From a bacterium (lineage in GTDB: Bacteria > JADJOY01): a stretch of 64,000 bases of DNA. Positions within the stretch are counted from its first letter, which is position 1. Every line of letters starts with the position of its first letter. The position numbers were made by a program, and so were the translations under genes. The notes under the pieces are model-generated. The model searched no databases. It was not told the DNA's origin and was given only the letters and a program-made list of their open reading frames with translations. This document shows positions 1-64,000 of this stretch, piece after piece. The DNA is taken from contig JAXLQJ010000033.1 in assembly GCA_046331705.1 (NCBI GenBank), forward strand, positions 1-64,000, read 5' to 3'.

Positions 1-577
1 GCGTCTCGTCCGTGGCGTCGACGCCGTAGTCGAGGGTCACGTACTCGTCGTTGGCGCCGGTGGCGTCCACGAAGCGGTACGTGGCACCCAGATCCGCGGT
101 GAAGGGCAGCTCGCCCTCGGCGGACACGAACTTGCCCGCTCCCACCTCGCCGACGCGGAAGACACCCCATCGACCGAGCGTCAGCGCACCGCCCGGCTGG
201 ATCGAGTCGAACGGAGGGATCTCGATCGGCGCGTCGGTCTTCGTGGTGTGAATCAACGTGCCGGCGGCCTCGGCGAGCCAGCCGAAACGTCCATCGGCCC
301 AGCTGATGTACCACTCGTCCCACGCCCCTTCGCCCTGATCGAGCTGAAGGCGCCCGAGCACCACGAAGCCCTTGCCCTCGATCGATCCGCTCATGCCCAA
401 CGCGAGGCGCGTATCGGTCGCGACCAGATCCGGGACCTGGCCGAGGGTGCTGAGCTCGACACCGGCGCGCGCAACGCCGGCGCGGCAGTACTTGCAGACG
501 GTGGTCAGGCTCGCTGCGCCTTCGAAACGTAGCGGCGCGCCACATTGAGGACAGGCGCTGGCCAGCCCGCGACTCAT
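1..577 (-). CDS. DUF4178 domain-containing protein (partial, runs off left edge)
   Basis: Not in ORF track; manual translation from ATG at 577: MSRGLASACPQCGAPLRFEGAASLTTVCKYCRAG...GFVVLGRLQLDQGEGAWDEWYISWADGRFGWLAEAAG. The N-terminal CxxC..CxxC and the GRxQ..WxEW..GWL motif are typical of DUF4178; it lies downstream of an SPFH gene, the usual context. Confidence 0.8.
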   Translation of the reverse strand, partial: MSRGLASACPQCGAPLRFEGAASLTTVCKYCRAGVARAGVELSTLGQVPDLVATDTRLALGMSGSIEGKGFVVLGRLQLDQGEGAWDEWYISWADGRFGWLAEAAGTLIHTTKTDAPIEIPPFDSIQPGGALTLGRWGVFRVGEVGAGKFVSAEGELPFTADLGATYRFVDATGANDEYVTLDYGVDATDET

Positions 578-731
578 CGCTGCGAGCTCCGACTGCTCCG
601 ACTGCGGCGAGCGGACGCGCCGGAGCGCGTCCCTGCCACCGATTCAGCATGCGCCGTGCGGGCCGCGATCCCCCGCGACCGAGGGATCACGCGACCGGTC
701 GACAGCGGGGCACGCGGGTTCGCTCGCGCGC

Positions 732-1793
732 TCACCCGAGCTTGGTGCCGCACTTGGCGCAGAACGCGGAGTCGGGCGCGACGCTCGCCTTGCAGTTGGG
801 ACACGAACGACTCTGCGGCGCGCCGCACCAGCGGCAAAACGGCGAGCCGGCCTCGACGCCCTTCCCGCACGCGATGCACGCGACCAGCGCGGCGGCAGCC
901 GCGGCCGCGCCGGGCGCGGCGCCAGCGCCGCCCATCATGCCGCCCATCGCGCCCGTCATGACGTTGCCGAACGCGGCGCCGGCGGCGAGACCCGCACCGA
1001 CCCCGGCGAGCCCGCCCGGGTTCTGCGCGGCGTCAGGGATGGAGCGCGCCGTCTGGTAGCGCGCGTAGTCGGCGAAGTTGCCGATGATCCCCATGGATTG
1101 GCGCTCGTTGAGCGTCTTCTGCAGCGCATCCGGCAGCGTGACGCTCGAGACCACGAACGAGTCGAGCGCCACGCCCAGCGCGGCGAAGCTCGGCTCGAGC
1201 TGCTTCTGGATCGCCTGCGCCAGGACCACTTGATTCGCGGCCATGTCGAGGAACGGCACGTTCGACTGCGCGAAGAACTGGGCCGCGCCGGCCACGATCT
1301 GCGGCACGAGCTGAGCCGCGAGATCCTCCGTCTTGTAGACCTCGCGCGTTCCCGAGACCTTCGTGTAGAACGCGGCCGGGTCCGCCATGTGGTAGGCGAA
1401 GACGCCGAACATCCGGATCTGCACCGAGCCGAACTCCTTGTCGCGGATGGTGATCGGCTGCGGCGTTCCCCAGGTCTGCCCCAGCTTCTGCCGCAGCGAG
1501 AAGAAGTAGACCTCCGCCTTGAAGGGGCTCGTGAACGCGTACGGCCAGCTCCTCAGCGTGGTGAGGATCGGCAGGTTCGCGGTGTTGAGCACGTGCCGCC
1601 CCGCGGTGAACTGATCCGCGGGCTTTCCTTGCTCGATGAAGATCGCTGCTTGCGACTCGCGCACCGTGAGCTGGGCGCCGTTCTTGATCTCGTTGTCGGC
1701 GACGGGAAAGCGATAGACGAGGATGTCGTCGGACGGCTCCGTCCACTCGATGACCTCGATGAATTCTTTGCGAATGGCGTTCAAGAGACCCAT
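732..1793 (-). CDS. SPFH/band-7 domain protein (YdjI-like) with C-terminal double zinc ribbon
   Basis: Start reassigned to MGLLNAIRKEFIEVIEW; motifs IKNGAQLTVRESQAA, SPFKAEVYF, WGTPQPI; C-terminal CIACG..FCRWCG..CPNC..FCAKCG. Confidence 0.9.
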   Translation of the reverse strand: MGLLNAIRKEFIEVIEWTEPSDDILVYRFPVADNEIKNGAQLTVRESQAAIFIEQGKPADQFTAGRHVLNTANLPILTTLRSWPYAFTSPFKAEVYFFSLRQKLGQTWGTPQPITIRDKEFGSVQIRMFGVFAYHMADPAAFYTKVSGTREVYKTEDLAAQLVPQIVAGAAQFFAQSNVPFLDMAANQVVLAQAIQKQLEPSFAALGVALDSFVVSSVTLPDALQKTLNERQSMGIIGNFADYARYQTARSIPDAAQNPGGLAGVGAGLAAGAAFGNVMTGAMGGMMGGAGAAPGAAAAAAALVACIACGKGVEAGSPFCRWCGAPQSRSCPNCKASVAPDSAFCAKCGTKLG

Positions 1794-1969
1794 GGAACCT
1801 CCCGAGCGCGTGAGATTGTTCTCTTCGCAGAGATCGGCACGCTCAGCGCGACGAGCCGACGGGGGCGCATGGTAGCCGGTTCCACCCCCCCGACAAAGCC
1901 CGTTTCGACCGCGCACGCCGGCTCTGCTAGCTTGCGATCGCGCGCGACGTCCCGGCCGGCGAGGCCTCC

Positions 1970-2518
1970 GTGAAGATCGACTATTGGATCGACCAGCACG
2001 ATCGGCTGGAGCGGGTGGGCGGCGACTGGACCTCGTTCGCGCTCGACAACGAGGGGCACGAGCTCGAGCCCGAACGCGTGATCGGCGAGTCGATCTGGCG
2101 ATACATTGCCGGCGCGGAGATCAGCAACCTCTACCGGCAGCTCTTCACTCGCTTGCGCCGCACCCGCGGCACGGCGCGCTTTCCGTTTCGCTGCGACTCT
2201 CCCGGCGCTCGTCGTCAATTCGACATGCGCATCCGCGGCCACGAGCACGGGTCCCTGAGCATCGAGTCGGTTGCCCGGGAGATCGTCCAGCGCCCACCGA
2301 TCGCCGTCTTCGACACGGGCACACCTCACTCGACCGAGTTCGTTCGGATGTGCGCCTGGTGCCAGCGGATCCACAGCGCCGAGCACGAGTGGATCGAAGT
2401 GGAGCACGCGGTCCAGGTGCTCGAGCTCTTCCAGCAGGCCCGACCTCCCCGAGTCACGCATGGGGTCTGCCCGCCGTGCCTGGCGGCGCTGGAAGCGGAA
2501 GCGGACGAGCACACCTAG
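1970..2518 (+). CDS. Hypothetical PAS-like protein with C-terminal CAWC...HGVCPPC metal-binding motif
   Basis: 182 aa, normal codon usage; IGESIWRYI / FPFRCDSP PAS-like N-terminus; CAWCQRI..W..THGVCPPC C-terminus. Confidence 0.7.
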   Translation: MKIDYWIDQHDRLERVGGDWTSFALDNEGHELEPERVIGESIWRYIAGAEISNLYRQLFTRLRRTRGTARFPFRCDSPGARRQFDMRIRGHEHGSLSIESVAREIVQRPPIAVFDTGTPHSTEFVRMCAWCQRIHSAEHEWIEVEHAVQVLELFQQARPPRVTHGVCPPCLAALEAEADEHT

Positions 2519-2542
2519 ACGAGACGAGCACAGCGAGACGAC

Positions 2543-3739
2543 ATGGGCACACTGGTTCACGGCGAGATCCATCCCGCATTCGATCGGGTCGGACGTGTGC
2601 TCGAGCGTCAGGCGCGCCGCCACGGCGGCGGCATGGCCATCTGCGTCTATCACCGCGGGAAACCGGTGGTCGACGCGTGGGCGGGGGTGAAGGACGACGC
2701 CGGCACGCCGTGGGATCGCGACACCACGGCGATGTCGTTCTCGACCACCAAGGGGGTCACGGCGACGGTCCTTCACTTGCTGGTCGATCGAGGGCTGCTC
2801 GACTACGACGATCCCGTCTCCAAGTACTGGCCCGAGTTCGGTCGAGCCCGCAAAGCCGCGATCACCGTTCGTCAGCTGCTCTGCCACGAGGCGGGTCTGC
2901 ACCACATCCGCCGGATGGTCGACCACGGGGACCGGATGCTCGACTGGGACCACATGGTCGGCGCGCTCGCGGAGGCCGAGCCGTCGTTCGTGCCAGGAAG
3001 CATGAGCGCCTACCACGGGCTGACCTTCGGCTGGCTCATCGGCGAGATCGTGCAGCGGGTGGCCGATCGGCCCTTCAACGAGGTGCTGCGCCGCGAGCTC
3101 GCCGAGCCACTCGGGCTCGAGGGCTTCTGGATCGGCGCTCCGCAGGAGGCGCGAGCCCGAGCCGCGCGCCTCAAGGTGCCACCGCTCGGGCTCAATGATC
3201 ACGTCGGCACCGCGCGCCCCTACGCCAAGGCGGTGGCGCAGATCTGCCGCGCGCTCCGCATCCCGTTCGATCCGCGCTTCCTCGCCGACGCGCTCATGCC
3301 GCGTGACGTGATGCGGACGTTCTGGCATCCCGAGATCCTGACCCCGCCCATCCCCGCAGCCAACGGTCTGTTCACGGCGCGCGATCTGGCGCGGCTCTAC
3401 GCGGCGCTCGGCGCCGGCGGCCGCCTCGACGGCGTGCCGCTCGTCTCCGAGACGACTCTGGCGCGCGCCACGCAGGTGCAGAGCAGGCGCATCGATCGCG
3501 TGGTGCCGGTGGCCATGCACTGGCGCCTCGGATACCACCGCGCGTTCACCGGGCGCGGCTCGCCGCGCAACGCGTTCGGACACTACGGATTCGGCGGCTC
3601 GGGAGCCTGGACCGATCCCAAGCGCCAGCTCGCCGTCGCGATGGTGAACAACCGGGTCGCGGGCAGCCCGTTCGGCGATCTCCGGATGCTCGCGATCGGC
3701 GCCGCGGCGCTTCAGGGCGCCGAACGTCTCGCACGCTGA
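2543..3739 (+). CDS. Serine hydrolase, beta-lactamase/class C esterase family
   Basis: SxxK (FSTTKG), LLCHEAGL, AYHGLTFGW, FGHYGFGGS motifs. Confidence 0.9.
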   Translation: MGTLVHGEIHPAFDRVGRVLERQARRHGGGMAICVYHRGKPVVDAWAGVKDDAGTPWDRDTTAMSFSTTKGVTATVLHLLVDRGLLDYDDPVSKYWPEFGRARKAAITVRQLLCHEAGLHHIRRMVDHGDRMLDWDHMVGALAEAEPSFVPGSMSAYHGLTFGWLIGEIVQRVADRPFNEVLRRELAEPLGLEGFWIGAPQEARARAARLKVPPLGLNDHVGTARPYAKAVAQICRALRIPFDPRFLADALMPRDVMRTFWHPEILTPPIPAANGLFTARDLARLYAALGAGGRLDGVPLVSETTLARATQVQSRRIDRVVPVAMHWRLGYHRAFTGRGSPRNAFGHYGFGGSGAWTDPKRQLAVAMVNNRVAGSPFGDLRMLAIGAAALQGAERLAR

Positions 3740-3781
3740 GCGTGCCGCGATCGTTGGCGCGGGGCTCGGCGCACGCGCCGA

Positions 3782-4231
3782 TCAGCCGAACACCGCGCAC
3801 GCGAACGCCGCGATCGCGATCCCGGTGCGCGCGAAGTGCCAATGGGCCCAGCGCCGCAGCTCATCGGGGACTCCGGCGAGCGAAATGCTTCCCGAGGCGA
3901 AGCTCGCGTTGGCGCGCTGGAAATAGAGAGGAAAGGTCGCGAGCACGGCGAGCGCGCCGAATGCCGCCGCGGCCAGCAGCGCCGCATTCGGGTGATTGCC
4001 GATCCAGCCCAGCAGCGCAGCGAGCCCCGCGCTCACGGCCGCGGCGATCTCGAGCGGCCCGAAGAACCGCACCAAGCGCTGGGCGTGCTCCCGATACCAG
4101 GCCAGGAACACCTCGGGCTTCGCCGAGCGCCAGAACGGGACCAGCAAGCCGGCCTCGGCGAGGAGCGCGCCCGCGGTGAGCCCGAGCGCGACCACCGCCG
4201 CGAACGAAACGATCCGATAGAGCTCGTGCAC
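3782..4231 (-). CDS. DUF1772 / anthrone-oxygenase-like membrane protein
   Basis: 149 aa, four hydrophobic segments, C-terminal RWAHWHFART motif. Confidence 0.7.
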   Translation of the reverse strand: MHELYRIVSFAAVVALGLTAGALLAEAGLLVPFWRSAKPEVFLAWYREHAQRLVRFFGPLEIAAAVSAGLAALLGWIGNHPNAALLAAAAFGALAVLATFPLYFQRANASFASGSISLAGVPDELRRWAHWHFARTGIAIAAFACAVFG

Positions 4232-4253
4232 GAAACCTCCCCGGCGGCCACGA

Positions 4254-4691
4254 CTAGACCGCGTGCAACGTGATCACGCACACGACGAAGTGGTGACCAC
4301 GCAGGATTCCCGCCACCGCCGCCGTGAGCACGACGACCTCCCGAATCGTGCGGCGCCACGCGTGGCGTAGAGCACGTCGATGGCGCGATACCGGTGGGCG
4401 GCGCAGACCACCACGCTCACGACCGACAGCAGGTCGTCCCAACGCGCGGAGCGGAGCCACGCGCTGACCGCGACGAAACGCGACGGGCGGGGCGCCGGGC
4501 TGCGTCAGCAACAAGCGAACGGGACGAAGCACGCGCCCCTCGACGTTGCTCGCGGCTTGGGCGAGCTGCGCGAGCAAAGCCATCCGCGTGCGATCCCGCG
4601 CAGCGTGCGCGCGCTCGCCGCAACCGGCGCAGACGAGCGTCGCCGTCGCGACGTCGCAGCTCGGACGGATCCAGGATGCTAGCGCGCGCAC
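4254..4691 (-). pseudogene. Degraded DUF3667-family membrane protein remnant
   Basis: WIRPSC..VCAGCGE..RD..VEGRVLR..LLLTQPG..FRRGQR resembles a decayed DUF3667 N-terminus; it is joined almost directly to C-terminal TM remnants in shifted frames (DDLLSVVSVVVCAAHRYRAIDVLYATRGAAR; VVVLTAAVAGILRGHHFVVCVITL). Confidence 0.6.
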
Positions 4692-5003
4692 GTGAGACTG
4701 CCGGCCTCGTTCGCCGCGGCTGACGTGACCGCGCGAGCTGCGAACGTACTGCGCGAAGAACACGAGACGCCAGCAGCAAGGGGTGACGCCAGCGGTCCAT
4801 CGCCCCGCGTCTTTCGCGCCGCAGCAGGCTCGGCACATCGAAGCGCTCGAGGTGCGTGCCGAAGCGGTCTGCGCGCCTGGTCGCTGCCAGGGCTACGCAG
4901 TCACGAGCGTCACGAGCCGTCACGGTGCACGAACGAGTCGACGCGGAGCGCCGAGCGCCCCCGCGAGGCTTGCCGGTCGCGCGGCCTCACGCGCAACGGG
5001 CTG

Positions 5004-5705
5004 CTAGCGCGGCGCGGCACCGCCGCCGGACGGATCGGGGCGTGACGCGTTCGGATCGTCGGCGACGGTGGGCACGTAGACCACGTCGGAGAGCACGGTG
5101 CGGCAGCGCAACGCGAACGGATGCTCGATCGGCGGCGCCGGCGCGCCGGCGATCCCGTGTACGCGTTCCCAGTCGGGCATGTCGCCGCCGCGCACCTCGT
5201 CGGGTCCGCGCCACGGCGACCACACGTAGGGCTCGAAGGTCGCGATCGACGGAATGTGGAAGAGCTCGGACGCCTCGCGCCGCGGCGGGCCGGGCTCGGC
5301 CTCCGGCCAGACGATCTGCACCGAGAGCGCGGCCTCGCCCGCGAGGTCGGCCTCGCGCGCCACCTCGCGGTAGAGCCACACGCGCTCGTCACCGCGCATC
5401 TCGAACTCGCCCGGGACGATCCCCGCGGTGCCCATGCTGCCGGGATTGAAGCGGGTGAACGAGATTCGATCGCCGGTCTCGGGCGTCGACAGCGGCTCCG
5501 GCAGCGCGCGTGCCGCCGCGACCTTGAGCTCGCAATGGAGGTGGACCCACTTGCCCGACTTTCGCTCCTGCACGTAGCGAAAGGAGTAGCGGGACGCGGG
5601 ATCGACGGCGACCCGGTACGGTCCTCGCGGCGCCGTCGAGCATCCCGACGGCAGCAACGCCGCGAGGAGGGGCAAGCCGAGGATCCGCTGTAGCCACGGT
5701 CTCAC
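5004..5705 (-). CDS. Hypothetical lipoprotein
   Basis: GTG start; signal peptide and lipobox-like LLAALLPSG-C; globular-protein-like composition. Confidence 0.65.
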   Translation of the reverse strand: MRPWLQRILGLPLLAALLPSGCSTAPRGPYRVAVDPASRYSFRYVQERKSGKWVHLHCELKVAAARALPEPLSTPETGDRISFTRFNPGSMGTAGIVPGEFEMRGDERVWLYREVAREADLAGEAALSVQIVWPEAEPGPPRREASELFHIPSIATFEPYVWSPWRGPDEVRGGDMPDWERVHGIAGAPAPPIEHPFALRCRTVLSDVVYVPTVADDPNASRPDPSGGGAAPR

Positions 5706-5910
5706 GTTCGACCTCGCGTCTCGACGCCACCCGAGCGGCGCGCAGCACGAACGTACGGCCGCTCCGAGCGCTCGGCAACGGCGTGCCCCCGCGGCGGTCG
5801 GCACGTCGCTGCGGAGCGTGGCTCCGATGCACCCGGTCGACGCGGATCGCACCCTTGTGCCGATCGAGATCGATTCGGCAAGACCGGTGCGCTATCGTCG
5901 CTCGGTCGAC

Positions 5911-7917
5911 ATGTGCAGCGCGGATGATCCACGTTCTCCGACCGGTGCCGGGCTCCCGTCCGACGGCCTCGCCCAGGACGAGCCTCTGCGACGGACCCAC
6001 GCCGACGAGTTCGAACGCGTCTTCCAGCAAGCGCCCTGCCCGATGTGGATCAGCGACCGCGAGACGCGGCGCTTCCTCGCGGTCAACGACGCGACGGTCG
6101 CACGTTACGGCTACGAGCGCGGCGAGCTCCTCGGCATGCCGGTCGGCGTGGTGAGCGATCCGAGCATGCCGCCCGAGCCGCTGACCTTCGAGCCCCGCTC
6201 GGCGCCCGAGACGCCGCCGCATCACGTCGAGGTTCGCACGCATCGCACCAAGAGCGGGGCGCGGATCGACGTCCAGGTGCTCAGCCGCGAGATCACCTTC
6301 GCCGGCGTGCCCGCCCTGCTCGCCATCGCCATCGACGTCACCGACCAGCGGCGAGCCGAGAACGCGCTCCGCGCCAGCGAGCTCTTCTTGCGCCGGTCCC
6401 AGGACGTGGGAAACCTCGGGTCGTACAACTTCGAGGTGTCGACCGGACGCTGGAGCAGCTCGACCAAGCTGGACGAGATCTTCGGCATCGACGACACCTT
6501 TCCCAAGGACATCGACGGCTGGCTCACGGTGGTCCACCCCAGCCAGCGCGAGGAGCTGCGCCAGCATCTGCTCGAGCACGTCCTCGGTGAGGGCCATCGG
6601 TTCGACCAGGAGTACGAGATCGTCCGGCACTCCGACGGGCAGCGGCGCTGGGTCCACGGGCTCGGCGAGCTCGAGCTGGATGGCAACGGGCGACCACGCG
6701 CGATGTTCGGGACCATCCAGGACGTCACCGACCGGCGCCGAGCCGAGGAAGGGCTGCGCCACGCGCAGAAGCTCGAATCGGTCGGACGGCTCGCGGGCGG
6801 CATCGCGCACGACTTCAACAACCTGCTGACGGCGATCGGCATCAACGTGGAGCTCGCGCTCCTCGATACCGCCGCGGACCATCCGGTGCACGGTCGTCTC
6901 ACCGAGATCGACAAGGCCGTTCAATCGGCGGCGAACCTCACGCGGCAGCTCTTGGCGTTCTCGCGCAAGCAGGTGATCCACCCGAGGGTGCTCAGCCTGA
7001 ACGAGGTCGTGCTGCGGCTGGAGAAGCTGCTGCGTCGCTTGCTCGGCGAGGACATCGAGCTTCGCACCCGACTCAGCCCGGCGCTGCGCTCGGTGCGGAT
7101 GGACATCGGCCAGGCGGAACAGGCCCTGGTGAATCTCGCCGTGAATGCCCGCGACGCCATGCCCACCGGCGGCGTGCTCACGATCGAGACGGCGAACGTG
7201 ATGCTCACCGACGACCCGAGCGCCGCGAACGAGGAACCGGCGCTGCGCTCGTTCGTCATGCTGGCGCTCTCGGACACCGGCGAGGGCATGACCGAAAGCG
7301 TCAAGAGCCACATCTTCGAGCCCTTCTTCACCACCAAGGCTCACGGCCGCGGCACCGGGCTCGGCCTGGCGATGGTCTACGGCGCCGTGAGCCAGCACCA
7401 CGGGCGGATCGACGTGTCCTCCGAGCTCGGTCGCGGCACCACGTTCCGGGTCTATCTGCCGAGCGTCTCCGAAGCGCCGGAAACGCTGGTCGCCTGCGAG
7501 CCGGCATCGTTGCCGCGCGGATCGGAGACGCTGCTGCTCGTCGAGGACGAGCAGCAGGTGCGCGAGCGGGCGCTCGAGCTGCTGACGCATCTGGGCTACC
7601 GCGTGCACGCCTTCGCGAACGGTCTCGAAGCGCTCGCGGCGATCGATGCGATCGGCGCGCCGATCGCGCTGCTCGTGACCGACGTGGTGATGCCCGGCAT
7701 GGACGGGCGAACGCTCGCCAACCACGTGCAGAAGCGACGCCCGGGCATCCGGGTGCTCTACACCTCGGGCTACACCGACGACGTGATCGCGGACCTCGGC
7801 GTGCTGGAGCAGGGCATCGAGTTCATGCCCAAGCCGTATCGCCTGGAATCGCTGGCGACGCGCATCCGGGAGGTGCTGGACCAGCGCCCGTCGACGACGG
7901 GCGCTGCGGCTCCCTGA
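5911..7917 (+). CDS. PAS-domain hybrid sensor histidine kinase/response regulator
   Basis: Two PAS/PAC domains (IDVTD, IQDVTD), H-box GGIAHDFNNLL, NLAVNARDAM, FEPFFTTK, GTGLGL, receiver LVEDE/TDVVMPGMDG/KPY; start uncertain (5818 or 5911). Confidence 0.95.
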   Translation: MCSADDPRSPTGAGLPSDGLAQDEPLRRTHADEFERVFQQAPCPMWISDRETRRFLAVNDATVARYGYERGELLGMPVGVVSDPSMPPEPLTFEPRSAPETPPHHVEVRTHRTKSGARIDVQVLSREITFAGVPALLAIAIDVTDQRRAENALRASELFLRRSQDVGNLGSYNFEVSTGRWSSSTKLDEIFGIDDTFPKDIDGWLTVVHPSQREELRQHLLEHVLGEGHRFDQEYEIVRHSDGQRRWVHGLGELELDGNGRPRAMFGTIQDVTDRRRAEEGLRHAQKLESVGRLAGGIAHDFNNLLTAIGINVELALLDTAADHPVHGRLTEIDKAVQSAANLTRQLLAFSRKQVIHPRVLSLNEVVLRLEKLLRRLLGEDIELRTRLSPALRSVRMDIGQAEQALVNLAVNARDAMPTGGVLTIETANVMLTDDPSAANEEPALRSFVMLALSDTGEGMTESVKSHIFEPFFTTKAHGRGTGLGLAMVYGAVSQHHGRIDVSSELGRGTTFRVYLPSVSEAPETLVACEPASLPRGSETLLLVEDEQQVRERALELLTHLGYRVHAFANGLEALAAIDAIGAPIALLVTDVVMPGMDGRTLANHVQKRRPGIRVLYTSGYTDDVIADLGVLEQGIEFMPKPYRLESLATRIREVLDQRPSTTGAAAP

Positions 7918-7944
7918 GCGCGCGTCGCCGCGCAGCGCGCCGAC

Positions 7945-10209
<2,265 letters not shown>

Positions 10210-10373
10210 CGCCTCACCCCCGGGCCGGCCGATGCCCGCCCTGTGCTTTTTTCGAGGGGATCTTCAAGCCCCCCGCCACCAAGCCGGCTCGTCCTACTCG
10301 CCGCCTCGCCGCTGGCGAGCGCATGTTCGATCGCGCCCGAACACCAAGGTCGGCCCAGGTTCGCTCACCCGGC

Positions 10374-11681
<1,308 letters not shown>

Positions 11682-11784
11682 GCCTGGCCTCCAGCCGGGC
11701 GAGCCGGACCTCACGTTCCGGCCGCGCGGATTCGATCGGATCCGCCAACCTAGGCAACCATGACGCACCGTGGCAAGACGCGAA

Positions 11785-11800
11785 TGGCACGGGATTTGGC
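11785..11800 (+). promoter_or_regulatory. Possible sigma-54 (-24/-12) promoter
   Basis: TGGCACGGGATTTGGC versus consensus TGGCACG-N4-TTGC (perfect -24, one mismatch at -12), about 105 bp upstream of the CDS at 11905. Confidence 0.35.
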
Positions 11801-11904
11801 GAGATTTCACCCCCCTGGATGGCCGGTTTGGTTCGCGGGCGGACAGCGCTAGCCTGGCGAGCCGGGGCACACGGGCAGCGTCTCGACGATCACGGAGATG
11901 AGCC

Positions 11905-14169
11905 ATGAAGCGCGTCTGGAATCGAGCTCTCGAAGGCAAGACCACCGCGGTCGTCGGCACTGACGCCGGCTCGCCTCCGGAGGACTACCCGCTGGTGGTC
12001 GTGGCCGTGCGCTGCGACCTCCACGAGCAGCCGCTCGCACCGCTGCTCGAAGCGCGCGACGAGCTGGCGCGCTGGCTGGGCTGGGAGGGCGTCCTCGACG
12101 AGGCGCCGCGCCGCACCACCCAGGCGAGCCCGCGCTCGGGCTTGCTCGGCGATCGCGCGGAGCCGCGCCTCAACGATTGGATCCTCGCCACCTTTCGCGA
12201 GCTGGCGACGGAAGCGAGGGGGACCGTGGTGCTGCTCTTCGAGTCGGTCGATTTCGCCGACCCGGCGACCCTGGACGCGCTCCAGCGCATGGTGCTGCGG
12301 CGTGGCTGGCTGGGCGTGCCGCTGGTGCTGGCGTTCGCCGGTGAGCCGGAGGGCGAGGCCGCGGAGCTGTTGCGAGCGGTCGAGCAGGCGGAGGGCCCCG
12401 AGGGGATCGTGCGCTTCGAGATCGCTCCGGCGAGCGAGCCGCCCGAGGACGTCGCGATCCCCGACGTGCCGACCGACGTGATCCGGGCGTTGCGCGCCGC
12501 CGCCACGATCGGAGCCACCTTCGAGAGCCACCAGGTGGCCTCGCTGCTCGGCATCGACGGCGTCGAAGCGCTCGAGCTCTTCCAGCGCGCCCGCGATGCG
12601 GGCGTGCCGCTCGAAGATCGCGGCGACGGGCGCTTCCGCTGGCCACGGGCGTGGGTCGATGCGTTGCGCCAGAGCGTGCTGCCGTCGCTCGCCGCGGCCT
12701 GGCACCAGCGCTTGGCCGAGCTCATCGACGACGCGGACGAAGACCAGCTCGCCGCCCGCAAGCTGCGCGTCATCCCGCCGCCCACGTTCACGATCCGGCG
12801 CGCGGCGCCGAAGGCCGGCGTCGCGGAAGTCGAGGCGACCTCCAACCCGGAGGCTGCGCCAGCGGATCGCCGGGCACGCCCCCCCGCGCCGCTGCCGAAC
12901 GCGAGCACCGCGCCGGCGGAAGCGGCGCCACGCGCCGCGGGCACGCTGGTGCCGATCGAAGCCACCCCGCCCACGGCCGCCGAGATCGTGGCCGACGAGG
13001 AGGCGCTGAGCGCGTTCGTGGGCGAGCCCAAGCGGACGGCGCGAACGTCGCCCACCGACGCGCGCGCCGCGCGCCACCTCGCGGAAGCGGGCCGGCACGA
13101 CGCCGCCATCGAGCGCTACCTGGTCGCCGCCGAGGACGCCGCCGCGCGCGGCTCGAACCGGCTCGCGATCGATTACGGGCGCGAGGCGCTCAAGCTCCTC
13201 GGCAAGCTGCCGCTCACGACCCGGCGCCGCCGCCTGCGCATCGAGATCCTGGCGCGTCTCGGCAGGCTGCAATGGGAAGCGGCGGGGCCGGGCTCCGACT
13301 TCACGCTGGCGGAAGCGCTGCGCGCGCTCGAGGAAGCGCGCGCGTTGGTTCGCGAGGACGATCCCGTGCATCTCGCCGCTGGCGTGCGCGCGCTGATCGC
13401 GGGGGTTTGCTACGACCTCGGCGACCCGCCGTCGCTCGAACGCGCGTTGAGCGAGCTGACCGACGCGAGCCGCGAGCTGGCGGCTGCCGGCGACGCCCGC
13501 GGCGCGGCGCGGCTCTTCAACGATCAAGCGGCGGTGTGGGTGCGCATCGGCGATCCGGTACGCGCCAACCACCTCCTCGAGGAATCGCGCGGCGTGTTCG
13601 CGCGGCTCGCCGCCGACGACGCGGAGGCGCGCATCGAGCTCGCCGAGACCGACCACCTGATCGCGCGCTTGCCGCTGCACGTGCGGCCGCGCCCGGGACG
13701 CGCCGACGACGCCGTCGAGATGGGCCTGCGCCACGCCCGCGACGCCGAGCGGCGCTACCGCGAGCTCGGCGCCACTCGCGAGGTGGCGCGCGTGTGGGAG
13801 ACCATGGGGCGGCTCGAGCTGCACCGCGGCGCGAGCGCGGCCGCCGCCGAGCACCTCACCCGCGCCGTCGAGGTGCAGAGCGAGGTCGGCGACATGATCG
13901 GGCTGGCGCGCAGCTCGGCGGCCCTCGCGGAGGTGCTGGCGGCGGGCGGCCGCCTCGCCGACGCGATCGCGGTGCTCGGCGACTCGGTGGAGCTCAACAG
14001 TCAAAAGGGCAGCCCGCTCGGCCTCGCGTACAACCGCCGCGCCCTCGAGCGGTTCCAGAGCCGCCTCGATGCCACCACGCGCAACACGCTCGCCCCGGAG
14101 CTGACGCGGATCACGACCCAGCTCGCCGAGGCCGAGGCCTCGTTCGGACGCGTACACCTCGAGGACTGA
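11905..14169 (+). CDS. STAND/MalT-like ATPase-derived TPR protein lacking a Walker A motif
   Basis: [19 protein letters not shown] (degenerate Walker-B region), [17 protein letters not shown] winged-helix region, [20 protein letters not shown] followed by TPR-like repeats; in-frame TGA at 11899 and GGAGA RBS support this start. Confidence 0.65.
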
Positions 14170-14212
14170 ACGTCGCGCCGTCCCCACCGTCCATCCCTCT
14201 CGGAGATTCGCG

Positions 14213-15229
14213 ATGAAAGCCTGGGAAATCCGTGATGCGTTCGGCCTCGATCACCTGGTGCGCGCCGAGCGCGCGGAGCCTGCGCTCGGCTTCGGGCAGG
14301 TGCGGCTCGCCATGAAGGCCGCGTCGCTCAACTTCCGCGACTCGCTCATGGTCCGGGGCGCCTACAACCCCAAGCAGAAGCTGCCGCTGATTCCCTGCTC
14401 GGACGGCGTGGGCGTGGTGGTCGAGGTCGGTGCGGGCGTTACCCGCGTGAAGGTGGGCGATCGGGTGTGTCCGATCTTCGCGCAGCGCTGGCTCGGCGGC
14501 GAGCCGACCCACGAGAAGCTCCGCTCGACGCTCGGCGGTCCCTTCGACGGCACCTTGACCGAAAGCATGGTGCTCTCCGAGGAAGGCGTGGTGCGCGTGC
14601 CCGCGCACCTCGGCGACGAGGCGGCGGCGACCCTGCCGTGCGCAGCGCTCACCGCGTGGAACGCGCTCACCGGCTACACGCCCGTGCGCGCCGGCGACAC
14701 CGTGCTGGTGCAAGGCACCGGCGGCGTGTCGATCTTCGCGCTGCAGCTCGCGAAGATCCTGGGATGCCGCGTGATCGCCACCTCGAGCAGCGACGAGAAG
14801 CTCGAGCGCGTGCGAGCCCTGGGCGCGGACGAGACTCTCAACTACCTGAGCCAGCCCGAGTGGGGGCGCGCGGCGCGCGAGCTCACCGGTGGGGTGGGCG
14901 TCGATCACATCGTGGAGGTGGGCGGCTCGGGGACGCTCACCCAATCGCTCCGGGCCATCCGCATCGGCGGCCAGATCAGCTTGATCGGCGTGCTCTCGGG
15001 CAACCAGAAGGACCTCAACATCAACCCGATCTTCATGCAGGCGGTGCGAGTCCAGGGGATCCTGGTCGGCCACCGGGAGTCGTTCGAGGCGATGATCCGC
15101 GCGATCGCGCTGCACGCGCTCGAGCCCGTGGTGGATCGCGTGTTCGGCTTCGACGAAGCGCCGGCGGCTTTCGACGCGCTGGCCAAGAGTCAGCTCTTCG
15201 GCAAGCTCTGCGTCCGCATCGCGACGTGA
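14213..15229 (+). CDS. NAD(P)-dependent zinc-type alcohol dehydrogenase-like protein (MDR family)
   Basis: AASLNFRD, IPCSDGVG, LPCAALTAWNAL, QGTGGVS, FGKLCV. Confidence 0.93.
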   Translation: MKAWEIRDAFGLDHLVRAERAEPALGFGQVRLAMKAASLNFRDSLMVRGAYNPKQKLPLIPCSDGVGVVVEVGAGVTRVKVGDRVCPIFAQRWLGGEPTHEKLRSTLGGPFDGTLTESMVLSEEGVVRVPAHLGDEAAATLPCAALTAWNALTGYTPVRAGDTVLVQGTGGVSIFALQLAKILGCRVIATSSSDEKLERVRALGADETLNYLSQPEWGRAARELTGGVGVDHIVEVGGSGTLTQSLRAIRIGGQISLIGVLSGNQKDLNINPIFMQAVRVQGILVGHRESFEAMIRAIALHALEPVVDRVFGFDEAPAAFDALAKSQLFGKLCVRIAT

Positions 15230-15289
15230 GCGACGCTCGGCCGCTCGCGGCACCAGGGCCTTCGGCCTGCGCCGCGGCAGGGAGACCCC

Positions 15290-15733
15290 ATGAATCGCAT
15301 CCGCGTCCATGCCGTCCTGGCGCTCGCCTTGGGTGTCGCCGGTTGTCCCGGCGCGCGGCCCACGAATCTGGGTGTGGCGAGCGGGCAGCTCGCGCCCTGC
15401 CCCGCCAGCCCGAACTGTGTCAGTGATCGGGCGACCGACGACGGTCACAAGATCGAGCCGCTCACGTATTCCGGGGATCGCGCCGCGGCGCTGGCGAAGC
15501 TCGCGAGCATCGTGACGGCGCACCCGCGGGCGCGGATCGTCGAGCAACGGGACGACTACCTCTACGCCGAGTTCACCAGCGCCCTGTGGCGATTCGTGGA
15601 CGACGTCGAGTTCCTCTGCGACGCCGACGGCCGCACGATCCACGTGCGCTCGGCGTCGCGCGTCGGTTACGGCGACCTGGGCGTCAACCGCCGCCGCATC
15701 GAGGACATCCGCCAACGCTTCCAGCGCGGCTGA
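15290..15733 (+). CDS. DUF1499 domain lipoprotein
   Basis: LAPCPASPNCVS, FVDDVEF, HVRSASRVGYGDLGVNRRRI; lipobox VAG-C. Confidence 0.92.
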   Translation: MNRIRVHAVLALALGVAGCPGARPTNLGVASGQLAPCPASPNCVSDRATDDGHKIEPLTYSGDRAAALAKLASIVTAHPRARIVEQRDDYLYAEFTSALWRFVDDVEFLCDADGRTIHVRSASRVGYGDLGVNRRRIEDIRQRFQRG

Positions 15734-15808
15734 TCCGCGCCCGGCCCGGCGCGCGTTGGCCACGACCCGCGCAGCTCGCCAGACTGCGCGCGTCCGGAAG
15801 CCTCCCTC

Positions 15809-17038
15809 GTGTCGACCCCCTCCGTGCCGCCCGATTCCCGCCGCGCCTGGCTCAATCGCAACGTCGTTGCGGTCGGGCTGGTGAGCCTGCTCACGGACGC
15901 CGCGAGCGAGATGGTGCTGCCGCTGCTGCCGGCCTTTCTCACGGTGACGCTCGGCGGCGGCGCCATGGCGCTCGGCTGGATCGAGGGCTTGGCGGACGCG
16001 GTCGCGAGCGCGCTCAAGCTCGTATCCGGGCGGTGGGCGGATCGCCTCGGCCGCAATCAGCCGCTGATGCTCCTCGGCTACGGCATCTCGACGATCGCGC
16101 GGCCGTTCGTGGCGATCGCCACCGCGCCGTGGCACGTCCTGGCGGTACGCGTGAGCGACCGGGTCGGCAAGGGCATCCGGTCGAGCCCGCGCGACTCGCT
16201 GCTCGCGCACGCGGTGCCCGCGGAACAACGCGGCGCGGCCTTCGGATTCCACCGCGCGATGGACCACGCGGGCGCCGTGATCGGCCCCACCATCGCGTTC
16301 CTGGTGCTGCGCTACGTGAGCAGCGACCTGCGCCACCTCTTCCTGCTCTCGGCGATCCCGGGCGTGTTCGCGGTGCTCGCCGTGGTGCTGGGCGTACGCG
16401 AGAGCCCCCCCGTCGCGCGCGCGGACGCGAGCCGCGACGCCGAGCCGATCGGCGCCGCGTCCGACGTGGCCTCCGCCGCCACCTCGCTCGCCGGGCTGCT
16501 CACACTGCTGGCGCCGCTCGCGATCTTCACGCTGGGCAAGGCGAGCGAGACGTTCCTGCTGCTCAAGGCGGGCGCCCAATCGGCGAGCCTCACCACGCTG
16601 CCGCTGCTCTGGATCGGCCTGCACGTCGTGAAGTCGGCGTGCTCGTTTCGCGGCGGTGTGCTGAGCGATCGTCGGGGGCGCGCGCGCGTCATCGGCGCGG
16701 GCTGGGCGCTGCACGTCGGGATCTACGCGGCCCTCGCGTTCGCGAGCTCGCGGACCGCGGTCTGCGCGCTCTTTCTCGCGTACGGCATTCCGGCGGGGCT
16801 CACCGAGGGTGCCGAGAAGGCCTTGGTCTCGGCGCTCGCTCCCAAGCGCGGCCAGGGCACCGGATTCGGCTGGTATCACCTGACGCTCGGCATGAGCGCC
16901 CTGCTGGCGAGCGTCGTGTTCGGGACGTTGTGGGACGCGTTCGGTCCCCGCGTGGCGTTCCTGACCGGCGCCTCGCTCTCGGCGATCGGGTTGGCGCTGT
17001 TCGCGCGGCTGCGCCCCGACCGGCACGCCCGCGCCTGA
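15809..17038 (+). CDS. MFS transporter
   Basis: About 12 TM segments; SLLTDAASEM, GRWADRLGR, DRVGKGIRSSPRD, GFHRAMDHAGA. Confidence 0.93.
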   Translation: MSTPSVPPDSRRAWLNRNVVAVGLVSLLTDAASEMVLPLLPAFLTVTLGGGAMALGWIEGLADAVASALKLVSGRWADRLGRNQPLMLLGYGISTIARPFVAIATAPWHVLAVRVSDRVGKGIRSSPRDSLLAHAVPAEQRGAAFGFHRAMDHAGAVIGPTIAFLVLRYVSSDLRHLFLLSAIPGVFAVLAVVLGVRESPPVARADASRDAEPIGAASDVASAATSLAGLLTLLAPLAIFTLGKASETFLLLKAGAQSASLTTLPLLWIGLHVVKSACSFRGGVLSDRRGRARVIGAGWALHVGIYAALAFASSRTAVCALFLAYGIPAGLTEGAEKALVSALAPKRGQGTGFGWYHLTLGMSALLASVVFGTLWDAFGPRVAFLTGASLSAIGLALFARLRPDRHARA

Positions 17039-17109
17039 TCCCGCGTCCCGCTCGTCACCGCCCTCCATCGATGCCCGGATGCGAATCGGGGTCACTCAGG
17101 TTCTCGCCC

Positions 17110-18360
17110 ATGCCCAGCCCCAGACGACTCACCTCGCTAGCGATCGCGTGCGCGCTGGCTCTCTCCGGCTGCCGATCGGGATCCGCGCCGCGATCGGGTG
17201 ACCGCGCGAGCGACGGCGCCGCGAGCGCGACCAGCCCGCACGAGCGAACGGCGACCACGCCCACCGCGCCCGCGTCGGCCATCCCCGACGCGCTTCCCGG
17301 CATGCCGCCGGTCCTCGACGCGAGCAACTTGAACTCCGAGGCGAGCGCCGGAAGGCTCGCGCCCGCCGCCGCGCAGGCGCTGCGGCGGGTCTACGTGCCG
17401 AACAGCGAGGACGGCACGGTGAGCGTGATCGACGCGACCACCTACCAGGTCATCGGCACCTTCGCGGTCGGCAAGCACCCGCAACACGTGGTCCCGTCGT
17501 GGGATCTCAAGACGCTGTGGGTCGCGAACAACCACGGCGACTCGCTCACGCCCATCGACCCGCTCACCGGCGAGCTCGGGGCAGCGGTGACGGTCGACGA
17601 TCCGTACAACATGTACTTCACGCCCGACGGGCGCTTCGCGATCGTGGTCGCCGAGGAGCTGATGCGCCTCGACTTCCGCGACGCTCAGACGATGGCGCTC
17701 GTCCAGTCCGTGCCCGTGACGTGCAAGGGCGTCGACCACATGGACTTCACGATCGACGGCCGCTTCGCGCTCGCCACCTGCGAGTTCTCGGGCGAGCTCG
17801 CGAGGCTCGACGTCGCGGCGCGCAAGGTCGTGGGGTACCTGAAGCTCGACCCCGACGGGCTCGGCAAGAAGTCGATGCCCCAGGACGTCCGCTTCGGCCC
17901 CGACGGCAAGCGCGCCTTCGTCGCCGACATGATGGCCGACGGCGTGTGGGTGGTGGACTCCGCGTCGTTCACGCGCGTGGGCTTCGTCGCCACCGGCAAG
18001 GGCGCTCATGGCATCTATCCCAGCCGCGACGGCAAGCTGCTCTACGTGACCAACCGCGGCTGCAGCCACGTCTACGGATGCGAGAAAGGACCAGGCAGCG
18101 TCGCCGTGCTCGACCCTGGCAGCCTGCAGGTGATCGCCACCTGGCCGATCCCCGAGGGCGGCAGCCCCGACATGGGGAACGTGAGCAGCGATGGGAACGA
18201 GCTCTGGCTCTCCGGGCGCTACGACGACGAGGTCTACGTCATCGATACCCGCAGCGGTGCTCTCGCGCACCGCATCCCGGTGGGGCGCGGTCCGCACGGC
18301 CTCACCGTGTGGCCGCAGCCCGGACGCTACTCGCTCGGGCACACCGGCAACATGCGATAG
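17110..18360 (+). CDS. YVTN/YncE-family beta-propeller lipoprotein
   Basis: Start MPSPRR; lipobox LALSG-C; VYVPNS..VSVID, YVTNRG, C-terminal PHGLTVWPQPGRYSLGHTG. Confidence 0.88.
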   Translation: MPSPRRLTSLAIACALALSGCRSGSAPRSGDRASDGAASATSPHERTATTPTAPASAIPDALPGMPPVLDASNLNSEASAGRLAPAAAQALRRVYVPNSEDGTVSVIDATTYQVIGTFAVGKHPQHVVPSWDLKTLWVANNHGDSLTPIDPLTGELGAAVTVDDPYNMYFTPDGRFAIVVAEELMRLDFRDAQTMALVQSVPVTCKGVDHMDFTIDGRFALATCEFSGELARLDVAARKVVGYLKLDPDGLGKKSMPQDVRFGPDGKRAFVADMMADGVWVVDSASFTRVGFVATGKGAHGIYPSRDGKLLYVTNRGCSHVYGCEKGPGSVAVLDPGSLQVIATWPIPEGGSPDMGNVSSDGNELWLSGRYDDEVYVIDTRSGALAHRIPVGRGPHGLTVWPQPGRYSLGHTGNMR

Positions 18361-18437
18361 TCGGCGCCGTTCGGGCCGATCGGTCTCCGCTCGCGCACGC
18401 GATCCCGCGGCGTCGGGCGCGCGGACGTGGAGGATGG

Positions 18438-19499
18438 ATGAGTCATCGCGTGATCCAGTGGGCGACCGGCAACGTCGGCAAGCTCGCCATCCAGGCCATC
18501 GCGCGCCATCCCGAGCTCGAGCTCGTGGGCGTGTGGGTGCACGACGAGGCGAAGGTCGGCCGCGATGCCGGTGAGATCGCCGGCATCGCATCGCTCGGCG
18601 TCGCCGCGACCAACGACGTCGACGCGCTGCTGGCCCTCGACGCCGACTGCGTCATGTACTGCCCGCTGCCGTGGCAGGTCGACGAGATGTGCCGCATCCT
18701 CGAGTCGCGGAAGAACGTCGTCACCACCTGCGGCTATCACCATCCCTACATCCAGTTCCCCGAGGCCACCGCGGAGCTCGAGCGCGCCTGCCAGCGTGGC
18801 GGTGTGTCGCTGCACAGCTCGGGCAGCAATCCCGGCGGCGTGAGCGAACGCTTTCCGCTCACGTTCAGCGGCTGGTGCAGCCGCATCGATCGGCTGGTGG
18901 TCACCGAGTACGGCGACTGCCGCCACTACGACACGCCGGGAATGATCTTCGAGGTGATGCTGTTCGGGAAGAGCGAGGCGGAGGCGCGCGCCGGCTTCAT
19001 GCTGGAGATCCTGAAGCGCTGCTTCTACGAGTCGCTCGACATGGTGGCCGCGGGGCTCGGCGTGCGGATCGATCGCTACGGGTTCACGCACGACGTGGCG
19101 CTGGCGAGCGAGCCCATCGAGACCGCTGCCGGCACCATCGCCGCCGGCACCGTCGCGGCACAGCGCTTCACGTACTCCGGCATCGTCGACGGTGGCCCGC
19201 ACCTCGAAACGCGCCAGGTGTGGGTGATGGACGATCTCCCGTTCACGCGCTTCGACCGGCCGTGGGAAGGCGATCGCCTGGACGGCTGGAACATCCACAT
19301 CGAGGGCGATCCGTCGTTCGACGTGAACATCGACTTCCCGGCCCACTACACCGGCCGGCAGCGCACTCGCGACGGCATGATGGCCACCGCCGTCCACTGC
19401 GTGAACGCGATCCCCGCCACCTGCCGCGCCGCGCCGGGGATCCGCACCTACCTCGATCTACCCCTGATCACCGCCTGCGCCGGCCGCGCCGGGCGGTGA
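18438..19499 (+). CDS. Dihydrodipicolinate-reductase-like NAD(P)H-dependent amine dehydrogenase family protein
   Basis: Start MSHRVIQWATGNVG after GGAGG; KVGRDAGE, SGSNPG, ATAVHCVNAIP..AAPGIRTYLDLP. Confidence 0.85.
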   Translation: MSHRVIQWATGNVGKLAIQAIARHPELELVGVWVHDEAKVGRDAGEIAGIASLGVAATNDVDALLALDADCVMYCPLPWQVDEMCRILESRKNVVTTCGYHHPYIQFPEATAELERACQRGGVSLHSSGSNPGGVSERFPLTFSGWCSRIDRLVVTEYGDCRHYDTPGMIFEVMLFGKSEAEARAGFMLEILKRCFYESLDMVAAGLGVRIDRYGFTHDVALASEPIETAAGTIAAGTVAAQRFTYSGIVDGGPHLETRQVWVMDDLPFTRFDRPWEGDRLDGWNIHIEGDPSFDVNIDFPAHYTGRQRTRDGMMATAVHCVNAIPATCRAAPGIRTYLDLPLITACAGRAGR

Positions 19500-19509
19500 G
19501 CAGGGCCGC

Positions 19510-22500
19510 TCACTCGCCGCCGGCGGACGCCGCCGCGAGCATCGCGTCGAACGCCGCGACCAGCGCGTGGGCATCCAGATCCGCGGGCAGCTTCTTGAGC
19601 TTCAGCAGCTTCGCGCGGCAGCGCGCGTCGAATCGGCGCTTGTGCTCGAGCACCGCCACGCTGCGTTCGTCGTTGACGTAGAAGGGGCAGTCCTTCGCGC
19701 CAGCGGCGTGCATCGGGTCGCGGGCGGTGGCGGTGTCGAAGATCTTGGCCGCGAGCGTCGACACCAGCTCGTTTCCGATCACCTGCTCCATCACGCGCCC
19801 GCGCCGCGGGATCTCGAACCCGGCGACCGAGAACACCATCACCCGTAGCGCTTCCTCGTGACTCCACCACGCGTACCAGTCGTACCCCGCCTTCTCGTCC
19901 ATGAGCCACTGGTCGGTGATGGCGACGAGGTAGTGCACGCCGATCTCGTCGGGCTTGGCCTGGAGCCGCGTGAGGAAGGCTTCGGCGTTCAGGTAGGCGC
20001 GGCCGTAGCGCTGCTTCTGGTTCCACACGCCGTACGGGGCGACCAGGTTGACGCGCTTGAGCTCGATCCGCTGCTGGGCGCGATTGAGGCGCTCGAGCAG
20101 CGCGTCGATGCCGATGAAGGAGCGCGTGAGGTCGGCGACGCCCACGCGCACACGCTCGACCGGGCGGCCGCGTGCCGCCGCGGGTGTCCCGGCGGCGCCC
20201 GGTCGCTCCGGTGCCGCGGTGGCCGCCGCCGCCGTTGGACGAGGCCTGCAGAGCCGATAGCTCGGGTCGCGTGCGTAGAGCACCGGAACGGCGGCGTCGA
20301 TGAGCTCCTCTTCCACCGAGTAGCCGAGCGCGATGCGCGACTCGCGCGCCGCTTCGCCGAGCGTCGCACCCGTCGCCAGCGCCCAGTAGAAGTGCTCGGC
20401 GAATGCCACGGCCGACGGATCCAGCACGGGGTATTGATTGGCCATCACCGCCGGAATGCCGGCGTGGACCAGGGCCTGCGCGACGCCGCGATTGAGCGTC
20501 CGGTGGCTGCCTTCCGCGGTATCGCAGGCATTCAGGAACACCAGTCGGATGCCGCGGCCGCTCAGGATCTCGCGTAGCTGCTGGATTCGGATCTCCTTCT
20601 TGATCCGGGCCTCGTTGACGAAGATGAGCGTCCCTTCGGCGGCCTTGCGGTCGAACTCGCCGTGGCCGATGAAGTGGACGATGTCGTAGCCGCGGCGCTC
20701 CTCGGCGTCGACGCCATCGCGCAGCGCGCGCGTGTCGCGGTGCTCGCGCACGGCGGCCTCGATCTTGCGGTGCAATCGGCCCGCGGTGACGTCGGTGAGG
20801 GTGTCGACGGTGACCAGCTTCGCGTCGATGAGTCGCCGAAAGCCCGCTTCGATCCGATCGCGCTCGTCTTCCGACGACAACGCCGGCGCGTCGAACGGCT
20901 GCGCGACCACGACGAGAATGCGAAGCGGATCGTGCGGGAGGATCGGCGTGAGCCGCTCGGCCGGAACCGCCGAGAGCACGTTTCGGACCAGGTGAACCTC
21001 TTCGGTCACCAGGAACTTCTTGCGATCGGGATCGAACGCCAGCTCCCACGGCAGCGTGGCCAGCCACGGCACCGCGGAGGTGAGCACGAGATTCAGCGGG
21101 CGTTCGCGTTGCTCCGAGCGTGCGATGTCGTAGAGCCGCTTCACGCCTCCCACGAAGAGGCTCTCGAAGAGATCGACTCCCACTGCGCGCAGCTCCTCGC
21201 GCGTGGGCGTGGGGGGAATTCGCTTGGTTCGCGAATCCGGCTGATTCGTGAGGATGAGCCGGATGCGCTTGTGCATGCCGATGATGCGGTGGAAGCGCGA
21301 GCCGGGCCCGTCCCGTTCGGCATCGTCCTTCGCCAAGGTCTCCGGATCACGCGTGGCGAAGGGATCGAGCGTGCGCGCGCCGTTGTACATGGCGAGGATG
21401 CGTGCGCCCGGCTGGCCGGCTCGGCGCGCCCTCGTGCTGTCTGGCGCTGCGCCGGCAGTGGGGTCGTCGAGGATCATGAGCTGGAGCACGTCGTCGCCAG
21501 AGAAGCGGCTGGGAAAGACGGCGGCGGCCAGCGGGGTCGCGTCGCGGTCGCCGAACGCGCCCGCCTGGCGCGCATCGTCGTGTGCGCGGGGCCGCGGCGC
21601 GCGGGGCTCGCGATCGAGCCCGAGCCCGCCGCGCCGCGCGATGCGCGTGGGCAGCGGCCGATCCGGATCGAGAAGCTCGATCGACGGCTGCTTGCCCGTG
21701 AGCGTGTCGGCGAGGAACTGAGCCGTGGCGTCGTGGCGGAAGAAGTCCACGTGGCTCACGGGCTCGTCGTTCCGCGACCTCAGATTGCCTCCGGGACCGA
21801 AACAGCCGATGCGCTGGGCGGGAATCGCGCTCGACGCGCCGTCGACCCGCCAGCCGCCTTGGGTGGGCACGACCAGGTCGTTGGCGCCGTCGAAGAACCG
21901 ATCGATGCCGGCGTCGAGGAGCCTCGAGAGCACTCCACTCGTGGGCTCGTAGCTCGAGCACAGCGCCGAGTAGGCCGAGAGCGGCGGTCCCGGCGGCGCC
22001 TCGAGCGCGTGCAACGTCGCGCTGTCGCGATCCATCACCGCGACGCCGCGCATCGCCGGGATCACGTTGGACGCGAGCCACACGATGCCGTTGGCGAGCA
22101 GCTCGGGCAGCGTGGTCCACGGGTTGTCCGGCAGCACCTCCAGCAGATTGGCGAGCAGCCCGAAGGTCTGCTCGTAGCGTCCCGGTGTGGCGAGCGGCGT
22201 GCCCGCGTTCGGCGACGCGACCAAGACCGCGCGGCCGAGCCGAAATCGCTCGGCCTTCGCGCCGAAGAGCTCCCGCCGCTCCACGGCGTGGCGCAGCACC
22301 AGGCCGCCGCGCGAGTGGGTGACGACGTCGAACTCGCGGCCGCTCTGCGGCAGCGCATCGAGCAGGTCGTGGACGTTCTCTTCCGGCTCGTCGCTGATGG
22401 TGTAGTGGTTGAACGCGAAGATCCGGTCGCCGTAGAGCGGCCGCACGGACTCGAAGAAACGCGTGCGGCCAAGGGCGTCGAACGCGCCGCGCGCATTCGA

Positions 22501-23142
22501 GAACGTGCCGTGGAGCAAGAGGAGCGAGCGCTGGCCGCCGCCGATCTCGCCTGGCGAGGTGCGCGTGAGCTCGAGCCCCTCGGACTTCACCGCCACGTGG
22601 TGCCAGCCCGTGCTCAGGTCGCGCGCTTTCCACAGCAACCGCTCGCCGCCCTTGGCGAGAAGCTCTCCCGCGACCCGCCGCGCGGCGTCGATGGCGGGCT
22701 CGGTGATCTTGACCACCAGGAACTTGAGCGCCGCCGACACGATGCCGCGCGACTGCCCCTCGGCCACCGGCGTCTGCACGCGAAATCGCAGGCTCGCTCC
22801 CGCGCCCCGCGCGACGCCGCGCGCGGTGCCTCGCGACGGGGACGACCCGAGCACCGGCGCGTGGAACGTGAGCGCGCCCGAGGGGTGGCGCACCGCGATC
22901 AGCGCGCTTTCGCCAGCCGCCGCGTCGACCGTGAGGTCCACGACCCGATCCGCGAGCCCACGCACTCGCGCGGCAGGCAGGACGTCGTGAACGGACTCGA
23001 CACTCACGCCGTCGAGCAAGAGCCCGGTGGGAAGCGCCGGGACACCCTCGCCGGCGCCGCGTCGCACGCGACCGGACGCCGCCGCGGCGCGGGGCGAGGT
23101 GGCGGTGGCGGTCCAGGCTTCGCCGTTGAGGATGCGCAGCAT
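19510..23142 (-). CDS. Alpha/beta-hydrolase + CHAT (caspase-fold) protease fusion with unknown C-terminal domain
   Basis: Hydrolase: LLLHGTFS, VVTHSRGG, VASPNAGTPLA, NDLVVP, SHVDFF. CHAT: LPWE, IVHFIGHG, VFLNACDT, GIPAVMANQY, FAEHFY. Start 23142 (ATG) or 23190 (GTG). Confidence 0.88.
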   Translation of the reverse strand: MLRILNGEAWTATATSPRAAAASGRVRRGAGEGVPALPTGLLLDGVSVESVHDVLPAARVRGLADRVVDLTVDAAAGESALIAVRHPSGALTFHAPVLGSSPSRGTARGVARGAGASLRFRVQTPVAEGQSRGIVSAALKFLVVKITEPAIDAARRVAGELLAKGGERLLWKARDLSTGWHHVAVKSEGLELTRTSPGEIGGGQRSLLLLHGTFSNARGAFDALGRTRFFESVRPLYGDRIFAFNHYTISDEPEENVHDLLDALPQSGREFDVVTHSRGGLVLRHAVERRELFGAKAERFRLGRAVLVASPNAGTPLATPGRYEQTFGLLANLLEVLPDNPWTTLPELLANGIVWLASNVIPAMRGVAVMDRDSATLHALEAPPGPPLSAYSALCSSYEPTSGVLSRLLDAGIDRFFDGANDLVVPTQGGWRVDGASSAIPAQRIGCFGPGGNLRSRNDEPVSHVDFFRHDATAQFLADTLTGKQPSIELLDPDRPLPTRIARRGGLGLDREPRAPRPRAHDDARQAGAFGDRDATPLAAAVFPSRFSGDDVLQLMILDDPTAGAAPDSTRARRAGQPGARILAMYNGARTLDPFATRDPETLAKDDAERDGPGSRFHRIIGMHKRIRLILTNQPDSRTKRIPPTPTREELRAVGVDLFESLFVGGVKRLYDIARSEQRERPLNLVLTSAVPWLATLPWELAFDPDRKKFLVTEEVHLVRNVLSAVPAERLTPILPHDPLRILVVVAQPFDAPALSSEDERDRIEAGFRRLIDAKLVTVDTLTDVTAGRLHRKIEAAVREHRDTRALRDGVDAEERRGYDIVHFIGHGEFDRKAAEGTLIFVNEARIKKEIRIQQLREILSGRGIRLVFLNACDTAEGSHRTLNRGVAQALVHAGIPAVMANQYPVLDPSAVAFAEHFYWALATGATLGEAARESRIALGYSVEEELIDAAVPVLYARDPSYRLCRPRPTAAAATAAPERPGAAGTPAAARGRPVERVRVGVADLTRSFIGIDALLERLNRAQQRIELKRVNLVAPYGVWNQKQRYGRAYLNAEAFLTRLQAKPDEIGVHYLVAITDQWLMDEKAGYDWYAWWSHEEALRVMVFSVAGFEIPRRGRVMEQVIGNELVSTLAAKIFDTATARDPMHAAGAKDCPFYVNDERSVAVLEHKRRFDARCRAKLLKLKKLPADLDAHALVAAFDAMLAAASAGGE

Positions 23143-23209
23143 CGATGGCTCCGTTCGGTGCTGCGGCCGCCGGCCCCGCGACCGAGTCACGGCGGAGAAA
23201 GGAACGCGG

Positions 23210-24013
23210 TCAGATGGCGAACGGCTGCTGCGCTTCGAACGTCGGGCTCCGGACGCCGGCGCGATAGTAGTTCGGGGTCTGATCCGGCGGCATGCGCGCC
23301 GCGATCTGATCGCGGAAGCGCTTGTAGCTCCCCTTGAACTTCCCGCTCTTCCACACCGCGCGCAGGTTCTCGGTGAAGAGCCCGTTGCGGTCTCCGTCGC
23401 GCGAGAGCTGGTTGTCCATGCAGCCCGAGATCAGCAACAGCGACGCCTTCACCTTGGCCTGCGCTGCCGGCGGGTTCGCCTTCTGAATGGCACGGTACGT
23501 TGCCTTGTGCGCGGCCTCCACCTTCGCGCCCACGTTGGGTGGCATGAACTTCACCCGTGGGCCGCCGGCTAGAAACGCCGGCATCCCCCGCACCACCGTG
23601 CCGCTGTGACAGCTATCGGAGAGCACGAAGATGCGGACCCCGGACTTGAATCGACCGAACGCGGCGAAGAGCTCGTCGTCCACGAGCTGGCGATCGAAGA
23701 GCACCCAGGTCTCGTCGCGACCGTCCTCGTCGTCGCCGTTGGTGTCGCGCACCTGACCGCCGTGGCCAGAATAGGTGAGCAGGAAGAGGTCGCCTTTCGC
23801 GAGCTTCTTCGCCGCCGCCCCGATGGCGGCGAGGACCGCCGTCGACGTCGCGTGCTCGGTCAGCAGCTTCTGGGTGGTGAAGCGGCGCTTCTTCGCGATC
23901 GCCTGCATGTCGTTCGCGTCGAGCTCGCAGGCGGTGAGCGTGCCGTCCCACCCTTCGTACTGGGCCGGATCCACTCGATTGAGACCGATGTGCAACGACA
24001 TACCCTTCGCCAT
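23210..24013 (-). CDS. Caspase-family (peptidase C14, metacaspase-like) protease
   Basis: SLHIGLN, TYSGHGGQ (catalytic His), LSDSCHSGT (catalytic Cys), ISGCMDNQLS, NGLFT, QTP; AGGAGG RBS. Confidence 0.93.
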   Translation of the reverse strand: MAKGMSLHIGLNRVDPAQYEGWDGTLTACELDANDMQAIAKKRRFTTQKLLTEHATSTAVLAAIGAAAKKLAKGDLFLLTYSGHGGQVRDTNGDDEDGRDETWVLFDRQLVDDELFAAFGRFKSGVRIFVLSDSCHSGTVVRGMPAFLAGGPRVKFMPPNVGAKVEAAHKATYRAIQKANPPAAQAKVKASLLLISGCMDNQLSRDGDRNGLFTENLRAVWKSGKFKGSYKRFRDQIAARMPPDQTPNYYRAGVRSPTFEAQQPFAI

Positions 24014-24210
24014 GGTGGCGCCTCCTGGTTCGCGCGATTCGTGGATATCGAAAGCTCGGGATCTCGAAACCACTTAGGCCAGCTCCTGGCCGGAGTCAAT
24101 TCACGGGACGTACGCGTGGAGCGCGACTCGGCCGCGCTCTCGACTCGCGGCCCGATTGCGAGCGATCCTCCTCGGCTCCGCCTCAGCTCGGCCCGAGGAC
24201 CTCGACACCC

Positions 24211-25794
24211 ATGAAGCTCGACCAAGAAGCCGCCCGCCGTCGCACCTTCGCGATCATCTCGCACCCGGACGCCGGCAAGACCACGCTCACCGAGAAGCTC
24301 CTGCTCTACGCCAACGCCATCGAGCTCGCGGGCTCGGTGCGGGCGCGGAACGCGCCGCGCCACGCCATCTCCGACTGGATGAAGATGGAGAAGGAGCGCG
24401 GCATCTCCGTCACGTCCTCGGTGCTGCAATTCGAGTACGACGGTCGCGCGCTCAATCTGCTGGACACGCCCGGTCACGCGGACTTCTCCGAGGACACCTT
24501 CCGCGTGCTCGCCGCCGTGGACTCGGCGGTGATGCTGATGGACCACGTGAAGGGTGTCGAGCCGCGCACCTTGAAGCTCTTCGAGGTGTGCCGGATGCGG
24601 CGTCTGCCGGTGGTCACGTTCATGAACAAGCTCGACCGCGAGGGCATGGAACCCTTCGAGCTCCTCGACGACGTGAGCACCAAGCTCGACCTGAAGGTGG
24701 CGCCGCTCACCTGGCCGATCGGCATGGGTCGCGACTTTCGCGGGGTGGTCGACATCCACTCACGCGAGGTCACCCTCTACGACGCGGCCCACCATGGCAG
24801 CCGCGTGCTCGCGGCCAAGCGCATGCCGTGGGCCGAGGCGGAGCCCTTCGTCGGCGAGACGCACTATCGCCGGGTGAGCGAGGAGCTCGAGCTCCTGCTT
24901 CACGCCGGCGAGGCCTACACCACCGAGGGCTTTCTCGGCGGCGAGGTGAGCCCGGTTTTCTGGGGCTCCGCGGTCACCAACTTCGGCGTCGATCGCTTGC
25001 TGTCGTTCGTCTCCGAGCACGCCGCGGCGCCCGGTCCGCGCGCCACCGAGGATGGCGAGACCATCGCGCCCGACGACCAGCGCATGAGCGGATTCGTGTT
25101 CAAGATCCAGGCGAACATGAACCCCAAGCACCGCGACCGCATCGCCTTCGTGCGGATCGTGAGCGGGCACTTCGAGCGCGGCATGGACGTGACCGTCGGG
25201 CGCTCGGGCGAGACGCTCCGGCTCTCGAAGCCGCACAGCTTCCTCGCCGACGAGCGTTCGATCGTGGACGAGGCGTGGCCCGGCGACATCGTGGGCGTCT
25301 TCGATCCCGGCAAGCTGCGGGTCGGCGACACCATCGCCGAAGGCCGCCGCATCCGCTTCGGCGAGATCCCGAGCTTCGCGCCCGAGCACATCGCGCGGCT
25401 CTCCATCAAGACCTCGATGAAGCGCAAGGCGCTCGACGCGGGCCTCGATCAGCTCAGCCAGGAAGGCGTGATCCAGCTCTTCTTCAAGAGCCGCGAGGAC
25501 CGCCGCAGCCCGATCCTGGGCGCCGTCGGTTTGCTGCAGTTCGAGGTGCTGAAGGAACGGCTCAAGAACGAATACGACGTCGACGCGCAGATCGAGCTCC
25601 TGCCCGGACGGCTGGCGCGGTGGGTGAGCGGCAGCCCCGCGGCGCTCGCCTGGCTCGAGGATCGCTCCGACAACTACACGATGCTCGAGGACCGCCACGG
25701 CCACCCCGTGGTGCTGGTCAACTCGCCCTTCCACCTCGACTACGCCCGCCGCAACGCCCCCACGATCGAGCTCCACGAGATCGAGCCGAAGTAG
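24211..25794 (+). CDS. prfC: Peptide chain release factor 3
   Basis: RRRTFAIISHPDAGKTT, ERGISVTSS, DTPGHADFSEDT, NKLDR, FKIQANMNPKHRDRIAF, GAVGLLQFEV. Confidence 0.97.
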   Translation: MKLDQEAARRRTFAIISHPDAGKTTLTEKLLLYANAIELAGSVRARNAPRHAISDWMKMEKERGISVTSSVLQFEYDGRALNLLDTPGHADFSEDTFRVLAAVDSAVMLMDHVKGVEPRTLKLFEVCRMRRLPVVTFMNKLDREGMEPFELLDDVSTKLDLKVAPLTWPIGMGRDFRGVVDIHSREVTLYDAAHHGSRVLAAKRMPWAEAEPFVGETHYRRVSEELELLLHAGEAYTTEGFLGGEVSPVFWGSAVTNFGVDRLLSFVSEHAAAPGPRATEDGETIAPDDQRMSGFVFKIQANMNPKHRDRIAFVRIVSGHFERGMDVTVGRSGETLRLSKPHSFLADERSIVDEAWPGDIVGVFDPGKLRVGDTIAEGRRIRFGEIPSFAPEHIARLSIKTSMKRKALDAGLDQLSQEGVIQLFFKSREDRRSPILGAVGLLQFEVLKERLKNEYDVDAQIELLPGRLARWVSGSPAALAWLEDRSDNYTMLEDRHGHPVVLVNSPFHLDYARRNAPTIELHEIEPK

Positions 25795-25868
25795 TCTCGG
25801 GCCGTGGCCACGAGCGTGCTTGCAGCGGAGGCCGCTCGATCGCGTGGAGCACGCCCAGCAGCGCGACG

Positions 25869-27071
25869 TCAGGGATGCGCCAGCTCGCCCTCGCCCGCGG
25901 TGCCGTAGGTGCGGCCTTTCCAGCTCACGCCCTTTCCGCTCGCGGCGCGCAGCGTCGAGTTGAGCAGGATGCCGGCGGTGATGCAGGCGGCCACGGGCGT
26001 GAGCCAGGCGAGCGAATCGTCGAGCTTGAAGACGTCGAGCAAGAGCCGGCGGATGGTGAGGGCGGCCAGGATGTACGCGCCGCCGAGCGCCGCAACGCCG
26101 AACCACGGCGAGGCGCTCACCGGCCAGCTCCAGCCGAAGACCGACACCAGCGGCAAGATCCACGGCAGCACGAAGATCGCGAGCAGCGCCGCGGCACCGA
26201 GTGCCGCGACGAAGACGTTCCCGCCGACCGCGACGTGGAAGTTCTTCGACCAGCCGTTCCAGAGCTCGCGCAGACTTCGATACATGCGCAGCTGCGCCAG
26301 CTCGACACCCTGGGCATAGACGAGATTGCGCTTGGCGGCCTTGATCGCCTGCGCGAGCGCCAGGTCTTCGATCACCTCGCCCTTGATCTTGGCGTGGCCG
26401 CCGATGGCGTCGTACGCGACGCGGCGAAAGAGCATGAAGGGCCCGTTGCCCGACGCCGCCGCGTGATTCGGATCGTTGAGCTCCTTGGCGGGGAAGACCA
26501 TCAGGATCACGTTCACGATGAACGGCATCACCACCCGTTCCCAGAAGCTCACGTTCACCATCTCGGGCACGATCGTGAAGAGATCGGCCCGGCGCTCGAC
26601 GGCGAGCGCCGCGGCGCGCACCAGCGCATCGGGCAAGAGCCGCACGTCGACGTCGACGAACAGGATCCACTCGCCACCGGCGGCACGCGCGCCCACGTCG
26701 AGGGCGTGGTTCTTGCCCATCCAGCCCGCGGGGAGCACGTCGTTTCGCAGCACGCGCAAGCGCGCGTCGGCGGCGGCCAGCCGCGCGAGGATGGCGGGCG
26801 TCGCGTCGGTCGAGCCGTCGTCGACCACCAGCACCTCGAGCCCGGGGTAATCCTGCGCCAGGATCGAACGCACGCAGTCCTCGACGTCGCGCTCCTCGTC
26901 GCGCACCGGCAGCACGACGCTCAGCCGCGGTAACGGCGCGCGTTCGACGTCGGCGGCGCGCGGCGGCACGGGCAACGCGCGCAGATTCCGCACGATCCAG
27001 AAGAACGCGGCCATCAGCGCGGCCAGCGCCACGGCCTCGAGCACGAAGGCGGCCTGCGCCACGGATTCCAC
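25869..27071 (-). CDS. Membrane glycosyltransferase family 2 (HpnB/CruC-like)
   Basis: VVDDGSTD, GWMGKNHA, FVDVD, NGPFM, IGGH, IEDLALA, RMY..W.GWSKN, WKGR; C-terminal TMs. Confidence 0.88.
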   Translation of the reverse strand: MESVAQAAFVLEAVALAALMAAFFWIVRNLRALPVPPRAADVERAPLPRLSVVLPVRDEERDVEDCVRSILAQDYPGLEVLVVDDGSTDATPAILARLAAADARLRVLRNDVLPAGWMGKNHALDVGARAAGGEWILFVDVDVRLLPDALVRAAALAVERRADLFTIVPEMVNVSFWERVVMPFIVNVILMVFPAKELNDPNHAAASGNGPFMLFRRVAYDAIGGHAKIKGEVIEDLALAQAIKAAKRNLVYAQGVELAQLRMYRSLRELWNGWSKNFHVAVGGNVFVAALGAAALLAIFVLPWILPLVSVFGWSWPVSASPWFGVAALGGAYILAALTIRRLLLDVFKLDDSLAWLTPVAACITAGILLNSTLRAASGKGVSWKGRTYGTAGEGELAHP

Positions 27072-27090
27072 TCGTTCGAGCCGCGCGGCG

Positions 27091-28308
27091 CTACGACCGC
27101 AGGTACTGGTCGATGATCGCGGCGGCGCGCGTGGCGCCGCCGTGCTGGTGGATGCTCTTCTGAAGCACGCCCGCGGCGCGGCGGTACTTGGTGTTGGTGA
27201 GCACGTCCTCGATGGCGCGCTCGAGCGACGGGAAGAGCTCGCGCCCGTTCCCCAGCCGGATGCCTGCGCCCAGCCGCTCGACGATCTGCAGGTTCACGTC
27301 TTGATCGACGTGGTAGGGCGCGCCGATCACCGGCACGCCGCCGGCGAACGCCTGGTAGATGGAGCCGTTGCCGCCGTGGTTGATGACCACGTCGGACTTG
27401 GCGACCAGCCGATCGCCGCGCGCGAACTCCTCGATGAAGAAGTTGTCGGGCACTTCCGGGATGTCCACCGACAAGCCGCCGGTGGTCATGATGACCTGGT
27501 AGCGCGAGCCGCCGAAGTAGCGCGTCGCCTTCTCGAAGAAGAGCGGATCGCCCGTGGAACCCATGGTGATGTAGAGCGTCGGCCGATCCGGATCGAGCCG
27601 ATCCAGCCACGCCGGATCCGGGAAATCGGGCTCCCACAGGATGGGCCCGACGTAGTGGACGTGCGCGGGTCGCGCCGCGGTGGTCGGCCCGTACTCGGGC
27701 ACGTCCGCGAGCAGTGTCAGGTCACCCTGGATGACGTCGAGCAACCCGTCGCAATGGCGCATCGGCAAGCCGTGATCGCGGCGGTACTTCCAGTACGGGA
27801 GGCTCCAATAGCGCGTCGCGGTGGCGCGCAGCGCCGGGATCAGCGCCGTGGCGAGGACGTCGCCCACGTAGCGCGTGAGGATGTGGCCGTGGAAGGCCTT
27901 GAGCGGCAGCGCGAAGTAGTTCGTCCAGTGCGCGTTGGTGATCGAGATGTACGGCACCCGGGCGATCTCCGCCGAGATCGAGAGCGACCAGTGCATGTCG
28001 CCCAGCACCACGTCGGGCCGATGGCGGTGGATGACCTCGAGGTCCGACTCGACGCTGCGCAGCACCATGTCGCGCCACCAGCCGTAGCGCACCAGCGTCG
28101 CGCGGTTGGCGAGCTTCATGGTGGCCGCGCGCGGCACCGTGAACACCGTGTCGGTCTTGAAGCCCGCTTTCTCCGCGAGGCCCAGGAAGTGCCCCGCGCC
28201 GGCGAACACGATCTCGTGCCCGTGCGTATCCCGGAGGAGCTTGCACACCTCGAGCGCCCGCGAGACATGGGCTAAGAAGTTGGCGTCCGCGAAGGCCAGG
28301 ACACGCAT
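27091..28308 (-). CDS. Glycosyltransferase family 1 (UGT/MGT-like, GT-B fold)
   Basis: Start MRVLAFADANFLAHVSR; YVGP, YITMGS, INHGGNGS, GVPVIGAP, DQ..N. Confidence 0.9.
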   Translation of the reverse strand: MRVLAFADANFLAHVSRALEVCKLLRDTHGHEIVFAGAGHFLGLAEKAGFKTDTVFTVPRAATMKLANRATLVRYGWWRDMVLRSVESDLEVIHRHRPDVVLGDMHWSLSISAEIARVPYISITNAHWTNYFALPLKAFHGHILTRYVGDVLATALIPALRATATRYWSLPYWKYRRDHGLPMRHCDGLLDVIQGDLTLLADVPEYGPTTAARPAHVHYVGPILWEPDFPDPAWLDRLDPDRPTLYITMGSTGDPLFFEKATRYFGGSRYQVIMTTGGLSVDIPEVPDNFFIEEFARGDRLVAKSDVVINHGGNGSIYQAFAGGVPVIGAPYHVDQDVNLQIVERLGAGIRLGNGRELFPSLERAIEDVLTNTKYRRAAGVLQKSIHQHGGATRAAAIIDQYLRS

Positions 28309-28608
28309 CGTTGGGGCCTCGCTCTCGACTCGTGCTGCTGGGTTTCGGGTCGTCCCGGGGTCGGATGACACTCCCGGTCGGGACGGAACGACGTGCGACG
28401 GTCCTGCCTGCGCGACCTCGAGCCGCGCGAGACGGGTCCGTGCCTGACTCGCTCGGCGGGGGGCCACCGAGTCGACGCACCACGTCAAGGCTAGGGTCGT
28501 TCTCGCGGCCGGGTCAACAACCCGAGGGCATTTCCCGAGTCGAAGGCGACGCTCGGCGGGGGGTTCGCTTCCCTATCGAGGGCCGCTTCTCTACCCTACG
28601 CGGCCGTC

Positions 28609-30336
28609 ATGCGACTTCCCAGCTCGACCGTGCGCGCGAAGCCTCGCCCTCCCGGCCGCGCGCCGCGACTCGCGGCCGCAGCCGTGGCGCTCCTCGCCGC
28701 GCTGCTGGTCGCGGGCGCATGGCCGAGCACCAGCGCCGCGGCGGGCGCGGCCGCCGCCACGCCGCCCGGACGCGGTCCGCTGCTGCTTTCGCTGGGCGAC
28801 GTCGTGGAGCTGGCGCTCACCAACAACCCGGTGCTGCGCGGCGAGGGATTCCTGGCGCTGCGGGCGATGGCCGAGGTGCCTGCCGCGGAAGGCACGCGCG
28901 ACCTCTTCCTCTACTGGAAGTCGAGCTACAACGACAGCAACGTCCCCACGACGTCGTCCTTGACGGGCAACAACCAACGGGTCTGGACGGGGACCGCGGG
29001 GCTGCGCCAGGCGCTCATCACCGGCACCAGCTACGACCTGTCGTTCAACAACCAGCGCACCGAGACCGACTTCCCCTTCAACGTCCTGGATCCGAACTAC
29101 CGCGTCGACACCCAGCTCGCGATCACGCAGCCGCTGCTCAAGGGCTTCGGGCTCGACGTGAACGATGCTCCATCGCGGATCGCCGCCCACACCCGCGACG
29201 CGGCGCTGCTCCAATACCGCAGCCGCGCCGCCAACGTGGTCCAGTCGGCGCTCGAGGGGCTGTGGGACCTGAACCTCGCCCGCGCGCTCCTCGAGGTGAA
29301 GCAGCAGAGCCTCGCGCGGGCGCGCCAGCTCCAGAAGACGGTCCAGACGCAGGTGGATCGCGGTCTCCTGGCACGAGTCGAGCTGCTCAAGGCGCAGGTG
29401 GCGGCGGCAGCCCGCGACGACGAGGTCGTGGTGGCGCGGAAGGCCGTACGCGACGCCGAGGACCGCCTGCGCGACACCATCGCCCCTGACGCCGATCCCA
29501 GTTTCTGGGAACGCGAGCTCATGCCCGCGGGCCCCATCGAGTTCCCGACCCGCGAGGTCGACGACCAGGGGAGCGTCGGCCGGGCGCTCGAGCAACGCAT
29601 GGAGATCCTCCAGGCGCGCGAGGACCTCGCCAGCCGCAAGGACGCGATGGCGCTGGCGCGCAACGCGCTGCTGCCCAGCCTCAACCTGGTGGGCGGGGTC
29701 AAGGTGAGCGGCCTCGCGGGCAGCGAGAAGCAGAACCAGTCGCTCATCGACTTCCGCGATCAGTATCCCGCCATCTACGACCTGCTGGATGCGCTCTTCG
29801 GCGGGCTCTTGGTGGGCGCCGGCACCGTCGACCGGAGTCTGGTGGGCGGCTACCTCGACGCGCTCGAGAACATGGATTTCGTCACGTGGAGCGTCGGCGT
29901 GAACATCGAGATCCCGCTCGGCAACGACACCGCCGAGTCCCGCTACATCCAGGCGGTCGCCGACGAGAAACGCAGCGAGGAGAACCTCAAGTCGGTGAGC
30001 CGGAAGGTGCAGATCGAGGTTCGCGAGATCGTGCGCCGCGTGCGCACCAACCAGGAACGACTCGAGACCACCGCGCTCACCCGCGAGCTCGCCGAGAAGA
30101 ACCTGCAGGCCGAGGAGGAGAAGCTCGAACGCGGCTACTCCACGAGCCAGGAGGTGCTCGACCTGCAGGTCGCGCTCGCGGAGGCGCGCGCCAACGAGCT
30201 CAAGGCACGCACCGACCTGGAGAAGAGCTACGCCGCGTTCACGCGCTCGGCGGGCACGCTGCTCGAGGTATTCCACGTCGCCGCGCCCGCGGTGCCGGCG
30301 CTCGACACCATCGACGTTCCCGGCCGTCTGTGGTGA
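28609..30336 (+). CDS. TolC-family outer membrane efflux protein
   Basis: Signal peptide; LSLGDVVELAL, ITQPLLKGFG, LLPSLNL, IEIPLGN, EVLDLQVAL two-repeat OEP pattern. Confidence 0.88.
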   Translation: MRLPSSTVRAKPRPPGRAPRLAAAAVALLAALLVAGAWPSTSAAAGAAAATPPGRGPLLLSLGDVVELALTNNPVLRGEGFLALRAMAEVPAAEGTRDLFLYWKSSYNDSNVPTTSSLTGNNQRVWTGTAGLRQALITGTSYDLSFNNQRTETDFPFNVLDPNYRVDTQLAITQPLLKGFGLDVNDAPSRIAAHTRDAALLQYRSRAANVVQSALEGLWDLNLARALLEVKQQSLARARQLQKTVQTQVDRGLLARVELLKAQVAAAARDDEVVVARKAVRDAEDRLRDTIAPDADPSFWERELMPAGPIEFPTREVDDQGSVGRALEQRMEILQAREDLASRKDAMALARNALLPSLNLVGGVKVSGLAGSEKQNQSLIDFRDQYPAIYDLLDALFGGLLVGAGTVDRSLVGGYLDALENMDFVTWSVGVNIEIPLGNDTAESRYIQAVADEKRSEENLKSVSRKVQIEVREIVRRVRTNQERLETTALTRELAEKNLQAEEEKLERGYSTSQEVLDLQVALAEARANELKARTDLEKSYAAFTRSAGTLLEVFHVAAPAVPALDTIDVPGRLW

Positions 30337-30418
30337 GGTGCCGCGCGCGGCTCCGCTCCGCCGCGCGCGAGCATTCCGCCCCGCGAGTCGATTCGCCGCC
30401 TGCTAACATCAGCTCGCC

Positions 30419-31960
30419 ATGCCGGAGGCCCTGCGCGATCCCACGGCGGCGCTCGCCGAGCGCTATCGCGCCGTCTTCGATTACGCGCCCGATCCGGCGC
30501 TCCTGGTGCGCGCCGACGACGGGCGCATCCTCGACGTCAACCTGGCGTTCGAGACGCTGATCGGCTGGGCACGACGCGAGCTGCTCGAGCGCTCGCTCGC
30601 CGAGCTGATCGCCGCGTCGACGCCGGCCGAGCAGCGCGGCGCCTTCGCCGCTGCGCTCGCGTCCGACGCTCCGGTGCGCATCGACGCGGTCGCGTTCGCC
30701 CGCCGCGACGGCGCGGCGCTCACCGTGGACGTGGACGTCAACCCGGTGAAGGCGCGCGGCGACCGCTTGTGCCACGTGATCGCGCGCGACCTGGAGCGCG
30801 AGCGCCGCCTGCGCGAGCAGATGATCCAGTCCGAGAAGCTCGCGTCGCTCGGCCAGCTCGTGTCCGGATTCGCCCACGAGGTGAACAACCCGCTCACCGG
30901 CATCCTCGGCTACGCGGAGCTGCTGCTGGATCGCGGCGCCGAGCTGCCCGCCGAGCTGCGCGCCGACGTGGAGCGGATCTTCAACGGCGCGCAACGCACC
31001 CACCAGATCATCTCCAACTTGCTCAAGTTCGCGCGCGCCGAATCTCCCACCGCCACACCCATCGACGTCCACGCGCTGCTCGACGAGTGCTTGACCCTCA
31101 AGGAATACGCGTTTCGCGTGAGCGACATCATGGTGCGGCGCGACTTCCAGCAGAGCCTGCCCACGCTCACGGGCAGCGCGCAGCGGCTCCGACAGGCGTT
31201 CCTCAACATCATCGAGAACGCCCACGAGGCGATGGTCGCGCAGCGCGGCGGCGGCACCATCGTGGTGCGCACCCACGCGATCGCGGGGGACCAGATCGAG
31301 ATCGAGTTCCTCGACGACGGCCCCGGGCTCGCCGAGCCGCACCGGGTGTTCGATCCCTTCTACACGACCAAGGGCGTGGGCAAGGGCACGGGCCTCGGGC
31401 TCTCGGTGAGCTACGGCATCGTGCGCGATCACGGCGGCGAGATCGTCGCCGAGAACCGCCCCGGCGGCGGCGCGCGCGTGGCCGTGCGTCTGCCGGTGAC
31501 ACCCACGGTGGCGACCGTTCCCCGGCCGGTCACGCAGCCCGTGCAGCACGGCGACAACCTCGGCCGCGGCGAGCGCGTGCTGGTGGTGGACGACGAGGAC
31601 ATCGTGCTCGCCGTCACCGAGAAGGTGCTGCGCGAAGCGAACTACAAGGTCACCGTCGCGCGCAGCGGTCACCAAGCGGTGCTGAAGCTGCGCGACGAGT
31701 CGTTCGATCTGGTGGTCACCGACGTGCGCATGCCGCGTCCCGTGGACGGCATCGATCTCTACCACTGGATCCGCGCCAATCGCGCCGGTTTCGAGGGGCG
31801 CGTGGTGTTCATGACCGGTGACACGTTGCGCGAGGTGACTCGCAGCTTCCTCGAGAGCGTCCCCAATCTGCGTCTCGCCAAGCCCTACAGCCCGGAAGAG
31901 CTGCGCAGCACCGTGCGGCACGCGCTCGACGCCAATCCGGTGCCCGGAATGCGGCCCTGA
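30419..31960 (+). CDS. PAS-domain hybrid sensor histidine kinase/response regulator
   Basis: QSEKLASLGQLVSGFAHEVNNPL, NIIENA, DDGPG, FDPFYTTK, GTGLGL, receiver VVDDE/TDVRMP/KPY. Confidence 0.95.
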   Translation: MPEALRDPTAALAERYRAVFDYAPDPALLVRADDGRILDVNLAFETLIGWARRELLERSLAELIAASTPAEQRGAFAAALASDAPVRIDAVAFARRDGAALTVDVDVNPVKARGDRLCHVIARDLERERRLREQMIQSEKLASLGQLVSGFAHEVNNPLTGILGYAELLLDRGAELPAELRADVERIFNGAQRTHQIISNLLKFARAESPTATPIDVHALLDECLTLKEYAFRVSDIMVRRDFQQSLPTLTGSAQRLRQAFLNIIENAHEAMVAQRGGGTIVVRTHAIAGDQIEIEFLDDGPGLAEPHRVFDPFYTTKGVGKGTGLGLSVSYGIVRDHGGEIVAENRPGGGARVAVRLPVTPTVATVPRPVTQPVQHGDNLGRGERVLVVDDEDIVLAVTEKVLREANYKVTVARSGHQAVLKLRDESFDLVVTDVRMPRPVDGIDLYHWIRANRAGFEGRVVFMTGDTLREVTRSFLESVPNLRLAKPYSPEELRSTVRHALDANPVPGMRP

Positions 31961-34026
31961 ACCCCGCCGGACCTCGCCGCTCGCGTGCGCGCCTCGGGTG
32001 GGCGTGCGCCGCCGCGAGCCTGGCGCTGGCGGCGGCCTGCGGGGACGGCGGCGCTCGTTCCGCCAGCGGCGCGCGCACCACCGCCGTCACGTCGTTCGCT
32101 GCCGACGCGAGCTTCTACGACTCGCCCTTCCCGTCCGACCACCGGCGTGACGACGGCGGCCGTCCGCGCCTCGACGGCTTCCCCAACCCCGACGGGGTCG
32201 CCTTGGTCGACGACGTGCTCGCGCTCGCCGAGCGCGAGTCGGATGGCTTCAGCGTGACCACGGGTGCGTTCTTCCGCTTCACGGCGGCCCTCGACCCCGA
32301 GAGCCTGCCGCGCGCGCCCCTCGACACCCTGGCGGGCACGGCACCGGTCTTCCTGATCGACGTCGACCCCACGTCGCCGGAGCGCGGCCGCCGATTTCCG
32401 CTCCATGCGGGGTTCCAAGCAGACGCCGGCCCATTCGGCGCGACCAACCTGCTGGTGCTGCTGCCGCTGCAGGGCATCCCGCTCGCCGAGGGCACGCGCT
32501 ACGCCGCGGGTGTCACGCGCGCCGTGCGCGATGCCGCGGGACGGCCGCTGGCGAGCTCGCCCGAGATGCAGGCGCTGCTTCGCGGCAAGCGGCCCGCCAG
32601 CATGGGCGACGGCGTCTTCGCGGAATACCGCGACGCGCTCGCGACGCTCGACGAGCTTGGCATCGGCGCCGACGCGCTCGCGGCGCTCACGGTGTTCACC
32701 ACCGGCCATCCCATGCGCCGCATGCGCGCGCTCGCCGAGCGCATGGAAAACATCGCGCTGCCCGCGCCGGTGACGCCATGGGAGCGGACCGACGTCTTCG
32801 ACGATTTCTGCGTGCTGGCGGCGCGCATCGACATGCCGATCTTCCAGCGCGGCGATCCGCCGTTCTTCTCGGGGGGCGGCGACATCGTTTTCGACGCAGC
32901 CGGCGCGCCGGTGCAGCAAGGCACCGAACCGTCGCGATTGGTGGTCACGCTGCCACGAAAAACCGAGCCGGCGGCCGGATTCCCGGCGATGGTGTTCATC
33001 CGCACCGGCGGCGGCGGCGATCGGCCGCTGGTGGATCGCGGACGCGAGCCGAGCCACGGCGCGGGCGCGCTCGAGCCTGGCGAAGGCCCCGCGCGCTACT
33101 TCGCTCGTGCGGGCTTCGCCGCGATCAGCTTCGACGGCCCGCACGGCGGGCTGCGCAACGTCTCGGGCATCGACGAGCAGCTCACCGTCTACAACTTCCT
33201 CAACCCGTCGGCGCTGCGCGACAACGTCCTCGAGACCGCTGCCGAGGCGGTGCTGATGGGGCGACTGCTGGCCTCGCTCTCGTGGCCGGCCGCGACGTGC
33301 CCGGCGCTCGACGCGAGCGCCACCGGCGACGACACGGTGCGCATCGACGCGAGCCGCATGGGCATCATGGGGCACTCGATCGGCGGCACGGTGGCGCCGC
33401 TGGCGCTCGCCACCTCGGCGCGGCTGCGCGCGGCGGTGCTGAGCGGCGAAGGCGGCAGCTACCTCGAGAACCTGCTCTTCAAGGAGAGCCCCGTTCCCGT
33501 GAAGCCCATCGCCACCGCGATCCTGCGCTACGGGCAGCACGGGATCGAGCTGAGCCGCGCCGATCCCTTCCTGTCGATCCTGCAATGGGCGGCGGAGCCC
33601 GCCGATCCGCCCAGCTACGGACGCGCGCTGATCGGCGCGCCCATCGCGGGTGCCTCGCGCCACATCCTGATGTTCCAGGGCATTCGCGACACGTACATCA
33701 CGCCCACCATCGCCAACGCGAGCACCGGCTCGTTCGGCCTCGACCTGGGCGGCGCCGCGCTCGACACCAGCGTCAACGACGTGTTGGTGGCGAGTGGCGG
33801 CGAACGGATCGAGCTACCCGCGGCCGGCAATCTTCGCGGCAGCGCCGGCGAAGCCGTCACCGGCGTGGTCGTGCAACATCCCGAGGACGGCCTCGAGGAC
33901 GGCCACGAGATCGCGTTCCAGCGCGACGAGCCGAAACGCCAATACCAATGCTTCCTCGCCACCTTCGCCGCCGACCAGCCGCCGCTCGTCACCACCGGCA
34001 GCGCCGACGCGCCGTGCGCGCCGTAG
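31957..34026 (+). CDS. Alpha/beta-hydrolase (lipase-like) lipoprotein, probable CTG start
   Basis: Frame open upstream of the 32203 TTG: LNPAGPRRSRARLGWACAAASLALAAA-C lipobox (Cys 32038), FYDSPFPSD, DGFS; nucleophile GHSIGG; DGHEIAF. Confidence 0.8.
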   Translation: MNPAGPRRSRARLGWACAAASLALAAACGDGGARSASGARTTAVTSFAADASFYDSPFPSDHRRDDGGRPRLDGFPNPDGVALVDDVLALAERESDGFSVTTGAFFRFTAALDPESLPRAPLDTLAGTAPVFLIDVDPTSPERGRRFPLHAGFQADAGPFGATNLLVLLPLQGIPLAEGTRYAAGVTRAVRDAAGRPLASSPEMQALLRGKRPASMGDGVFAEYRDALATLDELGIGADALAALTVFTTGHPMRRMRALAERMENIALPAPVTPWERTDVFDDFCVLAARIDMPIFQRGDPPFFSGGGDIVFDAAGAPVQQGTEPSRLVVTLPRKTEPAAGFPAMVFIRTGGGGDRPLVDRGREPSHGAGALEPGEGPARYFARAGFAAISFDGPHGGLRNVSGIDEQLTVYNFLNPSALRDNVLETAAEAVLMGRLLASLSWPAATCPALDASATGDDTVRIDASRMGIMGHSIGGTVAPLALATSARLRAAVLSGEGGSYLENLLFKESPVPVKPIATAILRYGQHGIELSRADPFLSILQWAAEPADPPSYGRALIGAPIAGASRHILMFQGIRDTYITPTIANASTGSFGLDLGGAALDTSVNDVLVASGGERIELPAAGNLRGSAGEAVTGVVVQHPEDGLEDGHEIAFQRDEPKRQYQCFLATFAADQPPLVTTGSADAPCAP

Positions 34027-34043
34027 ACTCGAGTCGCGACGGC

Positions 34044-34081
34044 GCCGCGCGTGGCGCGGAGAGCGCCGTGCCGCGCGCGGC
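34044..34081. terminator. GC-rich hairpin between convergent genes
   Basis: GCCGCGCG (34044-51) / CGCGCGGC (34074-81) with an inner TGGCGC/GCGCCG stem; no U tract. Confidence 0.25.
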
Positions 34082-34102
34082 GACCGCCACGAACCCGCTA
34101 CG

Positions 34103-34714
34103 CTACTTCGCCGGCGGTGCGGCGGGCGCTGCCGAAGGTCCGGCGGCGGGCGGCGCTTTGGGCGCATCCCACGCAGGCGGCGGCGGGAACACCAGCGCCG
34201 AGCCCTTGAACGGCTGCCCCGGCGGCACCAGCGCCGGCATCACGTGATGCACCGCGGGAATGGACTTGAGATACGCCGCGATCGCCGTCGCGTCCTCGTC
34301 CGTCAAGCCCACGAAGTCGGGCCACGGCATCGGCGGCAGCAAGATGCGGCCGTCCGGCCGCCGACCGTTGCGGATGGCATCGACGATCTGCGCCTCGGTC
34401 CAGCTGCCGATGCCGGTCTCGACGTCGGGCGTGATGTTGCGCGGGAAGCTCACGCCCCAGGGACCTTGCCAACCGAGCTCGCTACCCGCGAGGCGCCGCG
34501 TGAGGTCGGGCGCCCCGTAGAATGAGCCGGGTGTGTGGCAATCGCCGCATCCCATGACCGTGACCAGATACTCACCCCGCGCCACCTTCGCGTCCGGCGC
34601 CGCCTTCGCCCCGGCCTCGACGTGCGATGCGGCCCACGCGGCCACCGCGGAAACCAGCATTCCGCTCACCGCGATCCAGGTCGTGCGCGCCCACCTTCGT
34701 TCTCCTCGTTCCAC
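34103..34714 (-). CDS. Periplasmic monoheme cytochrome c
   Basis: Signal peptide; VARGEYL, CGDCHTP, NITPDVETGIGSW, PPMPW, AIAAYL. Confidence 0.92.
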   Translation of the reverse strand: MERGERRWARTTWIAVSGMLVSAVAAWAASHVEAGAKAAPDAKVARGEYLVTVMGCGDCHTPGSFYGAPDLTRRLAGSELGWQGPWGVSFPRNITPDVETGIGSWTEAQIVDAIRNGRRPDGRILLPPMPWPDFVGLTDEDATAIAAYLKSIPAVHHVMPALVPPGQPFKGSALVFPPPPAWDAPKAPPAAGPSAAPAAPPAK

Positions 34715-34894
34715 GGCTTGCGTTCCTCCCCGCCTTCGAGTGGCTTGCGCTTCGTTCGATCGTCCGACGGCACGGTGGCGACGAGCGCCACGCGCCGCAT
34801 CGGTTTCACGGACGGCGACGACTCCTTGGACGAACGCGCGAGGGCGTTCATTTCCCTCCGGCCGTCGCCAGACGTCGAAGATCGAGCGGGAATC

Positions 34895-35797
34895 ATGACG
34901 GACGATCCTGGTGTGCCGTCAAGGAACGAGCGCCTCGGCGCGCTGCTCGACGACCTCGAGCACGGCGAGGCCGAGTGGCGAATGAGCGCGGCGCTCGCGC
35001 TGGGACGCCTGGGCGCGCCGGCCGTGCCCGGATTGGTGGAGGTGGTGCGATCGGGCAGCCCCGCAGCGCGGGAGGCCGCGGGCGCGGCGCTGGGGCGGAT
35101 CGGGCGCTCGACGCGCGCCGTGCCCGAGGCGCTGCTGGGGCTCCTCGACGATCCAAGCGAGGACGTGCGTGACGCCGCGGCGCGCGCCGTGGGCACGATG
35201 GGCGCCGCCGCGGTGCCCGCGCTCACGGCGCTGCTCGCGACGAATCGCGCCGACCTGCGGCGCGTGGCGGCACAGGCGCTCGGCTGCCTGGCGCGGGACG
35301 CCGAGCCGGCGACCACGGCCCTGGCGGCGCTGCTCGACGATGCAGCGCTCGAGGTGCGTCGGCGAGCGGTGTGGGCGCTCGGCAAGATCGGCGCACCCGC
35401 CGTGGCGGCGCTCGCCCGCGCCCTCGGCGACGGAGATACCTCGGTGCGACTCACCGCCGCGCGCTCGCTGGCGGGAATCGGGGAGCGTGCGCAAGCGGCC
35501 GACGCGGCGCTGCGCACGGCGCTCGCCGACAGCGACTTCCGCGTGCGCGTCCACGCCGCCAACGCGCTCACCCAGCTGGAGGGCGACGTCGCCCCCGCGG
35601 TGGCGATCCTCGCGGAGGCCCTCGAACAGCCCGACCCGAGCTTCCGTGCGCTCGCCGCGCGCGCTCTCGGCCGAATCGGTCCCGCTTCCCGTCAGGCGGC
35701 GACGGCGTTGCTCAAGGCGTTGCGGGACGACGACGCCGAGGTCCGCCAGGCCGCCCTCGAGGCCGCCAAGAAATCTCACCGCGACAAGCTGAACTGA
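34895..35797 (+). CDS. HEAT/PBS-lyase repeat protein
   Basis: Repeated D..VR..AA.ALG.IG units from MTDDPG. Confidence 0.88.
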   Translation: MTDDPGVPSRNERLGALLDDLEHGEAEWRMSAALALGRLGAPAVPGLVEVVRSGSPAAREAAGAALGRIGRSTRAVPEALLGLLDDPSEDVRDAAARAVGTMGAAAVPALTALLATNRADLRRVAAQALGCLARDAEPATTALAALLDDAALEVRRRAVWALGKIGAPAVAALARALGDGDTSVRLTAARSLAGIGERAQAADAALRTALADSDFRVRVHAANALTQLEGDVAPAVAILAEALEQPDPSFRALAARALGRIGPASRQAATALLKALRDDDAEVRQAALEAAKKSHRDKLN

Positions 35798-36011
35798 GCG
35801 CTTGCAGGGGAGTTTCGAGCCGCCACCGTTCGCGGAAGAGCGGCGCCGCGAGCCCGCGTCGTCGCGGCGCGCGGCCTCTCGAGCCCGCCGCACGTGGCGC
35901 CGGCGCGCGCATCCGTCAAGGGCATTCACCCGCGCACCGCCGGATCCCCATTGACGAGCCGTGGTGGCGTGCGCACGTTCGCGCTCCCATGCCCACTCGT
36001 GGAGGTCCGCA

Positions 36012-36440
36012 GTGATTCGCACGTGTCCTTCCTGCGCCAGGTCCAACCGAGTGGCGGCGAAGCACCTCGCCGCCACCGGGCGCTGTGGCGCGTGCAAGTC
36101 CACGCTTCCTCCCGTCTCCGAGCCCATCGACGCCGACGCGGAATCGTTCGACGAGATCGTGAACGGCGCCACCGTCCCCGTGCTCGTGGACTTCTGGGCC
36201 GACTGGTGCGGCCCGTGCCGGACGGCTGCGCCCGAGGTGAAGCGCGCCGCCCTCGAGGCCGCGGGCCGAGCCCTCGTCCTCAAGGTCGATACCGAGCGTC
36301 ACCCCGAGGTCGCGGCCCGTTTCGGCGTGCGCAGCATCCCCAACTTCGTCGTGCTCGCGCGCGGCCGCGTCGTGAAGCAACAAGCGGGAGTCGTCCCCCA
36401 CACCCAGCTTCTCGCCTGGCTCCGCCAGGCCGCGGCCTGA
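36012..36440 (+). CDS. trxC: Thioredoxin 2 (zinc-binding)
   Basis: N-terminal CPSC..NRV..CGACK and active site DFWADWCGPC, SIP. Confidence 0.88.
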   Translation: MIRTCPSCARSNRVAAKHLAATGRCGACKSTLPPVSEPIDADAESFDEIVNGATVPVLVDFWADWCGPCRTAAPEVKRAALEAAGRALVLKVDTERHPEVAARFGVRSIPNFVVLARGRVVKQQAGVVPHTQLLAWLRQAAA

Positions 36441-36598
36441 GCGCTTGCCGACGACGCCGCTCCGGCGAGATGCGGCCGTACGGCGGCTCCGCGGTTCCGG
36501 GACTCGGTCCGTCGTTCCGCGCATTCACGGGTCCGCGGTGAGTTAGCATGCGACGCGCTCGCGATCGGTCGCGTTCGCGTCGATCGTCGGAGGCCAAC

Positions 36599-36988
36599 GT
36601 GTCGGGTCCCGCTCGCGCCGGTGCGCTCGTCTACGCCCTCGACCTCGAGCGCCTGGCCGGGTTCTACGTCGCGCTGCTGGGCATGCGGCGGCTCCACGGC
36701 GACGACGAGCACGTGGTCCTCGCCAATGGCGACTTCCAGCTGGTCGTGCACGCCATCCCGCCGGAATACGCCCGCGGCATCGTCATCCAGTCGCCGCCGG
36801 TGCCGCGCGAAGACACCGCGATCAAGCTCTTCTTCACCGCACCGAACCTCGCGGACGCCGCCGGCGTGGCGCTGCGCCTCGGCGGCCGGCTCTTCGACGC
36901 CGAGTGGGAGGGGCCAGGTTTTCGAGCTCGCAACGGCTGCGACCCGGAAGGCAACGTCTTCCAGCTGCGCGAGCGCACGAGCGGATAG
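36599..36988 (+). CDS. VOC/glyoxalase family protein
   Basis: YALDLERLAGFY..LLG and DPEGNVFQL motifs; GGAGG RBS. Confidence 0.85.
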   Translation: MSGPARAGALVYALDLERLAGFYVALLGMRRLHGDDEHVVLANGDFQLVVHAIPPEYARGIVIQSPPVPREDTAIKLFFTAPNLADAAGVALRLGGRLFDAEWEGPGFRARNGCDPEGNVFQLRERTSG

Positions 36989-36991
36989 GCG

Positions 36992-37489
36992 ATGAGCACG
37001 GCGACGCCGCCGGCGCCCGCACTGCCCGCCGCCCCACGCTCGCGCTTCGTCACGGGCTTGGCATGGGTGATGATCGTGGCCGCTGGCGCCGCCACCCCGA
37101 TCAGCCTGCTCTCGTTGCTGATGGTGTTGGCCCACAGCTACGGGACCTCGGCGTCCGATCCGCTCGGGTTCGTCAACGTGGTGCTCGGACCTCCGGCGAC
37201 GTTGGCTGCGGGCGTCGGGCTGTTGCGACGCCGCTGGTGGGGGCATCGGCTCACGTCGGTTCTCCTCGGCCTGACACTTCTGTCGAACCTGATCTCGATG
37301 GTGCGCTCGACGGCTGCGCCGCGCACGTACGTCTCACCCGACGGCGTCCCCACGACGGTGCTGGGCGCGGGCCCCAGCTACTTTCTCCCGGTGGTCGTGA
37401 TGTGCGCGGCGCTGATGTGGAAGCTCGCGACGCCAGCCGTCCGCGCCGAGTGCAGGCGCGCAGGCCAGGCGGTGCGCGACGGAGCGTGA
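36992..37489 (+). CDS. Hypothetical membrane protein
   Basis: 165 aa, four TM-like segments, GLLRRRWWG motif, 3 bp after the VOC gene. Confidence 0.7.
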   Translation: MSTATPPAPALPAAPRSRFVTGLAWVMIVAAGAATPISLLSLLMVLAHSYGTSASDPLGFVNVVLGPPATLAAGVGLLRRRWWGHRLTSVLLGLTLLSNLISMVRSTAAPRTYVSPDGVPTTVLGAGPSYFLPVVVMCAALMWKLATPAVRAECRRAGQAVRDGA

Positions 37490-37519
37490 CGCTTCGGCAT
37501 CATCGGCAGCGGCCTCGTC

Positions 37520-38026
37520 ATGGCATTCCTGCGGCGGACGATCGCGACGACCCTGCCGGCGCACCGAGTGCTCGAGCTCGTGTCGAGATCGGTCGGGCCG
37601 AAGCTCGAAGCTCGAGAACTCGACCGGACCGGCGACTGGATCCGGGATGAGCTCGCCGCGCGCCCGCTCACGGGCCAGCTCTGGCACGACGGCTTCGAGG
37701 TGCCGCCGCGGGATCCGGGACGCAACTCGTTTCGGCCGACGATCGTCGGCAAGATCGAGGCGAGCCCCGACGGCACGAGGGTCGAGCTCGGCGTTCGACT
37801 GAACCCCTTCGGCCTGGTCGTCGTTGGGCTGCTCGGCCTGTCTTTCGCCGAAGACGTGGGCCGCTGCGTGGCGGCCTCCGGGCTTCGATTCGGCGCGCAT
37901 TGCGGCGGCAGTCTCGCGGCGCTCGCCTTCCTGCCGGCACTGCTGTGGGCCGGGCCCCTTCCCGAGGCGAGAAGGGTCGAACGTCTCTTGCGTGCCCGAC
38001 TTCTGGAGCGCGGCGACGGCAAGTGA
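37520..38026 (+). CDS. Hypothetical membrane protein
   Basis: RNSFRPTIVGKI motif followed by two hydrophobic segments. Confidence 0.6.
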   Translation: MAFLRRTIATTLPAHRVLELVSRSVGPKLEARELDRTGDWIRDELAARPLTGQLWHDGFEVPPRDPGRNSFRPTIVGKIEASPDGTRVELGVRLNPFGLVVVGLLGLSFAEDVGRCVAASGLRFGAHCGGSLAALAFLPALLWAGPLPEARRVERLLRARLLERGDGK

Positions 38027-38123
38027 CGGTGCGGGTTGCGACGCGAGCGGGTAGGCTCGCGCCGGCACGCGCGCGAGCGCGCCGCGGTGGTCGTCTTCCG
38101 AGATCGAGCGAAGGATCGCACCG

Positions 38124-39863
38124 ATGAACGAGTCGAGGGTCGGAACCCCGCTGCGGTTGTGGCCGGGGGTGGTCATCGTGGCGCTCCAGTGGCTGGTCCG
38201 CTTCGCCATTCCGCTCGTCGTGCCGGCGTTCGCGGGCACCGCGGTGCTCGGTGGCCTCGCGGGTGCCGCGGGCGTGGTGGTGTGGTGGCTCTTCTTCAGT
38301 CGAGCGCCATGGCTCGATCGCGTGGGCGCGATCGTGGCGATGGCGGCGGCGCTCGCGGTCACGTCCCGCCTGGTTCACACGTCGATCGCGAACGGCATGA
38401 TGGGTTTCATGCTGCCGATCTACGCCGCCCCGCTCTTGAGCCTCGCGCTCGTCGCAGGTGCGGCGGCGAGTCTGCGACTGCCACGCGAGCTCGGACGGGC
38501 CGCCATCGCGGCGTCGATCGGGATCGCGTGCGCCGCGCTGACGCTGGTGCGAACCGGAGGCATGACCGGTGACGCCGTATCCGACCTGCACTGGCGCTGG
38601 ACGAGCGCTCCGGAGGAGCGGCTCTTGGCGAGCGCGAGCCAAGCGCCCGTCGCGGGCGCGGCCGATGCGGTCGCCGCGAGCTCGGATGCCACGGTCGCGG
38701 GCGGCGAATGGCCCGGATTTCGCGGCGCCGATCGCGACGGAATCGTTCGCGGCACCTCGATCGCGACCGATTGGAAGACCTCGCCGCCGGTCCAGCTCTG
38801 GCGTCGACCCGTCGGTCCGGGGTGGTCTTCGTTCGCGGTCCACGGCAAGCGCTTCTACACACAGGAGCAGCGGGGCCAGGAGGAGATCGTCTCCAGCTAC
38901 GACCTCGCCACCGGAACACCCTTGTGGCAGCACGGCGACGCGGCGCGCTTCTGGGAATCGAACGGCGGCGCCGGGCCGCGCGCCACGCCCACGGTGAGTG
39001 GAGACCGGGTGTACTCGTTCGGCGCCACCGGCGTCCTGAACGCGCTCGATGCGAGCAACGGCGCCGTCGTCTGGTCGCGCAACGCCGCGACCGACACCAA
39101 GCGGAAGGTGCCCGAGTGGGGATTGTCGAGCTCACCGCTGGTGATCGAGGACGCGGTGGTGGTGGCGGTCGATGGACTGCTCGCGGCCTACGATCTCGCC
39201 ACCGGCCAGCCACGCTGGACCGGCCCACCCAAGGGTTGGGGGTACAGCTCGCCGCAACGCGCGTCCATCGACGGAGTCGAGCAGATCGTGCTCTCGAATG
39301 GCGAAGGCGCGATCGGCGTCGCCCCCGCGGACGGCAAGCTGCTGTGGAGGCACGAGTGGTCGGGCGACGGCATCGTGCAGCCCGCGGTGCTCGCGGACGG
39401 CAACGTGCTGATCGGCAGCGGCTCGGGGCTCGCCGCGGCCATGGGCCTGCGGCGCGTCGCGGTCACGAACGGCGCGGCCGGGTGGACGGTGGCGGAGCGC
39501 TGGACCTCCAACGGGCTCAAGCCCTATTTCAACGATCTCGTCGTTCACGAGGGGCATGCGTTCGGATTCGACGGCAGCATTCTCGCGTGCGTGGATCTCG
39601 CGGACGGCACCCGCAAGTGGAAGGGCGGCCGGTACGGTCACGGACAGATGGTTCTGCTCGCCGATCAAGACCTGCTGCTGGTGCTCTCCGAGGACGGCGA
39701 CCTGGCGCTCGCGCGGGCAACTCCGGATCCGTTCACGGAGCTCGCGAGGGTCCCGGCCCTCGACGGCAAGACGTGGAATCACCCGGTGCTGGTGGGCGAC
39801 GTGCTGCTGGTGCGCAACGGCGAGGAGATGGCAGCCTTTCGGCTCGCGACGACGAGCGGCTGA
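38124..39863 (+). CDS. Membrane-anchored PQQ-like (BamB-type) beta-propeller protein
   Basis: N-terminal TMs; WPGFRG, LWRRPVGPGWSS, GPRATP, repeated D..TG...W, KTWNHP. Confidence 0.9.
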   Translation: MNESRVGTPLRLWPGVVIVALQWLVRFAIPLVVPAFAGTAVLGGLAGAAGVVVWWLFFSRAPWLDRVGAIVAMAAALAVTSRLVHTSIANGMMGFMLPIYAAPLLSLALVAGAAASLRLPRELGRAAIAASIGIACAALTLVRTGGMTGDAVSDLHWRWTSAPEERLLASASQAPVAGAADAVAASSDATVAGGEWPGFRGADRDGIVRGTSIATDWKTSPPVQLWRRPVGPGWSSFAVHGKRFYTQEQRGQEEIVSSYDLATGTPLWQHGDAARFWESNGGAGPRATPTVSGDRVYSFGATGVLNALDASNGAVVWSRNAATDTKRKVPEWGLSSSPLVIEDAVVVAVDGLLAAYDLATGQPRWTGPPKGWGYSSPQRASIDGVEQIVLSNGEGAIGVAPADGKLLWRHEWSGDGIVQPAVLADGNVLIGSGSGLAAAMGLRRVAVTNGAAGWTVAERWTSNGLKPYFNDLVVHEGHAFGFDGSILACVDLADGTRKWKGGRYGHGQMVLLADQDLLLVLSEDGDLALARATPDPFTELARVPALDGKTWNHPVLVGDVLLVRNGEEMAAFRLATTSG

Positions 39864-40085
39864 CGGGCCGGACATCGTCGTGCCGCCGAAGCCGCCCGAC
39901 GCCTCGGTGGACCAGACGACACCACGGCGCTCGCGAGAAGCTCGGCCCTCCGCCGGTCGGTGGACGTCGCCACCCGCGATCCTGGATCGCGGCGCCATGG
40001 TCCGAGCACGCACGGACGTGCTATCGACACGGGACGGCCCCGAAGCCGACGGGGCGCGTCGTCACCGAACGAAAGGAAAAGCCCG

Positions 40086-40982
40086 ATGACGCTGAGCGAT
40101 TTCGTGGCTGCGGCGTGGCGCGCGCACGGCGACGAATCGGAAGAGGTTGCCGAACGCATCGCCGATTCGTTGCACCTGGTGGCGCAGCCCGAAGACGTGG
40201 CACCGTTCGTGCGTTTGCTGACCCACGTGTATGGCGAGCACCTGGGCCGGTGGCAGCGCGGGGTCGAGCTGCTGGAAGCGATCCAGCGCTCACCAGCGTG
40301 CGACGGCAATGCCGCCGCCACCGAGCCACTCCGGCGCGGGATCGCGGCGCTGCGCGTGGCGGACGGGGACGGCGCTGCGACCGACTCGCTCACGGAGGCC
40401 GATCGCGCGTACGCGTTCGCGACCGCCGCGGATGCGCTGGCGGCGCGCGGCGAGCTCGGGCGCGGAATCGAGCTCCTCGAACGGGCGCTGGCTTGCGTTC
40501 CAGCCGACCTCGGAGCCGATCATCCAGCCATTCGCGCGTTGGCGATCACCGGCAACAACGTGTCCGCCGCGCTCGAGATCCGCGAAACGCTCGACGCCCG
40601 CGAGTCGGCGGCGATGGTGAAGGCGGCCGAGGCCGGACTGCGCTACTGGAAGCTCGCAGGGACCTGGCTCGAGGAAGAACGCGCCGAATACCAGCTCGCC
40701 CGCAGCTTGCTCCGAGCCGGCGACCTCGAGGCGGCGCGCGAGCGGATCGACCGCTGCATCGTGATCTGCCGCGAGAACGATGCCCCCGCGTTCGAGCGCT
40801 TCTTCGGGCATGCGGTGCGAGCGCTCGTCGCCCGCGCCGCGGGCGACGCCGCAGGCTACGAATCGCATCGCCAGGCCGCGCTCGAACACTACGCACACGT
40901 TCCGGACGGCGAGCAAAGCTGGTGCGACCGCGAACGCAGCGAGCTCGACAGCAAGCCCGCTCTCGGCGGAAGCAGGTCATGA
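40086..40982 (+). CDS. Hypothetical alpha-helical/TPR-like protein
   Basis: AAGGA RBS; HVYGEHLGRW, LAITGNN, YWKLAGTW..ERAEY..A helical repeats. Confidence 0.75.
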   Translation: MTLSDFVAAAWRAHGDESEEVAERIADSLHLVAQPEDVAPFVRLLTHVYGEHLGRWQRGVELLEAIQRSPACDGNAAATEPLRRGIAALRVADGDGAATDSLTEADRAYAFATAADALAARGELGRGIELLERALACVPADLGADHPAIRALAITGNNVSAALEIRETLDARESAAMVKAAEAGLRYWKLAGTWLEEERAEYQLARSLLRAGDLEAARERIDRCIVICRENDAPAFERFFGHAVRALVARAAGDAAGYESHRQAALEHYAHVPDGEQSWCDRERSELDSKPALGGSRS

Positions 40983-41152
40983 CGAGCGGCCGTATTTCCC
41001 AAGCGCTCGGCTGCGTAGTGTTCGTTCTCATCTTCCTCGTCTTCTCTTCCCAGCTTCGCCGCCTCCCGCGCGACGCACGTGTGTATCGGTGGATCCGCTG
41101 GACGAACGTCCTCGTCGTCGTCTACCTGGTGCTCGCCAAGATGTGGTGCTGA
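40979..41152 (+). CDS. Small two-TM membrane protein
   Basis: 57 aa MTSGRISQALGCVVFVLIFLVFSS...WTNVLVVVYLVLAKMWC; ATGA overlap with upstream stop. Confidence 0.55.
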   Translation: MTSGRISQALGCVVFVLIFLVFSSQLRRLPRDARVYRWIRWTNVLVVVYLVLAKMWC

Positions 41153-41272
41153 TCCGCACCTCTCCGCGCAGCGCTCGATCCTCGCGCGCAGGTCACCCTT
41201 CGCTGCCATGAGCACCATTCACCCGAGCTCCGCGCGCGCGGATCGCTCGTTCTCGATGCGCGGGCTTCCGAC

Positions 41273-41677
41273 ATGAAGCGCGCGCTCGTGACGACGGCCG
41301 CAATCGTCCTCGCGTGGACGGCAGTCGACGCTCTCGCTCATGGCCTGGTGCTGGCACCGCTCTATCGGGCGAACGCGGCCCTGTGGCGTCCGCTCGCCGA
41401 CATGAACGCGGGGTTGGTGATGGCGGTTCGGGGCATCCTGGCGATCGTCTTCGTGGCGACGTACCAGCGATTGGTGCAACCCAGGACGCTTGCGGCGGGG
41501 TTGAAGCTCGGCGCTTTGCTGGGTGTGGCGCTCGGCACGTCCGCGGGGCTCGGCACCTACATCCACTCGCCGATTCCGCTCACGCTGGCGCTCGGCTGGC
41601 TGGCGCTGGGCATCGCGAAAGGTGTGCTCGCGGGTGCGCTTCTCGGCGCGCTGGCTCGCGAACGCCAACCGGCCTGA
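41273..41677 (+). CDS. Four-TM membrane protein (DUF1761-like)
   Basis: HG.VLAPLY....LWRP motif, GLKLGALLG, PIP..LALGW. Confidence 0.7.
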   Translation: MKRALVTTAAIVLAWTAVDALAHGLVLAPLYRANAALWRPLADMNAGLVMAVRGILAIVFVATYQRLVQPRTLAAGLKLGALLGVALGTSAGLGTYIHSPIPLTLALGWLALGIAKGVLAGALLGALARERQPA

Positions 41678-41982
41678 CGAGCGCACGGCCGCGGCTCGGG
41701 GTGGGGCAAGGTTTCGCCCCACGTCGGATGCCGTGGATCTCGTTCTTCTATCCGAGCGAGTACGGGCTGCCCCTCATCGGCGTGCTCGGCGTGGGGTTGC
41801 GGGCGAGCGTTTCCGACTGCCCGTTCTGCCGCTGGGTCGCTGACGACGAATTTCACCGCCGCGAGGGGTGGTTGAGCTAGTGTGCGACATGGCGCCGACG
41901 TCCTCGCGCCCGGTCGACGCACGCACCACCACGGATTTCCACGGAGACTCGGCGCACGCGAGCTCCGCGACGGAGGTGAAGC

Positions 41983-43515
41983 ATGTCCGAGCAAGCCGTC
42001 ATCAACGTCGACCTCGCCGACGTGTTCACGCAACCCGATCGAAAGGGTTTCCTGCACACTCTGGCCTGGGGTGACGCCGTCGAGGTGCTCGAGAGGACGC
42101 CCGCGCACCTTCGAGTTCGCGCCGTCTCGTTCGAGAAGCAGCCAGACGGCAGCTTCGTTCCCGTCGACACCGAGGCCTTCATCACACCCACGAAGTCCTC
42201 GGGCATCGAGCCCGCCGGCATCGTCGTGCCCGCCGCGGAGAATCGCGTCCTCAAGGTCAACTTCGTCGACGTGCAGCAAGGGGACGGTGCGGTCATCGAA
42301 TCCCCGGACGGCAAGACCATCCTCGTGGACGGCGGCGACAACCAGCTCTTCGCGCGCTATCTGGCCGCGCGCTTTCGAGGGACGAGCGCGGACGCGCCCA
42401 AGGCGATCGATTGCATTCTCGTGACCCACGGCGACGCGGATCATTTCTCCGGGCTGACCGCGATTCGCGCGTCGGAGACGAACGGGGACCCGAGAAAGCG
42501 TCTCTTCATCGCCCCCCGACGCGTCTTTCACAACGGCTTGGTCAAACGACCGAGCAAGGACGCCCACAAGAAGACCATCCCCGAGAAGGAGCTGCTCGGA
42601 CCGACCACGGTCGCCGGCGGAGACACGATCCTGACGGGGCTCGTCGATCGCCTCGTCGACGTGCCGGACGATGAGATGAACGAGCCGTTTCGAGCCTGGA
42701 AGAAGGCGCTCGCGACCTGGAACGGTCGCACTCCGATCGAGTTTCGCCGGCTCTCCTTCGGCGACGACGATGCGTTCGCCTTCTTCAACCAAGGCGACTT
42801 GAAGATCTCGGTCCTGGGACCGATCGTGACCCGAACGAACGACGTGGTCGGGCTCAAGTTCCTCGGCAACCCGCCGAAGGGACCGCGAATCGGACACGAG
42901 TCACTCGATCTGGACGACGCGAGCTTCAAGGGGTTCTCTGCCTCGCACACCATCAACGGCCACTCGGTGGTGTTCCAGCTGCGGTACGGCGGGTTCCGCT
43001 ATCTCTTCTGCGGCGACCTGAACGACGAAGCGAGTCGAACGCTGGCGCGCAAGCACCAAGCCGGCGAGATCGACCTGCGCTCCGAGGTGTTCAAGGTGCC
43101 CCATCACGGGTCGGCGGATTTCTCCGGCGGGTTGCTCGCGATGGTCGCACCCATCGTCAGCGTGGTTTCCAGCGGCGACGAGTCCGCGAAGAAGGAGTAC
43201 ATCCATCCGCGCGCGACGCTGATGGGCGCGCTGGGCAAGCATTCGCGGGTCGACGAGCCGCTCGTCTTCGTGACGGAGCTGGTGGCCTTCTTCAACCTCG
43301 AGGGCTGGGCGCGATTGACGGATGCCGCCAAGAACGCGAAACGGGGCGAGTTCTTCGCGTTCAGCCGCACGGCGTTCGGCATCGTGAAGACGCGAACCGA
43401 CGGCCAGCGATTGCTCGTCTACACCGACTCCGGCATCGCGGACATGAAGGAAGCGTATGCGTACGCTCTCGATGGGAACGGCCTGCCGGTGCCGTCGGCG
43501 GTGATCCGAGCGTAG
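41983..43515 (+). CDS. ComEC/Rec2-like metallo-beta-lactamase-fold hydrolase with N-terminal SH3-like domain
   Basis: GGAGG RBS; FVDVQQGDG, LVDGG, THGDADH, NGHSVV, FCGD, KVPHHGS, YIHP; no signal peptide or TM. Confidence 0.88.
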   Translation: MSEQAVINVDLADVFTQPDRKGFLHTLAWGDAVEVLERTPAHLRVRAVSFEKQPDGSFVPVDTEAFITPTKSSGIEPAGIVVPAAENRVLKVNFVDVQQGDGAVIESPDGKTILVDGGDNQLFARYLAARFRGTSADAPKAIDCILVTHGDADHFSGLTAIRASETNGDPRKRLFIAPRRVFHNGLVKRPSKDAHKKTIPEKELLGPTTVAGGDTILTGLVDRLVDVPDDEMNEPFRAWKKALATWNGRTPIEFRRLSFGDDDAFAFFNQGDLKISVLGPIVTRTNDVVGLKFLGNPPKGPRIGHESLDLDDASFKGFSASHTINGHSVVFQLRYGGFRYLFCGDLNDEASRTLARKHQAGEIDLRSEVFKVPHHGSADFSGGLLAMVAPIVSVVSSGDESAKKEYIHPRATLMGALGKHSRVDEPLVFVTELVAFFNLEGWARLTDAAKNAKRGEFFAFSRTAFGIVKTRTDGQRLLVYTDSGIADMKEAYAYALDGNGLPVPSAVIRA

Positions 43516-43570
43516 CGACCACCGGGCGCGCGTGACGACGGGGGCGCTGGCGAACGCGCCGCGCGCCGTC

Positions 43571-45082
43571 TCACGCGCTCCGGCGCCGGCGGTCGGCGGG
43601 GCGCCAGTCGTCGACGCGCTCCTTGGGGTGCACGGGGCCGTCGAACGTGAGGGCGAGCGCCCGGTCCACGTCGGTGAGGCCGCGGGTACGGACGTAGAAC
43701 GTGCGACGGTTGATGAGCGCGAAGTAGATGCGGAAATGGAAGAAGCTCTTCACGACCAGCACGTCCGCCCGCCACGGATCGAGCCCCACGTCCCTGTAGA
43801 AGGCGGGCTTCATCACGATCGGCGTGTGCTCGGTGACCACGAGCTTCACGTGGTCGAGATCGAGGACGGCCATGCGACCGAACGGCTCGCGAACGAGGGT
43901 CGCGAGCAAGCGCCCGCGCACGCGCAGCGGTGGGTTGGTGACCGGGTCGATGCGACCGCCCACCTCGAGATCGATCGGCTGGCCGGGCGCCACGGCGGCG
44001 AGCTCCGCGGCGGCGCGCGCGTCGAGGATCGGTGCGTAGGTCACGAGATCCCGACCTTCCTCGAGTAGCGCGCGGATCAGGTTGGTGTTCTCGCCGGTGG
44101 CGCCGGCGGCCACCACGTCGCTCGAATCCGAGAAACACACGACACCGAAGCGGCGCGCCAGCCGTGCGGCGCGCGCCCGCGCGATCGCCTCGCTGGCGCT
44201 CAGGAACGCAGGCGGCATCACGTCGCGAACCGCCCACGCGCGATCGGCCAGCTCGTCGGCGAGGCGATCGGCGAGCGGCGCGTCCCCGTCGGTGATCACG
44301 TGCGCGCTCCAGCCGATCTCGGGGTCGTCGTTCCACAGGTGCACCATGCAGAGACTCGCGTCGAGCACGCGGGGCGCGCGCGCCATCGCCTTCATGCGCG
44401 AGAAGATGGGGCGCATCGTCGGCAGCAGATCCACCGTGGTGCCGCCGCCCAGCACCATCGGCAACGTGCGCCAGCGGTAGACGGGGCGAACGCGGCCGAG
44501 GGCCGTGTCGATCAGGATGCGCCCCGCCCGACGCCCGGTGGAGGCGTGATCGCGGTGGGGGTTGGTGCGGTAAGCGCACGCGAACGTGACGGGTGCCAGC
44601 TTCTTGGCGCAGAGCTGCGCGTGCAGGTCGAAGCTCACCGCCAGCGGCACGTCGGGCCCGATCTCCCGGCGCACCGCCTCGAGCAGCCGGGCCTCGGGGT
44701 GCGGGTCGTGGCGGGTCGTCATGGCGCCGTGGAGCGCCAAGTAGACGCCGTCGACCTTGCCCGCCGCGCGCAAGCGATCGAGGAGCCGCGCCATCGCCGT
44801 CTCGAACGCCTCCTCCGAGAGCGGCCCCGAGGGCACGGCCCACGCGCTGAGGAGCGGCACGCCGACCACCGCGCCGCCCCGCTCGTCCACCGCCTGGACG
44901 AAACCGGAGAGCTCGGCGTTCTTCGCGTAGCCGGCGACCTCCTCACCGTGCCGCGAGCACGCCGCGGCGAGCGCCTCGCCCTCGAGCAGATGGGCGCGCG
45001 CGAATCCCGCGAACGCCGTGTCGACCGGGCTGAACGCGTTGGTCTCGTGGTTGATGCGGCCGTAGGCGATTCGGATCGGCAT
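43571..45082 (-). CDS. M81 family metallopeptidase (MlrC-like)
   Basis: HETNAFS, LALHGAM, FDLHA, YRTNPHRD, DSSDVVAAGA, VVKS. Confidence 0.9.
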   Translation of the reverse strand: MPIRIAYGRINHETNAFSPVDTAFAGFARAHLLEGEALAAACSRHGEEVAGYAKNAELSGFVQAVDERGGAVVGVPLLSAWAVPSGPLSEEAFETAMARLLDRLRAAGKVDGVYLALHGAMTTRHDPHPEARLLEAVRREIGPDVPLAVSFDLHAQLCAKKLAPVTFACAYRTNPHRDHASTGRRAGRILIDTALGRVRPVYRWRTLPMVLGGGTTVDLLPTMRPIFSRMKAMARAPRVLDASLCMVHLWNDDPEIGWSAHVITDGDAPLADRLADELADRAWAVRDVMPPAFLSASEAIARARAARLARRFGVVCFSDSSDVVAAGATGENTNLIRALLEEGRDLVTYAPILDARAAAELAAVAPGQPIDLEVGGRIDPVTNPPLRVRGRLLATLVREPFGRMAVLDLDHVKLVVTEHTPIVMKPAFYRDVGLDPWRADVLVVKSFFHFRIYFALINRRTFYVRTRGLTDVDRALALTFDGPVHPKERVDDWRPADRRRRSA

Positions 45083-45210
45083 GACGTCCTCGCTGCCGCG
45101 ACCGTAGCGCAGTGCCGTCGTCGCGAGAATGACGCTCTTTCCGGTTGCCCGGGCAACGCGGAATCGCTTACAACCGGGCGCCGCGCATCGATTGCCCACT
45201 CCTCGAGCTC

Positions 45211-46605
45211 ATGATCTCTCGCCCCCGCGACCGCTCGCTCGCACGTCGCCCCGCGGTCGCCGCGCTGATCGCGGCCGGCCTCGTCGCGCAACTGGTGCTG
45301 CCGGGCACCGCCACCGCCACCAACTATCGGCTCTTCGGCCCGGGACCGCGCTATGCGGCGATGGCGGGCGCGTTCACGGCCGTGGCCGATGACTTCACGG
45401 GCGGCTACGCCAATCCGGCGGCGATCATCCAGAAGACGTCGACGCGCATCGGCCTCGGCTACCAGTACGCGTACATGGACCTCTCGGCCGATGGCGAGCA
45501 CGACAAGCGCGGCGAGGGAACCGACGGACTCTACTTGGGCTTCGTGTTCACGCTGCCCTTCATCGACTGGCTCAAGGATCGCGTGGCGTTCGGCTACAAC
45601 TACTTCCAGCCCGTCGACTACGTGCTCTCGCTGCAGGTGCCGGCGGCCACCACGCCGCAATTCGTGCTGCTGGAGCAGTACCCGCGCGCCAACGTCATGC
45701 ACGCGGCTTTCGCGTCCGATCCGCTGCCCTGGCTCTTGCTGGGCTTCGGCGCGAGCTTCAACGCGGATCTCGGCGGTGGGCTCGATCTCAAGCCCGGCAT
45801 CCGCAGCTTGAACGGCGTGTCCTCGATCCTGACCACCGTGGATCAGGAGTCGAAGTCGCTGTTCTCGCCGGACGCCGGTGCCTTCGTGAAGGGCGGCGAG
45901 CTGACCAGCGGGCTCGACGGCTGGACCTTCGGTTTCACGTGGCGCTACCGCTACCAGGTCGATCTGCAGATCCCGCTCACGATCCTCCTGTCGGGGATCC
46001 CGCTCAAGCTGGACTTCACGTCGACGCTCCTCTACACGCCCGAGACCTACACGCTGGGCGCCGCGTATCACTTCGGCAACCACGGCGAGGACGGCGTGGT
46101 GGCGCTCGATCTCGCGTACAACCGCTACTCGAGATTCGAGTCGCCCTCGCTGGTCATCGACACCGACATCGACATCCCGATCCTGCCGCTCGAGCTGAAG
46201 AGCGGGCCGGCGATCGACCCGCGCTTTCACGACACGTTCACCCCGCGCGTCGGCGCCGACTACCGCGTCTTCGACGGCGACTCGCTCGAGGTCTGGCTGC
46301 GCGGCGGGTACGCGTTCGATCCCTCGCCCGCGCCGCAGCAAACCCGCACCACCAACTTCCTCGACGGCGACAAGCACATCTTCGGGATCGGCACCGGCCT
46401 CGCGGCGAAGCAGCTCTTCGGCACCGACGTCTCGAAGTCGAAGCCGACGTTCAACCTCACCTTCCAGACCCAGCTGCTGAGCAAGGTGAGCGCGGTCAAG
46501 AACGCGGACGTGCCCGAGCAGAACCCCGGCTGGCCGGACGTGCGCGGCCACGGCACGGTCTACTACCTGGGTGCGGCGATCAGCGCCGACACGAGTGTTC
46601 CGTGA
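45211..46605 (+). CDS. FadL/OmpP1-like outer membrane beta-barrel (copy 1)
   Basis: Signal peptide; FGPGPRYAAMAGAFTAVADD..YANPAA hatch motif; FHDTFTPRVG, LRGGYAFDPSP.P.QT..TNFLD. Confidence 0.85.
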   Translation: MISRPRDRSLARRPAVAALIAAGLVAQLVLPGTATATNYRLFGPGPRYAAMAGAFTAVADDFTGGYANPAAIIQKTSTRIGLGYQYAYMDLSADGEHDKRGEGTDGLYLGFVFTLPFIDWLKDRVAFGYNYFQPVDYVLSLQVPAATTPQFVLLEQYPRANVMHAAFASDPLPWLLLGFGASFNADLGGGLDLKPGIRSLNGVSSILTTVDQESKSLFSPDAGAFVKGGELTSGLDGWTFGFTWRYRYQVDLQIPLTILLSGIPLKLDFTSTLLYTPETYTLGAAYHFGNHGEDGVVALDLAYNRYSRFESPSLVIDTDIDIPILPLELKSGPAIDPRFHDTFTPRVGADYRVFDGDSLEVWLRGGYAFDPSPAPQQTRTTNFLDGDKHIFGIGTGLAAKQLFGTDVSKSKPTFNLTFQTQLLSKVSAVKNADVPEQNPGWPDVRGHGTVYYLGAAISADTSVP

Positions 46606-48017
46606 GTCAGCGCCGCCTCCAGAAGCGCGACGGCGAATCGGCGCGAGCAGGCGCTGCGGGGCGCGCCGTGCGCGGGCACGCCAGAGGCCTGGCGGTGGCG
46701 CTGGGGATCGCGCTCGCGTCGGCGACCGCTGCCCGCGCCAATCCCTTCGACGCGTACGGCGTGGGCTCGCGATCCGCGGGCATGGCCAGCGCCGTCACCG
46801 CGGTGGTCCAAGACTTCGGGTCCGTCTACTACAACCCGGCCGGGCTCGCTCAGAACGGCGGCATGGAAGCGAGCTTCGGCTACTTCTACGCACCGCCCAC
46901 CCTCGAGATCAACGGCAAGGACGTGAACGAGGACACCACCAGCGGGCTGGTGGCGGGCTTCGTGTCGCCGCCGATGGAGCTGCCGGGCGGCATCAAGATG
47001 TCGGGCGGCGGGCTCTTCCATCTGCCCGACAAGCGCGTCGCGCGCACGCTCGCGATCCCGTACGACCAGCCGACCTACGTGCTCTACGGGGCCCGCAATC
47101 AGCGCACGATGGTGATGTTCCCGTTCTGCTTCGAGCTCGCGCCGTGGATCTCGGTGGGCGCGGGGATCTCGCTCTTCGTCGATTCGAGCGGCGGCCCCGA
47201 CTTCACGCTGCGCGAGGACCGCCCAGACAACGAGGGCCTCTTCAGCGAGGGCACGATCTCCGCGACCCAGCACGGACGCTTCTATCCGGTGGCGGGAATG
47301 CTCGTGCACCCCGCCGAGGGATTCCGCATCGGCTTCGACTACCGCAGCAAGAACGAGGCGCTCTACGAAGTGCCCATCGACGTGAGCATCGAGGCGCTGC
47401 ACATCTTCAACATCCCATTCGACGTGCTGCCCGAGTCCAAGATCGTGCTGCGCCAGCAGGTGTTCAGCTTCTTCAGCCCGGATCAGTTCACGCTCGGCAC
47501 GGCGTGGAACGCCACCGAGGACCTGCTGCTCACCGCCGACGTCACCTACGCGCTGTGGTCGGCGTTCCAGCAGCCCTCGCCGGAAGGCGCCACCACCTAC
47601 GAAGGTGGGCTGGCGCTGCTGCTGGGCGCCAACCCGAACTTCGGCCTGCCGCCGCCGGACTTCCACGACATCGTGATCCCCGCGGCCGGCGCCGAGTGGC
47701 GCTTCCACCACGACGAGTCGATGGAGCTCTTCCTGCGCGGCGGTTATCGCTTCCGCCCCACGCCCGCGCCGACGCCCAAGGGGTTCAACAACTTCGCGGA
47801 CACCAACGTGCACGTCATCGCGCTGGGCCTCGGCGGGCGATTCCCGCATTTGCTCTCGGTGGTGCGCGGCCCCATCGACATCGACGTCCACGCCCAATAC
47901 CTCCACCTCGAGGAACGCCTGGCGCGGAAGGACAACCCGGTCGCCGACGCGTACGGCGACTTCACCATGGGTGGCTACGTGCTGGTCGGCGGCGCCACGG
48001 CGACGCTGCGATTCTGA
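46602..48017 (+). CDS. FadL/OmpP1-like outer membrane beta-barrel (copy 2)
   Basis: GTGA overlap; signal ..ATAARA-N; YGVGSRSAGMASAVTA..YYNPAGL; FHDIVIP, LRGGYRFRPTP; C-terminal Phe (TLRF). Confidence 0.88.
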   Translation: MSQRRLQKRDGESARAGAAGRAVRGHARGLAVALGIALASATAARANPFDAYGVGSRSAGMASAVTAVVQDFGSVYYNPAGLAQNGGMEASFGYFYAPPTLEINGKDVNEDTTSGLVAGFVSPPMELPGGIKMSGGGLFHLPDKRVARTLAIPYDQPTYVLYGARNQRTMVMFPFCFELAPWISVGAGISLFVDSSGGPDFTLREDRPDNEGLFSEGTISATQHGRFYPVAGMLVHPAEGFRIGFDYRSKNEALYEVPIDVSIEALHIFNIPFDVLPESKIVLRQQVFSFFSPDQFTLGTAWNATEDLLLTADVTYALWSAFQQPSPEGATTYEGGLALLLGANPNFGLPPPDFHDIVIPAAGAEWRFHHDESMELFLRGGYRFRPTPAPTPKGFNNFADTNVHVIALGLGGRFPHLLSVVRGPIDIDVHAQYLHLEERLARKDNPVADAYGDFTMGGYVLVGGATATLRF

Positions 48018-49363
48018 TGAGCGCGAATCCGCACCGCGGCTCGATCCGCTCGTTCCCGCACGCCGTCGCCAGGTGGCGGCGGGCGCGAGGGCGCATGGCG
48101 CGCGCCGCCGCGCTCGGACTGGTGGCGCTCGGGCTCGGGTGCGGCTTCACCGCGAGCAAGGGCAACGAGCCGAGCGGCAGCGAGAACCTCCCCACCAGCG
48201 GCGTCGGCCCGTTCCTCAAGCAGGACTTCTACTGCAACACCCAGCTCGTGCAGCCGTTCATCCTGACCTCGCCCGCCGACGCTCAGCGCGGCGGGCCGAC
48301 GTTCGTGCGCGAACCGGACGGAACCTTTCAGATCTGGTCCGAGCTGCGCAGCGGCGATGGCTCGCGGATCCTGCGCAACCAGCTCACGCTCTTGCCCGGC
48401 ACCCAATGCCGCGACTTCGACGTGAGCGTGACCGCGGACGAGACCGCCCTCGACGCAGCGGACGCGTGGGAAGCAGGCGCTGTCGGCGCGCCCACCGTGC
48501 TCGCCCAGGACGGCCATTATCGGATGTGGTTCGAGGGTGGGCGCTACGCAGGCATCGGTTACGCCGAGTCGAACGACGGCCTCCACTGGACGCGGCGCTC
48601 CGCGAACCCGGTGCTCGTTCCCGATCAACGCTGGGAGGCCGGCACCATCGGCTCGCCGACGGTCGTCTTTCGCGATGGGCTCTACCGCATGTGGTACGAC
48701 GGCAACGTGAACGCCGCGCGCGCCATCGGGTACGCGGAGTCGAGCGACGGCGTGACGTGGACCAAGCGCGATGCCTTCGGCCGCTCCTCCGCCGGAGGCC
48801 ACGACGACGTGGTGCCCGTGCTCACGGCCGACCAGACCACGTGGGAATTCTTCAAGCCCACGGATTCCGCGGGCAGCGTGGGAGCGCCATCGGTGGTCGT
48901 GCACCACGATCCGCTGCGGACCTATTACCTGCTCTACTACACGGGCAATCTGCGCGGCCGTCTCGACACGCGCTTCGACGACGTCGATTCCTCGATCGGC
49001 ATCGCTTTCTCCGAGAACGGGCTGGATTGGACCAAGGCGCCCAACAAGCGCGAATGCGAAGAGTTCGAGTGCCCGGCCAACGAGATCAACCCCAACGTGG
49101 CCGAGAAGCTGCCGATCTCGCTCGGGCCCAAGGTGGACGGCAGCTTCAACTCGTTCTCGGCGTTCTCGATCGTGGACGAGGCCGAGCCAGCGGTGGTCGA
49201 GGTGCCCGAGGAGCTCACGTTCTTCTTGCTCTGGCACCAGGTGGACCAGATCAACGCCAAGGTCGCGCCCAGCCTGCCCCCTGACGATTCGAGCCTCCCG
49301 CCCGACGGCTTCACGGGTGCGACGGGCATCGGGTTCGCGTTCGCCAACAACCTGCCGAGCTGA
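48017..49363 (+). CDS. Five-bladed beta-propeller glycosidase-like lipoprotein (GH43/32/130-type fold)
   Basis: TGATG overlap; lipobox LGLG-C; three repeats of G.P.V..Y.(M/L)(W/Y)..G..IG.A.S..G..WT. Confidence 0.75.
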   Translation: MSANPHRGSIRSFPHAVARWRRARGRMARAAALGLVALGLGCGFTASKGNEPSGSENLPTSGVGPFLKQDFYCNTQLVQPFILTSPADAQRGGPTFVREPDGTFQIWSELRSGDGSRILRNQLTLLPGTQCRDFDVSVTADETALDAADAWEAGAVGAPTVLAQDGHYRMWFEGGRYAGIGYAESNDGLHWTRRSANPVLVPDQRWEAGTIGSPTVVFRDGLYRMWYDGNVNAARAIGYAESSDGVTWTKRDAFGRSSAGGHDDVVPVLTADQTTWEFFKPTDSAGSVGAPSVVVHHDPLRTYYLLYYTGNLRGRLDTRFDDVDSSIGIAFSENGLDWTKAPNKRECEEFECPANEINPNVAEKLPISLGPKVDGSFNSFSAFSIVDEAEPAVVEVPEELTFFLLWHQVDQINAKVAPSLPPDDSSLPPDGFTGATGIGFAFANNLPS

Positions 49364-49396
49364 CCCGCCGCCGGCGACGGCCACGAAGTGGGTCCG

Positions 49397-51355
49397 ATGG
49401 CGGCACGCCTCGCGCTCACCCAGCCCAGGTGCGCGGACGTGAGCGCGCCGCGCGCGCTCGGCGAGCGTGCGATCGACGCGCTCACCCGGATCTTCCCGTG
49501 CCGCTCGGCGCTCTACTCGATCGTCATCGGCCTCGTGCTCGCGGCGGGGCTGCCGATCGCGAGCAACCCGTTCGTCGACCAAGCGCTGCCAGGGCTCGCC
49601 AGCGGACTGCTGTGGGGGCCGGGAAGCGCCCCCGCGTTGATGCTCTGGGGTCCGCTGGGACTCGGATGCGCGGGCGGCACGATCCTGGTGCTCGGCATTC
49701 GCGTCGTGGCGCGCGCGCTTGCGGCTTGCGCCGCACGAATCCGCCGAACGAGCGGGCGCACCGAGAGCGAGGCTCCACCGAGTCCCGCCGCGGGCGAGCC
49801 AGGCGAGGCGCTCGTCGCCCGCATCGCCGCGGCCTCGCCCGCTCGACGGCGCGCGCTGGCGTTGGCGCTCGCCGCCGGCTGGATCGCCTTCAGCGTGCTC
49901 GCGATGCGCCGCGCGCTCTTCACCGCGGTGGCCGCGATGGCGCTCGCGAGCGTGTGGCTCGACGTGTGGGGATCGCTGCGAGCGCGTCGTTCGATTCCGG
50001 TGCTTCGTCTCGGCTGGCTCGGTCGGCTGTGGTGGGCGCCGTTCGTGCTCGCCACCTGGTACGGCGTCTTCGGGCTGGTCCTCACCGCCCTCGCGATCCA
50101 GCCGGGCCCGATGGCGCTCGCCGTCGAGTGCGCGCTGGCCACGGCGTTCGCGCTGGGCGTCGCGCTGCGGCGGCGCTGGGGCGCGCACGGACTCGCGCTC
50201 GCCGCTGGCGCAGGCGCGATCGTCGCCGCGGCGTCGCTGCGCTTCGTCCCGGCGCCGGTGGCCGGCGTCGCCGAGCTCCCACCCGCGGCCAGCTGGCTCG
50301 CCTGGGCAGCGGGTCTCGTCGCCTGGGTCGGGGCAGCGCAGCGCGACCGCCGTGTCGGCGGGGGCGCCGATGGTAAGGGGGGCGGCGAGCTGCGCGCGCT
50401 CGGCGCGCTCGCACCCCTCACGGCGATGCTGGTTTGCGCGGGATTCCAGATCGAGCGCGGCCGCGGCGTGGACACCGCCGAGACACGCAAGCTCAGCGAC
50501 GTCACCGCGATCTACGATCTGCGCTTCGAGCCGGAGACGCGCCGCCTCTACTTCTCGAGCCGGGGCGAGGAGGCCACGCTCGGCTGGATCGAGGTCGACA
50601 CGCGCGAGACCCGCGTGCTGCCCGCGGGCGCGTTCGAGAATCCGCAGCGCCTCGCGATCTCCCGCGCCGCGCACGCGCTCGTGGTCAGCAGCCCGCGCGG
50701 CGCCATTCGCCTCGACCTCGACGACTTCGCGGATCTGCGGCAGCTCGAGCGCCACTCGAGCGTCGACGTCGCGGTCGCGAACGGCCGCACCGCCATCCTC
50801 GCCGGCGAGCAGAACCGCACGGTGCGGACGCTCGATCTGGTCTCGGGCGAGCAGCGCGCGTTCACGCTCCCCGGCCTCTACCGCTGGCCGTACTCGCTGC
50901 TGTGGAGCGCCGAGCTCGATCGGCTCTTCGTCGCCGACTGGATGGCGAGCCCGTGGCTGAGCGCGGTCCGGCTCGACGGCACGCCGATCGCCACCCGCTG
51001 GGTCGGCTTCATGAATGCCGGCACCTGTGTGCTTCCGGGGCGCAACGCGCTGCTGGTGGCGCGCATGTTCAGCCGCCGCGTCGACGAGCTCGACGCGCAG
51101 ACCCTCGAGCGGCGCGGCTCGATCCCCGTGGGCTTCGGCGTGCGCGAGATCGATTGCGATCCCGCGCGCGGCTGGCTGGTGGCGCTGGACCATTTCCGCG
51201 GCGTGCTGTCGGTGCTCGATCTGACCAGCCACCGCACGCTCGCGACCACGCGCATCGCCTCGGGCGCCCGAGCGGTGGCGTACGACGCCTCCACCCGTAC
51301 GGTCTACGCCGGCTCGCGCTCCGGGATCTTCGTGTGGCCGCTGGCGCTCGACTGA
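49397..51355 (+). CDS. Polytopic membrane protein fused to C-terminal YncE-like beta-propeller
   Basis: Many TM segments in the N-terminal ~350 aa; C-terminal RLYFS, RLFVAD, IPVG..VREI..D, TRTVYAG propeller blades. Confidence 0.7.
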   Translation: MAARLALTQPRCADVSAPRALGERAIDALTRIFPCRSALYSIVIGLVLAAGLPIASNPFVDQALPGLASGLLWGPGSAPALMLWGPLGLGCAGGTILVLGIRVVARALAACAARIRRTSGRTESEAPPSPAAGEPGEALVARIAAASPARRRALALALAAGWIAFSVLAMRRALFTAVAAMALASVWLDVWGSLRARRSIPVLRLGWLGRLWWAPFVLATWYGVFGLVLTALAIQPGPMALAVECALATAFALGVALRRRWGAHGLALAAGAGAIVAAASLRFVPAPVAGVAELPPAASWLAWAAGLVAWVGAAQRDRRVGGGADGKGGGELRALGALAPLTAMLVCAGFQIERGRGVDTAETRKLSDVTAIYDLRFEPETRRLYFSSRGEEATLGWIEVDTRETRVLPAGAFENPQRLAISRAAHALVVSSPRGAIRLDLDDFADLRQLERHSSVDVAVANGRTAILAGEQNRTVRTLDLVSGEQRAFTLPGLYRWPYSLLWSAELDRLFVADWMASPWLSAVRLDGTPIATRWVGFMNAGTCVLPGRNALLVARMFSRRVDELDAQTLERRGSIPVGFGVREIDCDPARGWLVALDHFRGVLSVLDLTSHRTLATTRIASGARAVAYDASTRTVYAGSRSGIFVWPLALD

Positions 51356-51464
51356 GCGTCGCGGGCGCCCTGCGTGGCGCAGCTTCCGCTCGGTTGCGAC
51401 CCTCCGGGGCGCATGGAACACTCGCCGCGCCGCCCGAGCCCTCTCGCGCCGCGGGAAACGAGCC

Positions 51465-52937
51465 ATGCGCGTCCTCGCGCTCAACCCACCCGACGAGCTG
51501 AAGGTCGTTCTTCACCCCGCCGAGGACGGCTCGAAATTCCTCGAGCCGGACGACTACGGCCATTACCCGCCGCTCGGACTGCTCTATTTGCTCGGCCAGC
51601 TCGAGGCCACGACCCGCGGCCACGAGACGTTCTTCGCCGACTGCGTCGCCGAGCGGATCGGTCACGCGGATCTGGTGCGACGCGTGCTGGAGCCGACGCG
51701 CCCGGACCTGGTCGCGGTCACCAGCTTCACCATCAGCTTGCTCGACGTCATCGAGACCTGCCGCGCCATCAAGGCCTGGAACCCGCGCTGCTTCGTGGTG
51801 CTGGGCGGGCATCATCCGATCGCGTATCCGCGCGAGGCGGCGAGGCTCGAATGCGTCGACGCGATCGTGGTCGGCGAAGGCGAGCTCGCGTTCACGGCGC
51901 TCGTGGAGGCGCGCGCCCGCGGCGAGAGCATCGAGTCGATCGAGGGCGTCTACACGCGAGAGAGCATCGACCGCCACGAGCCGCCGGCGACCCGCGACAA
52001 GCGCTTCCTGGCGCACGTGAGCGTGAAACCGGCCTACGTCGAGGACCTCGACGCGCTCGCCTTCCCCGCGCGCCGCCACATCCGTCACATCGACTACCAC
52101 AGCGTGCTCGGCGTGACCCGCAAGATGGTCACGATGATCACCTCGCGCGGGTGCCCGTACCTCTGTACGTTCTGCGACGTGCCGATCAAGAGCTATCGCG
52201 AGCGGCACCCCGATCGCGTCGCCGAGGAAGCGCGCGAATCGCAACGCATGGGCTACGAGGAGATCCACTTCTACGACGATCTCTTCAACATCGACGAGCG
52301 GCGCGTGCACGAGATCTGCGACGCCCTCGATCGCGCCCAGGTCCACATGACGTGGAGCTTTCGGGGCCGCGTGATGCAGGCGTCCCGCGAGATGCTCGCC
52401 CGTGCGCAGCGTTCGGGCCTGCGGCAGGTATCGGTGGGCGTCGAGACCAGCACCGACGATGGCCTCGCCGCCCTCAAGAAGGCGACCAGCATCGAGCAGG
52501 TGGAATCGTTCTTCGCGTGGTGTCGCGAGCTCGGCATCGCGACCATCGCCGACTACATGATCGGCCTGCCCTTCGAGCGCACCGCCACCGACCTCGAGCG
52601 CTCGTTCGCGTTCGTGAAGAAGCTCGACCCCGATTACGTCCAGTTCTCGATCTGCACGCTCTATCCCCACACCGAGATGTACGAGCAGGCCGTGCGCCAA
52701 GGCATCGTGAAGCCCGGGCGCTGGGACGAGTTCGCGCAGCGCCCCGCGCGCGGCTTCGTGCCCGACCACTGGACCGAGTCCTTCACCGTGAAGGAGCTCG
52801 CGCGCTGGCAGCGGCGCATGTACAAGCGCTACTACTTCCGCCCGCGCTACGTGTGGCGCAGCCTGTTCCGCACCCGCTCGCTCTACGAGCTGGCGCAGAA
52901 GGCCTTCGGCGCCCTTCGCATCCTGCTCGCGACATGA
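51465..52937 (+). CDS. Cobalamin-binding radical SAM protein
   Basis: YPPLGLLYL, LGGHHP, VGEGE (B12 domain); TSRGCPYLCTFC (CxxxCxxC); FYDDLF, VGVET, YMIGLP, YPHT. Confidence 0.95.
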   Translation: MRVLALNPPDELKVVLHPAEDGSKFLEPDDYGHYPPLGLLYLLGQLEATTRGHETFFADCVAERIGHADLVRRVLEPTRPDLVAVTSFTISLLDVIETCRAIKAWNPRCFVVLGGHHPIAYPREAARLECVDAIVVGEGELAFTALVEARARGESIESIEGVYTRESIDRHEPPATRDKRFLAHVSVKPAYVEDLDALAFPARRHIRHIDYHSVLGVTRKMVTMITSRGCPYLCTFCDVPIKSYRERHPDRVAEEARESQRMGYEEIHFYDDLFNIDERRVHEICDALDRAQVHMTWSFRGRVMQASREMLARAQRSGLRQVSVGVETSTDDGLAALKKATSIEQVESFFAWCRELGIATIADYMIGLPFERTATDLERSFAFVKKLDPDYVQFSICTLYPHTEMYEQAVRQGIVKPGRWDEFAQRPARGFVPDHWTESFTVKELARWQRRMYKRYYFRPRYVWRSLFRTRSLYELAQKAFGALRILLAT

Positions 52938-54130
52938 CCGAAGCGGCGGTGGCGGCGCCGATCGGCCGTGTGCGCCGGGCGGCGATCGCGTTCGGCCTCG
53001 TCGCGTTTGGTTTCCTGGTGCTCAACCCGCTGCTGCGCATCGTGTGCTGCGTCGACGGGGTGGCGCTCGGGCTGATCGGCGCGATGGGGATCTGGGCCGC
53101 GGCCGTCGCCCATCTGCCAAGCGTGCGGCGCGCGGGCGATGGGCTCGGGCCGCTCGTCGACCGGCGCTGGCTCGCCGCCAGCGCGGCGACCATCGCGGTG
53201 TTCCTGCTCCTCGACGTGTTCCTGCGATTCGAGTTCCTGCTGCTCGGCCTCGTGCTCTTGCTCGCGTTGCTGCACTTGATCGGCGCGGTGGCGACGCTCG
53301 GCGCTGCCGGCGCTCGACCGTGGCGCGGGCCGGGACCGGGCTTGCGCGCACTCGGGCTCGTGGCCGCGCTCCTGGTCGTCACCTACGTCTCGGTCACGAA
53401 GCTCTCCGCTCTCGGCGCGTACCAGCTCGTCGGGCTCACCAGCGGGGGCGGCCCGTACCAGCTCTCGCCGTCGCCGCGCGCCGGAATCGGCCCTGCCGGC
53501 TTTCGCGGCTCGGCACCGACACGGACGCGAAGCGAGGGTGTGGCGCGCGTCGCCGTCGTCGGCGACTCGGCGACCTACGGTTGGCTGGTCTCCGCCTCCG
53601 AGGCGTTCCCGGAGCTGCTCGCGCGCGAGCTGGCGCTACGCAGCGGGGGCCACGCGGTGGAGGTCCTCAACGCCGGCGTGCCGGGCTACGACCTGCCGCG
53701 AATGATCGAGCGCTTGCGCAGCCACGTGGCGCCCTACCACCCGGACCTCGTCGTGCTCGTCACCGGCGCCAACGATCGCGACATGGTCGGCGCGCCGTAC
53801 CAGGCGCGGCTGGATTCGTTCGTGGACGCCGCGCAGGCACTCGGCGCGCGGGTCGTGCTCACGACCTATCCCACCCGGCGACCCACCGCCGACCGGCTCG
53901 CGCGCGAGCGTGACGCGCGCGAGGTCGCCAAGCGCCGCGGCCTGCGCTGCGTCGATCTGGCGACACTCTCCCGCAGCATCCCGCGCTCGTTCTTCCTTAC
54001 CGAGGGTCATCCGAGCGCGAGCGGACATCGGGCGATGGCCGCGGTCCTCGCCGGCGCCCTCGATCCGCTGCTGGCCGGGGACCAGCCGCGCCGCGGGCCC
54101 CCCGATCCACGGTCACCCGCGCCACGGTAG
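52934..54130 (+). CDS. Membrane-anchored SGNH/GDSL hydrolase
   Basis: ATGA overlap with radical SAM stop; about five N-terminal TMs; VGDSATYG, NAGVPGY, GAND, EGHPSASGH. Confidence 0.85.
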   Translation: MTEAAVAAPIGRVRRAAIAFGLVAFGFLVLNPLLRIVCCVDGVALGLIGAMGIWAAAVAHLPSVRRAGDGLGPLVDRRWLAASAATIAVFLLLDVFLRFEFLLLGLVLLLALLHLIGAVATLGAAGARPWRGPGPGLRALGLVAALLVVTYVSVTKLSALGAYQLVGLTSGGGPYQLSPSPRAGIGPAGFRGSAPTRTRSEGVARVAVVGDSATYGWLVSASEAFPELLARELALRSGGHAVEVLNAGVPGYDLPRMIERLRSHVAPYHPDLVVLVTGANDRDMVGAPYQARLDSFVDAAQALGARVVLTTYPTRRPTADRLARERDAREVAKRRGLRCVDLATLSRSIPRSFFLTEGHPSASGHRAMAAVLAGALDPLLAGDQPRRGPPDPRSPAPR

Positions 54131-54189
54131 AATCCGCGCGCTCGCGCGGCCGGCGTTCACGCGGATCGGCGCGGCTCGAGAGGAGCCCG

Positions 54190-56334
54190 ATGAACCGACG
54201 TCGATCGACCCGCGGCCGCGCAGCGCCGGCGGCGGCCACGATGCTCGCGAGCGCGCTCGCCGTGGCGGCCGCAGGTTGCGGCGGCGGCCCGATCACCAAT
54301 GGCGGCGGCTCGGGCAACGGCGGGCCCGACGAGCTCGGCCCTGCCGCCACCATCCTGTTTCCGCCCGCCGTGTCCCTCACCGATGCGCGCACGATCGCCG
54401 TGCGCGGCACCACCACGCATACCGGCATCGTCGAGTCGGTGCGCGTGAACGGCGTGCGCGCGGCGAGCGACGATCAGTTCCAGACGTGGACCGCGAACCT
54501 GGCGCTCGACGCCGGCAGCAACGCGCTCACCGTCAGCACCCGCGATCTCAAAGGCTTCGAGAACCGCAGCGCCGCCAGCGCCGCCATTCGTTCGATCGCG
54601 ATCCTCTCGGCCCCGGCCTACGCGGCGCTCGACCCCGAGCGCGACCTGCTCTACGTGTCCGATCGCGGACGCGGCGCCGTGACGTCGATCGACCTCGCCA
54701 CCGGCGCGATGCGCTACGTGAGCGCCGACGGAGTCGGTGGCGGCCTGCCGCTCGGCGCTCCCGGTGGGATCGCGCTCGACGCCGCCGCGGGGCGGCTCTT
54801 GGTGATCGATCGCGCGCTGCCGGGAGTGCTCGCGATCGACCCGTTCACCGGCACGCGCTCGATCTTCTCCGACATCGCGGTTGGCGCGGGACCGGTGCTC
54901 ACCAGCCCCGGCGATCTCGAGGTCGACGCAGCGCGCGATCGCGTCCTGGTCTCCGATGCGGATCTCGAAGCGCTGGTGACCATCGATCGGACGAGCGGCG
55001 ATCGCAACGTCGTGAGCGGCGCCGAGGTCGGCACGGGACCCACACTCGCTGCCGCCGGCGCGGTGGCGATCGACGCCGAGCGCAACCGCGCGTTCGTGGC
55101 GAGCGACGTCGCGGACGCGGCGGTGGTGATCGCCGTGGACCTCACGACTGGCGAGCGCTCGCTCTACGCCGGCGGCTTCGCAGCCATCGACGGCCTCGCC
55201 GTCGACCCTGCTCGCAACCTGCTCTACCTGAGCGATCCGAGTGCCCCGAACCTGCTCGTCTTCGACCTCGCCACCGGCGCGCGCAGCGATTTCTCGGGCC
55301 CGCGGCGCGGCAGCGGCGTTCCGCTGGCGCGGCCCGCCGGTCTCGAGGTGGACGCGGAGCGCGACCGCGTGCTCGTGGTCGAGGAGTCGGCGCTGGTGCT
55401 GGCGGTGGATCGCCCCAGCGGTGACCGCACGCTCGCGTCCACCGACGCGACCGGCGAAGGCCCCGTCCTCGGTCTCGCCACCGCAATCGCCGTCCAGCCG
55501 AGCGAGGATCGCGCGCTGATCGCGAGCGCTGCACCGGCCGCGCTGCTGGCGGTGGACCTCGCGAGCGGCGACCGCACCAGCCTGAGCGACGCGAGCGCCT
55601 CGTCCGGCCCGGCCTTGGCGCAGCCGCTGGCGGTGGCCCTCGACCAAGCGGACGACGCGGCCGCTGCGGCCTACGTCGCGGACGCTTCGCTCGCGGCGCT
55701 GGTGCACATCGATCTCGCGAGCCTCGCACGCACGATCGTCTCCGATGCGGCGACCGGCGGCGGACCCGCGATCGCGGCGCCCGCGGGCGTGGCGATCGAC
55801 GGCAGGGCTCGCCGTGCCTACCTCACCGATGGCGACGCCCGCGCCGTGATCGCCGTGGACCTGAATACCGGCGACCGGGTGGTCGTGTCGGCAGCGGACA
55901 CCGGCGTGGGGCCCGCGTTCGAGTCCCCGCGAGGGCTCGCGTACGACGCGAGCGAGACGCGGCTGCTGGTGACCGATTCCGCGCTCGGCGCGGTGCTGGC
56001 GGTGAATCCCACGACGGGCGAGCGGCGGGTGATCGCCAGCGCCGAGGTCGGCGGCGGTGCCGAGCTCGCGCCGCGAGCCATCGCGCTGGGAACCGAGCCC
56101 AGCCGCGCGTGGCTCGTGAACACCACGCGTCGCGAGGTGCTGTCGCTCGATCTCGCGAGCGGCGACCGCGCGGTGGTTGCGTCCGGGGACGTCGGCACCG
56201 GGCCCGGCTTCGAGGCGCCGCTCGGGATCGCCGTGGACGCCACGCGCGGCACGCTCCTCGTCGCCGACCCGAACGCGCACGCGACGTTCGTCGTCTCGCC
56301 CGACACGGGCGAGCGCGTGATCGGATCGCGCTGA
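54190..56334 (+). CDS. Lipoprotein with Ig-like domain and 12 NHL-like repeats (double beta-propeller)
   Basis: AGGAG RBS; lipobox VAAAG-C; VRGT..VRVNG..W...L.L..GSN.LTV Ig-like domain; 12 repeats ending in (A/S)(V/I)DL..G.R. Confidence 0.82.
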   Translation: MNRRRSTRGRAAPAAATMLASALAVAAAGCGGGPITNGGGSGNGGPDELGPAATILFPPAVSLTDARTIAVRGTTTHTGIVESVRVNGVRAASDDQFQTWTANLALDAGSNALTVSTRDLKGFENRSAASAAIRSIAILSAPAYAALDPERDLLYVSDRGRGAVTSIDLATGAMRYVSADGVGGGLPLGAPGGIALDAAAGRLLVIDRALPGVLAIDPFTGTRSIFSDIAVGAGPVLTSPGDLEVDAARDRVLVSDADLEALVTIDRTSGDRNVVSGAEVGTGPTLAAAGAVAIDAERNRAFVASDVADAAVVIAVDLTTGERSLYAGGFAAIDGLAVDPARNLLYLSDPSAPNLLVFDLATGARSDFSGPRRGSGVPLARPAGLEVDAERDRVLVVEESALVLAVDRPSGDRTLASTDATGEGPVLGLATAIAVQPSEDRALIASAAPAALLAVDLASGDRTSLSDASASSGPALAQPLAVALDQADDAAAAAYVADASLAALVHIDLASLARTIVSDAATGGGPAIAAPAGVAIDGRARRAYLTDGDARAVIAVDLNTGDRVVVSAADTGVGPAFESPRGLAYDASETRLLVTDSALGAVLAVNPTTGERRVIASAEVGGGAELAPRAIALGTEPSRAWLVNTTRREVLSLDLASGDRAVVASGDVGTGPGFEAPLGIAVDATRGTLLVADPNAHATFVVSPDTGERVIGSR

Positions 56335-56400
56335 GCGTTCGGCCGTGCGCCACACCCGAACGAGCGACGGACAGCAGGCAACGCCAGCGGAGTCCGAACG

Positions 56401-56979
56401 ATGACGGCAGCCATCAGGAAGCGCCCCCCGCCGCTCGTACGCCACGCCGCGTGGAGCGCGGCACTCGTGCTCGCCGGCCTGCTTCGAGGAGGAACCATGG
56501 CCAGGAGTGACTCGCTGACGCTCTCCACCTCCGCGTTCCGAACCGGTCAACCGATTCCCGCCGAGCACTCGTGTCAGGGCGCGGATCGCTCCCCCGCGCT
56601 GACGTGGAGCGGCGAGGTGAACGGTGTGAAGAGCTGGGCGCTGATCGTCGACGATCCCGACGCGCCAGGCGGCACGTTCGTCCACTGGTTGATCTACGAC
56701 CTCCCGCCGGCCGCTCGCTCGCTGCCGGCGTCCGTGCCCGCCGGCGACACCGTCGCGGGAGGCGGCCGCCAGGGGCGCAACGGCTTCGGGACCGTCGGCT
56801 ACCGCGGCCCCTGCCCACCCCGCGGACACGGGCCCCACCGCTACGTGTTCACGCTGTCGGCGCTCGACGTCGCGAGCCTCGGGCTGCCGGCCGGTGCGAG
56901 CCGAGCCCAGCTCGACGCCGCGATGCGGGGCCACGCCCTCGCCACCGCGACCTACACCGGCACGTTCGAGCGGAAGTGA
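56401..56979 (+). CDS. YbhB/YbcL (PEBP/Raf kinase inhibitor-like) protein
   Basis: SPALTW, DDPDAPGGTFVHW, GYRGPCPP, HRYVF; alternative start 56497. Confidence 0.93.
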   Translation: MTAAIRKRPPPLVRHAAWSAALVLAGLLRGGTMARSDSLTLSTSAFRTGQPIPAEHSCQGADRSPALTWSGEVNGVKSWALIVDDPDAPGGTFVHWLIYDLPPAARSLPASVPAGDTVAGGGRQGRNGFGTVGYRGPCPPRGHGPHRYVFTLSALDVASLGLPAGASRAQLDAAMRGHALATATYTGTFERK

Positions 56980-57131
56980 CGACACGCCCGCGGTCCTGAA
57001 CTGACATCCCCACGGATTCCCGTCCGGCATTAGGACGCTCGACCCGTTCGGGAAAACTGTCTAGAGTCCACATATCCAAATGTGCCCTCGACTTGCAGGC
57101 GTCCGGCTGCGCCTCGAGTAGTTCTCGGCCT

Positions 57132-60100
57132 ATGAGCGATCTTCTTCCCGGCACCGAAGTCGAGGCCCGCGGGCTGCGCTGGGAGGTCGTGTTCAGCCAG
57201 GCGGCCGGTCAGCAGACCCTCTACCGTCTGCGTGGCCTCGAAGGTGCCGTTCGCGGGCGCGAGCTCGATTTGCTGGCGCCGTTCGAGGAGATCCGTCCCA
57301 AGAACCGCGGGTTCGAGCCTGAGCGCGCTGCGCCACTCGCCCACTGGCTCGTCTACCACCGCGCGTTCCTGCTCGAGCAGGCCCTCGGCCCGCACTCGCT
57401 CTTGGCGGTCCAGCCGGGGCGCCTCCGGGTGGAGCCCTACCAGCTCGTCCCGGTGTTGCGCGCGCTCCGCATGAGCCGACCGCGGCTCTTGCTCGCGGAT
57501 GCGGTCGGACTCGGCAAGACCATCCAGGCCGGCCTGGTTCTCACCGAGCTCATGGCCCGGCGGCTGGCCCACCGCGTCCTCATCGTCTCGCCGGCCGGTC
57601 CCCTTCTCCAGCAATGGATCACCGAGATGCTCGATCGATTCGGGCTGCGCCTCGACGAGATTGATCGGGCACGACTCGAGGAGATCCGGCGCGGCCACGA
57701 GCTCGGTGCCAACCCGTTCGATCACGTGCACCTTGGCATCGCCTCGATCGACTTCCTGAAGCAGGAGAAGGTCCTGACTCTCCTCGATCGCGACCACGCG
57801 CCGTTCGATGTGGTCATCATCGACGAAGCCCACCACTGCTTCGATCTCTCTGGCGCGCTCGAGCGCTCAGAGGACACCCAGCGCCGCCGCCTCGCGGAGG
57901 TGCTCGCCCGGCAGTGCGACTCGATGTTGCTGCTCACGGCGACGCCGCACGACGGAAACGACCGTTCGTTCGCATCGCTCTGCGAGCTTCTCGACCCTTC
58001 CCTCGTGGACGGTCGCGGCGAGCTTCGTGGCCAAGCCTACCGGGGCCACGTCATCCGCCGACTCAAGCGGCACATCAAGGACAAGGACGGAACGGACCGC
58101 TTCCGTGAGCGGAAGGTGGATCCGCGCCCGGTGGTCCCCGAGTCGCCACGCCACGACGCCTTCCTGGCCATGCACCGCAGCCTTCTCGCCCTCGTCGCCC
58201 CCGAGCTGCGCCGCGCATTTGGCGCCAAGCGCTACAGCGACGTGCTCGCGTTCATCGCGCTCTTGAAGCGCAGCGTGTCGACCGTAGCCGCGTGTGGCGC
58301 GACCTTGGAAGCCGTTAGCGATCGTTTCAGCGCAGCACTCACGGAAGGTGCCGAGAGCCAGGAAGCACGTTCCCAGCGCCGCAAGTCGCTCCGCGAGTAC
58401 GCGCGCAGCCTCGATCGATTCGGCGTGCTCGGTGCCGAGGCCGAAACCGATGTGCATCGACTCGAGGCCGAGGAGGTGGCTCAGCGGCTCGCCGAGCTCG
58501 AGCGCGACCACCGCACCGGGGCGCGCGACGTCAAACGGATCGCGTCGGTCGTCGACTCGCTCGCTGAGCTGCGCGACCTGGCAACCGACGCTGCTGCCCG
58601 CGATCCCAAGCTCGAGCAGCTCGTCGCCGAGATCCGCAACATCCGTGCGGTCGAACCCGGTGCGAACGTACTCGTCTATTCCGAGTACGTGGACAGCCAG
58701 CGGGTGGCCGCACGCACCATCGCCGAGGCCGGTCTGGGCGAAGTCCTCACCATGAGCGGCGAGGACGACAACCCCTCCCGCCAGGCCACCACCGAGCGGT
58801 TCCGGCTGCACGATGGTTTGGTGCTGGTGAGCACCGACGCAGCCGCCGAAGGCCTCAATCTTCACCAGCGGTGCCACCACCTGATCCACCTCGAGCTGCC
58901 GTTCAATCCAAACCGTCTCGAGCAACGCAACGGCCGCATCGACCGCTACGGCCAAACCCGCGATCCGATCGTCCGCTACCTCTACTTACGCGGCACCTTC
59001 GAGGAGCGGATCCTGCTCAAGCTCATCGCCAAGTACGAACGGCAGCGCAAGCGCCTCACGTTTGTCCCCAACACCCTGGGCCTCGCGACATCCACCGATG
59101 CGGGCGCCGCTCGCTTGCTCAAGGGGCTGATGGCTGAGGAGACCCAGCTCTTCCGCGACACCAGCCCTGCCGTCGAGTTCTTCGCGGCGGACGAGCCAGA
59201 AGCGTCGAACGAGGCCACTCAAGAGCTGCTCGAAGAGATCGATCGGAGCCTCCGATCCTTCGAGGATGCGGCCCGTACCCACACCTGGCTTGGCGACGCC
59301 GGCCTCAATGCCGAGGCGCAGCTCGCCACGGAAGCCGACCAGGCCCTTCGCTCGGGTACCGACCTCGCTCACGTCGACCTTCCACGTTTCGTGGTCGACG
59401 CCTGCGTTGCGGACGGCGGCGAGGTCCAGGGCGCTCTGACTGACCAGACGTTCGAGGTCCGGCTTCCACCGAGCTGGCTCGGTCCGGTGGAGGACTTGCC
59501 AGGTTGGGACGCCGCGACCCGCAGTCTCTGCCTCACCACCCACCTCGACGTCATTCACGATCCGCAGAATCGCCCTGCTGGATACCTGGGCCGTGCTCAT
59601 CCTCTCGTGCGCCGCGCGCTCGATCGAGTGCGCAACCTCTCGTTTGGACAATCCGCCGCGAAGGGCGAGGACCCGCGTGTGAGTGCCATCGCGGCACCGG
59701 TGCCGACCGAACGGCTCCTACTCACCTATCTCGCCCGTGTGTCCTCTCCCGCCGGCCGTGAGCTGGAACGTGTGCTGGCGGTCGAAGTGAGCCGCGCGGA
59801 CGACGGAACGGTGGTCCACGCCAGCGCGGACTCGTGGCTGGGTCTGATCAAGTCCGGCCGGGCGGTCTCGACTCGAGACTTGTGGAAGACACGCTTCGCG
59901 ACTTGGGCCGAACCGCGCTCGCCGAACGCATTGTCCGCCGCAACCGCGGCCTTCGAGCCCATCGCCCGCGCGTTCTGCGACGAGCGGCGAAAGGCGATCG
60001 TCACCGAGATCGAGGACCTCGATCGCTGGCTCCGGCAGCGATCCGCGGACATCACCCAGGAGTACCGGCCGACCCAGCAGCAACTGGATCTGACTGCCGG

Positions 60101-60332
60101 TACCACGGCGACCCAGCCTGAAGCGGCGCCCACCTGGGCCTCGCTCTCGGACCCCATCGAGCGACTCGCCGGCTTCGCGAAGGATCGAGAGCAGCCAGCG
60201 AAGAAGCGCAGTGAGGCGCAAGGCGTATTGACGCTATATGCGAAGCGCCGCGCGGACCTGGGCACGCGGCTCGGAACGTTGCCGCCCGAAATCGTCCCGC
60301 TCGGGCTCCTCATGATTGTCCCAGCTTCCTGA
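57132..60332 (+). CDS. SNF2-family helicase, DISARM DrmD-like
   Basis: EPYQLVPV, LLADAVGLGKT, IIDEAHH, LTATPH, STDAAAEGLNL, NPNRLEQRNGRIDRYGQ, HPLV; followed by an N6-MTase. Confidence 0.88.
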   Translation: MSDLLPGTEVEARGLRWEVVFSQAAGQQTLYRLRGLEGAVRGRELDLLAPFEEIRPKNRGFEPERAAPLAHWLVYHRAFLLEQALGPHSLLAVQPGRLRVEPYQLVPVLRALRMSRPRLLLADAVGLGKTIQAGLVLTELMARRLAHRVLIVSPAGPLLQQWITEMLDRFGLRLDEIDRARLEEIRRGHELGANPFDHVHLGIASIDFLKQEKVLTLLDRDHAPFDVVIIDEAHHCFDLSGALERSEDTQRRRLAEVLARQCDSMLLLTATPHDGNDRSFASLCELLDPSLVDGRGELRGQAYRGHVIRRLKRHIKDKDGTDRFRERKVDPRPVVPESPRHDAFLAMHRSLLALVAPELRRAFGAKRYSDVLAFIALLKRSVSTVAACGATLEAVSDRFSAALTEGAESQEARSQRRKSLREYARSLDRFGVLGAEAETDVHRLEAEEVAQRLAELERDHRTGARDVKRIASVVDSLAELRDLATDAAARDPKLEQLVAEIRNIRAVEPGANVLVYSEYVDSQRVAARTIAEAGLGEVLTMSGEDDNPSRQATTERFRLHDGLVLVSTDAAAEGLNLHQRCHHLIHLELPFNPNRLEQRNGRIDRYGQTRDPIVRYLYLRGTFEERILLKLIAKYERQRKRLTFVPNTLGLATSTDAGAARLLKGLMAEETQLFRDTSPAVEFFAADEPEASNEATQELLEEIDRSLRSFEDAARTHTWLGDAGLNAEAQLATEADQALRSGTDLAHVDLPRFVVDACVADGGEVQGALTDQTFEVRLPPSWLGPVEDLPGWDAATRSLCLTTHLDVIHDPQNRPAGYLGRAHPLVRRALDRVRNLSFGQSAAKGEDPRVSAIAAPVPTERLLLTYLARVSSPAGRELERVLAVEVSRADDGTVVHASADSWLGLIKSGRAVSTRDLWKTRFATWAEPRSPNALSAATAAFEPIARAFCDERRKAIVTEIEDLDRWLRQRSADITQEYRPTQQQLDLTAGTTATQPEAAPTWASLSDPIERLAGFAKDREQPAKKRSEAQGVLTLYAKRRADLGTRLGTLPPEIVPLGLLMIVPAS

Positions 60333-60344
60333 CCGAGACCTCCC

Positions 60345-63300
60345 TTGGCGCTCGAGCTCCTCGACCACTGCAGGTTCACCGGCCCCGCGCTGCCGGAGCC
60401 CTTCGTGCGCTTCGACCTCGAAGCAGCACTGTTGGCAGCGGACCTTCTGCCCAAACCCAAGGATCTTGCGGACGGCTGGGACTTCCACCGCCGTAAGCTC
60501 CGCGACCTTGGCGAACGCGGCGGAAGCGTCCGGGTGCTCAACCACGTCGTTGAGCCCCTTCTCGAACCCCTCGGTTACACACGGATCGAAGCGGCGATCG
60601 AGATCACCACCCGCGAGGGCCCCGAGCACGGCGGACACCTCCTGGTGAGCGCCGACGGCGCGCATCGTCTGCGGGTTTGGGTACACGGCTTCGACGAGGA
60701 CCTTGATGCCCCGCCGAGCCGAGCCGCTTACCGGTTCAGCCCGGTGCGCATCGCTCAGCGGGTGCTCCTCGCCGCCGGCGAGCGTGAAGGTCTGATCACG
60801 AACGGTGCTGAACTCCGAATTCTCATCTCCGACCCCGCCCGACCTGACTCGGAGATCTCGATCGATCTGGCCGCTGATTGGCGCCGTGCCCGCAACGTGC
60901 CCGATTCCTTCCGCTTGCTGGTCGCGCTCGCCTCGCCCAAGGGCGTCGCCGCGGTCCCGGACCTCGTGGAGAAGGCCCGGCCCAGCAGGCCCGAGTCACC
61001 AAGAACTGCGCAGTCAAGCCCGCGAGGCGATCGAGGGGTTCGTCCAGGAAGTCCTCAAACTTTCATCCGCGCAACCGCGAAATCCTCGCCGCTCACCCAG
61101 ACCGGGAAACCCTGGCCCGGACTTCTGGCGGGAAGGTTCGATTACCGTCTATCGGCTGCTCTTCATCCTCAAGCTCGAGTCCACCGACGATCCGGCGCGC
61201 GCCTTCCCCTTCGCGTCATCGAGCCTGTGGCGGAAGACCTTCTCACCGTCGACCGCGCTCGCCCCATTCGTCCGTGCGCGCCTCGACGAGCAGGCCGAAA
61301 CCGGCGCGCTCCTCGAGACTGGTCTTCGCAATCTGTTCCGGATGTTCACCGAAGGGCTCGCGGCGCCGGAGATCCACGTCGCGCCGCTCGGCGGCGCGCT
61401 TTTCGGCCCCAACGCGACGCCGTTGCTCACCAGCCCTGCGCTGGGGCGACCGCCGTGGCCCACCTCATCGACCGGCCCGACCGAACCCCAACGAAGCGGA
61501 CGAGCTCGCGAGCGCGTCTACTACGGCCCGCTCGATGTCGAGGACCTCGGTCGGGTTCACGAAGCCCTCCTCGAGTTCGAGCCCGGTATGGCCACCGAGC
61601 CGATGTGCCGCCTCCGCCGCCAGAAACTCGAGGTCGTCGTCCCCTCGCCCAAGGTGAGCGCTACCGAGCGGCTACCGAATCGCCTGAACCTCACGTCACC
61701 AACCCCGACGGCCTGGGCCGAGGGCGGCGCCCGTCGCCGCCGCTCTCGATGATGCCGAGGCCTCCGCAGAAGAGAGCGACGCCAGCATTGACGAACCAGA
61801 AATCGCTGACGAATCCACCGAGCCCAAGCGCGGCAAGAAGACCAAGGTCGAATGGATCGAAGCTGATCCACCCCGGCCGCTTCTACCTGCGCGTCGGCCT
61901 CGGCCGAAATCCAGCGGCCTTACTACACCCCGCACTCGTTCGTCCGATTCCTGGTCCAAGAGACCCCGGCCCCCAGGTCGCGGAACGAAGCCCCACGGCG
62001 GATCCCAACCCCGCCGCAATCCTCGCCCTCAAAGGTCCTCGACCCCGCGATGGGGAGCGGTCACTTCCTCGTTGAAGCCTGCCGCTTCCTCGGAGAGAAG
62101 CTCTACGAAGCCTGCCGCCTCTTGCGACGAGAGAGCTCGGGAAGCCGAAGCGCGAGCCGAGACGGCCATCGACCCGGACCGCGAAACCGCCCGAACCGGC
62201 CGGCCCGCAATGGCGTGCCCGCCTCCTCGGCCCCTCCCGGACCCCAACGACGAGCTCGCCTATCCTCCCGACCCACGCAATCGAAGACACCGCGAGAGGC
62301 ACTTCCGGAGCGGAAGGCTCCCCGCCTCGCCGCCGGCTCGTCGCTGTGCACTGCCTGTACGGCGTCGACAAGAACCCACTCGCTGTCGAACTGGGCGAAG
62401 CTCTCGCCAGCCTCGAATCCCACGCCGAGGGTCTACCCTCACGTTTCTCGATCATCGACTGGTGCTCGGCGACGCGTTGACCGGCCCGTTCTTCGAGCAC
62501 CTACTGACATTCCCGGGAACCCAACAGCCGCTCGACGACCTGTTCACCAAGGGCCTGCGAGAGCAGCTCACCAAAGTGCTCGCCGCCGCCCTCGTCCACG
62601 TCCGTGAGCTGGAAGCCACCGTCGGCGTCACCCTCGCCGACCTCCTCGCAAAACAGGCGGCGATGGCGAAGCTGAACGCGGCGCTCGCGCCCTTCCACAC
62701 TCTCGCCGCTGTCTGGGCCGGCGGCGTGATGCTCGGTGGCCGCGCCTGCGACGACGTCGGCTACGGGGACCTCACACGCTCCATCGCGGACCACGGCGTT
62801 GCAGACCCGGCGGCCCTCTCGCACCCCACCATGGGCCGGATGCTCGCAACCGGCATTGGCGCAACTGGAGGCGCCCAGGCAGGCCCAGACGCGCCCCGCG
62901 CTCTCCCCTACGACCTCACCTTTCCCGAAGTCTTCTTCCCCACCGGCTCAGCCGTCGCCAAACGTGGATTCGACGTCGTGCTGGGCAACCCACCGTGGGA
63001 CGCGATTCAGTTCAAGTCCAAGGAATTCTTCGCCGCGTTCGACTTCGAAATCTTGAGCGCACCCACGAAGCGTGAACGTGAGCGAATGGAGGTAGAAGCC
63101 CTCCAGGCCCCAGCAGTGCGAGCCCTGCTCGAGCACTACAAGGAGGACTTCGAGCAGCAGAAGCGGGCCAACGACGTCCTCTACCGCTACCAGAAGGTCC
63201 AGATCGAAGGCGACCTCGCTGGGCGGCAGCTTGATGCGTTCCGGGTGTTCATGGAACGGAATGCGCAGCTTCTCGCACCGACCGGGTGCTTGACCGGTGT

Positions 63301-63967
63301 CGTTGTCCTATCCGCCTTCCACGCCAACGAGGGTGCAACTGGCGTTCGGCGGCTGTATCTCGAAGAAATGGGCCTACGCTGCTGCTACTCGTTTGAGAAC
63401 CGGCGGAAACTCTTCGAGATCGACTCGCGGTTCAAGTTTGCGATCATCCTTGCATCGCGAACGGGACCGACCCTCGAGTTCCCATGCGCATTCTACCTTC
63501 ATGACGACGAGTGGCTCTTCCAACCGAGGGCAGCGATCCGATACAGCTTGGCGTTCGTACGTCGCACTGGCGGACCTCACTTGAGCATCATTGAACTTCG
63601 CTGCCGAATGGATCAGATGATTGCGAATCAAATGCATCAATGCGCACAATCGTTTGTCGGCGTTACGAGCCGGCTGGGTGTGCGGCTTCAAAAGAGTCCT
63701 GCCGCTCTGGACATATCCAAGTACAGCCGACGCTTTGAAGAGGCTCCACGGCATACTCATAAGCATGAGCATCCCGTCCGTGGATCTGCCCTCCTGGAAG
63801 ATTGGTGGTACACGAAGGCAAGACATTTCGCGATTTCGGACGACAGATGGGGATCACATCCTCGCTATTTGCTTCCATTAGCAAAGGCGAACGACTTGCC
63901 GCTTCACGTGGAGCGAGCATGTGACTATCAAATTGCAATTAAAGAAAAATTTCTGCTCAACAAATGA
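60345..63967 (+). pseudogene. Large type IIG/Eco57I-like (DrmMI-like) N6-adenine DNA methyltransferase, multiply frameshifted in this sequence
   Basis: Motifs in correct order across three frames: [36 protein letters not shown] (61921), [12 protein letters not shown] (62035), [13 protein letters not shown] (62355), GFDVVLGNPPW (~62965), FENRRKLFEID; frameshifts may be sequencing errors. Confidence 0.8.
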
Positions 63968-64000
63968 GCGCACAATCATCGCATCCCTTATGCCTCCTGG

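Follow-up and report, generated by a model that had tools for sequence, protein, structure and literature searches.

A metacaspase gene and a gene for a fused alpha/beta-hydrolase-CHAT protein as a possible protease-gated module in a bacterial genome

The window analyzed here is the whole 64,000-nucleotide stretch of bacterial contig JAXLQJ010000033.1 (assembly GCA_046331705.1). Positions 19510-24013 of its minus strand hold two genes, one for a 267-aa metacaspase and another, located 67 nt further downstream, for a 1210-aa multidomain protein; the two ORFs lie exactly where an initial annotation of this DNA had placed two co-oriented genes. All features described below are on the minus strand. 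The metacaspase gene (267 aa plus stop, 23210..24013) runs from the ATG at 24013 to the stop at 23210-23212, and a Shine-Dalgarno-like AGGAGG (24021..24026) can be read in the sequence 7 nt upstream of the ATG. The large gene (19510..23142) encodes residues 17-1226 of P0001, the numbering used here, plus stop. Its start is likely the ATG at 23142, with a GGAG 8 nt ahead of it inside the spacer; the protein atlas entry begins at the same residue. Position 23190, further upstream, offers an in-frame GTG as an alternative start. No promoter-like or terminator-like sites were found in the 67-nt spacer between the caspase stop and this ATG (23143..23209). The gap is 13-67 nt in five related loci, and the arrangement is operon-like, as had been proposed. 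The pair lies between prfC/RF3 and a gene for a DapB-like dehydrogenase, both of them housekeeping genes, in line with the earlier description of the neighbors as unrelated. Neither protein has a signal peptide, as already noted, or a membrane segment (the top 19-residue Kyte-Doolittle means are 1.43 and 1.19).

Judging by sequence, the first gene encodes a GSU0716-type metacaspase (bacterial type I) without a prodomain. It matched Pfam Peptidase_C14 (2e-19), PDB 3BIJ (GSU0716) over the full length (E 2e-88) and the eukaryotic metacaspases in PDB (1e-35 to 1e-23); the match to the PADLOC "caspase" model was weak (8e-7). The previously reported motifs SGHG and DSCHSG are both present. The catalytic residues His84 (23762-23764) and Cys135 (23609-23611), the coordinates of which were checked, are invariant in 20 caspase sequences, together with D90, D97, D100, E101, R142, D200 and D206. 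The inter-subunit linker is conserved and basic (R142, GGPRxR), and the enzyme is predicted to be Arg/Lys-specific. In members of this family, fusions to modules directed at the envelope (PG_binding, M15, GH19 and GDSL lipase) are common.

The 1210-aa protein consists of five parts: an N-terminal region, a DUF7379 hydrolase, a linker, a CHAT protease and a C-terminal domain (CTD). The initial annotation was right about the hydrolase and CHAT sharing one polypeptide and about three catalytic modules in the pair, and its motifs THSRGG, NDLVV, SHVDFF, HFIGHG and LNAC are all found in the large protein, but it missed the N-terminal region (residues 17-215) and the CTD (residues 1014-1226), both of which are conserved. 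There are 803 homologues, and the best 120 of them all contain PF24096 and PF12770. The alpha/beta-hydrolase (DUF7379 plus a C-terminal part, residues 216-505, 21676..22545) matched Pfam DUF7379 at residues 223-396 (4e-37) and has an oxyanion-type motif, HGTFS (residues 227-231), the nucleophile Ser293 (22312-22314), Asp438 (21877-21879) and His480 (21751-21753). The HGTFS motif, S293, D438 and H480 of the hydrolase and H843 and C889 of CHAT are invariant in 21 full-length homologues, and the hydrolase residues are also invariant in a 46-sequence set; the catalytic residues that had been called intact are all invariant across relatives. In the AF2 model, the hydrolase core has pLDDT of 87-96, and the region around the catalytic Asp is of low confidence (36-52). 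All Foldseek matches were to generic alpha/beta-hydrolases, and the top ones include bacterial lipases; weak Pfam echoes were those of Palm_thioest (43/46 members), Abhydrolase_6, PGAP1 and Lipase_2. Because the fold matches are generic and the model confidence around the catalytic Asp is low, "lipase" is only the nearest guess for this hydrolase.

The CHAT protease, including a helical N-terminal part (residues 593-982, 20245..21414), matched Pfam CHAT at residues 694-955 (1e-31); its catalytic residues are His843 (20662-20664) and Cys889 (20524-20526). In the PDB, the CHAT profile matched 8TL0, a 496-aa "CHAT domain-containing protein", at E 5e-7, and both HFIGHG and LNAC are aligned in this match. 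Cutting after Arg is not common to all CHAT proteases. The CTD (19513..20151) has neither a Pfam match nor a PDB sequence match; it was modeled by AF2 with pLDDT of 94.8 and pTM of 0.91, and Foldseek matched the model to the archaemetzincins 2X7M, 3LMC, 3ZVS and 4AXQ (E 3e-6 to 8e-5, TM 0.52-0.72). None of 38 CTD sequences contains H[ED]xxH; a relic, H1161-x2-G-x3-C1168 with C1191, is kept. The CTD has an archaemetzincin-like metzincin fold in which the HExxH site is missing. There are 483 CTD relatives in 1.84 billion representatives, and CHAT is N-terminal to the CTD in 37 of the 46 that were scanned.

The N-terminal region (22546..23142) is beta-rich, contains four conserved [R/S/T]-R-G motifs followed by a long helix, and matched no Pfam family and no atlas family. 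The motifs are (i) R44-G45 (23056-23061), (ii) R77-G78 (22957-22962), (iii) R120...G129 (22804-22833) and (iv) R148-G149 (22744-22749); R101, S104, G105, A106, F109, H110 and R148 are invariant in the alignment. Linker 1 (residues 506-592, 21415..21675; pLDDT below 50) opens with a conserved PLPxRRxxRG, which reads PLPTRIARRGG in the window protein and includes R520-G521 (21628-21633); L513, P514, R516 and R520 are at least 90% conserved, and a variable Ala/Arg/Asp/Pro-rich stretch follows. Linker 2 (residues 983-1013, 20152..20244) is Ala/Arg/Pro-rich and contains R1007-G1008 (20167-20172). The Arg/Pro/Ala-rich linkers described earlier are real by composition (17% A, 16% R and 11% P in residues 506-592; 32% A, 18% R and 18% P in residues 981-1014), and both correspond to gap-rich, variable columns in the alignment of 21 homologues.

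In 28 proteins of the same type, the N-terminal region contains 67 RRG tripeptides versus 5.1 expected; the corresponding numbers are 9 versus 1.1 for linker 1 and 6 versus 1.4 for linker 2, and no enrichment was found in the hydrolase (1 versus 3.0) or the CTD (2 versus 1.8). Relatives in which a TPR-S domain forms the tail have [S/T]RG at the same four aligned columns of the N-terminal region. Within the AF2 model, pLDDT is below 50 at four of five R-G motifs, i.e., motifs i, iii and iv, which are located between beta strands, and the linker 1 motif; thus, three of the four N-terminal motifs are predicted to lie in flexible loops. It should be noted that the RRG tripeptide alone is not diagnostic, because 12 of 20 RRG in the CHAT region fall at a single alignment position within the domain fold; binding or regulation is a possible alternative role of the R-G loops. 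Similar motifs precede other enzymes: GRRGGPRR is located ahead of the catalytic domain in the astacin-like metzincin that a third class of relatives has in place of the hydrolase and also in stand-alone metzincins encoded beside same-type genes, and LPxRRRG is found in the N-terminal extension of 4/7 GDSL-like neighbor proteins.

The large-protein family comprises about 800 protein clusters spread over many free-living soil and water phyla, with a patchy set of 296 matches among 185,579 species genomes. No literature on DUF7379 was found, and the family looks widespread but unstudied. Both ends of the protein vary: the effector end is DUF7379, an astacin-like metzincin or WD40 with DUF7379, and the tail is the CTD, TPR-S or none. 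Such swapping is typical of sensor-protease-effector proteins. We compared 72 loci, of which 37 are of the same type as the window, 20 are of the TPR-S type and 15 have no hydrolase half. A second peptidase gene adjoins 16 of the 37 same-type loci (metacaspase in seven, astacin-like in five, eCIS_core in two, clostripain C11 in one and CHAT-TPR in one), and lytic enzymes (Amidase_2, GH19 and a trypsin-endonuclease fusion) cluster with relatives.

These data bear on a non-lethal role in regulatory proteolysis or cell-envelope remodeling, with a function in development or stress similar to that of cyanobacterial HetF, in which the hydrolase would be an esterase acting on lipids or acyl-proteins and would be tuned, not unleashed, by proteolysis. 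The housekeeping context that the window shares with its closest relative (L001), the many free-living phyla, an NCBIfam HetF echo (3e-7, far below the cut-off) and the weak but consistent Palm_thioest echo are consistent with this role. Conversely, the distribution is patchy, and the exchange of partner peptidases from locus to locus, along with the lytic neighbors, looks like a conflict system and not like a conserved pathway; we consider the regulatory role unlikely. An exported or injected antagonistic toxin, of the polymorphic-toxin or eCIS-cargo style, with a self-releasing CHAT and a hydrolase delivered to competitors, is very improbable: the proteins lack a signal peptide or membrane segment, the effector is N-terminal and not C-terminal, and no secretion-system, Rhs/PAAR or immunity-like small gene adjoins the pair in the window. 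What points toward such a toxin is an eCIS_core (DUF4157-type) protein directly upstream in locus L033 and a member of its protein cluster in L025, along with the envelope-degrading enzymes among the neighbors of relatives.

The metacaspase, which the initial annotation had made part of a cascade, is linked in some lineages and is not a constant partner. It is present in 15/72 loci (7/37 same-type and 8/20 TPR-S-type) and is not within 6 kb in 30/37 and 12/20 loci of the two types, respectively; therefore, it is not essential to the mechanism of the large-protein family. We also considered that the two genes are independent, with the large protein acting alone, as in most genomes, the metacaspase doing a separate job and the two being neighbors by chance in certain lineages. 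Besides the low count, this explanation draws on the absence of a caspase-DUF7379 fusion among the 120 longer forms listed and on the wide occurrence of the caspase family without a large-protein partner, including plasmids, where it is alone or with other partners: none of three inspected plasmid loci has a large-protein relative, and 21 caspase-bearing and 3 hydrolase-bearing plasmid records do not overlap. Independence is nonetheless quite unlikely, given that the tight same-strand spacing is kept in relatives that are 43-69% identical and belong to different phyla (Pirellulaceae, Verrucomicrobiota and Flavobacteriales), that caspases recur beside the TPR-S class in other arrangements, and that one caspase-CHAT fusion exists (P0386). 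In addition, caspase presence, which requires at least five gains or losses on the tree, is clustered beyond 499 of 500 label shuffles. The linkage goes with the hydrolase half (15/57 loci with it versus 0/15 without; Fisher p = 0.03, kinship ignored).

The window pair lies between housekeeping genes and not in a defense island, which weakens the earlier suggestion of a candidate immunity or cell-death cascade. The housekeeping context is conserved in L001, where none of the seven scanned ORFs other than the caspase matched a PADLOC model. For the two proteins themselves, PADLOC matched only the generic CHAT and caspase cores, and neither PADLOC nor NCBIfam has a system-specific model for them. 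A dedicated anti-phage abortive infection system, in which sensing of an infection would lead the caspase or CHAT to set free a toxic lipase, killing the host cell before new phages get out, appears rather doubtful on these grounds: the core matches are partial, no phage or mobile-element genes were found adjoining the pair, and about half of 16 scanned loci had no strong defense match (raw count). Yet CHAT and caspase-like proteases have experimental precedents in defense, and strong PADLOC matches lie within 6 kb of several relatives: a type I restriction enzyme and PDC-M24B near L021, Avs2 and a pVip-like (viperin-like) gene near L027, PDC-S11 near L007, PDC-M36A/B near L040 and an IetA-like gene near L033. 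Also in its favor, the tailless large-protein relative in Ruegeria pomeroyi DSS-3 is followed by a SIR2_2+AAA_21 ATPase gene. Abortive infection is a special case of protease gating, with the trigger fixed as phage.

The explanation we tentatively prefer, while rating its chances as somewhat below even, is a protease-gated zymogen module that works in the cytoplasm and belongs with bacterial conflict or programmed-cell-death systems; in it, the metacaspase would be an optional second-tier protease. The CHAT cysteine protease would be the switch, and the inactivated CTD its regulatory or ligand-sensing (peptide-binding) tail, a role suggested by the position of the CTD and its lost catalytic residues. 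The N-terminal half would be a latent lipase-like hydrolase, restrained by the beta-rich pro-region and tethered by the disordered linker. A trigger would be sensed via the tail or via oligomerization; CHAT would then cut after Arg at the [R/S/T]-R-G loops and the PLPxRRxxRG linker, either within its own molecule or from one copy to another, freeing or activating the hydrolase to attack membrane lipids. In the lineage of the window, the upstream metacaspase may act at the second tier in one of two ways: (a) CHAT activates it via its inter-subunit linker, leading to broad protein degradation, or (b) it helps to cut the same R-G sites. Here we infer the cleavage events, the direction of the cascade, the lipid substrate, sensing by the tail and the trigger, be it phage or other. 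Conserved R-G motifs in predicted flexible loops and both linkers fit a protease-controlled effector. Protease gating is further supported by the intact, invariant active sites of all three enzymes, the linkage of the caspase to the hydrolase half, the envelope-directed fusions of the metacaspase family, the R-G motifs ahead of other enzymes in related loci, the modular ends, the second peptidase genes, the bona fide defense genes near L021 and L027, and the precedents described below (SAVED-CHAT acting on PCaspase, an Arg-specific caspase-like protease, and hydrolase-caspase pairing). It is weakened by the absence of the caspase from most loci and the occurrence of its family elsewhere, the housekeeping flanks of the window and L001, the lack of a system-specific PADLOC or NCBIfam model, the limited diagnostic value of RRG, the cleavage by some CHAT proteases at residues other than Arg, and the low model confidence around the catalytic Asp. 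Altogether, the pair resembles a self-contained, protease-triggered cell-damage switch.

SAVED-CHAT of Haliangium ochraceum, in a type III-B CRISPR/CBASS hybrid setting, cleaves and so activates PCaspase, which cuts many proteins (Steens et al., 10.1101/2023.06.23.546230). As in that system, the genes of a CHAT protease and another caspase-fold protease occur together; unlike it, the window pair has no SAVED domain, cyclase or CRISPR genes, its CHAT shares one chain with a hydrolase, an R-G-loop region and a pseudo-metzincin tail, and its caspase is a GSU0716-type metacaspase. The chain in PDB 8TL0 appears to be this SAVED-CHAT, judging from its length and a constant 20-residue numbering offset; the PADLOC SAVED_CHAT model matched the CHAT core only (model positions 124-255 of 498). 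In type IV Thoeris (TIR-caspase), the activated caspase-like protease cuts many proteins, strictly with Arg at P1 (Rousset et al., 10.1101/2024.10.24.620036), and may serve as a model for the metacaspase or for an Arg-directed CHAT at the R-G sites; the window has no TIR gene, and the Thoeris activator is a small molecule, not a protease. GSU0716 is a close full-length homologue of the metacaspase, likewise with p20 and p10 parts and no prodomain, from a family described by sequence and a structural-genomics entry only (Choi and Berges 2013, PMC3734836); no partner or function of this family was found in the literature consulted.

The archaemetzincin (AmzA, MEROPS M54) signature is HEXXHXXGXXHCX4CXMX17CXXC (Graef et al. 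2012, PMC3427221). The CTD shares the fold and the HxxGxxxC relic, with CxxC in 8/38 sequences; from the signature it lacks the Glu, two His (the first and third) and the second Cys. It is probably not a peptidase. Bacterial gasdermins are cut by neighboring caspase-like proteases. In Craspase, Cas7-11 with the TPR-CHAT protease Csx29 cleaves Csx30 (PMC9729208). The window pair is similar to both in that a sensor-controlled CHAT or caspase-like protease would free a latent toxic effector, and differs in that the effector is part of the same chain as CHAT; genes for Cas7-11, Csx30 and gasdermin were not found among the neighbors scanned. In the MoxR-vWA (VMAP) ternary conflict systems, an alpha/beta-hydrolase is consistently found with a caspase-superfamily peptidase, joint action of the two is predicted, and proteolytic cascades are proposed to be thresholding devices (Kaur, Burroughs, Iyer, Aravind 2020, PMC7159879). 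The same source describes multi-peptidase clusters with a NucA endonuclease, and similar clusters adjoin TPR-S-class relatives; conversely, MoxR, vWA and VMAP components were not found in the window flanks, and the window hydrolase, compared with those of the VMAP systems by description only, is fused to CHAT. The initial statement that this is not a named system stands as far as we searched, but the pairing of an alpha/beta-hydrolase with a caspase had already been described there. CHAT-to-caspase cascades and hydrolase-caspase pairings are thus already known kinds, and we regard the window pair as a variant of them.

In the window, whose G+C content is approximately 70%, codon-position G+C picks out two minus-strand genes at 19510-24013. 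The upstream gene (23210-24013) encodes a metacaspase of 267 aa and starts with the ATG at 24013, with AGGAGG located 7 nt before it; the downstream gene (19510-23142) begins 67 nt below the caspase stop codon and encodes a large protein of 1210 aa, for which the ATG at 23142, preceded by GGAG, is the most likely start (this ATG is residue 17 in the numbering used here, which runs from an in-frame GTG at 23190). The catalytic motifs quoted in the initial annotation are all present, and hydrophobic segments and signal-peptide-like starts are absent from both proteins, in agreement with the cytoplasmic location proposed there. The flanking genes, described as unrelated, are housekeeping genes: a convergent gene for a DapB-like dehydrogenase ends at 19499, followed by genes for a YNCE beta-propeller lipoprotein, an MFS transporter, a DUF1499 protein and an alcohol dehydrogenase, and the other flank contains divergent prfC (RF3) and then glycosyltransferases. 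The ends of the large gene and the DapB-like gene are separated by 10 nt (19499-19510) that contain no terminator-like hairpin. The scan of 19300-24400 detected no promoter-like sites and two terminator-like sites, both on the wrong strand and at chance rate, and there are no Rfam matches in the window. The remainder of the 64-kb window is ordinary chromosome. It includes large ORFs with little or no Pfam signal at 11905-14169 (754 aa; a sub-threshold TPR_12 match only, in surroundings, 12001-14000, of 75.6% G+C), 31822-34026 (734 aa) and 49364-51355 (663 aa), as well as a gene for an SNF2/ResIII-type helicase of 1110 aa at 57000-60332 on the plus strand. Toward the window end (57000-64000), G+C declines to 62% from its level of approximately 70%, a possible border with a distinct segment that may have been acquired.

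The large protein matches DUF7379 (PF24096; residues 223-396, 128.3 bits vs the cut-off of 33) and CHAT (PF12770; residues 694-955, 110.7 bits vs the cut-off of 24, with the His-Cys dyad present). The initial placement of a hydrolase and a CHAT protease on one polypeptide is correct; however, the alignment of 21 full-length homologues, which are 42-72% identical, divides the protein into five parts, not just these two. Residues 17-215 (N-region) and 1014-1226 (C-terminal domain, CTD) are conserved and lie outside any Pfam model, and the alignment and composition bear out the Arg/Pro/Ala-rich linkers suspected earlier, in the form of two gap-rich Ala/Arg/Pro stretches between domains. The hydrolase residues that are invariant in this alignment include HGTFS 227-231 and a Ser-Asp-His triad, i.e., Ser293 (HSRGG), Asp438 (NDLVVP) and His480. 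Together with the Foldseek matches (E ~1e-5), this triad assigns the domain to the alpha/beta-hydrolase fold. CHAT His843 and Cys889 are invariant as well, and align with the HFIGHG and LNAC motifs of PDB 8TL0.

The AlphaFold2 model of the N-half (N-region and hydrolase; mean pLDDT 74.8) consists of a beta-rich region of approximately eight strands, a 26-residue helix, a hairpin and a well-modelled alpha/beta-hydrolase core (pLDDT 87-96); the Asp438 segment falls in a stretch modelled with low confidence (pLDDT 36-52). The Foldseek search with this model retrieved generic alpha/beta-hydrolases, the best matches including the bacterial lipases 5H6B, 4LIP and 1YS1. It was dominated by the hydrolase and named no fold class for the beta-rich region, for which the protein atlas gave nothing usable. 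Weak Pfam echoes in the hydrolases of 46 members (Palm_thioest in 43, Abhydrolase_6 in 4, PGAP1 in 3 and Lipase_2 in 1) point in the direction of lipid or acyl esterases; given these echoes and the fold matches, "lipase-like" is the nearest guess for a predicted label. The sole PDB sequence match of the N-half, the phospholipase PlaB, was treated as noise (E 0.56).

The CTD could be resolved by fold search only: no family was assigned by the PDB sequence search, by Pfam at E up to 10 or by the protein atlas, where the matches are unnamed clusters and the nearest named one is "DUF6775 putative metallopeptidase" at 0.78. The AlphaFold2 model built with an alignment (pLDDT 94.8, pTM 0.91) matched the archaemetzincins 2X7M, 3LMC, 3ZVS and 4AXQ (E 3e-6 to 8e-5, probability 1.00, TM 0.52-0.72), with other metzincins far behind in the ranking. 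The archaemetzincin signature is given as HEXXHXXGXXHCX4CXMX17CXXC in PMC3427221. In the CTD, H[ED]xxH occurs in 0/38 sequences, there is no match to Pfam Peptidase_M54, and a relic is retained, HxxGxxxC (H1161...C1168) with a distal Cys, C1191; the first position of the (C/D)xxC preceding this Cys is Cys in 8 of the 38 CTDs and mostly Asp in the others. We regard the CTD as a descendant of an archaemetzincin-like peptidase. With HExxH missing in 38/38 sequences, we rejected the reading of the CTD as a third active peptidase; the domain is almost certainly catalytically inactive. Of 1.84 billion representatives, 483 matched a profile of the 38 sequences at E ≤ 1e-3; in 37 of 46 matches of intermediate or short length, CHAT lies N-terminal to the CTD, and the remaining 9 are short or have no Pfam match, many looking like fragments. 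Because the position of the CTD is that of the TPR-S repeat in a variant of the family (class B, below) and of SAVED or TPR in studied CHAT proteases, its role may be regulatory or ligand-binding.

The metacaspase is a Peptidase C14 protein (PF00656, 70.5 bits vs the cut-off of 21.4) that lacks a prodomain and begins directly at the p20 part. The p10-like part is present as well: ISGCMDNQLSRD is found in the protein, corresponding to the SGCxDxQxSxD-type motif, which we take to contain the acidic S1-pocket residues. In 20 sequences, the invariant positions comprise His84, Cys135, the acidic cluster D90/D97/D100/E101, D200 and D206 (the last two within this motif), and Arg142, just past the catalytic Cys. 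From its family membership, cleavage after Arg or Lys is predicted. The profile aligns with Yca1 of yeast, AtMC4 and AtMC9 of plants, and TbMCA2 of trypanosomes, and PDB 3BIJ (GSU0716) is a close full-length homologue (E 2e-88). Choi and Berges (PMC3734836) place GSU0716 among the bacterial type I metacaspases, with p20 and p10 and no prodomain, and its family has been proposed as the ancestor of the type I metacaspases of eukaryotes (PMC3734836). This is a large family with high conservation: its best 120 matches are 62-100% identical and 265-306 aa long. Among 120 longer forms listed (P0384-P0503; see also L074 4930-6840), fusions to PG_binding_1/3, Peptidase_M15_3, GH19, GDSL lipase and Peptidase_M6 are frequent, one metacaspase-CHAT fusion (P0386) and no metacaspase-DUF7379 fusion were found, and most forms of 510-800 aa carry extensions without a Pfam match. 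On a Rhizobium plasmid, a GDSL-caspase fusion adjoins trypsin-like and C1 peptidases.

A word-indexed protein search found 803 relatives of the large protein; the best 120 of these all contain PF24096 and PF12770, are about 1090-1340 aa long, and have as their sources, when these are named, Planctomycetota, Bacteroidota, Acidobacteriota and Verrucomicrobiota. A scan of 185,579 species, each represented by a single genome, gave 323 candidate stretches, of which 296 encode a relative. The 72 loci kept were classed by tblastn, BLASTP and Pfam, some short contigs by the visible part alone and with locus genes being simple ORF picks, into the following three classes: (i) class A (37 loci), the type of the window, with N-region, DUF7379, CHAT and CTD; (ii) class B (20 loci), which shares this N-half and has a divergent CHAT and, replacing the CTD, a TPR-S "sensor" repeat; (iii) class C (15 loci), in which an astacin-like metzincin (HExxHxxGxxH and Met-turn) replaces the N-half, followed by CHAT and CTD. 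Further variants are P0295 (WD40+DUF7379+CHAT+CTD), a 1767-aa Paracoccus plasmid protein with two DUF7379-matched stretches, and a 966-aa protein of Ruegeria pomeroyi DSS-3 that aligns to residues 68-981 and has no CTD. Across these variants, the general architecture is thus [variable effector] - [CHAT] - [variable tail]. The Ruegeria locus (L076 7380-14184; megaplasmid NC_006569.1, SPO_RS20450 to SPO_RS20460), with an IS5 transposase just upstream and with a 986-aa SIR2_2+AAA_21/AAA_15 ATPase and a 297-aa hypothetical protein following, is a possible experimental entry point; Bradyrhizobium and Horticoccus are further cultured entry points to the family. At L011 5905-8684, L048 5977-9446 and L050 6040-9376, the large gene is spread over different reading frames, reflecting either frameshifted pseudogenes or assembly errors.

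By tblastn, 15 of the 72 loci have a caspase at a distance of up to 6 kb (7/37 in class A, 8/20 in class B and 0/15 in class C), counts on which we rejected the caspase as an obligate partner. In class A, five loci (L001, the closest relative of the window, L002, L003, L007 and L011) have it as the next gene upstream in the same orientation, 13-67 nt away; in L058, one gene lies between the two, and in L044, the caspase is downstream, as a 709-aa fusion. Arrangements in class B are varied, often with an unknown 345-aa protein. Caspase presence tracks the hydrolase half (15/57 vs 0/15; Fisher p = 0.03, a value that ignores relatedness). In a maximum-likelihood tree from a quick search with 46 N-halves, the caspase-linked class A loci lie in deep, poorly resolved branches, the window and L001 group with support 100, and other class A clades have no caspase; the starred branches of this tree force at least 5 changes in caspase presence, and the observed clustering was matched by 1 of 500 label shuffles. 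The caspase family, in turn, is not tied to the large protein: among plasmid records, 21 contain the caspase and 3 the hydrolase (searched with a 320-aa part of it), with no overlap, and three inspected caspase loci contain no relative of the large protein.

With the caspase included, a second peptidase lies beside the large gene in 16 of the 37 class A loci, the non-caspase forms being astacin-like (5), eCIS_core (2, of which L025 is assigned by cluster membership only), clostripain C11 (1) and CHAT-TPR (1). Yet another partner set may be present upstream of a class A gene (L033 550-5890; L025 3-683), with an IetA-like AAA ATPase, an unknown protein of 948 aa and an eCIS_core (DUF4157-type) protein of 370 aa. 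Class B includes multi-peptidase clusters (L006 2100-5835, L014 2-5217, L035 129-5955, L042 2-5807) with one or two caspases, the conserved ~345-aa protein, which has no Pfam match, and a clostripain(C11)-CHAT fusion, with a trypsin-Endonuclease_NS fusion added in L006 and a GH19 enzyme in L014; they resemble the "System 3" peptidase-NucA clusters described by Kaur et al. 2020. Class C neighbours (L041 2757-12123 and L063 3677-13461, also L051, L053, L055, L060 and L070) include a downstream GDSL/SGNH-like protein with a GDSW motif (7/15 loci), an upstream Amidase_2 protein (4/15), an unknown 880-1010-aa protein and a metallo-beta-lactamase-fold protein.

At four aligned positions of the N-region, class A proteins have RRG and class B proteins [S/T]RG; the window has R44-G45, R77-G78, a triple SRG-TARG-VARG at residues 119-129, and R148-G149 at these positions. 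We compared RRG counts in 28 class A proteins with the shuffled expectation. RRG exceeded expectation in the N-region (67 observed vs 5.1 expected), as well as in linker 1 (9 vs 1.1; consensus PLPxRRxxRG), linker 2 (6 vs 1.4) and the CHAT region (20 vs 6.4, 12 of the 20 being at one position inside the fold); the hydrolase (1 vs 3.0) and the CTD (2 vs 1.8) show no such excess. The model has pLDDT <50 at the first, third and fourth N-region motifs and at the linker-1 motif, and places the second in a moderate-confidence loop. Similar strings occur elsewhere: GRRGGPRR directly precedes the catalytic domain in the class C metzincin and in stand-alone metzincins beside class A genes, TRR[S/G]G-like strings are found in a second group of stand-alone astacin-like proteins, and 4 of the 7 GDSL-like proteins whose genes lie downstream of class C genes contain LPxRRRG. 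We infer that the R-G motifs are candidate cleave-to-activate sites.

The component domains and their conservation, together with the modular swaps and the lineage-specific operon, provide the observed basis for the favoured mechanism, in which the tail would sense a trigger, CHAT and/or the metacaspase would cut at R-G sites, the cleavage would activate the hydrolase, and the outcome could be membrane or envelope damage. In the SAVED-CHAT precedent, CHAT acts on the caspase, according to Steens et al. (10.1101/2023.06.23.546230). Rousset et al. (10.1101/2024.10.24.620036) describe a bacterial caspase-like protease with strict Arg specificity; by analogy, cascades running from CHAT to caspase and from caspase to CHAT would be equally possible. 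In its most ambitious version, which we consider rather unlikely, the family would be widespread, undescribed single-polypeptide "death switches", in which the pseudo-archaemetzincin, as a peptide or ligand sensor, governs CHAT, CHAT cuts the four R-G loops, thereby activating its own lipase-like zymogen and firing the adjacent second-tier protease (the metacaspase here; a metzincin, clostripain or DUF4157 peptidase elsewhere), and the process ends in membrane and envelope lysis, the R-G tag being a portable "cleave-to-activate" address of unrelated effectors. In this version, bacteria would have an equivalent of initiator/executioner caspase cascades. Should the mechanism hold, the family would be a compact, genetically simple proteolytic cascade controlling a lytic effector in bacteria. 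New elements would then be a pseudo-metalloprotease serving a caspase-fold protease as its regulatory tail, a short Arg-Gly "activation tag" common to a lipase-like hydrolase, metzincins and GDSL-type hydrolases, and interchangeable second-tier proteases, and DUF7379 and the GSU0716/3BIJ metacaspase family would gain a function.

The defence context of 16 class A loci was surveyed, as raw counts, with PADLOC models on their 127 neighbouring ORFs. Strong matches were obtained in L021 (type I restriction enzyme, PDC-M24B), L027 (Avs2, pVip-like), L007 (PDC-S11), L040 (PDC-M36A/B), L033 (IetA-like) and L031 (mad3-like); some matches are generic, e.g., a kinase in L002 and a sigma factor in L034. 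In the neighbourhood of L001, a locus with the same synteny as the window, the caspase was the sole PADLOC match.

Among known systems, the PADLOC SAVED_CHAT match spans the CHAT core only, and a SAVED sensor fusion, a nucleotide cyclase and type III CRISPR are absent from the window flanks. The Borvo (BovA) match (7e-11) is likewise confined to the CHAT core (model positions 546-662 of 711). Among the neighbouring genes in the window, Pfam scans found no partners of the Craspase (Cas7-11 and Csx30), gasdermin or TIR (type IV Thoeris) type, and the VMAP ternary components MoxR AAA+, vWA and VMAP are absent from the window. As in SAVED-CHAT/PCaspase, the CHAT gene adjoins the gene of a second caspase-fold protease. 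As in VMAP systems, a caspase-superfamily peptidase is paired with an alpha/beta-hydrolase (here the DUF7379-CHAT fusion and its C14 neighbour); the hydrolase-caspase pairing was noted computationally by Kaur et al. 2020 (PMC7159879). We found no literature on DUF7379, and the literature retrieved on CHAT with caspase, orthocaspase or TPR-S contains no description of this architecture, which the initial annotation had not recognized as a named system. CHAT-to-caspase cascades, sensor-CHAT proteases releasing latent effectors, the hydrolase-caspase pairing and the GSU0716 structure are already known; what is new, as far as our searches of the printed record reach, is the DUF7379-CHAT-CTD family itself, its pseudo-archaemetzincin tail, the shared R-G loops and the interchangeable second peptidase.
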